A DNA stretch of 64,000 bases, taken from contig CM082595.2 of NCBI GenBank assembly GCA_040954595.2, positions 8,290,317 through 8,354,316 of the forward strand, given 5' to 3'. Below are positions 1-64,000 of this stretch, piece after piece. This stretch comes from Balanoglossus misakiensis (taxonomy: Eukaryota; Animalia; Hemichordata). The notes beneath the pieces are model-generated. The model made no database searches, was not told the origin of the DNA, and saw only the letters and a program-made list of their open reading frames with translations. Numbering within the stretch: the stretch's first letter is position 1; each line of letters opens with the position of its first letter. Both the position numbers and the translations under genes were made by a program.

Positions 1-160
1 CTTGATTTTTATGAACAGTTTGGGAAAGTTGAGAATATTATCTCAGAAGGAAAAACTATCTACTTTCTCACCTTGAATAAAGTTGATATTTCACCAAAAA
101 TTACAGTGAAGCAAGAATTTTGTTCAGAATTTTTGATGAGGAAACTTCTCAATTGTCAAC

Positions 161-248
161 ATACATACATACATACATACATACATACATACATGCATAC
201 ATACATACATACATACATACATACATACATACATACATACATACATAC
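161..248. repeat. (CATA)n microsatellite
   Basis: About 22 tandem ACAT units, directly visible. Confidence 0.95.
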
Positions 249-797
249 AATTTAAAATAATTTAGGGAGTGATTAAGACTTCAACTTGGACTCTATTGAT
301 AATAATATAACACTTTGTAATAAATGCCATCGGTGCTTAAATCTTCAATATTAAATCAAGTCAATCAATGTGCACAAACATTACACACACACTCATTAAT
401 ACATAGAGACAGACACATACACACACACACACACATACACACACACACACAGTTCCTATTTTGCTTTAATTTTTTTGTTTGAAACTTTCATATCAACTGA
501 AGAGTTGTTGACGTTTGACCTTGGATGTACTGAGGTCACCATGCACACTAACATTTGTCTGTGTCATAATCACAGACTGAAGCAAAGTAAAATAAATCAC
601 AGCAGCTGTACTGATGTTAACATTGCATTGTTTAATATTCAAGATCAAGTTAAAGTGCATTTATTTATTGGAAGAATCCAGTTATGGCAACTTGATCCTA
701 GGCGATGTAACTATCCGCCCCACACACAAGTTGAATCATGTATGATATATGTTTCAAACAGCGCGGCATAAGGCCAGAGTTAGCCTCAAGTTGTGAT

Positions 798-800
<3 letters not shown>

Positions 801-858
<58 letters not shown>
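801..858. repeat. (AT)n microsatellite
   Basis: Perfect AT dinucleotide run. Confidence 0.95.
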
Positions 859-860
<2 letters not shown>

Positions 861-1766
861 ATGGCATATGTTACATCATGAATCAAAAATCAAGCAAGTT
901 AAGTTGAGTACGAGATACTGACAAGAACGTCTCAGTCAACCTATTGCATGCAGCACATTGTCAACATCGCGTCGATCGTGTTTGGCATGATCATGATGAC
1001 GCTTGACGTGCAAGGCGACTCAATAGATTGCCACATCACAAACCAGTACAAATTGTGCATCGTGTGGTCATGTTACGTGTACGACAAATCTAACGGTTAT
1101 GAGAAGGAGGTAAAATCTCAACTTACCAACACTCAGTCAGTCTGATAAGATACGATGCAGCATGTAAGGCAGAATCCGACGAAAAGTCCTGGTACTAGGT
1201 CAAGCTAGTAAAAGAACGCCATATTCTCTGTACCGATACACCGCCCTCTCTGGACAGTCTCCGTACCAATACACCCGCCCTCTTTAGACAAATTTATCTC
1301 GAGATCTCGAGATAAAAAAATAAAAAGTCAGGAAAACGAATGGAATTATCTCGAGATCTCGAGATAATTTTTTATTTATTGCGTATGTACATGTCCCCAA
1401 CTGGCTTTCATATAAAACCACTGCATCAGGTGAATCTCAATTTTTAAGAGCGATACTTCAAACATGCGATAGGGTAAGTGCGCGAGTCGAAGAGTTCCTG
1501 CCCAGCTACCATGTGGGCAGTGGTGAGGCTTATCCCTGGGGAGGCAGCTGACGTAAGGTCGCGTGTTGATGACATGACCCAAGGTCATCTATCATCCACC
1601 GAGAGCGCATGTGCAGCTACAGTGTACATACGGAGAAAGTACGGTGTTTTGGTGTGGGAGGCACATATAATTAGATTTTTTACTACACTTCGTGAAAATT
1701 AACTCAGGAAAGTAAATATAACAGTTTGCCTTTGTATCAATTACGGTACTGTGACAGGAGTGTCTG

Positions 1767-3473
1767 GCATGCTCCGATAGAAATTATGGAATGTTTGGTT
1801 AAAGTAACTGGATTACAACTTGATATAGGTAAGGCTGCATTCACAAACACCTCTGGAGGGGGGGGGGGGGCAGGGGAATTGAGGGGGGGGGGGATTTGAA
1901 AAAATTGAGGGTATGTAAGGGGGGGATTTGAAATAATTTAGGGACTGAAAGGGGGGGACTTGAAAACTTTGACGACTAAATATTTATTTTGAGTCCACAA
2001 AAATGCAGTTTCGCGCCCTTTATTTTACAACATTTTCTAATGGGGGAGGGGGACACCCCCTCCCACACCCACCCCCTCCATTCATCAACACCTTTCAATC
2101 ATTGATTGGTTTATCTAGTGTCCCAGGTCAGGGGACTTGCCCCAACCCCATGATAACTTTGAGCGGCGACGGTTAAATTTGTCCTCCCCAACATACCAGT
2201 AGTTGAGTTAATTTGCTTTTGCCGGGTTCATTAAAATTCAGCTTTGAGCTCTGTATTTTATAAAATTTTCTTACGTGGGAGGGGGACACCCCCTCCCAAA
2301 CCCATCCCCTTCAATTCTCGGTTTACAATGTCTCCCAACACAGAGTACAAATACTTAAAAAATAAAAGCAATGTTCAGTGAAGGGGTACATCAGTTTCGA
2401 ATTCTTTTCATGGGATAGATACTAGGTGATGTGTTTTGCTCTGTGAAAGAAAATGGGGGGGGGGATTTCAAAATTTTGGCAGTTCGGAAGGGGGGGATTT
2501 GAAAATATTTCGGTTGTGTACGGGGGGCATGTGAAAATTAGCGGTAAAAAATTGAATTCTCCCCCCCCCCCCATCCAGAGGTGTTTGTGAATGCAGCCTA
2601 AGTAAACTAATTTGAGTTGATGGCTGGGGAAAGTAATCATGGATGAAAATTTCAGAGCATGGTTTGATGATGACCTGCCACGTGGGTGGAAAATACTCCT
2701 GCCATGTGGGTGGAAGCATGCTCCGATAGAAATTATGGAATGTTTGGTTAAAGTAAGTGGATTACAACTTGATATAGGTAAGTAAACTAATTTGAGTTGA
2801 TAGCTGGGGAATGTAATCGTGGATGAAAATTTCAGAGCATGGTTTGATGATGACCTGCCACGTGGGTGGAAAATACTCCTGCCATGTGGGTGGAAGCATG
2901 CTCCGATAGAAATTATGGAATGATTAATTTCCCCAGCCATCAACTCAAATTAGTTGACTTACCTATACCAAGTTGTAATCCAGTTACTTTAACCAAACAT
3001 TCCATAATTTCTATCGGAGCATGCTTCCACCCACATGGCAGGAGTATTTTCCACCCACGTGGTAGGTCATCAGCAAACCATGCTCTGAAATTTTCATCGA
3101 TGATTAATTTCCCCAGCCATCAACTCAAATTAGTTTACTTACCTATATCAAGTTGTAATCCACTTACTTTAACCAAACATTCCATAATTTCTATCGGAGC
3201 ATGCTTCCACCCACATGGCAGGAGTATTTTCCACCCACGTGGCAGGTCATCATCAAACCATGCTCTGAAATTTTCATCCACGATTACTTTCCCCAGCTAT
3301 CAACTCAAATTAGTTTACTTACCTATATCAAGTTGTAATCCAGTTACTTTAACCAAACATTCCATAATTTTTATCGGAGCATGCTTCCACCCACATGGCA
3401 GGAGTATTTTCCACCCACGTGGTAGGTCATCATCAAACCATGCTCTGAAATTTTCATCCATGATTACTTTCTC
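1767..3473. repeat. 180-bp tandem satellite array with an internal inversion
   Basis: Monomer (…ccccagccatcaactcaaattag…ggagcatgcttccacccac…) repeats with period 180 at 2922-3473 (~3 copies). It occurs in reverse complement at 1767-1832 and 2602-2921. Confidence 0.9.
1833..2598. mobile_element. MITE, PIF/Harbinger- or Zator-like
   Basis: 25-bp TIRs ggctgcattcacaaacacctctgga / tccagaggtgtttgtgaatgcagcc and a TAA duplication at 1830-1832 / 2599-2601. It interrupts a satellite monomer whose uninterrupted form lies nearby. Confidence 0.85.
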
Positions 3474-4205
3474 CTATAAAAATCAAAGATAAAGTTGCAA
3501 CTCACGGGGCTTTAATTGATAGAAAGATCAGAAGTTTTAAATAAATAAAAAAACTCGAGGATGGGAACGGAACAATTACAATTTGAAAGTTCAACAATGC
3601 TGGTTTGGTAATTTGCTTAGCATAGCAACCAACAAGCATTTGTATGCAGACGTTACCAACAAAACGGCATTTGGATTTTCCGAAATCACCCTTGACATAT
3701 AACAAACTAGTTTTATAGTTCTACAGTATTATCGACTTCTCACCCATTATTCGATATAATGGCATATCGGCACCTACCAGCATCTTTCTTTTACAAATTT
3801 TAACTGGGGAGTTACATGGTATTGATTATCGAATAACAGCGGCTGCAGCTTGACATTACTACCATAAAATATTAGACTATTTAACAAAGACATACATGAC
3901 ACTCATTACCATTTAACATTTTACAATATGTTTTCACTTAGAAATTCAACGCTATAACAAACTCAAACCTTAGTTTCTGAATGATAATTTGTATGATGTC
4001 AAATCAGGTGTTCGTCACGATCTCTCCTATGGCATAAGACAACTAGAGAGATTGGTCAGTTATTTTGTGATCAAATGACTTGCTAGAGACCTACTTCTAC
4101 CTGTAGTAGACTCTAGACACAATCTTCATTTTTAGAACTTATTATCAATTTTCCCCATCATAGACGAAATGGCATGGTATATAGACTATAGGGACCGATC
4201 ATGGT

Positions 4206-4360
4206 GATTTTGATGATGGTAACAACAACAACAATACAACATAATACAATGCAATGCAATGTAATAATAATAACAATACAAAAACAACAACGACGACGAC
4301 AACAATAATAGTAATAATAATGATGATGATGATGATGATCATCATCATCATAATAATAAT
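4206..4360. repeat. compound trinucleotide microsatellite (AAC/AAT/GAC/GAT/CAT)
   Basis: Directly visible. Includes a (GAT)n-(CAT)n fold-back near 4320-4350. Confidence 0.85.
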
Positions 4361-7300
4361 ACCAAAGCCTCAAAAATGTTTACAGATAAAAACATAAAGT
4401 AAATACAATGACACTGCAATGAAAATATCTACCCGCAAAATAAAATCGAAATCGAACATCTTATTTTTTAAAAATTCATCACAGCAGAGTAAAAACAAAA
4501 TTATAAAAGAAAACTTGTGGAGCGTTCCCATATCACAAGTAATTTATGTAAAAATGTCTATTCTAACCTAAAACATGCGCTAAAACAAATGAAGTGGCTA
4601 GCACCCAAAAATAATAAAACATCAAAGTTTTAATCAACCATTTAAAGATTGTTAACAAAGTGTGTTTCGATGTCGTTAAACTTAGCCACAATATGAGCTG
4701 TACAAGACTTTTTTTGCATTACAAAGTACAGTAATTCATTAAAATTGTCTTTTTGCTAATTGTAGATTAAAGAGACATACTATCTAAAAAAATGTCATGC
4801 TTAAAATTCAAATAGCAGCTATATTTCGTGGTTTACGTATCTTTGTTGTAGGATCGTACATCGTAATCGTATTATGTTGGTTGGGGTATGAACAGAAACG
4901 ACTACGTTAACATTTCACATTGAGGGCGTTCTCCACATGCTACCCCCCCCCCCCTCCCTCCGCCGCTCGCTCGCTCGCTCGCTCACTTCGGACATCGTAT
5001 ACCACTGATACGATGGACCAACTGTCTTGTCATGATAAATCGTGTAAAGAACGCAGTAAACCGAATGCTACTTTATACAGTATACTATAGTATTTCGAGT
5101 CAATTTCCCGATCCAGTATGCCTCCATAGGTGCCCCAAATTGAGAAAGATCGCGCGTTTTTCCGACGTTTAGTGTGCATCACATTCACAACGATATTTTT
5201 GAAATCTAGGCTATATTTACCCAGATCGATTTTCATGAAGTAATTTCACATCTGCACGTCGTATGTTACAGTAAATAAGACGTTAGCATAGTGCGAACGT
5301 CGAAAGAAGAGTGCATGCGTTGGAATGCGGAACTACGTGACTATCTGTCACTCTCTCTTGCACTAACTGTGAAATTTCCGCAAATAATGGTTTTTAAATT
5401 CTTTAGACACAACGAAATAACATTTCCGTGTAGTAATTTTAAGAACTGGAGGCTGTATTTTGCATGAAATAGTGCGAACGCGCAGACTACGAATGCAAAT
5501 GTGATCTGCGTCCCCTGGGATCCACCACAGCTCTGCTCACATGGTAGGAAGGCAGGTTCTCTCTGACGCGCGCACATACTATCTGAAACATGCAGCACTG
5601 TTTACAAATCGGGGTCAAAGGTTATACAAGAATAACCATGTACAGTTGGTATTTTTCGGATGTACCTCTGGCCATGGCCTTGGTCTATAAATTGTTCTTG
5701 ACAACATATATTTTTAAAGATTTTGGTTTACTGAATTACATCTATAGCTTATAGTGATGGCTGTTTACCTAATAATTATTTTAACAACGCCAACTTAGCT
5801 GGCGCTGGATCGAGGGTACAGGACTATCCTAGGTCAAGGGTCAATCGTGAATGTTTTGGTCGCGAATCAGCTGATCTTTTACAACAGCGTGTTACGCCCC
5901 TTTTTTAAATTTCTCATGAGTGGAGACGTCAGTGAAAGAACATATTTCGGATAATGGAGCATTCTTGGCAGTGTTTTCAAAGGGTTTCGCAACCTTTCTA
6001 CATGGGACGCGGCGGCGCTTGGCAGAACTTTGCGAGGTGGTCGTCATCACAGGTCGCACCGTAGTTGAGAGAGAGAGCCATGACACTGACAGAGCCGGGT
6101 GAGTGATTGAGATCCTGGATCAGTTGCCGTCACTCAGATCACTAGACATTCTCTCTCATTAGGGTGTAGCTACGGTGTTGCCACGGGACCTACGACGTTT
6201 TATCGTGACGTCGGTGTTGCCCCGACCGGCCAGGGAAGTATATCAGATATGATGAGTCCGGTGATGACTTGGCTTTACGGCAGTCGCTGTGCCTGTAGAT
6301 AAAGGAAAGGAACAGTACAACGCGCCGCCAGTGTGATTAGCATCGCTTGGAGCAAGACTAGATGACAGACATCGCCAGGGTCGTTGGCAAGACCTTGGCG
6401 GGCAGAGATGTGTGACACAGGTCCTCCTACAGGTAAGCCAGTCTTAATTCTTTTACATGCTTTTCAGAGTCAGCTTTTTGAGATGGTGAGATCTCTGTCG
6501 TGTGGTTTCTCTGTGTGACCATTAGCTCTGCATACAGCCGGGAACACACAGACCTGTACGCAGAGCTATGTGACCTTCTGAGTCATATAATAATGTCACA
6601 TTTAGTACTACTATGGAAACACAGCTAGGGGGAGGGTGGAGGGGGGGGGGTTCTATGCTGGTTTCCCCCATCATAGACCCACCCGTGACCCCCACCACAA
6701 AAATCTGTAGTGAAACAACAGCCAAACCAGTGCACTATATCACAGTCCCTCTATTACATACTGTGACTGTATAAGCTAAAAAATAAGACATTCACTTTTT
6801 GAAATAAACATTTCTCTGTTAATTATCTCTGAAAGCTTGATATAGGAGAACATTTCGGTTACTTCAATGTCACCATTGTTTTCACTACTATCACGTAACA
6901 AGCAATTTAAATTACCTTCGCAAAAACAGTATGCTCTATGTTTTTTTGTTAACGCTTTGAGATGTCTGGCTCAAATCTGCGTGAATGCAAGCTGTCATAA
7001 CTTTTGTACAAAGTAGTGTCTCATTTTTTTTTAAAGCAACTAGCTTGATTTTTAAAATGAAAAAAACTTCTGATATACTAGGAATAGTAGGATTTATTCA
7101 CTGCTCCAGAAGTTTTCTGAATTACAATGCACTTAACGGGACATTAGCTGTAACTTTTGGCTTTAATTGATGTACATATATTTTTGTTCTGAGTATCAAT
7201 GGGAATTTCTTGTTCTACTCCAAACAGCATGCTAATATACCCATTTATACTTCACTTGTCAACATAGCCCGTGAATGTGTAATGTTATCATTCACATTTT

Positions 7301-7500
7301 TTTACTACTGTTACGTAAATATGCAACATGTCTAAAAAATATGTTTTTATAGAATATATTTATTTATTTAGAGTAAAATGTTTTTGGTGACATTTAAATA
7401 TTTAGTGGATGGTATTTTATACATCAATTGTGGGTTTCAACATATTGTTGGGAGTAGCACAAGAATCTTAAGTGGCCACATAGAATTAATTTTCAACCTT

Positions 7501-7677
7501 CAGTAAAACCTGTCAAAACCAAACCCTGTCTAATCTGGAAACCTGTCTATACTGAACACCTTTTCAGTACCTTCGACATAGAATCACATGTTAAAAGAAC
7601 CTTTACAAACTGGAAATGTCTGTAAACTGAACAATTTCTTCAGTGCCTTCAGTGTTCGGTTCAGACAGGTTTTACTG
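7501..7677. mobile_element. short pogo/Tigger-like MITE
   Basis: TIR cagtaaaacctgtc / gacaggttttactg followed by TA. A related end occurs at 63335-63369. Confidence 0.7.
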
Positions 7678-7682
7678 TATTT

Positions 7683-8730
7683 AATTTCTCACACTGCTGG
7701 CCGCTGGGAGTGTGGGATAGGATATCCCCGACGAGTGTGAGAAATACGATCTCAGGTCCTTGGTAGACTGTCGACAGTCCCTCGCGCCTAATGTGTATCG
7801 ATACGGCGTTTCGTGCGAGGGCCGAAGGCCCGATTCGGCGTTTCGTGGTGCGAGGGCCGTGAGGCCCGAGGGACTGTTATAGCTTGTAAGCCTTGCCTTG
7901 ATATTAATTATGCATGCAGAAAATGACGTAGTAAAATTTGCATAAGGGGGCGTAAATCAGCGGCGAAACTATCGAAACAACTAAAACTATCGATGACGGT
8001 TCCTCGGTAAATTCGCCGATTCTGTCCAAGAGAAAAGGTGCGATTTCATAAGCCAAATTTCCCACTGCCCGTTGGCGACGCAACAAAAACATCTTTGCCG
8101 TTGGTCAATGAGTTTATGACGTATATTAACTGTCAATCATTTTACAGGGGCATTTTCCCACAGTGCCCGTGTGAGGGCGAAACAAGGTATAACAGTCCCT
8201 CGGGCCACGCCCTCGGGCCTTACGGCCATCGCACCACGAAACGCCGAATCGGGCCTTAGGCCCACAAAAGATACGGGCCTTACGGCCCTCGCACGAAACG
8301 CCGAATCGATACACATTAGGCGCGAGGGACTGTCGACAGTCTAGTCCTTGGGAGTGTGAGATTCTATTATTCTCACACTCTCACTGAATCAAAAGCTGTA
8401 TATGACGCGAGCGCTGATTGGTTGACAAAGAGTTCTTTCTCTTCGCGCACTAAATGTTATCCAATGGCGTGATGTGTATTACAGGCACAGAACTATAACG
8501 TGCCCCCAGACGACAGTTCCAGAGTCATTTATTCAATGTTTTAACGAATTTGGCTAATTTGTGACCGTGTGAGAAAAATAATCTCACACACCAAGGACCT
8601 GGGATCGTATTTCTCACACTCGTCAGGGATATTTTGTCCCACACTCGCCTGCGGCTCGAGTGTGACAGAAAATCCCCAACTCGTGTGAGAAATACGATCC
8701 CAGGTCCTTGGGAGTGTGAGATTCTATTAA
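7683..8730 (-). mobile_element. non-autonomous long-hairpin element (putative Crypton-type partner), interrupted by a MITE
   Basis: ~150-nt imperfect palindrome at 8580-8725 and repeated tctcacac/gtgtgaga half-sites. Reverse-oriented relatives at ~36100-36498, ~40420-40818, ~51000-51410 and ~61825-62150. Confidence 0.65.
7764..8343. mobile_element. MITE with TAG…CTA ends, long TIRs and 8-bp TSD (hAT- or Academ-like; superfamily uncertain)
   Basis: TIR tagactgtcgacagtccctcgcgcctaatgtgtatcgat… extends imperfectly for over 100 bp. TSD gtccttgg at 7756-7763 and 8344-8351. Confidence 0.85.
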
Positions 8731-9937
8731 TCCCAAATGTCATAGCAGCTGCCCCTTTAAAACAATTTCTTTAAAAAATGTGTTTCTAATAGATTTGGTC
8801 AGGTGGAAAAGTATGTCACATACTGTTTTCACTGAACACTGATGTGGTTGCAATTTTATTGACACAAATTGAATCACACTATGCATCACATTAGACTTAG
8901 GGGTAAACCATTTTATATTTAGGAGAGTGCAGTTTAGTTTCTACTCTGCCTATTCTCTGATGTTTTTTCTTTACTATTTGGCAGAGGCAAAATGCAGACT
9001 AGTTATGGAAGTGTTCCTAAGTAACTATGCATAAATTATTTCTATTAATCTAAGCACATTATGTAAAATATAAATCAACCAGGTAGACTCATGTCTCCCC
9101 CTACAGTAATGGTGACAATTCTTTTTATAGTACCCAACTTACTCAAGTAAACACACTTAATGTTAGAAAACAGTCCTATAGATATAGCCTGGTCCCCTGT
9201 CCCATTCCTGCTGCTGGTAGTGACAGCAGGGTTAGAAAGTGGGCAGAGAACAAGAGTATCTTACAGGCCTCTTTCATGACCCCTGTGTGACCTTACATCC
9301 TGGTGATTTGTTGGTTTGACATCATTCATCATTCAATGTTAAATACAACAGCTAATCTTTCTAACACAGGCAATGTTTAACAGTTTTGTTCAAGGATGAG
9401 AAAAAATGCATTGATTTAATAGCGTGGTTGGTAAACTCGAAATTGTATACTCACACCGACAAAAAGCCAGGATGTAGAGGTCAAAAGGGGTCATAAAAGT
9501 GGCATGATATAGCACAGTTGCCAGTGGTGTAATGTTTATATAAACTGTGCAACTTCATTCATATTTCTTAGTGGCAGTAATGTTATTATAAATATAAACT
9601 GACATCTGAAATCACTTTGCGATGTCGAAATTCAGTGGGAAGAAACAAACGCCAAAAGTTACCACATTTTATACTGACACTTATTTGTTTTGTACAGTTT
9701 ACCCTATGGATCCAGCTATCATAGGAATAGGTGCAATAATTGTAGCTTTGGTGGGCTGGTTGATCGCTTATGGGCTTGATCAATCATCCCATCTAGGCTA
9801 CAATTATTGCAGATATCATAGGAAGGGCACATTGGGAACCCCCCCCCCCCCCTCACACACACACACACACACACACACAATTTGGGCGACAACACAATAT
9901 ATATATATGATGCAGTCTACAAGTTGCACCGAAATAT

Positions 9938-10620
9938 CTTTAGGTCCCATTTGTACATACTGGTGGTACCTCATGAGATCGGTTGCGTCTGTATGGATGT
10001 ATGTCCGTTCACATCAAAAACTTGAAAACCGCTGAGCATATAACCTCGATATTTGGTGTGCAGATGCAGGCAGGGCTGTAGATGGGAGTTTGTTCAAATG
10101 AAGTTGTTGGGAAAAACGTAAATTTGGCCAAAACTCAGAAACTCAACAACCACTGGTCATATTGATTTGAAAATTGGTATGCATGTACCTTATATTAACC
10201 TCACACAGTTGTGTATGTTTTGAACTAATAGTTTGAATTTTCTATAATTTATGTATTTTTTTGTCTTTTTCCACATTTTTGGTAAAAAATCTACTTTTCT
10301 GGAATTGATGACCTGACTTCTTTGAAATTTAGTATGGGGCTTCATATAGGTGATGTGAGTTATCAAAGTTTTGTTTAAATTTGCTGCAAAATTTGCAAAT
10401 TTATAATTTTGGTGCAAATTTTGCCTTTTTGATCAATTTTTTTCTGTAAAACCATTTGTCAGATTGCTTTGAAATTTGGTAGGCATAGAGATGTGTGTTT
10501 GTCAAATCAATTTGTAGAATTCAATAGTATATTTTTGGGGTGAATTTTGCCATTTTTGGTCAAAACTCTTTCTCAGAACCCTCTACCCCATTGCTTTGAA
10601 ATTTGATTTGAAGGTTCCAT
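9938..10620 (+). mobile_element. Helentron-associated (HINE/DINE-1-like) element, degenerate copy
   Basis: Its start is the reverse complement of 12960-13088 (aggtcccat…, GTAT repeats, cacatcaaaaacttgaaaacc). The right boundary is approximate. Confidence 0.55.
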
Positions 10621-11728
10621 GGTGAGTTGTCATGATGATTTACAAAACCTATGATGAAAGTGTCAATGTTTTGTGGGGGCAATGTCTTGTATTTTGGGGG
10701 TATATTTACCAATTTTGATAAAAAATTATATTTCTCAGAAAGTGTACACTGTATGGCTGATTTCTATAAATTTTAGTTGTAAGTTAATGGGATTGGCTTC
10801 TTTAGAATTATTATGAAATCATATCATAGGTAATTTGGAATTTCTACTGGGCTTGCGTTTGATATTTTATTTTTTACGCGCAGTGCACGCAAAGAGCCAA
10901 TTTTTTTTTCGTGAAATTGTACTTGAAATACGTGCAACAAAATAGCGATAGACAAGCAGGCTTTCAGATAAACATACTTGAATGAGTTCTCCCTTCATGT
11001 CTAGATGGCCCAACACAAAAAATATCATTTAGAATGTAGCGAATAAAGTACATAAACATCATGAAAGAGACTGTGTACAGTGGTCCCCCCCCCCCCCCCG
11101 ATACATATTAAGTACAGACAAGGTATGGAATTCTTGTGTTATATCATCAAGGAAAATGACCCAGAAGCCCTACTTGTTTTGTTATATCTAATGGCTTCTG
11201 TGTGCATAAATTATAGCCCGACACGTGTCAAGTTTGTGGCCTAGGTTACCGCACGTACATCATTGTGCGTCCTGCTACAGCATACAAGCGCGCGTACGCG
11301 TACATGTGTACAGGGCGCCTGACCGGCCAACCTTGACAAGGCGCTCCAGATAGCCTCGCCCGCTGTTATCTTTCAATGGATTTTTTGTGTGTGCATGTCA
11401 CGCAACTGTGACAAAATATTTGCGCGCACACATTGTAGTTTTGTGTTATTTAGTGTTATTTTAAATGGGTGTCACACCGATTTAATCAGCCTCCATTCAA
11501 AGAGTACACAACAGTCGTGTTATGCATTAGCAAAAGATGATAAACTGATGCGGATACAATCAATATAGCTTAATGGTGATGATTCTAAAGCAGAAGGCTA
11601 ATTGTCATTAGTATCATACATGCAGAGCCTGAATTTGCCACTTTCTATTGTTCTCACCAAATTTAGTGTAATAACCCATAAGTACCACCCTCTAATTTTA
11701 AAGAACACTAATTATGGAAGCCCATTAA

Positions 11729-11813
11729 CCCTTTCACAACCAAGGTTCAGTCAAAACCCATTGTTTTCTATGAAAAGGTTTGACCTGTATAGAAGGAACT
11801 TGGGGTGAAAGGG
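11729..11813. mobile_element. 85-bp piggyBac-like MITE
   Basis: TTAA|ccctttcac…gtgaaaggg|TTAA. Related copies at ~14009-14099 and ~63388-63470. Confidence 0.7.
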
Positions 11814-12607
11814 TTAAAGGGACAAAGTCGCTCTTTTTGACTTTTGACTCACTTGCTTTTATTAGAGGTTCCTACCTTTAAATGTTTCATAAAATGTTTA
11901 ATCAAATCTGTCTACAATCAGAGTAGACATTGTTTACATATACCTTTTGTTAAATGATTGTTGTTGTATTTCAGATTGTTGTCAGGAGCAGGTGAGAAAT
12001 ATGGTATGATTTCTGAAGGTCTGAGTACTGCATTGCAGTTATTTGACGATATGAAGAGTTTACGATATTCAAGGTAATTATGGTAAAATTCTGAGTTTCA
12101 AGATCATTCTCTACATATGGCCCTGACTTTTTTTGGTGGTTTATCTGTTTTTGTAAAGTTCACCATGTCAACCAGGAAATGATTCCATACAGACAGTGGA
12201 GTACAACTGAGATGTGAAGTACATTGAAACCTGCCTAGGAAGGACACCTCTGGGACCACAAAATGTGTCCTTAATAGAGAGGTGTCCTTAAAGGGACAAA
12301 TTCTCTCCCTCGCTGCCCCTTTTCCATGAATTAGGTTTGTTACAGGGCACCATTTCTGTTATTCTACATGTGGATATATAGTGAATCAATGTTTCACCAC
12401 ACACAACTTCAACCCTGCTTGTAGCCACCAGAGTGATAAAAAACACACGCCAATAATCGGTCTCTATCATTTATTCATTTTATGCGAGTTTTTATGCTCA
12501 TATCATTCAAGTGGTATGGAAATTGTGTATGGTTGAACGTTCATTAACTACATATACACATGTACATTAATATAAAATGTCTCTTGTATCAAACATAATG
12601 GAAAAAA

Positions 12608-13084
12608 TCGCGTCAAGGACACAGTGGTCCCATTGAGGGAATACACAAGAAAAAGTCTACACCGGAGTAAATGGCGATATACTGACAGACACACACACTA
12701 AATAGAACAGCTGGCCTCTTTAAAACTTAGCCAGTTATGTAATCATTCAGGAATTTCCTGTGTATATAAACAACTCAATAAAGTAAATACACACCACTTC
12801 GCAAAGCAATCTGACCAGTAGTTCTTGAGTTACTGAGTTTTGACTAAGTTCACATTTTTCCAGCTAATTTGCATATTTTTGGCAACGACAACTTCATTTG
12901 AACAAACTCCCATCTACAGCCCAGCCTGCATGTGCACACCAAATATCAAGGTGATACACACAGTGGTTTTCAAGTTTTTGATGTGGACGGACATACATCC
13001 ATACATCCATCCATACATACATACATACAGACGCAACCAATCCCATAAGGTCCCATGGTATATAGGCCTATACCAATGGGACCT
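12608..13084 (-). mobile_element. Helentron-associated non-autonomous element (HINE/DINE-1-like)
   Basis: Absent from the paralogous site at ~19222-19231 and inserted in an A/T run. Has subterminal inverted repeats ggtcccattg / caatgggacc, a terminal hairpin at 13048-13084 and a (CATM)n tract. Fragments at ~35805-36008, 40122-40328, 50708-50910 and 61519-61725. Confidence 0.7.
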
Positions 13085-13344
13085 AAAAAGGGCAGCGAGA
13101 GAGAGACTTTGTCCCTTTAACAGAAATGTGCATGTAATATTCTATTCAAACCATTACTCTTGTCTTGAACAATCTTTCCTTAATAGAGAGGTTTCACTGT
13201 ATTATCAACATTTTCAGTTTCATAATCCTTCTGGATGTCTTTGTCAGAAAATTTTGACAGCAGCCAAAAACTTTCTCTGCCATACTCACAATAAGAGAAA
13301 GCTTGCACCTGTGTTTTACTGTTAAATTACCACACCACAAAATA

Positions 13345-13549
13345 CTGTAAAACGGGTTATTTTCGCAAGCAACTAATTTTTGCGAAATACGCGAGAGCCA
13401 ACAAAATGTGAAAATAAAAAGTTGCGTAAAATGTTTTTCGGAGATAAAGATGCAATGAAATACAAGAACATGAAAATTAATCCTCGCATAACAGTTGCCT
13501 CTTTTAATATCGCAAAAATTTCCTGTCACGAAAATAATCCGTTTTACAG
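13345..13549. mobile_element. Tc1/mariner-type MITE
   Basis: TA|ctgtaaaacgg…ccgttttacag|TA. Degenerate relatives at ~16040-16226, 17655-17847, 19500-19705 and 29670-29860. Confidence 0.7.
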
Positions 13550-14634
13550 TAATATTGAAGGTCAGAATGCTTTTGATGAGAGAACAATACACCAGTTGCA
13601 AAGTATCTTGACTAACATAAAAATGATTGAATTTTCTGAAGAAGATATAATCTCGCAGTTGGTGTGTTGTTTCCTCATCAAAAGCATTCTGACCTTCAAT
13701 ATTATTCTGTTGAGCTTTACATGCAATCTAGTCTATATATGTTCAGAGGCGATTTTATCATCGGTAACAGATCCTAAATACTAAAAGAGCATAAAATGAC
13801 TGCGACAGATACTTTGTTAGTTGTAACAGGTGTGAAATAAGAATTTGGATAACATTGACAGTATTTTGGCTATTGTTGGGGGGGGGGGGGGGGGTGGAGC
13901 AATAAGTGATTTTGAAACCCCATGTAACACCTGTCTTACCATTAATATGACTGCATTTATGGTACCATAAGGAATGCTAACAAAATGACTGGGGAACCCT
14001 GGTTACATTACCCTGATCACCACAATGGTTCAGTCCAACTGCATTGTTTTCTATGGTAAGGTTGGACCTCTGAAGAGGGAATTGGGGTGGAAGGGTTAAA
14101 AAAAAACACTGACTGACAATACTGCCAATAACAAAATATTGTTTTATCTTCTCTTTGTATACAGCACACCAATACAGAAACATTGTATATTGATCTGCAA
14201 CTCTCCTCCATATCCTTTGCCAAGTCAAGATAGTATTAATTACAGTGGATTTACTGCAGAACAATTGGCTGCCATGTTGGGTGAGGTAAGTAAGCGATGT
14301 AAAACATTTCATACAACACTGCATACTAACAATAGTCATATCAACCTGACAAGGGAAGATGAAAAAAAACACTAAGCCCCATTGAACAGCTGTATTTTCT
14401 TGGAATCTGGTTTTATAATAAACTTTGATTGATTGAAATGTGTTTTACATCTAAATGCATCGTTTTGGGAACATTTTCTAGAATGTATGTGATTATTAAA
14501 TTGAACTTGTATATTTGCTGGGGGCAACTATTTTTTCATTAAAGATGAGGAATGCCCAATGTTCGGATTGTCTTCAAAAAGATGACAACAACTCAAGTCT
14601 CAAAAACTCTTTGTTTTGAATTTTGAATTGTTTT

Positions 14635-17600
14635 TGTTGCATCAGTAACGACTTCACATGTGGATGCCACATTTTGATTCTTAGCAAATGTTGTATTTTG
14701 ACAGAGAGGAGTCCATTCCTCAATCATATCACCCCGCAAACTGCCTGAACTCCAAAAACTTAGCAACAAAGCGTGAAGTACAGATGGTACCTATGAAGGA
14801 TTATGCGGCTGATCCACACCACATGATACTTCTCAAAGGTTATCAACTTGCTGGTAGGTATCTGTTGCTATGCAAATATTTGCAATCATACCATCCTGAT
14901 TCTAAAGTTCACAGGTCAAATATATAACTTGTTTATGTGGCCATTTACAACCAATTCATCATTTTGTGGTTTGTTAAAATGTTACTCGAAATCGGTACTT
15001 CCATGAAATGGTTGTAATATATTTAATAATATTTATTACACATCACAAATTATTATGCGCTCTTGGTTGGCTAATACTAAATATGATAGTACTTCATGAC
15101 CTCTGCACACGAACTGTGCCTTACAGAAGTTATTTTCGCGAGTGATGCAGTGTATTCTGTTGCAGTACTTTCACAAGCCAAGCATTTTATTCCCCATCAT
15201 GTCAATGCCTGGCCAATGAATTACACATCCTCCTGAAAATTGCTGGTAGGTGAGAAATCAGTTTCCATGGTTGCATCCTGGATGAAACACTGGTACAGGT
15301 TCAAGACAAGTTTAGTGACATTGTGTAAATCCACAGAAGAATTTCACATCAACTCTATAATCTTCAATTTTTCTCATGATTGTGTTTCAGAAAAATCTGT
15401 GTCAAGTGGTGATACATAAGAGGTTGCCATCGTGAAACCTAAAACCATAGCAACCACTTCAGTGTCTACAACCACTACCACAACACAGCCATTGAAACCC
15501 GCATCAACAGTTACCATGTTTACAGCATCTACCTCCAGTATGACCTCAAATCCTCTCAAATCAACTGTTGGAAGTTCAACTCCAGGTAAAGTCTCCAGTG
15601 TTGCTTATGAGACATTTGTCAAATTAGGTCCGCACATAATTAGACCACCAAGTGAAGTGTGAGATATAGTAGAATATTGCCATGTTGATCTTCACTACAA
15701 TATTAGTTAAAGTTATATAGCACTCTGTGATCAACGAGTTGAAAATACAGCATGAGCTGTAGTCCCCTTCATCAGCTGTACACGTAGAATGAACAGAGAA
15801 ACAGAGAATCATGGGGTATTCAAAGTAGGAAATATGTGCAGGACCAGGTGCATCGATCAGAAAAAATTCCTACAGTGGATTTTCTATCTGAGGATGGTGA
15901 CTTCATGACCGCGATATTGTGCCCTTGAGCGAGGCACTTTACTTCTCATTGCTCTTGGGAGACTGGCTTTGTAGAGGTGATTTGCACCTGTTCTAGTCTT
16001 TCTACTAGACATATTTTCTGTGTTTGCGATTGATGAATTACTGTCTAATGGGAAATTTTTGTAAACTTCGCGAGAACCAACAAATGCGAATTAAAAAGTC
16101 ATATAAAAATGTTTTTCGGGGATATTGGTGAAGTTAGTGAAATATAAGAATGCGAAATTTAATTGTAGCATAACAGCTGTCTCTATTGATATTGCGAAAA
16201 TTTCTTGTCACAGAAATTTCCCGTTTATTTAGTGTGTGTGTCTGTCAGTCTGTTGCATCAGTAACGACTTCACATGTGGATGCCACATTTTGATTCTTAG
16301 CAAATGTTGTATTTTGACAGAGAGGAGTCCATTCCTCAATCATATCACCCCGCAAACTGCCTGAACTCCAAAAACTTAGCAACAAAGCGTGAAGTACAGA
16401 TGGTACCTATGAAGGATTATGCGGCTGATCCACACCACATGATACTACTCAAAGGTTATCAACTTGCTGGTAGGTATCTGTTGCTATGCAAATATTTGCA
16501 ATCATACCATCCTGATTCTAAAGTTCACAGGTCAAATATATAACTTGTTTATGTGGCCATTTACAACCAATTCATCATTTTGTGGTTTGTTAAAATGTTA
16601 CTCGAAATCGGTACTTCCATGAAATGGTTGTAATATATTTAATAATATTTATTACACATCACAAATTATTATGCGCTCTTGGTTGGCTAATACTAAATAT
16701 GATAGTACTTCATGACCTCTGCACACGAACTGTGCCTTACAGAAGTTATTTTCGCGAGTGATGCAGTGTATTCTGTTGCAGTACTTTCACAAGCCAAGCA
16801 TTTTATTCCCCATCATGTCAATGCCTGGCCAATGAATTACACATCCTCCTGAAAATTGCTGGTAGGTGAGAAATCAGTTTCCATGGTTGCATCCTGGATG
16901 AAACACTGGTACAGGTTCAAGACAAGTTTAGTGACATTGTGTAAATCCACAGAAGAATTTCACATCAACTCTATAATCTTCAATTTTTCTCATGATTGTG
17001 TTTCAGAAAAATCTGTGTCAAGTGGTGATACATAAGAGGTTGCCATCGTGAAACCTAAAACCATAGCAACCACTTCAGTGTCTACAACCACTACCACAAC
17101 ACAGCCATTGAAACCCGCATCAACAGTTACCATGTTTACAGCATCTACCTCCAGTATGACCTCAAATCCTCTCAAATCAACTGTTGGAAGTTCAACTCCA
17201 GGTAAAGTCTCCAGTGTTGCTTATGAGACATTTGTCAAATTAGGTCCGCACATAATTAGACCACCAAGTGAAGTGTGAGATATAGTAGAATATTGCCATG
17301 TTGATCTTCACTACAATATTAGTTAAAGTTATATAGCACTCTGTGATCAACGAGTTGAAAATACAGCATGAGCTGTAGTCCCCTTCATCAGCTGTACACG
17401 TAGAATGAACAGAGAAACAGAGAATCATGGGGTATTCAAAGTAGGAAATATGTGCAGGACCAGGTGCATCGATCAGAAAAAATTCCTACAGTGGATTTTC
17501 TATCTGAGGATGGTGACTTCATGACCGCGATATTGTGCCCTTGAGCGAGGCACTTTACTTCTCATTGCTCTTGGGAGACTGGCTTTGTAGAGGTGATTTG

Positions 17601-17842
17601 CACCTGTTCTAGTCTTTCTACTAGACATATTTTCTGTGTTTGCGATTGATGAATTACTGTCTAATGGGAAATTTTTGTAAACTTCGCGAGAACCAACAAA
17701 TGCGAATTAAAAAGTCATATAAAAATGTTTTTCGGGGATATTGGTGAAGTTAGTGAAATATAAGAATGCGAAATTTAATTGTAGCATAACAGCTGTCTCT
17801 ATTGATATTGCGAAAATTTCTTGTCACAGAAATTTCCCGTTT
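14635..17842 (+). repeat. near-identical 1.6-kb tandem duplication (period 1616)
   Basis: 14635-16226 matches 16251-17842, separated by a 24-nt filler. Confidence 0.95.
15835..15990 (+). mobile_element. SINE fragment with CORE/V-type conserved box
   Basis: gtgcccttgagcgaggcacttt motif typical of animal SINE central domains. Repeated at ~17530 and ~29540. Confidence 0.4.
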
Positions 17843-20019
17843 TACAGTTCATAAATAAATCAACTAGATCTTTTTACTGCAGATGCCACACCAACTAATC
17901 ATCTGTTACCTGGACGACCAAGTCAAATTGGAAGTCAGTCTCCACAACAACTGTCATCCTCTCAACAGAAACTGACTCAACCGAGTCAGCCCCAGATGCA
18001 GGGCCAAGGTAAAAGGTCATCAATGCCTGTTGCCCAGCCTACCAGTTTACCAAACCAACCAGTATCCACTGTCACAGCAAACAGGACACAACAACCCAAT
18101 GTGACTGCCTCAAGTATCCCCATGAGACAATTTTTGTCCACTCAGGTACAGTTGTTGTCTATGTGATTTAAATTAGCTGTTTCTAGTTACCCATCTTGTG
18201 AATTGAAAGCTTTTTATGACTGTTTCACATAGCCTTGTGTTACCATTTTCTATACAGTAAACTATTGTTTCAAAACACATTCAAAACTTCTGTTTTGGTT
18301 GCTAGAAACCCACTCTGTGAATGCAAAGACTCTTTTGGATAATGCCTGAGACTCAGTGATCAATTTCAATTTTTAATGAGATTAATGTTGATAAGCCCTA
18401 ATGTGGGTATGTGTGTTGAAAATAGGACTTAGAGAGTTGCAAGCTCAACATCGAATCAAAAATTGAAGTCATGAATTTAAAATGGGGTTTTGAATACTGG
18501 CCTTGATAATGCTTCATATTAACTAGGTTTGTTACTCTTTTTGGACAGGCAACTTCACCACCAAAGATGACTTCCCAGCATGCACCAGCTGCTGCACTGA
18601 AAGCCGCAGAGGGTGTCATGCAAATGGCAAATGCTAGTCAGTTCAGTAAGATGCCACCAATTGCTGCTGTGAATCCTATCAACTCACAGTCACGACAGAA
18701 ATGGCCACAAAGAGGTAGGTACAGTCAAACCTGTCTATACTGGCCAGTCAAGGGACTTCCAAAACTGACATTTATAGACAGGTGGCTTCTATAGACTGGT
18801 CAATAAATGTGCAATGTACATGTACATGAAATGAAACAAAGTTGCCACTACATAGAGGTGGCCACAAACACATAGTTGACTGTCATATATGTTATGTTGC
18901 CATGGCAGTCATTTACCATGAGTTCGATTATACATTGCCAAAACCGGAGGAAAAAAATATTCAAGTTCCCCTTTTCATATTCTCCATCAATGGTATAATA
19001 CGCCAGTGTCATGACCACACACAACTTCCACCCTGCTTGTAGCCACGAGAGTGAAAAAAACCTCACCAATATGAACAATCGGTCTCTATCATTTATTCAT
19101 TTTGGGCGAGTTTTTATGCTCATATCATTCAAGCGGGATGGAAATTGTGTATGGTTGAACATTCATTCACTACATATACATATGTACATTAACATAAAAT
19201 GTCTCTTGTATCAAACATAATGGAAAAAAAGGGCAGCGAGAGAGAGACTTTGTCCCTTTAATAGAAATGTGCATCTATTTCAACTATTACTTCTGTCTTG
19301 AACAATCTTTCCTTAATAGAGTGGTGTACTGATTAGAGAGATGTCTTATTGACAGGTTTCACTGTATAATATCAACATTTTCAGTTCCATAATCCTTCAG
19401 TGTTTGCCAGAGAATTTCGACAGCACTCAAAAACTTTCTCTGCCATACTCACAATAAGAGAAAGCTTGCACCTGTGTTTTACTGTTAAATTACCATACCA
19501 CAAAAAACAGTTTGTTTTTGCGAGCAATAAAGTTTTCGCGAAATATTGGAGAACCAACGAACGTGAAAATAAAAAGTCGCGTGAAATGTTTTTCGTAGAT
19601 AAAGATGCAATGAAATACGAGAATGTGAAAATTAATCCTCACGTAACAGTTTGGTCTTTTAATGTCGCGAAAAATTTCCTTTCATGAAAATAATCCGTTT
19701 TACAGTCTGGTAATATTGAAGGTCAGAATGCTTTTGATGAGAGAACAATACACCAGTTGCAAAGTATCTTGACAAACATGAAATGATTGAATTCTCCAAA
19801 GAAGATATAATCTCGCAGTTGGTGTGTTGTTTCCTCATCAAAAGCATTCTGACCTTCAATATTATTCTGTTGAGCTATACATGCAATCTAGTCTATATAT
19901 GAACAGAAACATTGTATATTGATCTGCAACTCTCCTCCACATCCCTTGCCAAGTCAAGATAGTATTAATTACAGTGGATTTACTGCAAAACAATTGGCTG
20001 CCATGTTGGGTGAGGTAAG

Positions 20020-21079
20020 CAGTGTTTTCTCCAGGACGCGCGATTGCGTGATTCCCCCTCGATTCCCCCTCTTTTACACTTGAATCGCCCCTTGAACTTG
20101 TTAAAAGGGGCGATTCAATCGCCCCTTTCTAGAGCAGCCCACCTAGCCAGTACTTGTGCGTCCATGCCTCCATAGCATGCACTGTCAGTCAAAACACTGG
20201 GAAAATGGCCGATATTACTGCATGCTGGCCTATACATTTTAACTTTCCACCCCCAAAACTATGTTGTACATGTCTTTCACATTCAATTATGTGTACTTTA
20301 GCTCCAGGGCTATAGTGTGCAATTATTGGAACAGCCAAAGAGTTCTATCTGGACACCGTCTAAATTTAGAGCACACATTCAAGTGAACTTGTTGTTATGG
20401 TGACCTTTGAAATTGGGTTGGCAGAACGTAACAATTTTATGCAAATTAAGAGAACTGCGTTCATGCCATGGCGATTATCAAGGATGTATAATTTTTCCGT
20501 GACCTCGTTTTCTTACTTAGGAAGGAAAGTCATTCAATATGTACAGAGACTGTTTACTTTGAGTAGTGTGCCTAGCCACGTACAGATGGGGAAGTGTACT
20601 GCAGAAATCTGAAGGAAAATATACCACTTCAATTTATTCCACTATTAATGGTTTCACAATCTAATATTTTGGCAGCTAAACTGAAACTTTTAAAAGCAAA
20701 CAAGATAATTTTTTCCCAGGTATAGTATTAAAGAAAGACACTATTGTTTTTGCAGTTGCATTCATTTTATTCATTTCACTCTCCTTGCCAGGGGAGCAGT
20801 TCTTAGTCACTCTCCTACCACTTGTGTAAAAAATTTCAGGAAAGTTATTTTCAGCTCTCCAGCATTTTTTAAATTACACGCCCTGAAAGTTATGCAAGCT
20901 GGATTGTTCCTCTGCAAAACCTACTAATTTATTATTCAAAATGGTCATTACTTGATATTTACCTAAGTAACATAAATTATGCAAATCATGATTCCCCCCT
21001 ATTTTGACCAAATCCCCCCTTAATTTTAGACTAAGGGGGAACATTCCCCCCTTCTCTCAACATCCTGGAGAAAACACTG
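20020..21079. mobile_element. non-autonomous DNA transposon (CAG…CTG ends, hAT-like, apparent 6-bp TSD)
   Basis: 17-bp TIR cagtgttttctccagga / tcctggagaaaacactg with subterminal attccccct repeats. Flanks are ggtaag / ggtcag. Absent from copy A. Confidence 0.85.
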
Positions 21080-21413
21080 GGTCAGCGATGTAAAGGAGTA
21101 GCTCTAAGTGAGCGCTGTTTAAGGCGCGGTGGGGACAGTAGGGGTTCGTGTGCCAGCCAATCATATGCTGTCTGAAGCCCGCCGGAGGGAAAGTTTCCCG
21201 GGCTTGTCATTGCCACTTTTGCATTCGGCGGAGCAGCAGGCTGGACACGGGACGCTATTCCCTTCCGTAGTGTCAAGCGACACTGACAGCGGACTGTACA
21301 TTTATTCAAGTGGTACACTTTGACTTTCACGATCCTTGAGACAGCGGAACTGACCCATTCAGAGGTATTGTCACGATTTCTGAGATTATCGCTAACCTAC
21401 CTTATCCACAGTT

Positions 21414-22760
21414 TTGAGACTTGGCTCGAACGCTCCCCCGATTGACACTGCTACTTTTGCCGCGTCGGACTGGCGAGAAAAAAGGGCAACGCTGAAGACA
21501 CCTCAAACGCTACCTACGGGTAGGCCCGTGCCTGATCCTTCGCTCGTTATATCTGGGTCTGTACCTGAATCAGTGCCCGCGCCGGACTCTGAAGTACAAA
21601 ACTGGGCCGATCAACATGGGATCTTACTGCCAACTCTGAATGTGTTAGCGGCCAACGGGTTTACTACGATGCAAGTGGTCAGATTAATTCAGCATGACGA
21701 TTTATATTTCATGAAGATATCTCCTCTTGCCCAGTTTCGGCAATTGGACGCAGCGCTTATCGAGCTTGCCTCACAGAAACGTACGACCGCTCGACGGGCA
21801 GATGTGGCGGGAGATCGAGATGCCACCCAAGTCGCTGACCGGAACCGTGCGCCCTCGCATACGACGGCCGGACAACAATACACAGACAACATGGTGGCCC
21901 CCAGTACATCAGACTCCCACGAAGCCAGTTCAGCGAGCGCGAAGACCGTCGACTCCGAACAGGCACAACAGGCAAGTCGAGGAGAAGTTGGACTGGACTC
22001 GCTGCTTCAGGCGTTGAATATCAACGCGGGACCACTGAACAATGACCTGACCCCGCCCAGGAAGATACCTCAGCGCATGGACTTAGAACAAATGGTGTAT
22101 TTAAAACCGGCGTCCATGGCAGGTTTGAAATTTTATGACATTGTTGACTATGTACCAAGCTCCCTACAGGCTAAGGTCGACCAAAAAGTGCTGGCCTTTG
22201 GAGCGGGGGAAAACAAACTGGTGTTTGAATCGGGTCCATCAAAACCAAAATTAGGGTCGGTGACCCCTCAGCAATGGTCTGCGGCCAACTCTCGCATTTT
22301 GTACGAACTCATTTCAAAGCACAATTACAACCTTACTCAAGTACAAGAGTATTCAGCATACACCATTAAAGTGTGTCAACTGGCAGACCGATATGAATGG
22401 GTGTCTGTTTTGCATTATGATCGGGAGTTCCGTAAACTACAAGCAGCCTATAATTTACCATGGGGAACTGACTCCCAACATTTGTCCACTGTGTATTTGA
22501 GGGAAAAAGGGGCAGTGCAAAACAAAGCATGGGGGTCATATCAGGTCAAAAATGGTAAGTCTACTTCTGCGGCGCCCGTTGATGTCAAGACAGGACAACC
22601 CATTTGTATCGGTTACAATAAAGGGGATTGCAAGTTCGGGGTAAAATGTAATTACAGTCATATATGTTTGGATTGCAAAAAGGGCCATTCCAAAATCAAC
22701 CACCCAAACTTGTCAGGGGGGAACCAAAGAGCGAGAACAAGCCGCTTCAAGGGTAACTGA
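21414..22760 (+). CDS. Ngaro ORF1 (gag-like) with C-terminal Cys/His zinc finger and putative N-terminal SAM-like domain
   Basis: 448-aa open frame with WVSVLHYDREFRK and CIGYNKGDCKFGVKCNYSHICLDCKKGH motifs typical of Ngaro ORF1. Start codon uncertain. Confidence 0.8.
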   Translation: MRLGSNAPPIDTATFAASDWREKRATLKTPQTLPTGRPVPDPSLVISGSVPESVPAPDSEVQNWADQHGILLPTLNVLAANGFTTMQVVRLIQHDDLYFMKISPLAQFRQLDAALIELASQKRTTARRADVAGDRDATQVADRNRAPSHTTAGQQYTDNMVAPSTSDSHEASSASAKTVDSEQAQQASRGEVGLDSLLQALNINAGPLNNDLTPPRKIPQRMDLEQMVYLKPASMAGLKFYDIVDYVPSSLQAKVDQKVLAFGAGENKLVFESGPSKPKLGSVTPQQWSAANSRILYELISKHNYNLTQVQEYSAYTIKVCQLADRYEWVSVLHYDREFRKLQAAYNLPWGTDSQHLSTVYLREKGAVQNKAWGSYQVKNGKSTSAAPVDVKTGQPICIGYNKGDCKFGVKCNYSHICLDCKKGHSKINHPNLSGGNQRARTSRFKGN

Positions 22761-24510
22761 CCTGCCCACCCCTCCCCCCTTCCCTTCAGCCTTACGTTAT
22801 GAAGCCTGGGTTACTGAAATTTTCCCCAATGACCCAGACAAAGATTTTATTCTTGACGGGATTGAACAGGGTTTTTGCATTGTCGATCCTGGTTCTAATA
22901 TCCGCCCTGCTGAGACAAATAATTACAAATCTGCAACGGACCCCTCATTTCGTGTTGCAGTGGAGGAACAAATTTTGGTTGAGTTGAGTGAAGGTCGTTA
23001 TGAGGTCACATCTGACAAACCAACTATTGTAAGCGCACTGGGGGCCATTCCCAAACAAAACTCTCCAGATGTTAGACTGATTCATGATTGCAGTCAACCG
23101 CCCAATTTTGCAGTCAACGACTATGCAACTAATCCTTCGTTTTCCTTCCAAACCTTTGGGGAGGCCACCAAATTAATTAAGCCAGGGTCCTTTTTAGCTA
23201 AGGTGGATTTGAAGTCTGCATACAGGTCTGTCCGTATCCATCCATCTATTAATAGTGCTACTGGGTTGAAATGGACCTTTTCTAACATGCAAGAGGCTAC
23301 TTATATGTTCGACACGAGGCTCCCATTTGGAGCCAAAAAGGCCCCCATCATTTTTCACCGTCTCACCCAAGATGTGCGTAGGATGATGCATCGCAAGGGT
23401 TATGTTTGTTTAGTGGTCTACCTTGATGATTTCCTCATTGTTGCAGATACTTACCAGGAGTGCCAAATTGCCCTGAACACCCTTATTTCATTGCTTCGTA
23501 AGTTAGGGTTTGCTATTGCTTGGGGGTAAGGTTGAGAGACCCACTCAACGGTTAGTATTTTTAGGTATTGAAATTGATACCCGCGCTTTTACTGTTGCCT
23601 TGCTGCTGCCAAAGCTTCATGAGCTTTATTCATTGCTGCTTATTTTTCACACAAAAACACGTGCATCCCGCCGCCAGCTGCAATTCCTTGCTGGGAAATT
23701 AAACTGGGCTTGCCAGGTCATTGTCGGAGGTAGGACTTTCCTCCGTCGCATCCTGGAATGCATTAATAATCTCCGCCAACCTTCTCATAAAGTTATCCTT
23801 GGTAGGGAATTTAAGGCCGATCTTGATTGGTGGATTCGCTTTTTACCACATTTTAATGGCACTTGCAAGATTCTGAATACAGACCCTATAACTGATGTGC
23901 ATACAGATGCTAGCAACACCGCTGCCGGTGCTTATTTTAGGGGGGATTGGGTGTACACCAGGTGGGCTGACTGGCCATCTACTTCACACTTCATATTAAT
24001 TACAAAGAGGTGCTGGCTGTTGCAGTGGCAGCACAAAGATGGGCACCTGTGTGGGCAAATCATAGAGTTGTAATTCACACGGACAGTATGTCTGCTATGG
24101 GTATGCTTAATAAGGGGACATGTCGCCATCCATTCATGATGTCTGTGCTTCGTTCTCTATTTTGGCTCTCAGCTTCTTACAACTTCAGCATTCAAGCAGT
24201 TTATGTTCCTGGTAAACTCAATCACATTCCTGATGCCATTTCCAGGTTGCATCAACCAGGTCAGTTCATGAGGTTGCATACACTGCTCCACCCTTATGGA
24301 GAGCTCCACCCCACCTTCACCTTAGCTAGCTTCCCACTTCACATGCCTTATACTGCTGCTACCTTTCTTACTCGTCAGATCCAGAGATCAAACAGCTGGA
24401 GGAACATCTGGATAGGGAAGTGGCCACATATAGAGGAAGTGCCTTTGCAGAAAATACACAGCGCACATACTCTGTCCACTGGAAGTCATACATCTCCTTT
24501 TGTGTTATGA
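22645..24510 (+). pseudogene. Ngaro ORF2 reverse transcriptase-RNase H, two frameshifts (~23526, ~23990)
   Basis: Motifs RLIHDCS, KVDLKSAY, LPFG, YLDDF, FLGIEID, TDAS, HINYKE, HTDS and NHIPDAISR are spread over ORFs 22960-23529, 23510-24073 and 24010-24510. The first frame is open back to 22645 and overlaps ORF1. Confidence 0.9.
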
Positions 24511-25385
24511 TGGGTTACCCCCCTTTGCCAGCCGGTAGTGACCTGGTTTGTCGTTACACAGCCTACTTAGCTCGCCGTCTAAAGTTCAACTCAGTGAAGC
24601 AGTATTTAAATATTATTCGTATTTTGCACTTAGAGCATGGCTTCGCCAATCCACTCCAAGACAATTGGCTGCTGACTATGCTGTTAAAGGGCATAGCCAA
24701 AGTTAAGGGAACTACAGTTGCCAGGAAGCTGCCTCTCACCCCCACATTGTTATTGGGCATTCACAGTCAGTTATGTTTTTCATCAGCCTTTGATTCTGTC
24801 TTTTGGGCAGCCTGCCTTGTGGGTTTCTTTGGGTTGCTGCGCAAATCCAATTTCTTAGTTCCTTCAGGCTCTAAGTTTGACCCAGACAAACATCTAACTA
24901 GGGCTTCCTTCCAGGTGCATGCATGGGGTCTCACCATCATTATTCAATGGACCAAAACGCTACAAACTCGGGATCGGGTTCTTCAAGTTCCTCTCCCATG
25001 GATTCGCAATCACCCATTATGCCCTGTTTCTGCAGTCCTTAGGGCATTTCAGCATTCTAAGGGGGCACCCCCTACAGGCCCAGCCTTTGTCATCCCTGCA
25101 GGTAATGGTAGCTTCCGCCCGCTCACTGTCCCACAGTTCACCTCAAAGCTCCGCACCCATCTTAGTCGCCTAGGGGTGCAGGTCAGTGAATATTCTTCAC
25201 ACAGTCTCCGTCGGGGAGGGGCATCCTGGGCAATACAGTGTGGGGTTCCCAGTGATATAATTAAGCTGATGGGGGATTGGAGGAGTGACGCATACCTTCG
25301 TTACTTGGTCCTCCCCCTCCCTTTCAAAGTTAACTCTGTTAAGCTTTGTGCCAAACAGCTTCCTTTTTCTACTTCTACATTGTAA
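24420..25385 (+). CDS. Ngaro tyrosine recombinase
   Basis: LLRKSN, TKT, CPV, SHSLRRGGA, GDWRSDAYLRY: catalytic R, K, HxxR, W and Y are all present. Confidence 0.92.
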   Translation: MATYRGSAFAENTQRTYSVHWKSYISFCVMMGYPPLPAGSDLVCRYTAYLARRLKFNSVKQYLNIIRILHLEHGFANPLQDNWLLTMLLKGIAKVKGTTVARKLPLTPTLLLGIHSQLCFSSAFDSVFWAACLVGFFGLLRKSNFLVPSGSKFDPDKHLTRASFQVHAWGLTIIIQWTKTLQTRDRVLQVPLPWIRNHPLCPVSAVLRAFQHSKGAPPTGPAFVIPAGNGSFRPLTVPQFTSKLRTHLSRLGVQVSEYSSHSLRRGGASWAIQCGVPSDIIKLMGDWRSDAYLRYLVLPLPFKVNSVKLCAKQLPFSTSTL

Positions 25386-27389
25386 GCAAGTTTTCTATGA
25401 CTACCACTACTATATTGGGTTTTTGGGAGAATTTTGTAGTAAACACAGACAGACTTCAACTGTCCATTAGTATGTGTTTTTGTCAGTATTAAAGTTTCCC
25501 CCAAAGTTGTGCCCAATTTGTGTGTCCCAGTGTGGTTTGTGTGTGAGAGCCAGTGTGCCTTAAGGAGTAGCTCTAAGTGAGCGCTGATTAAGGCGCGGTG
25601 GGGACAGTAGGGGTCCGTGTGCCAGCCAAACTTATGCTGTCTCAAGACCGCCGGAGGGAAAGTTTCCCGGGCTTGTCATTGCCACTTTTGCATTCGGCAG
25701 AGCAGCAGGCTGGACACGGGACGCTATTGACCCACCCTCCCACCACACATTCCAGGGAATTTCTGCCTGTCTTTGTTGCTTTATATTATTTATATTTATT
25801 GTATTTATTAAAAGCATTGTTTGTATGCTTTGCATTGTTTTCATAGTTCTTTTGATAGTGTAGTTTTCAGGGGGAGAATTTTGTAGTAAACACAGACAGA
25901 CTTCAACTGTTCATTAGTATGTGTTTTTGTCAGTATTAAAGTTTTCCCCAAAGTTGTGCCCAATTTGTGTGTCCCAGTGTGGTTTGTGTGTGAGAGCCAG
26001 TGTGCCTTAAACATTTCATACAACACTGCCTACTAACAATAGTCATATCAATCTGACAAGGGAAAATGAAAAAACACATCTTTTCAAACTAGCTTACTGT
26101 GCGGACCAATTTCATTAAGCTCCATTGAACAGCTATATTTTCTTGAATTCTGGTTTTATAATTAATTTTGATTGATTGACATGTGTTTTACATCTAAATG
26201 CATCGCTTTGGGAACATTTTCTCGTATGTATGAGATTATTAAATTGAACTTGTATATTTGCTGAGGGCAACTAAATGTTCAGTAAAGATGAGGAATGCTC
26301 AATGTTTGGATTGTCTTCAAAAAGATGACAACAACTCAAGTCTCAAAAACTCTTTGTTTTGAATTTTGAATTGTTTTTGTTGCATCAGTAACGACTTCAC
26401 ATGTGGATGCCACATTTTGATTCTTAGCAAATGTTGTATTTTGACAGAGAGGAGTCCATTCCTCAATCATATCACCCCGCAAACGGCCTGAACTCCAAAA
26501 ACTTAGCGACAAAGCGTGAAGTACAGATGGTACCTATGAAGGATTATGCGGCTGATCCACACCACATGATACTTCTCAAAGGTTATCAACTTGCTGGTAG
26601 GTATCTGTTGCTATGCAAATATTTGCTATCATACCATCCAGATTCTAAAGTTCACAGGTCAAATATATAACTTGTTTACGTGGCCATTTACAACCAATTC
26701 ATCATTTTGTGGTTTGTTAAGATTTTTATTACTCTAAATTGGTACTTCCATAAAATGGTTGTAATATTTATTACACATCACGTATTGTTATGCGCTCCTG
26801 GTTGGCTAATACTAAATATGACAGAACTTCATGACCTCTGCACACGATCTGAGGCTTAAGGAAGTTATTTTCGCGAGTGATGCAGTGTCTTCTGTTGCAG
26901 TACTTTCACAAGCCAAGCATTTTATTCCCCATCATTTCAATGCCTGGCCAATGAATTACACATCCTCCTGAAAATTGCTGGTAGGTGAGAAATCAGTTTC
27001 CATGGTTGCATCCTGGATGAAACACTGGTACAGGTTCAAGACAAGTTTAGTGATATTGTGTAAATCCACAGAAGAATTTCACATCAACTGTATAATCTTC
27101 TATTTTTCTCATGATTGTGTTTCAGAAAAATCTGTGTCAAGTGGTGATACATAAGAGGTTGCCATCGTGAAACCTAAAACCATAGCAACCACTTCAGTGT
27201 CTACAACCACTACCACAACACAGCCACTGAAACCCGCATCAACAGTTACCATGTTTACAGAATCTACCTCCAGTATGACCTCAAATCCTCTCAAATCAAC
27301 TGTTGGAAGTTCAACTCCAGGTAAAGTCTCCAGTGTTGCTTACGAGTCATTTGTCATAATTAGACCACCAAGTGAAGTGTGAGATATTG

Positions 27390-27581
27390 AACACCTATTG
27401 CCTGGCCATGAGGGCCATAGCGGCCGTTTATTACACCCGAGGGGCTGTGAGTTACCAGAATCACATGCTATTTCTCGAGGCCGTAGGCCGAGGGAAATAG
27501 CGTATGATTCTGGTAACTCACAGCCACGAGGGTGTAATAAACGGCCGCTATGGCCCGAATATAGGCCAGGCTATAGGTGTT
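27390..27581 (+). repeat. ~190-nt imperfect palindrome (hairpin) with GTA triloop at 27483-27485
   Basis: Arms 27390-27482 and 27486-27581 are reverse complements apart from a few small internal loops and mismatches. Confidence 0.95.
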
Positions 27582-27791
27582 TTATAATAAACCTCATGCT
27601 AACAGTTTATGTTTGCAATATTGAACAAGTTTAATTAAATACCTTGAATACGAAATACAATAAATTCAACATGAACGGATGCTATAACTCGAATAAAACA
27701 GCTTACGGCTTATTATAATGTAATATGCAAAATTTGGTAAGCTGACAAAGTACAACTTTTGACAGTCAATTGGCTTCGGATTCCATAAAGC

Positions 27792-29153
27792 CTAATTGTT
27801 GTGGATGTTGACGACGCATCCATGAAAGTTATAGTTCACTACTTTCTTACTACCGCTCACTTCTTGTTGAGTAACAAAATTAACCGGCGGCGGCGGAGAA
27901 GAAGTAGTCAGTTCACTCAGAAATGACCGTTGCAAGGGCGATGCCATTATCGGAGCTAGCGACGACTGCGGCTGTTGTATTGTTTGTGCGCCTTCTATCT
28001 GTTCGTTTGTCGACGAACTTCCTTGAATAGCACTGGAAAGTGTACGGCTCATTTCTCGCTTCTTGTCTTCACCAACTCTGCTATAACTTCTGATACTGGT
28101 CTCTGATTTGTGACCACTAACTCCCATGATATGCCGTGCCTCGAAGCCTTTGTCGTCCAGCGTTGTCACAGTGGTAGCACGCAAACAGTGGTTGGTGTAC
28201 GTACGAGAACATTCAGCTTCGACAGATATTTTCTTCATTTTGTCGGCGAGCGTATTTTTACCAACTGCTATGCTGTCATACCAAACAGAGTCATCTTGAC
28301 TTTTCAGTGCTGGTTTTGGTCGCTGCCAAAAAGCCTCAGAGTTTGGGTTTAGCTTTGTTAAATACAATTCAAAAGACCAAACTGGACATAGCGAGTTTTC
28401 AGGAGTCTCGTACATCCTCCCTCCTTGACTCATTTCCGCGTCGTCTATACAGCCACGGTGATTTTTCGTCAGCATATCTTTACAGAGCGACACATATTTC
28501 AGGCCCGTTGAATCACGTTGGACGACGAAGTGCGACTTCGTCATGTTATGTAGATTTTCGCGGCCGCGATTGCATAGATACATCATAATATCAACGAAAA
28601 CCTTGTTTTGTAACCCGCGTGGCGTTGACTTGTCAAGTGCAGACGACAACATCATTTTTGTCATGTCATCTTTGGTAACGGGTTCTTTATGTTGCGTTGC
28701 ACCCTTACCCTCGCCTTTCAGTTTTACAAGCATTGCAGTGAATACATCATTGGCAGGCTTGAAAATCTCACTGTGGATGATGTCGGTGCCGCACTGTTTC
28801 AGAAAATATCGTTGTAAGCCATATCGTATTGTTATCATTGACTTACTCGAATACAGCTGTGCGTTGTTCTGTCGAACCCCAGCGTAGAAATCCCGCAGCG
28901 TGAGACACAAATCGGCTGGCGCAGTCTTTTCCACGTCGGATATGGTAGTACCAATTTCTTCACAAAACGAAGTAAAAATCCTCATTGCGTATTGAATTAC
29001 ATATTTGGTGTTACGTGAATCCTTGTTGTCGACAAGGTGTTGCAGTTCTTGCTCCGACAAAAGGGAAAATCTTGCAATTTTCTCTTTAGGTTGGCATACG
29101 ACATCTTCAGCGGTGGCCATTGTGCTAGCAGACGATGCGACGCTGATTGACAT
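27792..29153 (-). CDS. Crypton-type tyrosine recombinase (DUF3504; related to the KCTD1/ZMYM/QRICH1/KIAA1958 domain), 453 aa
   Basis: CNRGRE, TKNHRG, CPV..FELYL, FWQRP, WY…VGKNTL, YTNHCLRAT, SGHKSETSIRSY: full R-K-HxxR-H-Y set. Intronless and uninterrupted. Confidence 0.92.
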   Translation of the reverse strand: MSISVASSASTMATAEDVVCQPKEKIARFSLLSEQELQHLVDNKDSRNTKYVIQYAMRIFTSFCEEIGTTISDVEKTAPADLCLTLRDFYAGVRQNNAQLYSSKSMITIRYGLQRYFLKQCGTDIIHSEIFKPANDVFTAMLVKLKGEGKGATQHKEPVTKDDMTKMMLSSALDKSTPRGLQNKVFVDIMMYLCNRGRENLHNMTKSHFVVQRDSTGLKYVSLCKDMLTKNHRGCIDDAEMSQGGRMYETPENSLCPVWSFELYLTKLNPNSEAFWQRPKPALKSQDDSVWYDSIAVGKNTLADKMKKISVEAECSRTYTNHCLRATTVTTLDDKGFEARHIMGVSGHKSETSIRSYSRVGEDKKREMSRTLSSAIQGSSSTNEQIEGAQTIQQPQSSLAPIMASPLQRSFLSELTTSSPPPPVNFVTQQEVSGSKKVVNYNFHGCVVNIHNN

Positions 29154-29159
29154 GACCCT

Positions 29160-29250
29160 GTGACGTCACGTTGGTCACGTGACCGGTTTATATTTTTTCT
29201 GCTATTGCCCTATCGGTTCATAGTCGATTCTATTTTCCTATCACGTGACG
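29160..29250 (-). promoter_or_regulatory. candidate internal promoter of the Crypton-like ORF
   Basis: TATAAA on the minus strand ~35 nt before the ATG, TGACGTCA at 29161-29168 and two TCACGTGA palindromes (~29175, ~29242). Confidence 0.35.
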
Positions 29251-30129
29251 GATTCTGGCGAATCACGGCACAGTATTAGCATGAGGTATATTATAAAGTA
29301 GAATATTGCCATGTTGATCTTCACTACAATATTAGTTAAAGTTATATAGCACTCTGTGATCAACGAGTTGAAAATACAGCATGAGCTGTAGTCCCCTTCA
29401 TCAGCTGTACACGTAGAATGAACAGAGAAACAGAGAATCATGGGGTATTCAAAGTAGGAAATATGTGCAGGACCAGGTGCATCGATCAGAAATATTTCCT
29501 ACAGTGGATTTTCTATCTGAGGATGGTGACTTCATGACCGCGATATTGTGCCCTTGAGCGAGGCACTTTACTTCTCATTGCTCTTGGGAGACTGGCTTTG
29601 TAGAGGTGATTTGCACCTGTTCTAGTCTTTCTACTAGACAAATTTTCTGTGTTTGCGATTGATGAATTACTGTCTAATGGGAAATTTTTGTAAACTTCGC
29701 GAGAACCAACAAATGCGAATTAAAAAGTCATATAAAAATGTTTTTCAGGGATATTGGTGCAGTTAGTGAAATATAAGAATGCGAAATTTAATTGTAGCAT
29801 AACAGCTGTCTCTATTGATATTGCGAAAATTTCTTGTCACAGAAATTTCCCGTTTTACAGTTCATAAATAAATCAACTAGATCTTTTTACTGCAGATGCC
29901 ACACCAACTAATCATCTGTTACCTGGACGACCAAGTCAAATTGGAAGTCAGTCTCCACAACAACTGTCATCCTCTCAACAGAAACTGATTCAACCAAGTC
30001 AGCCCCAGATGCAGGGCCAAGGTCAAAGGTCATCAATGCCTTTTGCCCAGCCTACCAGTTTACCAAACCAACCAGTATCCACTGTCACAGCAAACAGGAC
30101 TCAACAACCCAATGTGACTGTTTCAAGTA

Positions 30130-31318
30130 CAGTGGAACACCGATTATCCGAACCTGTTGGGCGGGTTAGATTTTGTTCGGATAATTGATTGTTCGGATAA
30201 TCGATTTTGGCACGTCCGAACAAAGGAAATTGACCACACCATTGGGGCATGCATATGTTACGATGTGTCCCACATGCACATGCATTTTCCATGCACTCAC
30301 AAAAAGAAGTTAATATAAATAATAAAACACAATTCGTCTTCTTTTATATAAAAAATACATATATTAAGAGTTCAAAAGGTTAAGAAAGAAAAAAAGACGA
30401 AGTCAAAGCTGCAATGTTCTGATTCGTTCAACATCGTATGTAGCCGGTCATCGTACCAAACCATGAACGTGCGTAGGCCTTCCATGGCCACGGTAGATTT
30501 CGCTAGAGCTGGTGTCTCGTTCTCTTTATCGTCCTAATTTTTCATGCCATGAGTTTATTTCTGAGAAACAAAGTCGATGATTTCATCATACGTTAATGTT
30601 TCGAAGCTGTCATAGTTCTCGCTAGTCTCCAAATCGTCGATGTCAGTGACATTCAAACCAAGCAAAAGAAGCTCTCCGCACGAGGTCACTTCCGCAAGTG
30701 ACGTCTTGGCTGTCATTCATATCGGCGCTGCCATGGTCACCGACGGCGACCCGACACGCCTTCACTGTGTCGCGGAATGAAGTCCATGCGTTTGAAAAGC
30801 CGTGTCTTTGATGTTGACACCTCGGACGATCTCCGCCGTCTGCTTGCACGAGTCGAAGACGGGCGATCTCATCCAACCCATGGCTTTCATTTGTATTATC
30901 AACGACAGTGCTAAGCTTATTTCGGCGATAAATCTACTTCACACTATCAAAAAATTGACCAAAGCCGTGCCGACGCGACAAGTGACTTTTCGTGTTTTAC
31001 ACTTGAGTGTGAAATCCTAGTGTCGAATGTTACGATACCCGAAAGTGTGACACTCTGTTGTCGTAAAATGATTGAAATATTCAATGATAAAGACATTTTT
31101 AACACGTCCCACCGCCCTTTACAACAGAAACAATTAGAACTGACCCAAGAAATCTGTCCGAAATGACAGTTTTCCTGCGGAAATATCACAGACCGCCGAG
31201 AAAACAGGTGCTTGGCATGGCTAATTAAATGTTCAGGGACCGTACCCGGGACCGTACCAAAGCGTTCGGATAATCCGAAATTCGGATAATTGGTGTCCGG
31301 ATAATCGGTGTTCCACTG
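30130..31318 (-). mobile_element. pogo/Tigger-type non-autonomous transposon inserted in a MED25 exon
   Basis: TA|cagtggaacaccgattatccg…cggataatcggtgttccactg|TA. Empty site caagtatcccc at ~18111-18121. Acidic remnant DIDDLETSENYDSFETLTYDEIIDFV on the minus strand resembles a Tigger C-terminus. Confidence 0.88.
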
Positions 31319-34300
31319 TATCCCCATGAGACAATTTTGTCCACCCAGGTACAGTTGTGGTCTACCTTCTACTTTTTGAGATTCAAATTAGCTGTTTCTA
31401 GTTACCCATCCTGTGAATTGAAAGCTTTTTATGACTGTATCACATAGCCTTGTCTTACCATTGTCTACACAGTAGACTATTTATTTTCAAAACACATTCA
31501 AAACTTCTGTTTTGGTTGCAAAAAAGCCACTCTGTAAATGGAAAGACTCTTTGGATAATGCCACAGACTCATTAATCAAATTCAAGTTTTAATGTGATTA
31601 ATGTTGATAAGCCCTAAAACCTGATCCCTTCCAAATGTGAGTATGTGTGTTGAAAATAGGACTTTGAGAATTGTAAGCTCAACATCGATTCAAAAATTGA
31701 AGTCATGAATTAAAAAATGTGGTTTTGAATACTGGTCTTGATAATGCTTCATATTAACTAGGTTTGTTACTCTTTTTGGACAGGCAACTTCACCACCAAA
31801 GATGACTTCCCAGCATGTGCCAGCTGCTGCACTGAAAGCCACAGAGGGTGTCATGCAAATGGCAAATGCTAGTCAGTTCAGTAAGATGCCACAAATTGCT
31901 GCTGTGAATTCTATCAACTAACAGCCACAGCAGAGATGGCCAGGTACAGATTCAAAGCCACAACGAGGTAGGTACAGTCAAACCTGTCTACAGTGGCCAG
32001 TCAAGGGACTTTCCTAAACTGGCATTTATAGACAGGTGGCTTCTATAGATAGGTCAGTTAATGTGCAATGTACATGTACATGAAATGAAACAAAGTTGCC
32101 ACTATAATAGAGGTGGCCACAAACACAGATTTGACTGTCATATATGTTATGTTGCCATGGCAGTCATTTACCATTAGTTTGAATATACTTTGCCAAAACC
32201 TGAGGAAAAAATATTCAAGTTCCCCTTTTCGTATTCCCCTATCAATGGTATAATACAACAGTGTCATGGTAAAATTTTGTGACATTTTTGCTAACTGCTA
32301 AAGCCCAAGTAACATTGTTTTTTTCAGTATTTTTCAGCGAAGGAATTAACCGTAGTTTCTTGTTCTGCTATGGATAGCTTTATGAAATGTTCAGTCTTTA
32401 GCTTCTATACAAAACTTGTACATGAGTAATGGCCATTGTGAATATTAAATGAACTCAGACGAGAATTCATTTTTCAACAATAACAATGCTGATCAATATA
32501 TAAAACGCCTTTGTTTGAAAACCAAACTCTGAATAAATTCTTAATGTTTTACAGAGTAGAATAAAGCTGATATCCAAAGTTAAGGTTGAAGTTATTGACG
32601 TTTTAATACTACTGTGTTTACTTATCAGCAGGTATGCAGTCAACGATGCGAACAGGAGTGCAGTCAACACAACCGACAGTACCTAATGTGAGCGACAGCA
32701 AAATCCACCTGTCACCACTGGCACCAATGTTGTTCCAACTCTGACACAGCCACAAGTACATGTACAAAACCAGTCATTGGTATGTTATGTTATGAGCTGA
32801 GTTGTAATACCCACCTATCCCTTTTGCCTGGCAAGTGACAGTTTATCACTTTTCAGTATTTCAATGGAACTGTATTTGGATAATTTGTTACCTAACATGA
32901 CATCAGAAGATGGCAGCTTGATGTCTTAACTGAGGACATTGGATGACCAGTAGATAAAGATTTTCTTTGATATCAATGACATCAGACGCAGTTCCGTTGG
33001 CATCAAATTTCCAGCTGACGGGGAATTTCAGCAACGTGGTGCAAATGACGACTGTGCAGATGAATACCAAGATGCTGTTGAGGCACCATGCCTGATACAT
33101 ATTACCTGTCTGGTGGTTCTAAAGTATAAACACATCCGGAAAAAAATATTTTACGGGATACCAATTGTGACAAATTATTCCCATCTTGTTATAAATCTGA
33201 GCCCAGGTGTCTTTGGTGTGAGATTCCAGTAGTCAAGAGTAGGCTTACCTTGAATAATGTAATGCTTGTAAATAATTTCTAATTTCTTCTTACCCTCCAG
33301 ATATGAATGTCACAGTGGTGGAAATGCGTGCCAACACTATTGTCAGAATACCCATGGTAGTTATCTCTGCGCTTGCAGACCAGGATTCTATCTGCTGGAG
33401 GATGGCTATGCATGTGGCGGTATGTAACTGTGGATATTGATCTCTTCTGTGGCTACACTGTTTGGGGATTGTATATTGCTATGGTTACAATCAGCTAAAC
33501 ACACATCCTGTCAGTCCATTGCACACATTTTAAAATTTGAAATCAACCGCACACTCGTACTGAACACATGTTTGTTGAAATTGTATCTCAGAATTTTTCC
33601 ATTTATAATTATGCATAATATAAACAAATTAACAAATGTGAAATTTTATCTTTGAAAATTTGTTTGCAAGGGTGAAAAAGTAATCTGTTTTTTTAAAAAT
33701 CAGACAAAGTTTTGCTGACAGGGTACACGAGTTTCAGGGGATTTTGTTAAAATGAGTACGGGCAAATCAACAGCTATCAATGGATGCACCACAGGAGTAG
33801 GTGTTGGTTCAAAACGCCTTTGGTACTTACAATCGTCCGGATCATATCAAAACGCGATGTGTTTGAATGCGACTGCATTTACTGACATCGAGAATGGCGG
33901 CCACATTGTGATGACCGCGTCGACCGATGCGCGCGATGAACGTACGTGACTGACCTCCATTGTCATGATCTTGCGTGTTTTGATATCTGCACGTCATCTC
34001 TGACGCATAAAGTAGTCGGAACAGCGAAAGGTTTTCACAAATTTTGTCAAAACTGCGTCGAAATGGCTTTCCGACATTGACTTCCGTGTCTACGCTGTGG
34101 ACTCACTAAGTATGACTGTTCAATGACGTTTTATGAATGGACCAATCCGGTTACGTATGGTAATGCGTCCCGGGTCAAAAGTCAAGTATTGTACTTCGGC
34201 CAGTAAAACTTGCAAGGGTTGTAGATTGCGGTGAATAAATATAAATAAATCGTGGAAAATTTGTATTAAAATCGTGATCTCTAAAAAAAGAGTGAGAACT

Positions 34301-37300
34301 TGATTTTGAGTGATATTGCAGTACAAAATTACAAAAAAATACTTTTTATTCCTTGGGGAAGTGTTAATTATTCAGAAAAAAAATATATTCTGAAATTTTC
34401 CAACTTCAGAATTTTTCCAACTGCAACAGAGGATATGATTATTTCATCAACTAACATGTAAAAGTTATTTAAAAAGTCAACTATGTCAATTAATGCATTA
34501 TCTGGAAAGATACCTTTTACGTGTCATGAATTACTATAGTTAATATATAGATAAAGGCCTTCATGCAATATTACATACACCAACACTTCATTTTGCAGTA
34601 CGTGAGCTGCGGTGTACTGGCTTTTGCACTTGTCTGAGCTGCAGAAAGTCTTATCATATTGAAATTTACAGAAGGCATTGTTCCCTGCTGTTTTAGAGCT
34701 GTGAGTTAACTGCGTAGAGCTGCCGTTTGTCTACACAATGTTCTAAAAAAGCTGTCAAAGAGAATTTGGTCTGCTGCCAACAAATGACAGCTCAGAACAA
34801 CCATTGCAGACCTGCAGATGAGCTGTGGATAGCTGACTCAGCTCTAAATCAGAGCTGCAGCAGCTCTCTGCAGATCTGCAGGTTTGGTAAGGGATGTAGA
34901 TGGTGAAAGGACGTGACAAGACTCGAATCTGAATCAGAATATGAATCTTGGGCTGTGGAACGTGAAACGTGAAACTTGAAACGTGAATCTTGTATTAGGC
35001 TTACCCTAATTTTTAATGGGTATATTCTTGATAACTCATCACCATGAATGATCATTTCAAAACTTAACAAGGCATATGGCTAAAGAGGATTCAGTGTTTG
35101 TGCACCTTCTATCTGCAATGCTGGATCTATTGACAGTTTTCAAAGGGGTTTAAAGACTCGTCTTTTTATTCAGTACTTTCTATTTCATTCCATTGCTTTT
35201 TTGGTTAATAGGGACTGTCTTTCAGAACTCTTTGGTTTGTTTCGTGTTTTTAAGTGTAATTTATTATCCTTTAAGCTTTCACTTGTTTTCTAATTTTATT
35301 ATTTTCTGTAGAAAATGCACTGAGATGTATGTGTATTATGTTTGTCAGGAAATAAATAATAATAAAATTAAAAATAATAAACTGTCTTTGATTTCAGATG
35401 TCAATGAATGTATGGAGAGAGCAGATCTTTGTGAAGGCCAGTGTGTGAATACAGCAGGCTCTTTTTATTGCACTTGTGTTGTGGGATATTGATTGGTCAA
35501 TTGAGAGTGTACAGGTAAGACCAGCACAATATGTGGGCAAAGAAAGGTCCTGTATCTGTAACTTTTGAATTTTTATTCAATATTATTCTGGGTGTCACCC
35601 ATCATTTCTTGTTCAGCTCGGTGAAGCTAGGTCTGTAACTTTTGAATTTTTATTCAATATTATTCTGGGTGTCACCCATCATTTCTTGTTCAGCTCGGTG
35701 AAGCTAGGTAAGCAATGTTGTTATTGTTTAAACATTGTATTCAAGCCTGGGTCTGGACTTGGATGCAATTTGTCAATAATAACAGTGATTGGTAACTGCA
35801 TGTTTACATAACTGGCTAACTGTTAAAAAGACCAGCTGTTCTATTTGGTGTGTGTACAGTACACATGCCATTGGCAGCTTATGGCTCAGTCAGTGTTTGC
35901 CTGTTGATTTCTCTATGTGTGTGTGTCTGTCTGTCTGTATATGTACTCCGGTGTAGACTTTTTTATTGTGTTATCCCTGAATGGGACCACTGTGTCCTTA
36001 ACGCGATGTTTTACACTCAGCAGCGATATTTTGTCTAACACGAGTCAAAATATCCCCAACTCGTCTGAGAAATCTTATCCCAGGTCCTAAGGTTGTGAGA
36101 CTAATAGAATCTCACACTCCCAAGGACTTGGGATCATATTTCTCACATGTGTTGAGGATTTTCTGTCCCAAACAAGCTGCAGGCGAATGTGGGACAAGAT
36201 ATCCCCGACGAGTGTGAGAAATACGATCCCAGGTCCTTGGTTTGTGAGATTATTTTTCTCACACGGTCACAAATTAGCCAAATTCGTTAAATAAATGACT
36301 CTTGAACTGTCATCTGGTACATTGTAGATTCAGTATCGCGTCATTGGATAACATTTAGCACATGTTGTTAAAGAACTCTTTGTCATCCAATCAGCGCTCG
36401 CATCATATACAGCTCTCGATTCAGTGAGAATGTGGGATTGATTTGTTCTCACACTCTGATCCAACACTCTCAGCATGCCAGGAGTGTGAGAATCTATTAC
36501 GAGTTTGAAATCTTAGGTGAAGAGTTTATCAATTTCACTGCCAACCCTGTAGGGCATTCTGGGATATGTGTTCATGCCAAAGCACAAACAGCCATGACCT
36601 GACAGCTCAGTTTGTAGATCATTTCTACAAATCCACAAAGAGACTCAAAGTTTAGAAATGTTGTGTCGGTTAGAAATATTAGACGTATCACTGTTAATAC
36701 TTTATTTCAAAGCCATGTGAATTTGTTCACATTAGGGAAATTTTTTAAAGGAAGGGAGGATTGGTATTGACTTGAATAATTACAATGGATGTATTGTCCA
36801 CCTCTATATAGTGCCCACTTTATTCTAGTCCCTGTGTAATTTATATCTACATTAATTGACTTTTCTACCAGGTATAATGGCCACCTGTCTATAAAGGCCA
36901 GTTTAGGAAAGTCCCTTTACTAGCCATAATGGACAGGTTTGACTGCACTTGTGTTGATTTCTGTCTGTAATATGTGTAACACAATCATAAAATTTTTCAT
37001 AAAGAGGGCACACTTCCAAAATAAGGTGTCATCTCCAAGCAGACAATGTGAAAAAGGAGGCCGGTAGGTTACAGAGTACTGCTCGAGCTCATCTACTTTG
37101 TTGTATACATGATACAAGTTGCGTGTAAAACTGACCTTACAATAAAATGTGGCTGTGGAAAGTCTGTCCCAACTATAGTGTTGATACACAAGACAAAGTT
37201 TTTACTCTTTGACCAACTGGCCTCATGTTTGCGTCTTGGAAGGGCACCCTCTTTATGAAAAAGGCATATGATATCACTACAAGGAATAAATTAACATGAT

Positions 37301-37793
37301 AGAACATTGCTGATTAATGTCATAGATCATGATAACATGAATGCATAGCAATGTTTTGGTACAATTTGGTACATAAAGAAATGGACTACTGTGACAGTAT
37401 TGACTCTGGGCACTACGTAGATGATTCCCAGCCTCAAAATTCTGACTTGCTTCACCGTTGGAAGAAGTCAGTTTTCAGGTTAACATGTATATTTGTACAG
37501 AGTGTGGCATTAGTGAGTGGTTGCATCACATCAATGCATGGCAAAAGGTCATCACTGTGTAAGACTCAGAAATAGAATTTGAATACAAATCCTATTAAAC
37601 AAAATATTCTAAAATTTACATGTTATTTTTAACACCTGTTTACTCCTATAAAAGTGAGTGCACGTGTTTTTGAGGTCTCTTCAATTCAGAAGCCACTGTG
37701 TAGGCCTTAGTTGGTGCATGCAGCTCGTAGACTTAGAAATTAAGTTTGGTTCAACTCAAACGCTTCAAGTCCAGTTGACCATCTCACACTTCT

Positions 37794-37862
37794 GACACTG
37801 GTGGGATTCAAACCAACGCCATCGAAATGACTGCAGGTGCCTAAAACCCCTTGACTGTAGGA
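37794..37862 (-). mobile_element. degenerate tRNA-derived (Leu-like) SINE head
   Basis: Minus strand reads ggcgttggtttgaatcccaccagtgtca, a B-box-like tRNA 3' half. Copies at ~42115-42180 and ~53550-53615. No complete cloverleaf. Confidence 0.4.
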
Positions 37863-38874
37863 CACAAATGCCTGACAGTGATATAACTATGTTATAATGT
37901 TACATCGACAATACATACGTTTGGGGATATGTTGTCTCAAATGATCAAATTGAGACAAATTATCCCCATCTTGTTATAAATCTGAGCCCAGGTGTCTTTG
38001 GTGTGAGATTCCAGTAGTCAAGAGTAGGCTTACCTTGAATAATGTAATGCTTGTAAATTATTTCGAATTTCTTCTTACCCTCCAGATATGAATGTCACAG
38101 TGGTGGAAATGCGTGCCAACACTATTGTCAGAATACCCATGGTAGTTATCTCTGCGCTTGCAGACAAGGCTTCAATGTGCTGGAGGATGGCCATGCATGT
38201 GCAGGTATGTAACTGTGGATATTGATCTCTTCTGTGGCTACACTGTTTGGGGATTGTATATTGCTATGGTTACAATCAGCTAAACTCACATCCTGTCAGT
38301 CCATTGCACACATTTTAAAATTTGAAATCAACCGCACACTCGTACTGAACACATGTTTGTTGAAATTGTATCTCAGAATTTTTCCATTTATAATTATGCA
38401 TAATATAAACAAATTAACAAATGTGAAAACTTATCTTTGAAAATTTGTTTGCAAGGGTGAAAAAGTAATCTGTTGTTTTAAAAATCAGACAAAGTTTTGC
38501 TGACAGGGTACACGAGTTTCAGGGGATTTTGTTAAAATGAGAATGATAGAGAGTGTTAAAATTCCTAGATTCTGAGATTGCCATGGATATTGAGGACTTT
38601 GACGTAAAAACAATTAATTGATCAAGAAATATGTGGTTAAGTATATGTGTGATCAACCTCACACTATACTATATGACTGTCTGATATATTTATGCACAAG
38701 TACAATGTATTTTCACTACTTATATGCATAACTCAATCAAATTAACATAATTTATCGACCTATAGCTAAATAAATTACCACAGCAAAGAATAAATATACA
38801 CTTAGAAAATTCATATAGTTTTCATCTCATTTTAAAGAAATTATAAATGCTTCTCCGAGGGGTACAATAATTTT

Positions 38875-39401
38875 TAGGGTAAGCCTAATTCAAGATTCAC
38901 GTTTCAAGATTCACGTTTCATGTTCCACAGCCCAAGATTCATATTCTGATTCAGATTCCAGTCTTGTCTAATATGTTTATGCTGCCGTAACCAGGGGTGT
39001 GAACGATTGTTTATTGTCCTCGATCCCCGCCCAAGCAAGGTTCCCCAAATATTGAAATTTACAGAAGGCATTGTTCTCTGCTGTTTTAGAGCTGTGAGTT
39101 AACTGCGTAGAGCTGCCGTTTGTCTACACAATGTTCTAAAAAAGCTGTCAAAGAGAATTTGGTCTGCTGCCAACAAATGACACCTCAGAACAACCATTGC
39201 AGACCTGCAGATGAGCTGTGGATAGCTGACACAGCTCTAAATCAGAGCTGCAGCAGCTCTCTGCAGATCTGCAGGTTTGGTAAGGGATGTAGATGGTGAA
39301 AGGACGTGACAAGACTCGAATCTGAATCAGAATATGAATCTTGGGCTGTGGAACGTGAAACGTGAAACTTGAAACGTGAATCTTGAATTAGGCTTACCCT
39401 A
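38875..39401. mobile_element. MITE with ~93-bp TIRs (TAGGG…CCCTA, hAT-like); second copy 43202-43728
   Basis: tagggtaagcctaattcaagattcacgtttc… mirrored at 39308-39401 and flanked by atttt on both sides. Only the right part survives in copy 1 (~34656-35008). Confidence 0.8.
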
Positions 39402-42400
39402 ATTTTTAATGGGTATATTCTTGATAACTCATCACCATGAATGATCATTTCAAAACTTAACAAGGCATATGGCTAAAGAGGATTCAGTGTTTGTGCACCT
39501 TCTATCTGCAATGCTGGATCTATTGACAGTTTTCAAAGGGGTTTAAAGACTCGTCTTTTTATTCAGTACTTTCTATTTCATTCCATTGCTTTTTTGGTTA
39601 ATAGGGACTGTCTTTCAGAACTCTTTGGTTTGTTTCGTGTTTTTAAGTGTAATTTATTATCCTTTAAGCTTTCACTTGTTTTCTAATTTTATTATTTTCT
39701 GTAGAAAATGCACTGAGATGTATGTGTATTATGTTTGTCAGGAAATAAATAATAATAAAATTAAAAATAATAAACTGTCTTTGATTTCAGATGTCAATGA
39801 ATGTATGGAGAGAGCAGATCTTTGTGAAGGCCAGTGTGTGAATACAGCAGGCTCTTTTTATTGCACTTGTGTTGTGGGATATTGATTGGTCAATTGAGAG
39901 TGTACAGGTAAGACCAGCACAATATGTGGGCAACGAAAGGTCCTGTATCTGTAACTTTTGAATTTTTATTCAATATTATTCTGGGTGTCACCCATCATTT
40001 CTTGTTCAGCTCGGTGAAGCTAGGTAAGCAATGTTGTTATTGTTTAAACATTGTATTCAAGCCTGGGTCTGGACTTGGATGCAATTTGTCAATAATAACA
40101 GTGATTGGTAACTGCATGTTTACATAACTGGCTAACTGTTAAAAAGACCAGCTGTTCTATTTGGTGTGTGTACAGTACACATGCCATTGGCAGCTTATGG
40201 CTCAGTCAGTGTTTGCCTGTTGATTTCTCTATGTGTGTGTGTCTGTCTGTCTGTCTGTATATGTACTCCGGTGTAGACTTTTTTATTGTGTTATCCCTGA
40301 ATGGGACCACTGTGTCCTTAACGCGATGTTTTACACTCAGCAGCGATATTTTGTCTAACACGAGTCAAAATATCCCCAACTCGTCTGAGAAATCTTATCC
40401 CAGGTCCTAAGGTTGTGAGACTAATAGAATCTCACACTCCCAAGGACTTGGGATCATATTTCTCACATGTGTTGAGGATTTTCTGTCCCAAACAAGCTGC
40501 AGGCGAATGTGGGACAAGATATCCCCGACGAGTGTGAGAAATACGATCCCAGGTCCTTGGTGTGTGAGATTATTTTTCTCACACGGTCACAAATTAGCCA
40601 AATTCGTTAAATAAATGACTCTTGAACTGTCATCTGGTACATTGTAGATTCAGTATCGCGTCATTGGATAACATTTAGCACATGTTGTTAAAGAACTCTT
40701 TGTCATCCAATCAGCGCTCGCATCATATACAGCTCTCGATTCAGTGAGAATGTGGGATTGATTTGTTCTCACACTCTGATCCAACACTCTCAGCATGCCA
40801 GGAGTGTGAGAATCTATTACGAGTTTGAAATCTTAGGTGAAGAGTTTATCAATTTCACTGCCAACCCTGTAGGGCATTCTGGGATATGTGTTCATGCCAA
40901 AGCACAAACAGCCATGACCTGACAGCTCAGTTTGTAGATCATTTCTACAAATCCACAAAGAGACTCAAAGTTTAGAAATGTTGTGTCGGTTAGAAATATT
41001 AGACGTATCACTGTTAATACTTTATTTCAAAGCCATGTGAATTTGTTCACATTAGGGAAATTTTTTAAAGGAAGGGAGGATTGGTATTGACTTGAATAAT
41101 TACAATGGATGTATTGTCCACCTCTATATAGTGCCCACTTTATTCTAGTCCCTGTGTAATTTATATCTACATTAATTGACTTTTCTACCAGGTATGATGG
41201 CCACCTGTCTATAAAGGCCAGTTTAGGAAAGTCCCTTTACTAGCCATAATGGACAGGTTTGACTGCACTTGTGTTGATTTCTGTCTGTAATACGTGTAAC
41301 ACAATCATAAAATTTTTCATAAAGAGGGCACACTTCCAAAATAAGGTGTCATCTCCAAGCAGACAATGTGAAAAAGGAGGCCAGTTGGTTACTGTTGGAG
41401 TACTGCTCGAGCTCATCTACTTTGTTGTATACATGATACAAGTTGCGTGTAAAACTGACCTTACAATAAAATGTGGCTGTGGAAAGTCTGTCCCAACTAT
41501 AGTGTTGATACACAAGACAAAGTTTTTACTCTTTGACCAACTGGCCTCATGTTTGCGTCTTGGAAGGGCACCCTCTTTATGAAAAAGGCATATGATATCA
41601 CTACAAGGAATAAATTAACATGATAGAACATTGCTGATTAATGTCATAGATCATGATAACATGAATGCATAGCAATGTTTTGGTACAATTTGGTACATAA
41701 AGAAATGGACTACTGTGACAGTATTGACTCTGGGCACTACGTAGATGATTCCCAGCCTCAAAATTCTGACTTGCTTCACCGTTGGAAGAAGTCAGTTTTC
41801 AGGTTAACATGTATATTTGTACAGAGTGTGGCATTAGTGAGTGGTTGCATCACATCAATGCATGATAAAAGGTCATCACTGTGTAAGACTCAGAAATAGA
41901 ATTTGAATACAAATCCTATTAAACAAAATATTCTAAAATTTACATGTTATTTTAACACCTGTTTACTCCTATAAAAGTGAGTGCACGTGTTTTCGAGGTC
42001 TCTTCAATTCAGAAGCCACTGTGTAGGCCTTAGTTGGTGCATGCAGCTCGTAGACTTAGAAATTAAGTTTGGTTCAACTCAAACGCTTCAAGTCCAGTTG
42101 ACCATCTCACACTTCTGACACTGGTGGGATTCAAACCAACTTCATCGAAATGACTGCAGGTGCCTAAAACCCCTTGACTGTAGGACACAAATGCCTGACA
42201 GTGATATAACTATGTTATAATGTTACATCGACAATACATACGTTTGGGGATATGTTGTCTCAAATGATCAAATTGAGACAAATTATCCCCATCTTGTTAT
42301 AAATCTGAGCCCAGGTGTCTTTGGTGTGAGATTCCAGTAGTCAAGAGTAGGCTTACCTTGAATAATGTAATGCTTGTAAATTATTTCGAATTTCTTCTTA

Positions 42401-44741
42401 CCCTCCAGATATGAATAAATGTCACAGTTGTGGAAATGCGTGTCAACACTATTGTCAGAATACCCATGGTAGTTATCTCTGCGCTTGCAGACAAGGCTTC
42501 AATGTGCTGGAGGATGGCCATGCATGTGCAGGTATGTAACTGTGGATATTGATCTCTTCTGTGGCTACACTGTTTGGGGATTGTATATTGCTATGGTTAC
42601 AATCAGCTAAACTCACATCCTGTCAGTCCATTGCACACATTTTAAAATTTGAAATCAACCGCACACTCGTACTGAACACATGTTTGTTGAAATTGTATCT
42701 CAGAATTTTTCCATTTATAATTATGCATAATATAAACAAATTAACAAATGTGAAAACTTATCTTTGAAAATTTGTTTGCAAGGGTGAAAAAGTAATCTGT
42801 TGTTTTAAAAATCAGACAAAGTTTTGCTGACAGGGTACACGAGTTTCAGGGGATTTTGTTAAAAAGAGAATGATAGAGAGTGTTAAAATTCCTAGATTCT
42901 GAGATTGCCATGGATATTGAGGACTTTGACGTAAAAACAATTAATTGATCAAGAAATATGTGGTTAAGTATATGTGTGATCAACCTCACACTATACTATA
43001 AGACTGTCTGATATATTTATGCACAAGTACAATGTATTTTCACTACTTATATGCATAACTCAATCAAATTAACATAATTTATCGACCTATAGCTAAATAA
43101 ATTACCACAGCAAAGAATAAATATACACTTAGAAAATTCATATAGTTTTCATCTCATTTTAAAGAAATTATAAATGCTTCTCCGAGGGGTACAATAATTT
43201 TTAGGGTAAGCCTAATTCAAGATTCACGTTTCAAGATTCACGTTTCATGTTCCACAGCCCAAGATGCATATTCTGATTCAGATTCCAGTCTTGTCTAATA
43301 TGTTTATGCTGCCGTAACCAGGGGTGTGAACGATTGTTTATTGTCCTCGATCCCCGCCCAAGCAAGGTTCCCCAAATATTGAAATTTACAGAAGGCATTG
43401 TTCCCTGCTGTTTTAGAGCTGTGAGTTAACTGCGTAGAGCTGCCGTTTGTCTACACAATGTTCTAAAAAAGCTGTCAAAGAGAATTTGGTCTGCTGCTAA
43501 CAAATGACAGCTCAGAACAACCATTGCAGACCTGCAGATGAGCTGTGGATAGCTGACACAGCTCTAAATCAGAGCTGCAGCAGCTCTCTGCAGATCTGCA
43601 GGTTTGGTAAGGGATGTAGATGGTGAAAGGACGTGACAAGACTCGAATCTGAATCAGAATATGAATCTTGGGCTGTGGAACGTGAAACGTGAAACTTGAA
43701 ACGTGAATCTTGAATTAGGCTTACCCTAATTTTTAATGGGTATATTCTTAATAACTCATCACCATGAATGATCATTTCAAAACTTAACAAGGCATATGGC
43801 TAAAGAGGATTCAGTGTTTGTGCACCTTCTATCTGCAATGCTGGATCTATTGACAGTTTTCAAAGGGGTTTAAAGACTCGTCTTTTTATTCAGTACTTTC
43901 TATTTCATTCCATTGCTTTTTTGGTTAATAGGGACTGTCTTTCAGAACTCTTTGGTTTGTTTCGTGTTTTTAAGTGTAATTTATTATCCTTTAAGCTTTC
44001 ACTTGTTTTCTAATTTTATTATTTTCTGTAGAAAATGCGCTGAGATGTATGTGTATTATGTTTGTCAGGAAATAAATAATAATAAAATTAAAAATAATAA
44101 ACTATCTTTGATTTCAGATGTCAATGAATGTATGGAGAGAGCAGATCTTTGTGAAGGCCAGTGTGTGAATACAGCAGGCTCTTTTTATTGCACTTGTGTT
44201 GTGGGATATTGATTGGTCAATTGAGAGTGTACAGGTAAGACCAGCACAATATGTGGGCAACGAAAGGTCCTGTATCTGTAACTTTTGAATTTCTATGGCA
44301 TAAATACCATACCTTTGATCCAACCTATAGCCTAATATATCTCGCCTTCTAACGACCGCTGAGATAAAAAACTTTCCCCTGATTACGTCATACTCACCGA
44401 TTACATATACCACCTGTCCAGCCGTGAATATTCAGTATTATTATCTCAGCACGAGACAGCGGACATCTTCTCTCTTGAGGTGTTGGATTTTTGTCAAGAA
44501 GTGCTCAGCCCTTCGACCATTGCTGCTTTTCGCCTGAGGTTTTTCGATTGGGGAAGTAGATAAGTAACGACTTATTTTCTAAACTGCTTGCTTGTGTTAT
44601 TTTGGCACTTGCAAAGTTTGTTTTTCGGATTTTTCCCACACGTGTACGGGTCAGTGTGTAGGGCTTCTGCGGTATTGTCTTTTCATATAGCCTTCAGAAG
44701 CCATTTTTGCCCGTGCATTTTTTCGTGTTTTCACTGGAACC

Positions 44742-46494
44742 ATGACGGAGAGAGTTTCTGACACCGCGTCGCGGTCGTCTTCTCGTACTCCTTCGGAAAT
44801 AGAAGACTCTCAACTGCCTATTCCGGGTCAAGCTTTCCATTCAGCGCACTCTGAAGAGCCTGATTTTTTTTTCTGAGTTAGCTAGGGGGTCATCCCAAGA
44901 TGGCGGCCATGCTTCTGCTAGGGCTTCGCTCGCTTCGAAGCGATCCAAGTTGGATTCATCAGCTGCTAGGACGGTTGCAGAAACTCCTGTTTTGCCGGTT
45001 TCTTCCTTTTTGGATGCAGCAGTTCCGGGTCCGTCTCATTTGGGAGGTGTTTCATCGGCGCAAACTGTTCAGTCAGGTGTTTGGCCGAATTATGCAGGTA
45101 TGTCTTCTAGGTATTTTCATACGGTTCCTACCTCCGTCTTGGCTAATCCAGTGCCTTCGACGTCCATAGGTAGTGCCGGTAGTGTGTGGGGAGGGCTTCA
45201 CGGCCCACCCCCTATGTGTGTACCAGACCAATTAGCTTCGGGAGTCGCTCAGGCTGGTGGGAATTTTCCCCCTCCGGGCTTCCAACAGTCGTGGGGTTTC
45301 CCATGGACTTGTCCTCCCTCTAATTTGGCGGCACCACTTCAGTCCACAAGCTGGGGTATGCCTGCTCAAGCTAATCGGGTCTCTGTGTTGGGCCAAAATC
45401 CTGTGCACAGTGGTCACACTGTCCCTGCCCCTCCTATTTCCTCCTTCGATGTTTCACAATCGGAGTCAGAGGGGCATGATGAGGACGAAGACAATTTGTC
45501 CGATCAAGAGGAAACTAGTCGCGCCAGTCAATGGGCTGACGCGGTTATGCTAGTGTATAATACTGTACCCCCTGAGGAATGTCCCCCACCCACTGCTGAA
45601 GTGTCGGCAGAACAGCTGACGGCTTCTTTTGAACATGTGTTGGGTAAGGCAGCTGATCCGGTACACCGAAAGCTACCTTTTATTCCTCGTCTGTCGTCTC
45701 TGATAGACACGGTACATGCCGAGATTAACGGCACCAGGGACTTTTGTTACACTGCTAACAAGAAACCTCGTTGTTACCCTCAAGGGATGTCAAGTCATGT
45801 TTTCCCATTGGTGTCTAGACCTCAGGGTAGTCGCGTGTTTGATCTTACACGTGGACCATTCTACCACTCTGCACCAGCGGTTGATTAATCCGCAAAGCAG
45901 TTGGTAAGAAATAAAGAGGTTTTGAGGAATTATGTGATTAGGGCTGAGGATTTTGCCCGCTTAGAGGCAACTACTCGTCTTTTCGCAAGGATCTCTAATT
46001 GCACTTTTCTGTTACTCTCAGCTTTAAGCAGAGAGCTTAAACCCATGCAGGAGGGTGAATCTACTCCTCAGATAGCAGAAAATTGGCAGCATGCCAAATT
46101 GTTGTTAACTGAAGCTGCTAAGGCTGTGGTTTATCAAGCAGAATTGAATTCTCGTATGGCAGCGTCTCAAGTGTTGATGACGCGTGACCATCTTATCAGT
46201 CATCTTCCTTTGGAAAGGGAGGCAGCTCGTACTGCCCGTCTTCTCCCATGGTCAGGTCCATTGGTTTTTAATGGGCAATTTGATGCTGTTCTTAGAACAA
46301 ATGAGGAGTTGCTTAAGCAGAAGTTGGCTGTAGAACAGTTAGCAGTAGCACAAGCTCAGTCTTCTGTCTCTGGGTCAAAGTTCACCGGCAAACGGAAGTT
46401 TGCTAGGAAGAGACCATTTAACAAGCAAAGGAAGGGTCAGCCCTTTCGTCAGCAGACTAAGCCCCCCAAAGTGGCTAGCAGCCAGCACAAGTGA
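44742..46494 (+). pseudogene. DIRS ORF1 (gag-like), one frameshift in a T run (~44870) and one in-frame TAA (45886)
   Basis: The ATG at 44742 joins ORF 44950-45888 if one T is removed. ORF 45901-46494 is in the same frame after the stop and has the RDHLI…LLPWSGPLVFNGQF motif. Confidence 0.75.
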
Positions 46495-48589
46495 CTACAC
46501 AAGTCAGGACAAAGGGGTAATGGGGTCACAATCTGTGACTATGCCCCAGACACCATTGCCACAAGTAGCAGTTGGGGGTCGTCTGAAACATTTTGTCCAG
46601 GAATGGCAGAAAATTACAGACGACCAAACAGTCCTCTCTTTAGTTTCGGAAGGGGTTCGTCTGTTCTTCAGGACGTTTCCACCCCTTTCGTTGTATCCTC
46701 CAAGTCATTTGGTATCGCACCCTTCCCCTCCTATGTGGAGGGCCATACAGGGGCTGTTGGAAAAAGGGGCCATTCAAAAGGTCCCTTTACCAGTTCAGGA
46801 TACGGGGTTTTTCAGTCGTGTTTTCCTTATTCCAAAGAAATCACAGGGATGGAGACCCATTTTGGACCTGAGCGTGCTCAATCAGTACATTATAATCGAG
46901 TCTTTCCGTATGGAAACCACTCGAACTATTCGTCAGGCTCTCTCCACGGGAGATTGGGCAACGACGATAGACTTGCAGGACGCTTATTTCCACATTCCTA
47001 TCCATGCTCACTTCCAGAGGTACTTTCGCTTTGCGATAGGGAGCAAACTGTTCCAGTTTGTGGCTCTTCCGTTCGGTTTGGCCACTGCCCCGGCTATTTT
47101 TACACGGGTAGTAGGGGCGTTGATGGCTTTTCTTCATTCCCGAGCAGTACAAGCCAATCCATACCTGGACGACTGGTTGCTACACAATTCCAGTTTCCAG
47201 TTGACACTGGCAGACACACAAACCACACTACGGGAGGCCGTTCGTGTGGGGTTCATTCCGAGCACAGACAAGTCTTGTCTAATCCCCTCACAGAGGATCC
47301 AGTTCATTGGCATGGTCATGGATCTGTCCAAGGGTTTAGTTTTCCCTACGGAGGAAAACCTGTTGAAATTAGAACAACAAGTGCATCGGATCAGTTCAGA
47401 GTCCATGGTCCAAGCAAGCACATTGCTCAGCATCCTGGGTCGCATGAACTTTCTAGCCGAGGCAATACCTTTAGGCAGACTACATATGACGCCAATTCAA
47501 CTGTTCCTGTTGGCTCATTGGAGGCCGGTATCCGGTCAGTTGACAGACCTTATTCAGGTATAGCCACCTCTAGTTTCACACCTGCAATGGTGGCTAGACA
47601 GGGGGAATTCTCTCGAGGGAAATCTCCTAGTATCCCCGTTGGCGACGGTGTCACTGTTTGTGGACGCATCTCTCCAAGGATGGGGTGCACACTTGGGAGA
47701 CAGGACAATTTCAGGGATATGGTCAGTCGACCAGTCAGTGCGGCACATAAATTGGTTGGAAATGAAGGCAGTACAGTATGCACTTCTCCACTTTCACCAA
47801 GACATTTGCGGCAAGGTGATTCTGATCAGGTCAGACAACACCACAGTAGTCGCATTTATAAATCACCAGGGCGGCACCAGATCACCCAGCCTGTGTTATC
47901 TGGTATGGGACATGCTGAATTGGTGCCAGGCGAACAGCATCACGCTGAAAGCACTCCACGTTCAGGGCACAAGCAACATTCTGGCAGATGCTCTATCACG
48001 GGACAAGTTCTATCCACTAGAGTGCGCTCTACGGCAACCGCTAGTAGAGCAGATTTGTCTGATTTGGGACAGGCCCCACGTAGACCTATTTGCGACAGCC
48101 AAGAATCGCAAGTTCCCGATTTACACGTCACTAAGGTCGGAACCACAAGCACTAGCATGCGACGCTCTGTCAATCAGCTGGAAGGGAATGTTGGCATATG
48201 CATTTCCCCCACTACCGTTGATCTCCAGGGTAATTTCCAAGGTAGCACACGAAGAATGCGAAATACTTCTAGTTGCACCACTATGGCCAACACGTCCTTG
48301 GTTTCCAAGACTACTCCAGTTACTGGTGGACTGTCCACTGACATTACCACAGAATTGCATGGAGGAGACTGTTCGGCTGCCTCCGGTAGCACAACACCTT
48401 CACCTCCACGCTTGGAGACTATCAAGCTCAGTTTGCAGGCAAGAGGCTTTTCTGCAGAAGCTGCCTCGCGCATCGCACAACACCGACGAGCATCCACCAC
48501 GGCAGCATATGATTCAAAGTGGTGTTCCTTTCGTCATTGGTGTGAGAAAAGGTCGATTGATTTTCTCAGACCCACGCCTCCTCAGCTAG
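46400..48589 (+). pseudogene. DIRS RT-RNase H-N6-adenine methyltransferase-like ORF with a single in-frame TAG (47561-47563)
   Basis: VGGRL, WRPILDL, DLQDAYFH, LPFGL, YLDD; VDASLQGWG, HINWLE, SDN, ADALSR; VDLFAT and YAFPP. ORFs 46400-47563 and 47639-48589 share a frame. Confidence 0.92.
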
Positions 48590-49479
48590 CAGATTTTTTC
48601 CTCTACTTGTTTAAGGAGAAAAAGACAGCAGTGAGCACTATTAAGGCGTACCGTTCAGCTATAGGTAACACACTTCGATTGTTGGGTGAGGAAGTTACTA
48701 CCCTGGACGGGTCTATTTCTGCTTTGATTAGTAATTTCTCTTTGGCGCGACCAGTTGTAAAGTCACTGGTTCCCCAGTGGAGTTTATCTTTGGTTCTACA
48801 TGCTTTATTAGGAGCTCCATTTGAACCTTTGCAAACAGCAGAGATGAAGTTCTTGACGTACAAGACTGTTTTTCTTTTGGCATTAGCTACGGCAGGTCGC
48901 CGTAGTGAGCTTCATGCCCTGTCTATGGCTTCAGCTCATATTCGTTGGTCAGCAGACAGTGTCACTTTGCTTACTGACCCAGCTTTCTTGGCAAAGAATC
49001 GGATTGCGGATCTGCCACAATCGCCTCTGATTATTCCGAAACTGACGAAGTTAGTCGGTCAGCGTTCAGAGGATAGGTTGCTCTGTCCTATCAGAGCACT
49101 GAAGTATTATTTGCAGAGAACAAAAGACAGGAGGGGAGAGCAGACAAGACTGTTTATCTCCATTAGGGTTACACCCAGTATGTCTATTTCACAGTCGACT
49201 ATTTCCAGATGGATCGTCGAGACTATTAAGTTTGCTTATTCTAGCCCTTCAGAAGAAGCAATTAGCTGGGCTAAGGTGTCAGCTCATGAAGTCAGAGCTC
49301 TTGCTGCTTCATGGTCACTTTTTTCAGGGACTTCCATGGCTGATTTATTGTCTGCAGTCCAGTGGAGATCACAGACTACTTTTTCCTCTGCTTATCTGCG
49401 AGATATGGCAGCGGAAGCAGATGGCTTATTTTCCTTGGGTCCTATCTGTGTAGCTCAAAGAGTAGCTCACAGTAAGTAA
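46603..49479 (+). CDS. DIRS tyrosine recombinase ORF (958 aa open frame; YR fold in the last ~350 aa)
   Basis: STIKAYRSAI, KTVFLLALATAGRRSELHAL, FLAKN, LCPIRAL, AHEVRALAASW, WRSQTTFSSAYLRD. True start unknown. Confidence 0.9.
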   Translation: MAENYRRPNSPLFSFGRGSSVLQDVSTPFVVSSKSFGIAPFPSYVEGHTGAVGKRGHSKGPFTSSGYGVFQSCFPYSKEITGMETHFGPERAQSVHYNRVFPYGNHSNYSSGSLHGRLGNDDRLAGRLFPHSYPCSLPEVLSLCDREQTVPVCGSSVRFGHCPGYFYTGSRGVDGFSSFPSSTSQSIPGRLVATQFQFPVDTGRHTNHTTGGRSCGVHSEHRQVLSNPLTEDPVHWHGHGSVQGFSFPYGGKPVEIRTTSASDQFRVHGPSKHIAQHPGSHELSSRGNTFRQTTYDANSTVPVGSLEAGIRSVDRPYSGIATSSFTPAMVARQGEFSRGKSPSIPVGDGVTVCGRISPRMGCTLGRQDNFRDMVSRPVSAAHKLVGNEGSTVCTSPLSPRHLRQGDSDQVRQHHSSRIYKSPGRHQITQPVLSGMGHAELVPGEQHHAESTPRSGHKQHSGRCSITGQVLSTRVRSTATASRADLSDLGQAPRRPICDSQESQVPDLHVTKVGTTSTSMRRSVNQLEGNVGICISPTTVDLQGNFQGSTRRMRNTSSCTTMANTSLVSKTTPVTGGLSTDITTELHGGDCSAASGSTTPSPPRLETIKLSLQARGFSAEAASRIAQHRRASTTAAYDSKWCSFRHWCEKRSIDFLRPTPPQLADFFLYLFKEKKTAVSTIKAYRSAIGNTLRLLGEEVTTLDGSISALISNFSLARPVVKSLVPQWSLSLVLHALLGAPFEPLQTAEMKFLTYKTVFLLALATAGRRSELHALSMASAHIRWSADSVTLLTDPAFLAKNRIADLPQSPLIIPKLTKLVGQRSEDRLLCPIRALKYYLQRTKDRRGEQTRLFISIRVTPSMSISQSTISRWIVETIKFAYSSPSEEAISWAKVSAHEVRALAASWSLFSGTSMADLLSAVQWRSQTTFSSAYLRDMAAEADGLFSLGPICVAQRVAHSK

Positions 49480-50028
49480 TAGCCTGGTTCTTTCTGTTGG
49501 AATTTTGTTTTTTCGGTTCAAGTCCCACCGCCAGTTGTTCCTTGGGACTCTGTAGGCTATAGGTTGGATCAAAGGTATGGTATTTATGCCATAGAAACAA
49601 AACATTTTTTATTTTCGTTTCTGTTAGTAAATACTTACCTTTGATCCAACCAGATACCCACCCGCCTCCCCACACTTGACCTGTGACTGTTTTTCCATTA
49701 TTCATAAATTTTGGATGGGTCCTCAGTGCGTGGGCAGCATAGTTTCGGCCTGAGCAGTTATTTCTCGTGCTGAGCAATACTGAATATTCACGGCTGGACA
49801 GGTGGTATATGTACTCGGTGAGTATGACGTAATCAGGGGAAAGTTTTTTATCTCAGCGGTCGTTAGAGGGCGAGATATATTAGGCTATAGGTTGGATCAA
49901 AGGTAAGTATTTACTAACAGAAACGAAAATAGAAATTTTTTTGTTTTTATTCAATATTATTCTGGGTGTCACCCATCATTTCTTGTTCAGCTCGGTGAAG
50001 CTAGGTAAGCAATGTTGTTATTGTTTAA

Positions 50029-50630
50029 AGCCTCAGTATTTCTCGTAGGGGCAAAATTTTGTTTGAAACGGCATCTATAATTTCTAAAAGTAGATGATAA
50101 TTGATACTGAATCGAACAGTCATCATCCCCAGCTCTGCTCATAAACTCATACAATTTACAATATAACGAGTGAAGAATGACTTTCTGTCCGGACAGAAAG
50201 TCACGTGAGTCAGGCTCCTGTTGACACACGTGACTAGTGCGCATGCGCACTCCAATGTGAATCTATGCGGAAGAGGTTTGGTCGCCCCAAATCAAGCGAC
50301 TCAGCGAAGAAATGCGCACTAATTCGGCGAAATTTTGGGAAGATAACTTTATGGGAGAAATCAGTCGATGGAACCAGATCAAATCCGAAAATGGTCTGAC
50401 CATCAAATGTCAAAGTGGCACGTTTGCTGATCGACGTGTACAACATTTCCGTTGTAAACAAACCCGCGCATCATTTCAAGTGTTACGGAAAATATTTACA
50501 GCTTGCATGTAGCTACAGTTGCCCAAACCTTTCTTCTATCTTCATTATGTAGTATTCCATGATGAATGTACAGGAAAAACGGGCATTTTTCGATGATGAA
50601 AAATGGATACACACAAGAAATACTGGGGCT
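50029..50630. mobile_element. Kolobok-like MITE
   Basis: TTAA|agcctcagtatt…aatactggggct|TTAA. Empty site gtttaaacattg in the other copies. Confidence 0.85.
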
Positions 50631-51728
50631 TTAAACATTGTATTCAAGCCTGGGTCTGGACTTGGATGCAATTTGTCAATAATAACAGTGATTGGTAACT
50701 GCATGTTTTCATAACTGGCTATCTGTTAAAGAGACCAGCTGTTCTTTTTGCTGTGTGTACAGTACACATGCCATTGGCAGCTTATGGCTTAGTCAGTGTT
50801 TGCCTGTTGATTTCTCTATGTGTGTGTGTCAGTCTGTCTGTATATGTACTCCGGTGTAGACTTTTTTATTGTGTTATCCCTGAATGGGACCACTGTGTCC
50901 TTAACGCGATGTTTTACACTCAGCAGCGATATTTTGTCTAACACGAGCAAAAATATCCCCAACTCGTCTGAGAAATCTTATACCAGGTCCTAAGGTTGTG
51001 AGATTTATGGAATCTCACACTCCCAAGACTTGGGATCATATTTCTCACATGTGTTGAGGATTTTCTGTCCCAAACAAGCTGCAGGCGAGTGTTGGACAAA
51101 ATATCCCTGACGAGTGTGAGAAATATGATCCCAGGTCCTTCATGTATGAGATTATATTTCTCATACGGCCACAAATTAGCCAAATTCATCTGAAAACATT
51201 GAATAAATGACTCTTGAACTGTCATCTGGCATGTTGTAGTTTCTGTATCGCGTCATAGGATAACATTTAACACACGTTATTAAAGAACACTTTGTCATCC
51301 AATCAGCGATCGCGTCATATAAAGCTTTCGATTCAGTGAGAATGTGGGATTGATTTGTTCTCACACTCTGATCCCACACTCTCAGCATGCCAGGAGTGTG
51401 AGAATCTATTTAGATCTACGAGTTTGAAATCTTAGGTGAAGAGTTTATCAATTTCACTGCCAACCCTGTAGGGCATTCTGGGATATGTGTTCATGCCAAA
51501 ACACAAACAGTTATGACCTGACAGCTCAGTTTGTAAATCATTTCTACAAATCCACAAAGAGACTCAAAGTTTAGAAAAGTTGTGTCTGTTAGAAATATTA
51601 GAAATATTACTGTTAATACTTAATTTCAAAGCCATGTGAATTTGTTCACTTTAGGGAAATTTTTAAAGGAAGGGAGGATTGGTATTGACTTGAATAATTA
51701 CAATGGATGTTTTGTTCTCCATTTTCAG

Positions 51729-53965
51729 ATGTGAATAATGAGTGTTCAGATTCTGTTTGTGCTGGAGGGTGTCTAAATGCAGAGGGTGGATTCAGCTGTA
51801 GTTGTGGTGATGATGGTTTCTCTCTGAGTGCAGATCATGTCAATTGTTTAGGTAAGTTTTTTTTGAGTGGGGAGGGGATAGACCAACAATTGCTTTGCAT
51901 TTCCTGCCTCAAAAGGGCGCTTACACATGTTGTATGTGACAAAGATTACAGCGAGTCACCATGTAAAAAAAATAATAAATAAAAGTTATCAGGCACTTTC
52001 CAAAGTTACACATTTAGAAAAAAATGAGTTTGTTGTCTCGTGTGTGATATTTTTGGCTAACAAAACACTAGCTTCTAATGTGGTTACTACATTGTTTGTT
52101 TATCAGTATACAGTACTGGTACAGATAAACATATGATATGACCAAGTTATATGCCAGATGATATTTATCAAGTTTCACACAATTTTGCTCTCTTGTCGTA
52201 TATTTTTTTCAAAGCCAACTGTACATGTAATTCAGATGTATTCATTCAAACACAATTTATCATATTTGTGTTTTCAAGCTGGTTGGTCACCATGCCAACA
52301 AGCATGTTACAACACACCAACCAGTTACCAGTGTGGTTGCAGACCAGGATTTAAGTTGCACAGAAATCAACAAACATGTGTCGGTGAGTATCTACAATTG
52401 GGAGAAAGTAAGATGTAGGTATTTGTGCAATGTAAGTGTCCAATACATGTACATATGTGACACTGAAATTACACATTGTACACTCAATAATTGGTAAATG
52501 TCTATTATTCATGACACAAATCAACATACAGTCAAACCTCTGTGACTGGCCACCTCTATTAAACAGCCACCTCTATATAGTGCCCACTTTATTCTAGTCC
52601 CTGTGTAATTTATATCTACATTAATTGACTTTTCTACCAGGTATAATGGCCACCTGTCTATAAAGGCCAGTTTAGGAAAGTCCCTTCACTAGCCATAATG
52701 GACAGGTTTGACTGCACTTGTGTTGATTTCTGTCTGTAATACGTGTAACACAATCATAAATTTTTTCATAAAGAGGGCACACTTCCAAAATAAGGTGTCA
52801 TCTCCAAGCAGACAATGTGAAAAAGGAGGCCAGTTGGTTACTGTTGGAGTACTGCTCGAGCTCATCTACTTTGTTGTATACATGATACAAGTTGCGTGTA
52901 AAACTGACCTTACAATAAAATGTGGCTGTCGAAAGTCTGTCCCAACTATAGTGTTGATACACAAGACAAAGTTTTTACTCTTTGACCAACTGGCCTCATG
53001 GTTGCGTCTTGGAAGGGCACCCTCTTTATGAAAAAGGCATATGATATCACTACAAGGAATAAATTAACATGATAGAACATTGCTGATTAATGTCATAGAT
53101 CATGATAACATGAATGCATAGCAATGTTTTGTTACAATTTGGTACATAAAGAAATGGACTACTGTGACAGTATTGACTCTGGGCACTACGTAGATGATTC
53201 CCAGCCTCAAAATTCTGACTTGCTTCACCGTTGGAAGAAGTCAGTTTTCAGGTTAACATGTATATTTGTACAGAGTGTGGCATTAGTGAGTGGTTGCATC
53301 ACATCAATGCATGACAAAAGGTCATCACTGTGTAAGACTCAGAAATAGAATTTGAATACAAATCCTATTAAACAAAATATTCTAAAATTTACATGTTATT
53401 TTTAACACCTGTTTACTCCTATAAAAGTGAGTGCATGTGTTTTCGAGTTCTCTTCAATCCAGAAGCCACTGTATAGGCCTTAGTTGGTGCATGTAGCTCC
53501 TAGACTTAGAAATAAAGACGCCTCAAGTCCAGTTGACCATCTCACACTTCTGGCACTGGTGGGATTCAAACCAACGCCATCGAAATGACTGCAGGTGTCT
53601 AAAACCCCTTGACTGTAGGACACAAATGCCTGACAGTGATATAACTATGTTATAATGTTACGTCGACACTACATAAGTTTGGGGATATGTTGTCTCAAAT
53701 GATGAAATTGAGAAAAATTATCCCCATCTTGTTATAATCTGAGCCCAGTTGTCTTTGGTGTGAGATTCCAGTAGTCAAGAGTAGGCTTACCTTGAATAAT
53801 GTAATGCTTGTAAATAATTTCTAATTTCCTCTTACCCTCCAGATATGAATGAATGTCACAGTGGTGGAAATGCGTGTCAACACTATTGTCAGAATACCCA
53901 TGGTAGTTATCTCTGCGCTTGCAGACAAGGCTTCAATGTGCTGGAGGATGGCCATGCATGTGCAG
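51729..53965 (+). other. three consecutive intact EGF exons (51729-51851, 52279-52383, 53843-53965) of a fibrillin/fibulin/SCUBE-like gene fragment
   Basis: Phase 1-1 exons encoding DVNNECSDSVCAGGCLNAEGGFSCSC…, [22 protein letters not shown]… and DMNECHSGGNACQHYCQNTHGSYLCAC…. Flanking exons carry stops. Confidence 0.75.
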
Positions 53966-54585
53966 GTATGTAACTGTGGATATTGATCTCTTCTGTGGCT
54001 ACACTGTTTGGGGATTGTATATTGCTATGGTTACAATAAAACATGCATCCTGTCTGTCCATTGCACACATTTTAAAATTTGAAATCAACCGCACACTCGT
54101 ACTGAACACATGTTTGTTGAAATTGTATCTCAGAATTTTTCCATTTATAATTATGCATAATATAAACAAATTAACAAATGTGAAATTTTATCTTTGAAAA
54201 TTTGTTTGCAAGGGTGAAAAAGTAATCTGTTTTTTTAAAAATCAGACAAAGTTTTGCTGACAGGGTACACAAGTTTCAGGGGATTTTGTCAAAATGAGAA
54301 TGATAGAGAGTGTTAAAATTCCTAGAAAGAGATTGCCATGGATATTGAGGACTTTGGTGTAAAAACAATCAACTGATCAATTAATATGTGGTTACGAATA
54401 TGTGTCATCAACCTCACCTTCTATCCACAATGCTGGATCTATAGACAGTTTTAAAAGGGGTTTAAAAACTCGTCTTTTTATTCTGCACAATTTCATTCCA
54501 TTGCTTTTTTTGGTTTAAAGGGAATGTCTTTCAGAACTGTTTTGGTTTCTTTGGGGTTTTTAAGTGTAATTTTTTTATCCTTTAA

Positions 54586-57500
54586 AGAGCATATCTTAGC
54601 TCGAAACACACTTTGAGGATAAATAATAATTGGGCGTGTGTGTTAAATGCTGGTGTCCTTTTACTTATTTCATATGGATAAATAAATGTTAAATTTAAAA
54701 ATGTTCAGGGCCTGAGAAAAAACTTCTGTTTGGGCCACGCCCATTTCTGTGACGTCACAAGAGGAACCCATTTACGTTTGCAAGACTGTACATTGCAGTG
54801 GTTGAATTGCAATCATACATGTCTGTGATCTAAACAGCTTTGCTGGGTCAGCCTCTGGATCCCCCGTTCCATTCAAAATAAATGTACATATATACCTTTT
54901 CATCTAGGGGAGATGCGATTATGAAAAAAATAACACTACTCGGCCCGGTTAGGCTACGGCTACGCATTGCAAGCAGTACACAACATGCAATGGCAGCGGA
55001 TGTGTATAGGCACCTTACACATACAATGATTGCTGCCTCGATTAAGATGGGTCCCCCGTATCTTTTTGCTCCTTTCTATGGGCCTGTATAGGACACTACA
55101 CTCAATTTTGATCGAAACCGTTATGAACGTCCGACAAGGGGCTTGTAACTAGTTAAAAATACACACGATCGTGTGCACACCCCCTGTCCGAGTATGTTTA
55201 CGGCAGCTACCGCCCGGCCATAGGCCGCCACGCTAATACGGCAAAGCAGCGGTCAGCGATGGCGTGCGCGTCATGTAACCACAGTAACTGGATCGAACGC
55301 TAAAAATCCAATGTTTTGTACACAGAGATTTTGTACCGTTCACGAAAATCCCTAAGGCTTTTTTCATAGGCCACGTACGCCAGTCAAATTTGACCTGCTT
55401 GTTGAGAACGCACTTCCACACAGTGTGATGGATCGTTTTTTCGGTTTTCGTCGTGCTAAGAAGCGATACCGGTGGAAGAGTGCGTCCAAAAACACCTAAA
55501 ATCGATGACTTTTTCCGCTGTGGTACGGGTATGCTGAAATCGTAGGATACAACGATAATATTCAAAAACAAAATCCGTCACGATCTTCCCTGGTTCAAGC
55601 AACTAATGAATACGTATCAAGTTCGTTTTTGAGGTCACGGAATAAAAAGCCTTAGGCTTTTGAAATTTGACCTAGCTAATTTGCATATCAATGGCGTCAG
55701 GGGGCGCGCGCTCACAATCGTGCAGATTTTCAACTAGTTACCAGCCCCTCGTTAGACTCTGAAAACGGCTTAGTCCAAATCGGGGTGTAATGTCCTGCAA
55801 AGGCCCATAGCAACGGGCAAAAAGATCCGGGGGACCCATCTTAAACCGTGGAATATTGCCCAGAGGTTTAGGACTAGAGTGTTGGGTCTCAATCTACTTA
55901 TCTTGGACAATGTCAACTTATTGACAACTGATATATCGTGGTCTTTTGGCGATTTTCGATCACTGCCTCAACAGACAAAATACGCGCGTGTTATTACAAG
56001 GGAACTCCATCAGCGCCGATGCGTGTACACGCAGTCAGCAGCGATGACACATATCGCGCCGCGATGTATATGTACCATGCCAGCACTAAAATTCTGTCTT
56101 CTGAATTACATGTAAGCTATATGCCTTTTTGGTGATGACAAACAGAAACATTTATGACTTGTCGCTGTAATCATGAAAGTTCCTTCACATGCTTCATACT
56201 GCATTATAACAAAATGAAACCATACAACCAACAGCAACAGGCGATCATGCCGGGCCGACCCACTCACGCTCACAAAGCATGAAACATTTTCATTGATACA
56301 CACGAATATCCAAGTTTGGAAACGGTTTTCACTCACACGAGGCAAAATTTATTCAACACATTTTGTTTCAAAATTTGTACAGTGTGTTTTGGAGCCGATG
56401 AGTCGGACATAGTGCGTTCAAGTTTTCACATTGATTGCTGTCAACCTTAATTATCGAAGTTTGCGGTCCCTGGGTACCGGGTAGCCAGACGAAAGAGTGA
56501 ATAATTATAAGCAATCTCGACATGATGTCGGCCAGCGCAAAATTGTGTTTACGCATCCTGCCAGTTCACCTACTACTGTGTAATCGCGGTCGCTGGAACA
56601 CTGAATGAACACCAATATCGGGTATAAACGATCAGTTGTGCTCTGAATTGAATATTGATCACTGGTCGACCTCTCCTACTGACAGGCTTCTATTTTCCTG
56701 TAAGGGTGTGGATTGTCTTCTCGTGATTCAAACCTGGCCGATTATCATTCAACGGTCATGCATTGACAGTTACGGCTGCCGCCGCCGGATGGCTTCATAT
56801 CCACCGTACAATATCGATGATCGTGGCATAGACTTTCATTGGTTTTCGGGGAATTCACACGGGTGACTTCCGTCTAGGTAATGTGTTGCTGCAACCACGG
56901 CAACCACCTCTTTTTCCCATTGTGGTATTACACAGAAAAGCACGAAAACACCGTATGTGGAAATTTCAGAAAATGAGCATTTTAAAAGCATGTCAGGCAT
57001 TTTTTGGTACAAGCTGGGAACAAGTTGTTTTTGGATATTTCGAATACGCTGATTTCGAATTTGCCTGTTCCCAAAAATTCTTTTCACGTTTTCATGTCGA
57101 AAATGGCAAATTAATTTGTGACGTCATAATTTCAAAATACCTAAAAGAAAACGCTGTTTGTAGCCATTATGGTGCAATATCACAGGTCAACACCATAATA
57201 GTCTATTGAAATCGTATTCTTATATTCATTTAAATACTTTTAAACAATTTGTTTAATTTAGAAACATTTGGTGAATTGGTAAAAATGCTAATTTATGTTA
57301 ATTAGGTGACACACCCATCTAAAATCAATGGGTCTACAAAAGAGAGCCAACGGTGTTAAGTGAGGTGTCTATTCCAATGTTTTCAGGGTCAAGGAATTCA
57401 AATATGCAATCGGTTACCTTGTCAGACAAGGTGCAGCATGGAAAATATGCAAAATTAGCTTAATTAGTCATGATGTCATGCTAAAATTAACAACTGAAAG

Positions 57501-60500
57501 CTAAAGATACGACTATGGCCTGTGAGGTGTCTATTCATATGTTTTTTGACAAATGTTTGCATTTTAATGAATAACTGAAATGAAACTTTCCATATTAGTA
57601 TGTAATAGCATGTAAAAAACAACAAAAACAAACAAACTAACAAACAAACAAACAAATAAACATACACAACAAGGATTTAGTTTAGACTGTACATGCTCGC
57701 TGGTAACATCGTGACCAACCGCTCCGTTAAAAAACACCAGAACAAAGAACGTATGAACGTTTAGGTCCACAATTCACAAGTTATTGAACTATGAATGTAT
57801 GTTCAATGCTGTGAAAAGCCAAAAACATACTTTTTGCCAAAAAAAATGACATTTGTTAACGTACAAGTTGTTCATTAATAGCGAAAGCACCGTATGGCCA
57901 CACTCACATTATGCCAGCACCGTATATTCATGCTTAGTTATAAGACGTTGAATGCACACTGATGGCCCGACGTCCTCATTGTTTTTTTGAAACCCGGTCT
58001 CTAACAACAATTTCTCTTCATAAGTAAAGAGTAATGTGTATTTTTATTACGGTTTTATATATGATACTGTGTGCAAAGTGAAGATTGTGTGTCAGTGAGG
58101 CAACATATATACATGTATATTTAATCCACTTGGGTGTCGTACTTGGCTCAGATGTGTGTTAATGTGTACTAAACAAATTCAGAGAGCGAGCCGCCAATAC
58201 AGATAATCTCACCCACAAAATACCAATTATAAAAAAACAAAATAAATTCATATTACAATATTTGAAACAAGAAACTGCTCAAAGAGTAATTTTCAAAATA
58301 TTTATCATCACTAAACTAGTTATAGGGGTAAATACAGGATCGAGATTCAGTCGCTAAAGAAATTCAAGTTTGGTAATAACACCGGTTACAACAAACTTAG
58401 TTAAAACATTGTATAGCCATAGATATATTATAATAGTGGCCTGGCATAAACAACATTTTCATAACATTTGGGCATTTTGTGATAAAAGTTTAACAAGTAA
58501 AGCTCAGTTGATTCGTTCTTTTCCCCATAAAAATATCTTTGATGAACAAAATTCCAAATTTAGTCAACCCAGGAAAAACGGCATCTTGTTTCTCAACCTT
58601 ATAAATTGATCTGACCAGTTTGAATCAGTGCAGAATCTAGCTTTTCTATTTTATCTTCATCAAATGATTCATGCAAATAAAGAATCACTTCCCCATAAAA
58701 TGGTGGCAGAAATCCAGTATCATGACAGTCGATTGGTTTGTTAAAGTTACTATAGAAACTAACTATGTCTAGGTTGCATGTACATAGATAGATGTTAGGA
58801 ATCCAAATCAAAATCTGTTTCAAACTTTTCATCCAATACTTGTCCTTCGGAAAGCGTTTTGATGAAGTCGCTTGAAGTGCTTTGTATTGCTCAAGTTATC
58901 GAAAATTTTAATCGCACCTTGATGATAGTCAGCAGTTCTATTTTGACATGTTATTTTGTGTATTTTTGAACCCCCAAAATCAAAGAATAAAATGATAAAG
59001 TGAAAATAAGCTTCAAAACACCAAAAGTCTTCAGGATCACAGCTTTTCTGTAAAGAGTAAGATTTCGCTTACTTCATGCTATTAAATGAAATGAAGTTTT
59101 CCGTAATATCTCTTGCAAAGTCAGATTACACATTGAGATATTAGAATGGAAGTACATTCCAAGTGACTTGTTGGGAGCATTGGGCCACCTAATCCCAGAA
59201 GATTGCAATAAAACCTGTTTTTCCATTTACCAATCTAAAGGCCAACTGCTTGTATATTTAGTTGGGTTTCTATAATTAACACACATTTTTGACAATATTT
59301 ATGGCATGATGGACACTATTCTCGACAAATAAAATAATGTTGTGTCCTCCACTGTAATTTTTATGAGTTTGGAATCATAGACACCATTTCTTTTTTGGTC
59401 AACTCTGTTAACAGTCGACAAAATTGCTGGAGTGGAACTGATACATGATCTAAAGTATCAAGACATATGGTCGATTATTAGCGTTTCAGCAATTCGACTT
59501 AAGTTTCTTAAATTTCCTATGGCATTTTGACAAACATCAACGCCCCGAAAAAACGTTGTCAACGCTGCGGTCGCGATTGTGGTCGAAACAAAGCCGACAT
59601 TTTCGCATGGTTCGTTACCTGGGGTCCATTTAGATTGCATTGCGTTTGAGGCCCTATGTGTACGTATGTCTGTCGACCAATACACGTGACGACCGCGGAC
59701 TCAGTTTGGATCAACGTCTATTTCGGGCAGTAGACTCTCCTATCAAGTTGATAAGGAAATTTTACCAGTCACGAGTAAGCCAAGCCCACATCCGTGTGCA
59801 AATCTGATATATCGGTGATCTGTTTATATGATTATCATTAGCTAAGGTGGTAAACTGTTGTGATTCATATGTGTAATTTACGTACTGCAAGTTAAATATC
59901 GCAATTAGCCTAATGTTTGACCATAGACAGTATGCTTTGATTTCTAGAAGAGCACCTATTAATCCGAGAACAAAGGGATTAAAAGTTACGCCGTTAAATT
60001 GTGTTTTAATAACTTACTTACCCTATAAGTAGTTTAGTAACCATAATATCTTTGAAAATCATTCTTTCCACAGTTCCTTGTATCAAATATAGAAATCTAA
60101 ATTTATTTTGGTGTTCACAGATGTTATTTGGTGGGTGAAATTATCTGTATTGGTGGCCATTTTGAAAAATTGGTTGCCATGGAAACTCATCAACAGATAT
60201 TTAGTGGCTCGCTATCTGAATTTGTTTAGTACACATTAACACACATCTGAGCCAAGTTTGGTGCTTTTATCACAAAATGCACAATCGCTATGAAAATTAG
60301 GGTTTGGCCGCTCCACTACAGGGCTTTAGACGGCCATATTGAATTGCCACATCGAGGCTCTTATCTCAAAATGAACTTCACACTTGAAGTATTGTTTTGA
60401 ACAAGGTTTAAGTCCTTTATTAAAATAAAGAAAAGGTAATTTTTTCCAATGGTTGTGAGTTTTCAGTACATGTACTGTTACACCTAGCTTTATTATTATT

Positions 60501-61072
60501 TGGTAGCCAAAAATCAACGAATTATTCATACAATATGCAAATTTGTGCATAATTATTGTTTTATTATTGCTATTTTGTGTTTATACAACCAAACAAGTTG
60601 TTGATGTAAACATGTAGTTTATTTTCATTGTTTAAGGAGGTACGTGAACATTTCTTTGATGCTATTCATGTGAGAATTGCGATCCTTGGCGGCCATATTT
60701 GATTTGCCAAAACGAGGCTCTTATCTCAAAAAGATCTTTTGGGAACAGGCATTTTCGAAATCAGCGTAGTCGAATTGACCAAAAAACATATTTGGTTTGC
60801 TTGTACCAAAAAATGCCAGAGGGGGTCACAATTTCTCAAATCTCCACCTGACTATGAAGGGTTCCTCTTGTGACGTCACGTCACATGACCAAAATGCAGC
60901 AAATCTGAACTCAGATTTTCAGGACAGGGTGGATTTTGAAGTATTTTATGAGAACAAAACAAATATTATAGAAATCGATACCCGAAAAATATTGTCACTT
61001 TTGGTAAATATTAGATTTCTTTCAATCATTTTTTAACCTTCTGATAAGATTTAAAAAGGCAAGATATGCTCT
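54586..61072. mobile_element. 6.5-kb Kolobok-like element packed with nested fragments
   Basis: TTAA|agagcatatctt…aagatatgctct|TTAA. Empty site atcctttaagctttc at 35266-35280. A 21-bp internal inverted repeat lies at ~54749 / ~60818. Confidence 0.85.
55046..55840. mobile_element. nested Kolobok-like MITE with ~115-bp imperfect TIRs
   Basis: TTAA|gatgggtcccccg…cgggggacccatc|TTAA. Confidence 0.8.
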
Positions 61073-61199
61073 TTAAGCTTTCACTTGTTTTCCAATTTTA
61101 TTATTTTCAGTAGAAAATGCACTAAGATGTATGTGTATTACGTTTGTCAGGATATAAATAATAATAAAATTAAAAATAATAAACTATCTTTGATTTCAG

Positions 61200-61307
61200 A
61201 TGTCAATAAGAGAGCAGATCTTTGTGAAGGCCAGTGTGTGAATACAGCAGGCTCTTTTTATTGCACTTGTTCTGTGGGATATTGATTGGTCAATGGAGAG
61301 TGTACAG
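61200..61307 (+). pseudogene. degenerate cbEGF exon (copy 4)
   Basis: 9-bp deletion removes ECM; a TGA after VGY is retained. Confidence 0.75.
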
Positions 61308-62339
61308 GTAAGACCAGCACAATATGTGGACAACGAAAGGTCCAGTATCTGTAACTTTTGAATTTTTATTCAGTATTTTTCTGGTTATCAACCATCATTT
61401 CTTGTTCAGCTCGATGAAGCAGGGTAAGCAATGTTGTTATGTTTAAACATTGTATTCAAGCCTGGGTCTGGACTTGGATGCAATTTGTCAATAATAACAG
61501 TGATTGGTAACTGCATGTTTACATAACTGGCTAACTGTTAAAGAGACCAGCTGTTCTATTTGGTGTGTGTACAGTACACATGCCATTGGCAGCTTATGGG
61601 TCAGCCAATGTTTGCCTGTTGATCTCTTGATGTGTGTGTGTGTGTGTGTCTGTCTGTATATGTACTCTGGTGTAGACTTTTTTCTTGTATTATCCGTGAA
61701 TGGGACCACCGTGTACTTAACGCAATTTCTTACACTCATCAGGGATATTTTGGCTTGTCTAACACGAGCTAAAAATATCCCCAACTCGTCTGAGAAATCT
61801 TTTACCAGGTCCTAAGGTTGTGAGACTAATAGAATCTCACACTCCCAAGGACTTGGGATCATATTTCTCACATGTGTTGAGGATTTTCTGTCCCAAACAA
61901 GCTGCAGGCGAGTGTGGGACAAAATATCCCTGACGAGTGTGAGAAATATGATCCCAGGTCCTTGGTGTGTGAGATTATATTTCTCACACGGCCACAAATT
62001 AGCCAAATTCGTTTAAAAACATTAAATAAATGACTCTTGAACTGTCATCTGGCACGTTGTAGTTTCTGTATCATAGGATAACATTTAGCTTTGTCATCCA
62101 ATCTGAATCAGCGCTCGTGTCATATACAGCTTTCAATTCAGTGAGAATGTGTGATTGATTTGTTGTTCATTGTTCAGGTGCACAACAGTGCACGTTAATT
62201 GATTGTCAAGGCCTCCAGCCCATAGGTAAGAGGGCATAAAGGTAATCAGAAAATTGTACGAAAATGAAATAAATAATACATGTACTCAAATAATATAAAT
62301 GACAACATCAAGCAGCACTTGTGTGGAAGTACGTACTCG

Positions 62340-63325
62340 GGATACAAAGTGAGGAACTTAGCAGATTAAGTTTTTTAACACATTTTCTCTGAGTTTAAAG
62401 GCATTGTAAACATAAATACTTGAGGATTCTGATGCGCTCATGATATTAACAAACATTTGAATGTGGGGAATTTTAGTGTAACCAATATATTGTTTTCTAA
62501 GACTGTCATATAAGGGGCAAACAAGTAAAAAGTGATACTCGTCTTCTATTTGTTCACCAGAGCATAGCCTACAGTGTCTCTCTGAAACGTCCACATTCTG
62601 ATCTCTTCCCTCCTCTATTGCAAGAGGAAGGGCAGAACAGCGAAAACATGCAAAAATGTCTTTGACATTACGTGTACAGTTGACATTAACTACTTTTCAG
62701 GCTGTAACAATGATTTAAAATGTGTGTATGTACGGAGTTTGGTTTTGGACGGACAGTGTGATTTCCATTGTTGCTTCAAAATATCTGAAATTCTTGTCTC
62801 AAATGCTGAAAGGAACAAACGCTTATCGCCTCTTTCCTGAGAAATCCAGGCGAAAATAAAATGTGTTTCACCGATGTTGCCCAAGTGTGACGGCCTAAAC
62901 AGTCAAGATTACGTATGTAGCATTAAATATGCTTGCCTAGGGAGTCTTTCCTGTGGCATCTCTATAAGTTTCACCCAGTAACGAATACAACGTTTCATTG
63001 TGTGAACATACACTGGCAACCGCCCACATTCTCCAATTACAGCTTCATTGGTAGTGCTCCTTGGCACACCTAGAAAAATTCTGCACCATGTTCTTTGCAC
63101 TTTTTCTATGATGTCATAAAACTCAAGTCTCCGATCCATAACAAAGAATGGGTAAGATCATGGCATCAAACACCTTGAAGTGACATTCAAATGGCATATA
63201 CCCTAGTTTCCACCTGGCAACTGAGAGTAGAAACAACACCTTGCTGGCTTGATTAGCCAATGTTTGCACTGCTCTGGACCAGGTGTTGCGATTAAACAAA
63301 AGTGAACCTAGGAGTTTGAACAATG
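62340..63325 (-). mobile_element. 5'-truncated, frameshifted non-LTR retrotransposon ORF2 3' end (RTEX/L2-like)
   Basis: ILPILCYGSE, IEKVQ…FLGVPRSTTNEAVIGECGRLP, KLRTY..FK and C..C…IEDEYHFLLVCPLYDSLR, spread over several frames. Confidence 0.8.
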
Positions 63326-64000
63326 TCCTTGTAATAGACAGGTTTTGGTTGAGACAGGTTTTACTGTATTTTGATACATGCTCTGGCTTAACCATTTCAC
63401 CACCATGGTACAGTCCAAACCCGTTGTTTTCTATGGTAAGGTTGGACCTCTAAAAAGGGAACTGGGAGGTTCTTTCTGGGAATCTCTTTATTTCTTCTGT
63501 CACAAAAATTGCATGGGAGTTCTAATTCTAAAAGGAGCACTGATTTGATAAAATATCTCAAAGTCAAGTTTTGGATGTGGCTCCAGTTCAAGTATTGTAG
63601 GTGACTAGTTTTCCGGAGTTCAAGTCTGTATACTTGCAGTAGAGTTGGTCACATGGACTTGGGTAATCTGAGTGTGGTCAGAAATTGAACTTACACACAC
63701 ACATTGATTGAGTTAAGAACATGTCTGGTGTATTACTGTAATATGACTAGATACTGCAAATGCATACACAATAAGCGTATGTTAAAATACACAGTTTTCA
63801 TTGATATATCTGATTCATGAAATTAAATACACATGTTCATTAAAACCCACTATGATAGAGCACCCCCACTGTTCAGAATGTCAGTTTTGAAGTCCTATAT
63901 CTATGACGTCATGCCTAGCTGTCAATGTTAACTGATGTGTACTTGTACTACTTGTAAATGGAAGTACTTTAAAGTAAAGCTCAGATGTAAGGGTTTTGTA

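Follow-up and report, generated by a model that had tools for sequence, protein, structure and literature searches.

A high-copy, non-coding transposon family in the hemichordate Balanoglossus misakiensis carries at its ends the same geometry as elements that encode a DUF3504 tyrosine recombinase (YR). On balance we favor the reading that it is a non-autonomous passenger of the CryptonA type, integrated as a folded single strand. The family was studied in one 64,000-nucleotide stretch of repeat-rich animal DNA (the window, whose positions are used throughout). An earlier note on this DNA had already suggested that it may be a passenger of a related Crypton-like YR, which is supported by the lack of duplication at two insertions and by the geometry of the YR elements.

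Anatomy of the Element Family

The family was delimited from the window sequence and from the depth of contigs from three sequencing runs of one sample, which do not count as independent support for one another. There were 1,806, 1,750 and 19 contigs on 7560-8900, and 1,033, 1,029 and 7 on 40370-40860. The full-length element, of about 390 bp and with no ORF, is represented by 40422-40812 (391 bp), where contig depth drops at 40421 and past 40811; depth also drops at 8730, the 5' end of a shorter copy that we call unit 1. Summed contig depth suggests a rough order of 10^3 copies, although summed depth is not a copy number.

On the strand with the GA:GA pairs (the GA strand), the order is a 5' TA, a 152-nt hairpin, TTCTCACAC, a body that includes a CCAATCA box, a small second hairpin and the 3' end GTGTGAGAA. 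The parts are as follows.

8370-8729, minus strand: unit 1, a variant with a short 3' end, 360 bp, no ORF; contig depth falls at both ends
8728-8729, minus strand: 5' terminal TA, unpaired when the joined ends are folded (empty-site joint 7685->8730, tandem junction, and a register skipping two bases best, at 12/14)
8576-8727, minus strand: 152-nt hairpin with two opposed GA:GA pairs (fold and arm-to-arm alignment)
8644-8658, minus strand: apex, with a GA:GA pair, a 3-bp stem and a cGCAg triloop (majority letters at 8659 and 8663 perfect the flanking stem)
8567-8575, minus strand: subterminal complement of the 3' end (TTCTCACAC), 9/9
8415-8421, minus strand: CCAATCA box near the 3' end; YR elements also have one near their 3' end
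40746-40812, plus strand: 3' module, consisting of a second hairpin with an 11-nt stretch (40766-40776) complementary to the 3' terminus in its loop

The nine nucleotides of TTCTCACAC abut the hairpin and pair at 9/9 positions with the far 3' end, GTGTGAGAA, so that the half-site complementary to the far end, noticed earlier, is where it had been placed. One arm of this 9-bp inverted pair sits 155 nt inside the element, and there are no classical terminal inverted repeats. The 3' module is present in the full element and absent from the copy at 8.5 kb. The contigs also contain a hairpin-less variant (joint 40439->40575, where 3 nt stand in place of 135) at roughly six times single-copy depth, which is probably one deletion inside a duplicated segment.

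Hairpin Fold and Strand Polarity

The minus strand of 8576-8727 folds with a minimum free energy of -60.9 kcal/mol (z = -13.4), and 0 of 200 shuffles were as good. The apex reads C-GA-GCC-GCA-GGC-GA-G at 8644-8658, and an outer GA:GA pair is formed by 8681-8682 opposite 8620-8621; the minus-strand stem, cGNAg loop and opposed GA:GA pairs of the earlier note are all present as read. That note had also called this the strand that folds well, with the same polarity as in the YR element. The polarity of the GA:GA and GNA motifs is indeed that of the YR element, but the computed energies of the two strands are nearly equal (-60.9 versus -59.5 kcal/mol), and folding energy was rejected as evidence of polarity. 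The complementary strand carries TC:TC mismatches in place of GA:GA, and the energy model gives no credit to GA:GA and GNA motifs. Because folding energies do not separate the strands, strand polarity rests on the chemistry of these motifs: d(GNA) loops with a closing C:G pair have unusual stability (PMC3201870), and tandem sheared G:A pairs form in CGAG contexts or blocks (PMC10085684).

At 8659 and 8663 the majority contig letters improve the apex stem, and at 40572 and 40574 common letters (40% and 60% of depth in run X1) improve the hairpin base, in each case in the direction of perfect pairing. The window copies are thus decayed forms of a family that folds better.

Pairs of the half-site in the arrangement TGTGAGA-N5..10-TCTCACA occur nine times in the window and 0 times in 100 shuffles. 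Such pairs had been proposed as YR core sites. They are real, but the one at 8354-8378 marks where two units join head to tail, and the one at 8568-8588 is the hairpin base plus the subterminal complement; the difference between their spacers (9 and 7, respectively) is the two unpaired 5' bases.

Copies and Insertion Footprints

The other family copies in the window, and the features of the composite of unit 1 and its neighbor, unit 2, are:

36102-36492, plus strand: full-length copy, 391 bp, CpG-decayed
40422-40812, plus strand: full-length copy, a segmental duplicate of the 36.1 kb copy (390/391 identical)
51005-51404, plus strand: full-length duplicate of the 36.1 kb insertion
61827-62166, plus strand: 3'-truncated duplicate of the 36.1 kb insertion
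36009-36101, minus strand: older, inverted family copy, its 5' end hit by the 36.1 kb insertion; it resumes at 36493-36499 without duplication
7686-8369, minus strand: unit 2, left by deletion from a copy in which the hairpin core had been inverted, and interrupted by a MITE; true 3' terminus at 7686-7694
8354-8378, minus strand: head-to-tail junction, the 3' end of unit 1 (GTGTGAGAA) joined to the 5' TAATAG of unit 2 (five X2 contigs have this short 3' end before a 5' start)
7764-8343, no strand assigned: hAT-like MITE inside unit 2, not of the family, with an 8-bp target duplication (7756-7763 and 8344-8351)

The copies at 36.1, 40.4, 51.0 and 61.8 kb have left flanks in common (265-296 matches of about 290-300), and three of them also a right flank. 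They are therefore one insertion multiplied by segmental duplication, and the independent family loci in the window number two. The decayed copies listed earlier at ~36100, 40420, 51000 and 61825 do exist, but as this single duplicated insertion.

Both insertions could be compared with an empty form, as the earlier note had suggested for the absence of a target-site duplication. The joint 7685->8730, found in two X1 and two X2 contigs, has a short side of 92 letters and no letters common to the two sides; it is the empty form of the 7686-8729 composite, with the target TTTGGGAT/A (slashes mark insertion points) and no duplication. This joint is flagged "between: not known", but record 16 matches 8730 from its letter 93, which implies that no extra letters are present. 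Likewise, removing the 36.1 kb insertion restores the 5' end of the older copy with nothing repeated, the target being GTTGTGAGAT/T. Thus no target-site duplication was found at either of the two independent insertions, judged from paralogous or reconstructed empty sites. The targets (T/A, T/T and A/T) resemble the element's own 3' end, GTGTGAGAA; at these few sites the ends are fixed and there are no variable T runs.

These footprints bear on whether the family might be a decayed MITE of a DDE superfamily, or a chance palindrome that owes its copies to segmental duplication alone. Four of the window copies do duplicate one insertion, and the subterminal and terminal 9-mers do form an inverted pair. 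However, the larger runs place 1,000-1,800 contigs on the element, where depth changes sharply at the edges, the inverted pair does not enclose the hairpin, and the terminal inverted repeats at both termini and fixed duplication of a DDE MITE are lacking, whereas the MITE nested in unit 2 shows such a footprint (8 bp). The empty-site joint 7685->8730 largely refutes this explanation, which we regard as extremely improbable.

The junction at 8370/8369 has the sequence expected of a circle junction. Unit 2 goes back, by deletion, to a copy in which the hairpin core had been inverted: of its inner 24 nt, 20-22 agree with the reverse of the 3' arm and 16 with the 5' arm, in this single case. The terminal inverted repeats of the hAT-like MITE (7764-8343) start with TAG, and it has subterminal mini-hairpins of the form GA-stem-GNA/GNNA-stem-GA, on opposite strands at its two ends, that resemble captured Crypton apexes. 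Because of these, the apex motif by itself is not specific. Decayed older relatives of the family hairpin lie at 37916-38010, 42242-42333 and 33167-33226 (E values from 2.5e-5 to 0.013), in duplicated segments.

The Same End Geometry at YR Loci

The window contains a YR element of its own:

27388-29296, plus strand: autonomous Crypton-like element, 1,909 bp, with a hairpin at 27390-27582 (plus strand) and a DUF3504 YR ORF at 27792-29153 (minus strand)

DUF3504 was detected in this ORF with an E value of 8e-11, its closest named relatives are from echinoderms and bivalves, and residues R196, H322, R325 and Y357 are invariant in an alignment of 44 relatives. The element is inserted at AT/AG without duplication, with paralogous empty sites at 15.6 and 17.2 kb. 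Its target (27376-27387) has GTGTGAGA, the family half-site, upstream of the insertion point and two bases off register, which is either chance or a hint of a shared enzyme preference. The family core is G-rich (GTGTGAGAA/TAATAGA), whereas that of the window's YR element is AT-rich (..TAA/TNAACAA), and because the cores differ the family's YR is probably not the window's.

An alignment-based scan gave 80 metagenome YR loci (the best 80 of 324), forming 49 clusters at 80% DNA identity; a scan of viral contigs gave one weak locus, which was excluded from all counts. A palindrome of at least 60 bp was present downstream of the YR ORF at 25 of the 50 loci with at least 600 bp there (the other 30 of the 80 were too short downstream for this count), and upstream at 6 of 36. 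Among all 80 loci, a downstream hairpin was present in 29, which belong to 18 clusters. Scored by arm-to-arm alignment, GA:GA occurred on the ORF-antisense strand in 13 of these 18 clusters and on the mirror strand in 0/18, compared with 1/13 unrelated palindromes of the window; a stricter test, which called for three Watson-Crick pairs on both sides of GA:GA, gave 0 for the family itself and for the window's YR element as well. The apex matches were on the ORF-antisense strand in 13/13 cases, and the apexes of YR loci were mostly cGNAg. Several related GA:GA hairpins are stacked downstream of one YR ORF (L032:3333-4222), as self-nesting predicts.

Where the far end of a YR locus is present, it complements the stretch right after the hairpin and ends in AA. 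The 3' end finished in AA in 9/9 element sequences, and the complement starts with TT beside the hairpin, with 8-9/9 positions paired. When the ends are joined, they fold with exactly two unpaired bases: a 2-nt skip gave the best pairing in 9/9 sequences (11-13/14, against 4-9 for the next best), with 13/14 for the window's YR element, L012, L013, L005 and L020, and 11-12/14 for four family copies. This test was anchored on the subterminal complement, and its nine sequences do not include L017. In an unanchored test the 2-nt skip was ahead by only 1-4 matches for the family and failed for L017, which has an indel in the complement. The independent tests amount only to the family, the window's YR element and L012/L013, because for L005 and L020 the 5' start was chosen visually. 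The boundaries of the L012 group come from flank divergence in five loci; the flank pairing of L014/L016 looks chimeric, for which reason these two loci were not used to reconstruct empty sites.

The extra 3' hairpin of the family was not seen as such in YR elements. A 17-nt apex stretch is common to L080 and the family, but family sequence and YR loci have no likeness beyond the apex (best E = 0.43). Since the YR elements match in geometry and not in sequence beyond the apex, what they have in common with the family is structure rather than sequence, which bears out the corresponding claim of the earlier note. No YR locus with the family's ends, and hence no autonomous partner combining a DUF3504 YR with these termini, was found in the window or among the 80 metagenome loci; the G-rich family core was present in 0/80, the YR-linked cores being AT-rich. 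Scans for the family pattern returned 0 and 0 in viral contigs and 0 in GTDB genomes; six GTDB pattern matches were rejected as chance, with no similarity beyond the 20-mer, and the near matches TTTCTCACACGG in L064/L069 and L044 were set aside since they are not in hairpins.

The geometry can be weighed against the classical model, in which a Crypton passenger moves as a double-stranded circle; the junction GTGTGAGA-9 nt-TCTCACAC would then be the YR core, and the hairpin would serve for a cruciform or as a replication or transcription signal. This is the published model (PMC3212892; PMC13565253), clean excisions have been seen for a CryptonF (PMC9977147), and at the family's head-to-tail junction 9 nt are flanked by a perfect inverted pair of 11 bp. 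Yet in the YR elements the plain junction has no such inverted symmetry; only when it pairs with the internal complement does an inverted pair arise, with the same 2-nt register. Nor has the strand-asymmetric GA:GA (13/18 clusters) an obvious use in a duplex. We consider the double-stranded circle unlikely.

A main rival, a non-autonomous Helentron or Helitron2 (HINE, DINE-1-like) moved by an HUH Rep/helicase, also draws on the ends. Read in reverse, the layout starts with a 5' TT and shows subterminal inverted repeats, an additional inverted repeat close by and a stem-loop at the terminus. HINEs are described with subterminal inverted repeats, terminal palindromes and no target modification (PMC4067079), and Helitron2 with hairpins at both ends and a starting T (PMC8969392). 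Like HINE/DINE-1, the family is non-coding, with subterminal inverted repeats, a stem-loop at one end and no target modification; it has hairpins at both ends and tandem units, and its extra 3' hairpin recalls Helentrons. The palindromes of HINEs, however, are 5-10 bp long, lie 8-35 bp from the end and go with T runs at TT targets (PMC4067079), whereas the family has a stem of about 70 bp, in a 152-nt hairpin 2 nt from the end. Its hairpin is thus an order of magnitude longer and terminal, and in place of TT targets and T runs it has T/A, T/T and A/T targets with fixed ends, at few sites. There is no RepHel ORF in the window, and in other genomes this exact geometry goes with YR ORFs. These differences make a Helentron quite improbable.

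Assignment and Proposed Mechanism

Judged by its sequence, the family very probably belongs among CryptonA-type passengers. It shows no target duplication at two events; it lacks classical terminal inverted repeats and its targets resemble one terminus (TTTGGGAT/A and GTTGTGAGAT/T, against GTGTGAGAA); and it has the end geometry of the YR-encoding members (5' TN, a GA:GA/GNA hairpin and a complement of the 3' ..AA), a criterion derived here and not taken from print. Given membership, the folded-strand route is likely. Points against our reading are that no partner was found among the loci searched, the near-equal folding energies, the few insertions, the 25 of 50 longer YR loci without a hairpin, the hairpin-less variant, the apex-like motifs of the hAT-like MITE, and the Helentron-like layout seen in reverse.

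In the route that we infer, one strand would leave as a circle, its 3' end (..GAGAA) joined to the 5' TA. The junction would pair with the internal complement by the hairpin to give a double-stranded-like recombination site with two extrahelical bases, and the sheared GA:GA pairs and cGNAg loop would stabilize the GA strand and not its complement. A trans-acting YR would exchange one strand with a genomic target resembling the 3' half-site (GAT/A, GAT/T, GAA/T), and replication would resolve the junction. One-strand exchange with replicative resolution would lead to copy gain, no duplication, self-nesting and tandem units.

By analogy, the geometry is compatible with an attC-type site, in which a YR acts on one folded strand set by extrahelical bases; integron YRs use folded single strands with such bases (PMC2727003). 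Integron attC and CTX phage attP resemble the family in their imperfect inverted repeat, strand asymmetry, extrahelical bases, use of a YR and reliance on structure over sequence (PMC2727003; PMC9345347). The family differs in being eukaryotic, in a site that would be complete only once the element's ends join, in its GA:GA pairs and GNA triloop, and in having no bacterial integrase. The proposed route may also be likened to that of bacterial YR elements that circularize one strand and leave the donor filled (strand-biased circularization, PMC9345347); those elements have four core genes and a 6-bp coupling sequence, and no long terminal hairpin is reported for them in the passages cited. A bolder version, which we hold to be doubtful, is that animal Cryptons are eukaryotic counterparts of integron cassettes: the YR would read the shape of the folded strand, so that one enzyme (possibly the window's YR) would move passengers unrelated in sequence, and copies with an inverted core, like unit 2, would record hairpin-primed replication of a free intermediate.

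Animal Cryptons are reported to be without terminal repeats, and non-autonomous Cryptons are known (PMC3212892). The family is like them in its animal host, in its lack of target duplication, and in that, gene-less and high in copy number, it accompanies a DUF3504 YR element whose ends are laid out in the same way. In that paper, though, derivatives share sequence with a partner, whereas the family has a hairpin and subterminal complement, and no such partner was found. According to a 2026 review, which assumes a double-stranded circle, the transposition of Cryptons still lacks experimental demonstration (PMC13565253). The words "hairpin" and "palindrom" are absent from the portions consulted of a 2026 CryptonA paper (PMC13465315), and our literature search, which covered openly available articles including the classification table of PMC4455052, returned no description of the end geometry.

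Certain Eulor entries carry a remark on hairpin formation, so curators may already know part of this geometry. Eulor5/6 have been classed as Crypton (PMC5753468).

Other Features of the Window

A hairpin at 9727-9816, with many G-U pairs on the plus strand (-54 versus -37 kcal/mol with RNA parameters), is pre-microRNA-like; it has no Rfam match, and an Rfam search of the window returned none. There are two YR retrotransposons with gag-like, RT, RNase H and YR frames: the one at 21093-26010 is Ngaro-like, with split direct repeats (21093-21259 = 25562-25728; 25425-25563 = 25872-26010), and the one at 44290-49951 is DIRS-like, with inverted ends. Recent segmental and tandem duplication is extensive (14.3-19.9, 26-32, 33-44, 50-54 and 61-62 kb) and includes a 4.3-kb repeat (99% identity) and a 1.6-kb repeat (99.9%), which could be assembly or haplotype duplicates.

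Implications

The precise, conserved end geometry provides defined substrates for a first Crypton assay and a rule by which gene-less Crypton families in animal genomes can be recognized and delimited, and the different core of this family is a natural test of shape versus sequence recognition. Excision has been proposed for the Crypton class (PMC9977147), and the folded-strand route would account for copy gain in such a class. If true, it would extend tyrosine recombination on folded single-stranded DNA to eukaryotic transposons.

Follow-up and report, generated by a model that had tools for sequence, protein, structure and literature searches.

A CryptonA element of Balanoglossus misakiensis with a terminal hairpin conserved on one strand, a candidate folded single-strand recombination site

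A 64,000-nucleotide stretch of the Balanoglossus misakiensis genome (hereafter the window) contains an autonomous CryptonA element that terminates in a long hairpin. Comparison of related sequences indicates that selection for folding of one strand of this hairpin is well supported, because its GA:GA internal loops are strand-biased and the hairpin is not a separate MITE. We lean slightly towards a mechanism in which the folded strand would be the substrate of the recombinase and a single exchange of strands would be completed by replication, such that the element would move as a folded single-stranded circle. The features of the element and of a second family in the window are listed in Table 1.

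Table 1. Coordinates of the CryptonA element, its terminal structures and second-family elements in the window.
Feature	Coordinates	Strand	Remarks
Whole autonomous CryptonA-type element	27388..29296		Two empty paralogous sites and joint 27387>29297; no target-site duplication (TSD)
DUF3504 tyrosine recombinase	27792..29153	-	453 aa; R196 K230 H322 R325 H348 Y357
Terminal hairpin	27390..27581	+	192 nt, 3' of gene; GA-bearing strand antisense to ORF
Proposed 7-nt spacer	27388..27394	+	Hairpin-side terminus; 27388-27389 unpaired in predicted fold; putative role
Outer GA:GA loop	27410..27558	+	27410-11 facing 27557-58
Middle GA:GA loop	27439..27529	+	27439-40 facing 27528-29
Tip motif	27477..27491	+	GA:GA loop 27477-78 facing 27490-91, four pairs from cap
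cGTAg triloop cap	27482..27486	+
Proposed 5-nt spacer of internal core site	27577..27581	+	Interval between hairpin arm and internal repeat; putative role
Internal inverted repeat	27582..27602	+	Complements far terminus, 20/21 pairs
Far terminus	29276..29296	+	Proposed recombinase half-site ending at crossover point; putative role
Gene-less element, other sequence family	8370..8729	-	Design shared with the CryptonA element: GA:GA loops, an internal repeat and a cGCAg cap
Decayed second-family copy	36102..36438	+	Inserted at half-site/spacer border of core-like site

Element boundaries and coding content

The insertion is exactly 1909 bp long and lies between letters that are joined in two paralogous empty sites (junctions 15667/15668 and 17283/17284), both reading GAGATAT/AGTAG. 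Comparison of filled and empty sites agrees with the original prediction in showing no duplicated base, there is no direct repeat of identical letters flanking the element, and the contig of run X2, which joins 27387 to 29297, provides second support for the boundaries. The intact tyrosine recombinase (YR) without reverse transcriptase (RT) that had been predicted was also recovered; it carries the full catalytic set, with residue roles assigned from the known order of YR motifs, and RT is absent because the only other ORF of at least 80 aa within the element is an overlapping 114-aa frame. The ORF listing contains no RT/RNase H frame of the kind that defines DIRS and Ngaro elements.

The recombinase matches PF12012 in a profile search (E 8e-11, above the cut-off). 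Of its 375 relatives 120 were listed, and the named sequences in that listing come from a horseshoe crab, bivalves and echinoderms. A pattern search of viral contigs gave 44 candidate relatives, none of which was confirmed. The catalytic residues are strongly conserved (K230, H322, R325 and Y357 in 37/37, R196 in 36/37 and H348 in 32/37), and the R-H-R-Y set is retained, unlike in the domesticated ZMYM and QRICH1 proteins. A fold search placed QRICH1 first, Cre second and IntI 37th; this comparison does not discriminate IntI from Cre, the recombinase being no nearer to IntI than to Cre, and as a DUF3504 protein it falls outside the IntI family.

The element had been described as Crypton-like. 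The kinship with Cryptons stands, but the reservation does not: by its DUF3504 domain and catalytic set it is a CryptonA. Like the described CryptonA/DUF3504 elements (PMC3212892; Glomhopper 2026, PMC13465315), it has an animal host, encodes a DUF3504 recombinase with intact catalytic residues as its sole protein, lacks both RT and TSD, and is far outnumbered by non-autonomous derivatives. It differs in that one end is a hairpin, an inverted repeat lies subterminally and a core motif is conserved; animal Cryptons have been reported without terminal repeats or conserved nucleotide features, and the terms 'hairpin' and 'palindrom' are absent from the texts of both papers (PMC3212892; PMC13465315). 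The hairpin and a 21-bp inverted repeat depart from the 2011 CryptonA descriptor 'no terminal repeats'; we regard that phrase as descriptive rather than diagnostic, and read the repeats as an overlooked CryptonA feature and not as ground for exclusion.

The terminal hairpin

The hairpin and its c-GTA-g cap are present much as predicted (about 190 nt), and the three GA:GA loops, all in Py-GA-Pu context, lie in exact register on the strand antisense to the gene, with contexts TGAG/CGAA (outer), CGAG/CGAG (middle) and CGAG/CGAG (tip). Folding of both strands bears out a stable structure (z about -20 on each, with 0/200 shuffles as good) but not a strand preference by energy, the values of -92.8 kcal/mol (+) and -87.3 kcal/mol (-) differing by only 5.5 kcal/mol in a nearest-neighbour model that gives GNA loops no bonus and rates GA:GA only ~0.4-0.6 kcal/mol above TC:TC. 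Because such energies cannot test a claim about sheared GA pairs and GNA loops, the argument for one strand is drawn from conservation and from DNA structures in the literature, CGAG blocks, GNA loops and GNNA loops being described as stable DNA motifs in PMC10085684.

Conservation of the fold across related recombinase loci

Hairpins of this design are present in 18 of 30 related recombinase clusters, and the hairpin-bearing loci are scattered over a quick tree of the fetched relatives (5 short rows left out) rather than forming one clade. The proposed strand bias of the mismatch loops is upheld: GA:GA loops occur on the antisense strand in 15 of the 18 clusters (29 loops), together with no mirror TC:TC loops and three other self-facing loops, although the p value for this bias overstates independence because related clusters share ancestry. 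Over all 29 hairpin loci the count is 49 GA:GA versus 0 TC:TC, and a strand-neutral scan for the tip in 81 loci returned 24 antisense matches and one sense match. Py-GA-Pu context is seen in 29/29 of the GA:GA loops counted over the 15 clusters; loops in non-YGAR context were found in L180 and L191, and in three of the 18 hairpins the test applied detects no GA:GA loop. Single mismatches, which are G.T in eight cases versus A.C in four, carry no information on the strand. A duplex-binding site does not explain the GA:GA loops, because identical GA on both arms constitutes a direct, not an inverted, repeat.

The stem itself is maintained by covariation, as had been suggested for checking, with two or more Watson-Crick pair types at 13 of 14 stem positions in 12 clusters, and 89% of positions paired versus 42% with the arms swapped. 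Stem identity between clusters is 45%, versus 41% for shuffled sequence, and the stems are thus nearly unrelated in sequence. Within the family, two changes among the rows listed restore Watson-Crick pairs (27475 T>C and 27502 G>A), and three further stem changes are listed without partner rows. The twelve clusters with no hairpin in the interval searched include seven with broken ORFs, one with a hairpin further out, one with a degenerate hairpin, and three (L129, L153 and L172) in which the ORF is intact.

It is scarcely credible that a separate MITE, or a palindrome without function, merely lies beside the gene. Many unrelated palindromic repeats in the window, and three of 18 clusters in which a hairpin occurs upstream of the ORF at a distance of up to 950 nt, could be taken to favor this reading; it is refuted by the location of the hairpin inside the insertion defined by the empty sites, its identical side and strand in all 18 clusters, and its continued linkage to the far end in internally deleted derivatives.

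The fold could alternatively function as RNA in an antisense transcript, in regulation, termination or as a source of small RNA, with an ordinary DNA mechanism of movement, which we consider very improbable. Tandem GA pairs also stabilize RNA, by ~2 kcal/mol over UC:UC, and the only Rfam match, a weak one, is to a miRNA precursor model (39.5 of 74 bits, under the gathering score), as expected for any long hairpin. The 17-nt tip pattern also occurs in at least 125 stretches of viral contigs; in the 124 loci that were checked, at least 18/40 flanking pairs are present at six matches, which belong to five loci, one has a clear long stem, and none has the recombinase. L064 is a terminator-like phage hairpin with an identical tip that precedes a T run and lies between convergent ORFs, so that the tip motif also occurs outside these elements and may function at the RNA level. 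Against a role as RNA, the mRNA is complementary to the strand that bears the GA loops, and the base of the hairpin falls at the insertion boundary and at the inverted repeat. The caps are GNA triloops in 7/18 clusters, GTCA or GCTA tetraloops in 4/18 and GNRA in 0/18, and neither triloops nor non-GNRA tetraloops receive a bonus in the RNA model, which also rates G-GA-C equally and does not predict the restriction to Py-GA-Pu.

Pairing of the element ends

The 21-bp inverted repeat, which was not part of the original prediction, links the sequence adjoining the hairpin base to the far terminus; in the whole-element fold the two segments pair with probability 0.79-1.0 at 20/21 positions. On the antisense strand they are predicted to pair and to stack on the hairpin, placing the two termini adjacent to each other with a 2-nt bulge. 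Among relatives, the match between the far end and the post-hairpin segment exceeds shuffles in 11/24 loci (9 clusters) and is not significant in 13/24; the internal complement adjoins the hairpin base, changes with the far end, and is up to 46 nt long. Internally deleted derivatives (joint 27605>29063) retain hairpin, internal repeat and far end. Insertion flanks are varied and AT-rich, and in five copies of one relative (L134-L138) the terminal letters are constant while the flanks differ.

The putative spacers are 7 nt at the junction of the joined ends and 5 nt at the internal core. An alternative register has a 10-nt junction spacer and an 8-nt internal spacer, with the same 2-nt difference; the 7-versus-5 register is preferred because the crossover then falls at the half-site border, as in the second family. 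The gene-less element of that family abuts, in head-to-tail order, another copy that is interrupted and begins at 8369, and 7-versus-5 spacers are likewise found at this natural junction; paralogues of the decayed copy start at 40422, 51005 and 61827. The window is rich in unrelated palindromic repeats.

Comparison with CTXphi, integrons and other eukaryotic elements

The element had been likened to integron attC sites. This holds insofar as a fold of one strand is favored and structure is conserved while sequence is not (PMC2727003, in the part available), but not in detail, and by analogy the geometry resembles CTXphi attP(+) more closely. In attC, strand choice depends on bases that are extrahelical within the stem to which the integrase binds, and the terminal structure plays no role, according to PMC2727003. 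The features that differ between the strands here are GA loops of symmetric 2x2 form and a cap distant from the crossover; because the loops lie ~20-90 nt from the crossover terminus, recognition in the manner of attC extrahelical bases is unlikely. The predicted 2-nt bulge is at the terminus, away from these paired-type loops.

In CTXphi, folding combines attP1, with a centre of 12 bp, and attP2, with one of 5-7 bp, into attP(+), which undergoes one exchange plus replication (PMC4246890 and PMC3442271). The likeness extends to two inverted cores that are separated by ~90-190 nt, differ in spacer length and combine into a single site when one strand folds, to an overlap with unpaired bases, and to the occurrence of tandem copies; in the window, unequal spacers of 7 and 5 nt with putative half-site borders are found in two families. 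The differences are that the element has its own recombinase and varied AT-rich flanks whereas CTXphi uses host XerCD and a fixed dif target, that one of its cores exists only after the ends join, that it has a long GA:GA stem and an animal host, and that recombination of the folded form, established for CTX, is a proposal in the present case.

CryptonF of Chlamydomonas and the fungal Starships are, like the element, eukaryotic tyrosine-recombinase DNA transposons; they use short donor/target homology (CAYCG, TTAC) whereas the element has no identical flanking direct repeat, and a fold-back end is not mentioned in the available portions of PMC9977147 and 10.64898/2026.09.21.753150. Eulor5 and Eulor6, and, in salmon, Crypton-N1_SSa as well as CryptonA-N2_SSa, are non-autonomous Cryptons grouped by terminal similarity (Kojima 2018, PMC5753468, available text), and Eulor5/6 are set beside the element here by description only; the words 'hairpin', 'palindrom' and 'inverted repeat' are absent from that text, its alignment figure aside. 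Among the papers listed by literature searches on hairpin, palindromic, single-stranded or attC-like features of Cryptons and Eulor repeats, none describes this end structure.

A folded-strand mechanism and its alternatives

In the mechanism that we slightly favor, the fold would be one of DNA rather than RNA. On a strand left bare, as might occur at a replication fork, the recombinase would join the two termini into a circle, in which the junction core with its 7-nt spacer would pair with the internal core with its 5-nt spacer, forming a single site that has two arms and a 2-nt bulge. A single exchange of strands where half-site and spacer meet would insert the element at an AT-rich site, and the resulting junction would be resolved by replication, as for CTXphi. 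The GA:GA loops would not be enzyme contacts, and instead may allow a stable one-strand fold while keeping the duplex palindrome interrupted.

A less probable, though still serious, possibility is that the recombinase uses duplex ends and a duplex circle (the Goodwin model) and that the hairpin serves another single-stranded step such as priming, a copying origin or protection. The circle junction is also a normal core as a duplex (half-site, 7-bp spacer, half-site), so folding is not strictly needed for recombination, and the sequence of the tip motif is conserved though it is ~90 nt from the crossover. Active CryptonF elements fit a duplex model yet gain copies (PMC9977147, available text), and fungal Starships integrate from a synthetic circle (10.64898/2026.09.21.753150, available text). 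Use of duplex ends gives no account, however, of a far-end complement that sits at the hairpin base and varies with the far end, nor of the 2-nt spacer difference in two families, and a duplex circle with unlike spacers should give some copies variable terminal letters, which are constant in the small sample of five L134-L138 copies.

Resolution of four-way junctions is an established ability of tyrosine recombinases, and the palindrome might extrude as a duplex cruciform that the recombinase resolves to a hairpin-capped linear intermediate, as a telomere resolvase would. The base of the hairpin is exactly at the terminus, and one direction of resolution would leave the GA-strand hairpin on the element. 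We consider this improbable: both strands must fold, which the mismatches disfavor (longest perfect run 11-38 bp in the 18 hairpins), and empty and filled sites are clean, without break scars. Hairpin-ended replicons also usually produce flip and flop forms, yet only one orientation is seen among the hairpins counted.

Implications

The Kojima and Jurka 2011 survey reported no studies of animal Crypton transposition (PMC3212892), and the anatomy described here supplies exact substrates for testing it. This anatomy is also a sequence-independent signature for finding Crypton ends and for classifying palindromic non-autonomous repeats. Eulor5 and Eulor6 are palindromic, which would make them elements of the same design; if the folded-strand mechanism is correct, it might explain these ancient repeats of vertebrates. 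The chances seem to us evenly balanced that many animal CryptonA elements are single-strand recombination elements, whose ends would stack, on one folded strand, into a single site that is used in one exchange plus replication and that sheared GA pairs specific to DNA, together with GNA/GNNA caps, would mark. The folded-strand route is known from bacterial viruses. Were it to operate in the CryptonA group, a mechanism of bacterial integrons and filamentous phages would also run in animal genomes, as a eukaryotic counterpart of CTXphi and integron recombination, with a small recombinase that would take a structure-defined donor to a loosely AT-rich target.

The element and its recombinase

As read from its sequence, the 1909-bp insertion is an intact CryptonA-type transposon, and the original observation that two empty paralogous sites define it, with no target duplication, holds to the base: the filled copy has 0 duplicated bases. 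The empty sites derive from recent segmental repeats of 1616-bp and approximately 4.3-kb units. The element encodes a single 453-aa protein that matches DUF3504 above the Pfam cut-off and, as had been proposed, is an intact recombinase (YR), with R196, K230, H322, R325, H348 and Y357 retained, judged from aligning the query with 36 of its best 120 matches (37 sequences in all). It has 375 relatives, and the named ones among the best 120 are from echinoderms, bivalves and a horseshoe crab. The best structural matches of the predicted structure (pLDDT 79) are QRICH1 and Cre.

A separate YR element, likely a DIRS/Ngaro-type retrotransposon, has an ORF of 292 aa, weakly matching Phage_integrase, preceded by a 140-aa ORF that, by motif, we take to resemble an RNase H end; it lies in a GC-richer block (~20 to 26 kb).

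Coordinates of features in the window
Feature	Position	Strand	Remarks
CryptonA-type element	27388-29296		gene on minus strand
Empty paralogous sites	15667/8; 17283/4		n=2
Segmental repeats	14635-17887; 26378-29900; 33163-62154
Terminal hairpin	27390-27581	plus	cGTAg cap, three GA:GA loops in register
Internal repeat	27582-27602		complement of far end
Far end	29276-29296
CTGATTGAC	29139-29150		similar to TGATTGG
Left target flank	27374-27387		contains GTGTGAGAT
Palindromic repeats	9732-9811; 13550-13704; 19711-19864		GA:GA tip motif absent; a contrast from within the window
Second family (gene-less)	8370-8729	minus	same cap and GA loops as the element
Insertion of ~580 bp	7764-8343		interrupts a second-family copy
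DIRS/Ngaro-type element (likely)	24088-25385

The terminal hairpin and predicted pairing of the ends

The long hairpin reported at one end is real (z about -20), and its cap and GA:GA loops, in which GA faces GA, are as described; the strand that bears them is antisense to the gene. Overlooked before was the internal repeat directly inside the hairpin: when the whole plus strand is folded, it pairs with the far end, 20 of the 21 positions having a pairing probability of 0.79-1.0, and the repeat stem stacks on the hairpin, leaving 27388-27389 unpaired, so that both termini would meet at one point in the predicted fold. An TGTTTTATTATAC-like motif is recurrent at the hairpin base.

The CCAAT-box-like TGATTGG is a repeated feature 20-50 nt in from the gene-upstream end of relatives (5' ends of L126, L127, L128, L134 and L142) and of the second family, and the similar motif of the window element is further in; a promoter is possible.

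Conservation among relatives

In a metagenome scan, relatives were encoded on 216 stretches; the best 80 of these, together with the window, form 54 clusters at 80% nucleotide identity. Thirty clusters were counted, those with at least 950 nt downstream of the catalytic Tyr or showing a hairpin, a rule biased towards positives. A hairpin of 92-192 nt starting 270-870 nt downstream is present in 18 of these 30, in contrast to 3 of 18 with one just upstream of the ORF. Among the 12 clusters counted as hairpin-less, seven carry broken ORFs; in L191 the full motif lies further out, the hairpin of L132 is degenerate, and in the intact L129, L153 and L172 no hairpin was found.

The anticipated strand bias of the mismatches is borne out, with antisense-strand GA:GA in 15 of 18 clusters, which are related and thus not independent trials. 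With each cluster represented by its member richest in GA or TC loops, there are 29 GA:GA loops in these 15, all Py-GA-Pu, versus no TC:TC and three other self-facing loops; the tally becomes 49 GA:GA and 0 TC:TC when all 29 hairpin loci are included. When the tip motif was sought without regard to strand, 24 matches were antisense and one was sense, the latter in a neighbouring hairpin in L168. Caps comprise seven GNA triloops (one with a damaged stem), four GTCA/GCTA tetraloops, two decayed and five unrecognisable.

Stem identity is barely over random (median 45% vs 41%), and the stem covaries: past the tip loop, 13 of the 14 positions have at least two pair types (12 clusters). These positions are 89% paired versus 42% for swapped arms (12 clusters, six having no anchor), the former figure being inflated because the anchor was selected for pairing.

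Further GA:GA hairpins lie near recombinase genes in non-terminal positions (L180:1-184, L204:178-308, L149:4120-4222 and L168:3184-3258), three in the gene's orientation and one opposite, and are probably neighbouring non-autonomous copies. Outer GA loops have become perfect pairs in one copy (L134 vs L135-L138; L159 vs L141), through either arm-to-arm conversion or assembly artefact.

Ends, deleted derivatives and the second family

In 11 of 24 loci, from 9 clusters, the match between the post-hairpin segment and the opposite end exceeds that of shuffles. In run contigs from one sample, depth over both ends, which is no copy number, is at least 100-fold above that over the ORF. Deleted derivatives that retain the hairpin, the internal repeat and the far end are marked by joints such as 27605>29063. 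The termini are constant in the five copies of one relative, L134-L138, which have four different flanks at one end and five at the other, all AT-rich and without a fixed duplication.

The second family is tied to a recombinase by design only. Where two of its copies naturally lie head to tail, the junction consists of two half-sites separated by 7 nt, against 5 nt in the internal site; a further copy is inserted in a core-like target precisely where half-site and spacer meet, the four paralogues representing one event. The insertion interrupting a second-family copy has inverted ends that bear TGTCGACAGTC, and it contains several GGCC mini-hairpins. The GTGTGAGAT in the element's target flank is identical to the second-family half-site, which may reflect chance or target choice by likeness.

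DNA or RNA

The fold likely acts as DNA rather than RNA. Stable DNA motifs on record include, in the available sections, CGAG blocks with sheared G:A pairs, GNA triloops and GNNA tetraloops (PMC10085684, PMC8163305). An RNA energy model scores G-GA-C equal to C-GA-G and gives no bonus for GNA/GNNA-type caps, and among the hairpin tetraloops of the 18 clusters there is no GNRA. Counting against a DNA-only reading, a terminator-like phage hairpin shares the same tip, and closing pairs differ in L180 and L191. That phage hairpin, on the viral contig L064 (2478-2540), has a GA-GGCC-GGA-GGCC-GA tip and lies between convergent ORFs, followed by a T run.

A proposed folded-strand mechanism

A folded-strand circle accounts most simply for all the parts; we give it about an even chance and infer every step past the fold. 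One strand would fold and close into a circle, where the junction core (half-site, spacer, half-site, formed as the ends join) would pair with the internal core abutting the hairpin base, forming a single site with two arms and a 2-nt bulge; insertion would follow from one exchange at the border of the half-site, with replication as the resolving step. As the main alternative, the junction could work as duplex DNA and the hairpin serve replication, and the available CryptonF (PMC9977147) and Starship (10.64898/2026.09.21.753150) data are compatible with a circle model without folding. Under the folded-strand mechanism hairpins should not be flipped and the terminal spacer should stay fixed; the small sample agrees on both points. 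A parallel is CTXphi, in which, as far as available accounts go, attP(+) arises by the folding of attP1 (12-bp centre) with attP2 (5-7 bp) (PMC4246890, PMC3442271); the element would likewise fold two cores with unequal spacers into one. It would differ from attC, where, in the portion available, strand choice is made by extrahelical bases in the bound stem (PMC2727003).

Relation to described Cryptons

The terminal architecture of this known transposon group is real and conserved. Eulor5/6 are presumably palindromic. They were classed as Cryptons on terminal similarity (Kojima 2018, PMC5753468). In the available text, animal Cryptons showed no terminal repeats (Kojima and Jurka 2011, PMC3212892), Glomhopper has no detectable terminal repeats and hairpins go unmentioned (2026, PMC13465315), and Frith 2022 holds nothing further on Crypton ends. 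The architecture is apparently unpublished, judging from literature texts, with Repbase/Dfam notes, figures and supplements outside the comparison. The single-strand mechanism that we propose for CryptonA ends is specific and testable.

Follow-up and report, generated by a model that had tools for sequence, protein, structure and literature searches.

A tail hairpin and an internal copy of the end junction in an animal CryptonA-type element point to a possible folded single-strand recombination site

Why should a transposon that encodes no reverse transcriptase (RT) carry, next to a hairpin at one end, a segment complementary to both of its ends, as DIRS1 retrotransposons do? The question is raised by an element on the minus strand at 27388-29296 of the window, the 64,000-nt stretch of Balanoglossus misakiensis DNA analyzed here, to which all coordinates refer. 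The host DNA around the element is a tandem repeat of which two other units in the window are empty, and comparison with these units (cuts after 15667 and 17283) gives an insertion of exactly 27388-29296, or 1,909 bp. The empty sites allow zero overlap on either side of this interval, and there is no target duplication; one X2 contig from the copy survey skips precisely the same bases. The hairpin is missing from the empty sites too and thus lies within the inserted unit. The repeat that supplies the empty sites (14635-17842 and 26009-30129) has a period of about 1.6 kb and contains a Ser/Thr-rich coding-like stretch.

The only long open reading frame within 27388-29296 is an intronless gene on the minus strand (27792-29120) for a 442-residue DUF3504 tyrosine recombinase (Pfam DUF3504, E 7.8e-11; Phage_integrase, 2.5e-4), and a survey of the element for open reading frames and domains found neither an RT nor another mobility gene, in agreement with the first-pass annotation, which had described an element devoid of RT. 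DIRS1-like gag, RT and RNase H are likewise absent from the interval. The protein also matches the QRICH1 domain, and residues R185, H311, R314, H337, and Y346, conserved in 34 to 37 of the 37 aligned proteins, are all present, so that the enzyme is apparently intact, judged from its sequence. The predicted model (pLDDT 79) is nearest in fold to QRICH1 and Cre, the integron integrase IntI comes only at rank 42, and structures of the Tn1549 integrase with its circular intermediate occur among the matches. The named relatives that match the recombinase best are from echinoderms and molluscs, at about 45 to 55% identity. The traits of CryptonA are found here, namely a DUF3504 recombinase with catalytic R-H-R-Y, no RT, multiple copies, empty sites, and nonautonomous derivatives, and by its protein we class the element as CryptonA-type; the 35-row tree built for it and its relatives contains no named reference.

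Downstream of the gene, at the near end of the element, lies a hairpin of about 190 nt (27390-27581, plus strand; 84% pairing over 195 columns) which, folded as DNA, reached -94.6 kcal/mol (z -21.9), a stability matched by 0 of 200 shuffled sequences. Its inner arm runs into an internal complementary segment (27572-27602, plus strand), of which 27572-27581 pairs with the near end, with a 5-nt spacer at 27577-27581, while 27582-27602 is complementary to the far end of the element (29276-29296, plus strand; the 5' end in gene orientation). Both the reported 20/21 reverse complementarity of these two 21-mers and the reported adjacency to the hairpin were reproduced, the latter as a gapless continuation at 27581/27582. 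The match stands out in the 64-kb window, in which the runner-up 21-mer on that strand reached 16/21 and the best on the other strand 14/21, the segment itself excluded. At the hairpin end, the spacer is 7 nt long (27388-27394, plus strand), and its first two bases, 27388-27389, have no partner in the internal segment.

Because a 21-bp complementary pair around a gene resembles terminal inverted repeats, 27582-29296 might be an ordinary small element with 21-bp TIRs that happens to lie beside an unrelated hairpin. We regard this as very improbable. The hairpin is missing from the empty sites along with the gene, a hairpin-less copy of such an element did not appear, and read depth is about equal at the hairpin end and the far end (256,563 and 273,822 in X1; 107,709 and 115,492 in X2), depth being no measure of copy number in this survey, which covered contigs from 4 runs and 2 samples. 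None of the loose ends listed falls at 27582, and 12 of 24 families of relatives combine the hairpin with the gene.

These families come from a scan of metagenomes that yielded 80 loci in 47 families, the window apart. Among the 37 loci flanked by 900 nt or more, 21 have a hairpin or palindrome of at least 80 nt downstream of the gene and the other 16 lack one; upstream of the gene, a palindrome of at least 80 nt was seen in 2 of 36 loci. Hairpins occur in all main branches of the 35-row tree, and the hairpin-less loci L015, L028, and L077 are close sisters of hairpin-bearing rows, which suggests that the hairpin is an old feature lost in damaged copies. To the far-end match we applied a test with 200 Markov resamples per locus. 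It drew on 25 of the 28 metagenome loci with hairpins (L024, L043, and L051, complex or cut, were left aside), of which 5 were too short upstream. In 15 of 21 hairpin loci (8 of 13 families; window included) the bases beside the inner arm matched a site 178 to 706 nt before the gene at p ≤ 0.025; of the 6 loci without a significant match, 3 had less than 400 nt upstream. As the families are related, these counts are not independent events, and metagenome assemblies of repeats may pair flanks of different copies (L011 and L013 share the 5' flank and not the 3' flank).

The copies of the element itself retain the same parts. In X1, depth inside the gene is 360 to 1,000, compared with about 250,000 at both ends, and this contrast, with ends hundreds of times deeper than the interior, shows short derivatives to be numerous. 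In the commonest, 27605 is joined to 29063; it keeps 29063-29296 (minus strand) as its 5' part and with it the hairpin, the internal segment, and the far end; the joint was present in all 4 runs from the 2 samples, at a depth of 12,453 in X1 and 9,154 in X2. Derivatives without the gene thus retain the fold in its entirety. Of 28 joints, the 15 listed include none of the circle type that would run from the far end to the near end, and a scan of viral contigs for circular forms gave no relative among 26 pattern matches.

The window holds a second gene-less family of about 360 to 390 bp, unrelated in sequence and built on the same plan, with a hairpin and an internal junction copy that is 2 nt short. 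One copy lies at 8343-8735 (copy at about 8366-8723), and there are four inverted ones at 36094-36456, 40414-40776, 50997-51368, and 61819-62164. An arm of a copy of this family is occupied by an element of about 580 bp (7764-8343) that is hAT-like by its pattern: its terminal inverted repeats are long, and its target duplication (7756, 8344) measures 8 bp. The window further contains two 4.3-kb tandem units that are 99% identical (35632-44296), with related partial copies at 50630-54417 and 61071-62164, and a palindromic array of 180-bp units in both orientations (2599-3474).

A first regularity concerns the two spacers. In gene orientation, the arms of the internal copy are 5 nt apart, while the spacer at the 3' end of the element is 7 nt long, in the relatives as in the window. 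The first-pass annotation had flagged the two bases "tg" at 27388-27389 as unexplained; the discrepancy is real, the joined ends being 2 nt longer than the internal copy. The limits set by the empty sites place "tg" inside the element, as its own terminal dinucleotide (NA in the YR orientation), and comparison with relatives, in which this dinucleotide is TA, AA, or CA in 15 of 17 distinct ends, agrees; no difference at these two terminal bases occurs among the copy differences listed. In the L009 family, an identical 7 nt stands ahead of different flanks in 5 of 5 loci, and four distinct 5' flanks carry four different 6-mers; the element keeps its own spacer from site to site, and that of the target varies. 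Two head-to-tail-type junctions, one at 8343-8390 in the window and one flanking L054 on its 5' side, likewise exceed their internal copies by 2 nt, each being a single event. L080 resembles such a junction, but its 5' flank is absent and we left it uncounted. Separately, copies of the second family of the 36094 type appear to have entered an older related copy at a site that resembles a junction.

The DIRS1-type retrotransposon of the same window (44283-49950; RT and recombinase frames; inverted terminal repeats 44301-44456 and 49763-49913) served as a control. Its internal complementary region (ICR, 49553-49651) spells its own end-to-end junction exactly, with a shared TTT, as had been stated for DIRS1 elements in general. 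The internal segment studied here is not an exact complement of the circle junction: it is 2 nt short and therefore cannot template the joined ends as the DIRS ICR does, and a single round of copying from it would remove the terminal dinucleotide.

This bears on one of the two routes proposed in the first-pass annotation, in which the RT of a DIRS or Ngaro element, acting in trans, would make cDNA from an RNA copy and, as in DIRS-1, the internal segment would serve to complete the ends of this single-stranded cDNA. DIRS-1 does need its ICR, an antisense single-stranded cDNA, and RT in trans (PMC7192593), and the same strand is favored here; the gene, moreover, is intronless, and the window contains other recombinase elements that do encode RT. 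The copy that falls 2 nt short where the window's DIRS ICR is exact weakens this route, however, as do the absence of long inverted terminal repeats (the two ends of the element are not repeats of each other) and the lack of significant similarity between the recombinase and the window's DIRS recombinase (best BLASTP E 0.8), and we consider it improbable. The other route, in which one strand of the element splints its own two ends, gained support from the conservation across families, from insertion at one edge of the target, and from strand-specific mismatches. Besides the DIRS element, the window holds an Ngaro-like recombinase retrotransposon at about 21093-26010, with gag, RT, and recombinase frames in pieces and split direct repeats (21093-21259/25562-25728 and 25425-25563/25872-26010).

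A second regularity is found in the target. Insertions occur in TAW-N6-WTA, a 6-nt spacer flanked by inverted arms; the element enters at one edge of the spacer, and nothing is duplicated. In the window, the empty site provides the left arm (27384-27387, plus strand), the spacer (29297-29302), and the right arm (29303-29307, plus strand). The left arm is common to other insertion sites of the family, 36 X2 contigs diverging from the reference before 27384 while sharing it, and the right arm is in the same register in 3 of the 4 listed flanks behind 29296-29297 of other copies. Among relatives, TAW stands 6 nt ahead of the insertion point in 7 of 11 flanks anchored automatically (background 3.7%) and in 11 of 14 after anchoring by hand, with differing spacers; both counts are given because the automatic procedure mis-set L014, L017, and L053-L058. 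The 7-nt spacer of the element is always on the hairpin side. Whereas attC has its AAC triplet, no microhomology is conserved next to the cut here, and the element lacks the GTTRRRY/RYYYAAC boxes and the separate IntI/attI platform of attC systems, its arms being TAW/WTA and its recombinase internal.

Tyrosine recombinases leave a 3'-phosphotyrosine on the arm side of the cut. With the 3'-phosphotyrosine on the arm and the cut at this edge, the single cut therefore falls on the strand antisense to the gene. An exchange of two strands requires matching spacers or leaves coupling sequences, and neither was seen at the insertions; one exchange completed by replication would yield exactly the product observed.

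Movement through a double-stranded circle, as in the Goodwin model or as in Tn916 with a mismatched joint, would make the hairpin and the internal copy an accessory site for inversion, cruciform formation, or amplification. The circle is the model proposed for Cryptons (PMC3212892; PMC13565253, in extract), clean excisions of a CryptonF in Chlamydomonas (PMC9977147, in extract) fit it, and both the Tn1549 structures among the fold matches and the second-family copies in junction-like sites speak in its favor. Against the empty site, however, the element has no terminal direct repeat of 4 to 6 bp shared with the target, a trait of fungal and oomycete Cryptons. Integration of such a circle without homology also predicts spacers on either side of the insertion or old spacers left behind, whereas the observed spacer is constant and always on the hairpin side. 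A circle of this kind further leaves unexplained the 32:0 strand bias of the mismatches described next, and we hold it to be possible but rather unlikely.

The third regularity lies within the hairpins. In 17 of them, one per family, we counted 47 isolated two-by-two mismatches, and tandem G-A pairs accounted for 32 in the antisense and 0 in the sense orientation, the other 15 being of different kinds. At least one tandem G-A occurs in 16 of the 17 hairpins, and 31 of the 32 are in a Y-GA-R context on the 3' arm; with slightly shorter arms, 29 of 41 two-by-two mismatches were tandem G-A. The hairpin of the window has three (plus strand), at 27410-27411 (partner 27557-27558; antisense to the gene), 27439-27440 (partner 27528-27529), and 27477-27478 (partner 27490-27491). 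Sheared GA-AG steps are unusually stable in DNA (PMC8163305, in extract), and read on the opposite strand the same positions form pyrimidine loops. The target edge and the mismatch bias point to the same strand, the antisense one. G-T wobbles show no strand bias (26 versus 23), and computed DNA energies favor the antisense strand in only 18 of 26 hairpins. Of 15 further palindromes in the loci, taken as a control, 3 carried tandem G-A in the same sense and 1 in the opposite sense; this control is weak, as the palindromes may be additional family members.

Three palindromes with same-sense tandem G-A (L056 1-184, L024 4120-4222, and L057 2410-2588) are probably neighboring short members of the family. 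In the window and in L004, L016, and L042, a tandem G-A located some 20 nt in from the hairpin end is followed by 1 to 4 extra bases on the inner arm, which recalls the extrahelical bases of attC. Palindromic repeats at 13550-13704, 19711-19864, and 9732-9811 are devoid of tandem G-A and are probably ordinary MITEs.

Computed RNA energies, too, favor the antisense strand (-156.4 versus -147.3 for the hairpin of the window), and tandem G-A also stabilizes RNA, so the signature names the strand and not the polymer. The hairpin could accordingly be imagined as an antisense RNA or a fold-back by-product, and its far-end match as a relic of template switching that plays no part in movement; that the match spans only about 12 nt in some families agrees with this. 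We find such an origin more improbable still than reverse transcription in trans. Gene-less derivatives keep the hairpin and the internal segment together, the 5/7 spacer rule and the match persist despite sequence divergence, and random micro-inversions by template switching would show no strand bias.

Our preferred reading, which we hold with moderate confidence, is that the tail hairpin and the internal junction copy form a folded, attC-like site used in a one-strand exchange resolved by replication. The antisense strand would fold when single-stranded, for example at a replication fork, with the internal segment keeping both ends in register. The recombinase would then cut this strand at both ends and close a one-strand circle, in which the 7-nt spacer of the junction would pair with the 5-nt internal spacer, leaving two bases unpaired beside the cut. 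The folded site would recombine with a single strand of a duplex TAW-N6-WTA target at the edge between arm and spacer, and replication would resolve the product, while the tandem G-A pairs would label the strand used. One-strand exchange followed by replication would therefore entail no duplication, no exchange of spacers, and a rising copy number. On the wider proposal that animal CryptonA elements are the first eukaryotic transposons recombining folded single-stranded DNA, as self-mobile attC-like cassettes with a 7/5-nt bulged core, a homology-free TAW-N6-WTA target, and a G-A-coded choice of strand, our judgment is evenly balanced.

Now that the ends are fixed to the base, a rule for the target is at hand, and the cut strand is predicted, an element whose enzyme is apparently intact makes the Crypton mechanism directly testable, and an available part of a 2026 review describes that mechanism as being without experimental demonstration (PMC13565253). 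Folded single-strand recombination is known for IntI and XerC/D (PMC5027507, in extract); if our reading is true, it occurs in animals as well, and a homology-free integration chemistry resides in a 442-residue enzyme. On the wider proposal, the ancestors of ZMYM2/3/4, QRICH1, and KCTD1 would have been structure-specific recombinases of single-stranded DNA. The structural signature could also serve to classify unlabeled hairpin repeats, possibly including Eulor5 and Eulor6, which are human Crypton relics (PMC5753468, in extract).

How does this layout compare with known systems? For animal Cryptons, the available text of Kojima and Jurka (2011, PMC3212892) states that terminal repeats were not found, with "n.d." in two rows of its supplement, and for CryptonA the corresponding extract of Krysinska et al. 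(2026, PMC13465315) speaks of short direct repeats only. We met no account of this layout in the literature on Cryptons that we covered; outside that scope lie Repbase entries, Repbase Reports, and subscription reviews, which may describe the hairpin. Within the literature covered, the end design and the mechanism it implies were not found in print, and the element is of the CryptonA kind by its protein. Like CryptonA as described in extracts of these two papers, it has a single DUF3504 recombinase, a length of about 2 kb, no RT and no duplication, abundant short derivatives, and an animal host; it departs from described CryptonA in its conserved hairpin, its internal copy of the junction, its defined target, and the signature that marks one strand.

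CryptonF-1_cRei of Chlamydomonas is active and excises cleanly yet gains copies, a rise for which simple excision offers no explanation (Lopez-Cortegano et al. 2023, PMC9977147, in extract). It uses a 5-bp terminal motif matching its target, and such a direct repeat is absent here. Strand-biased circularizing elements of Vibrio employ tyrosine recombinases, circularize one strand, and leave no empty donor site; they differ in being bacterial and site-selective, with four core genes and a variable 6-bp spacer, and the part of the report available makes no mention of a terminal hairpin (Nonaka et al. 2022, PMC9345347). Like DIRS1 (Malicki et al. 2020, PMC7192593), the element has an internal segment near its 3' end complementary to both termini and a tyrosine recombinase, and an antisense single strand is implicated. 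Unlike DIRS1, it has no gag, RT, or RNase H and no long inverted terminal repeats, its internal copy is 2 nt short, there is no shared terminal trinucleotide, and its recombinase is not detectably similar by BLASTP.

The integron cassette offers a further comparison. The attC sites are recombined as folded single strands; the bottom strand is used, and replication resolves the single exchange (Nivina et al. 2016, PMC5027507, in extract). Unlike in integron cassettes, the recombinase here is inside the mobile unit and belongs to the DUF3504 lineage, and the genomic targets are many; the hairpins are about 130 to 200 nt long, compared with 57 to 141 nt for attC in the same extract, and the strand marks appear to be tandem G-A pairs, with no conserved AAC microhomology. 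As in attC, an imperfect hairpin downstream of a gene is complementary to the circle junction and bears unpaired features that distinguish its strands, and as in integron cassettes this complementarity is carried by the inner arm; the bottom strand would be the one used, and replication would resolve the exchange.
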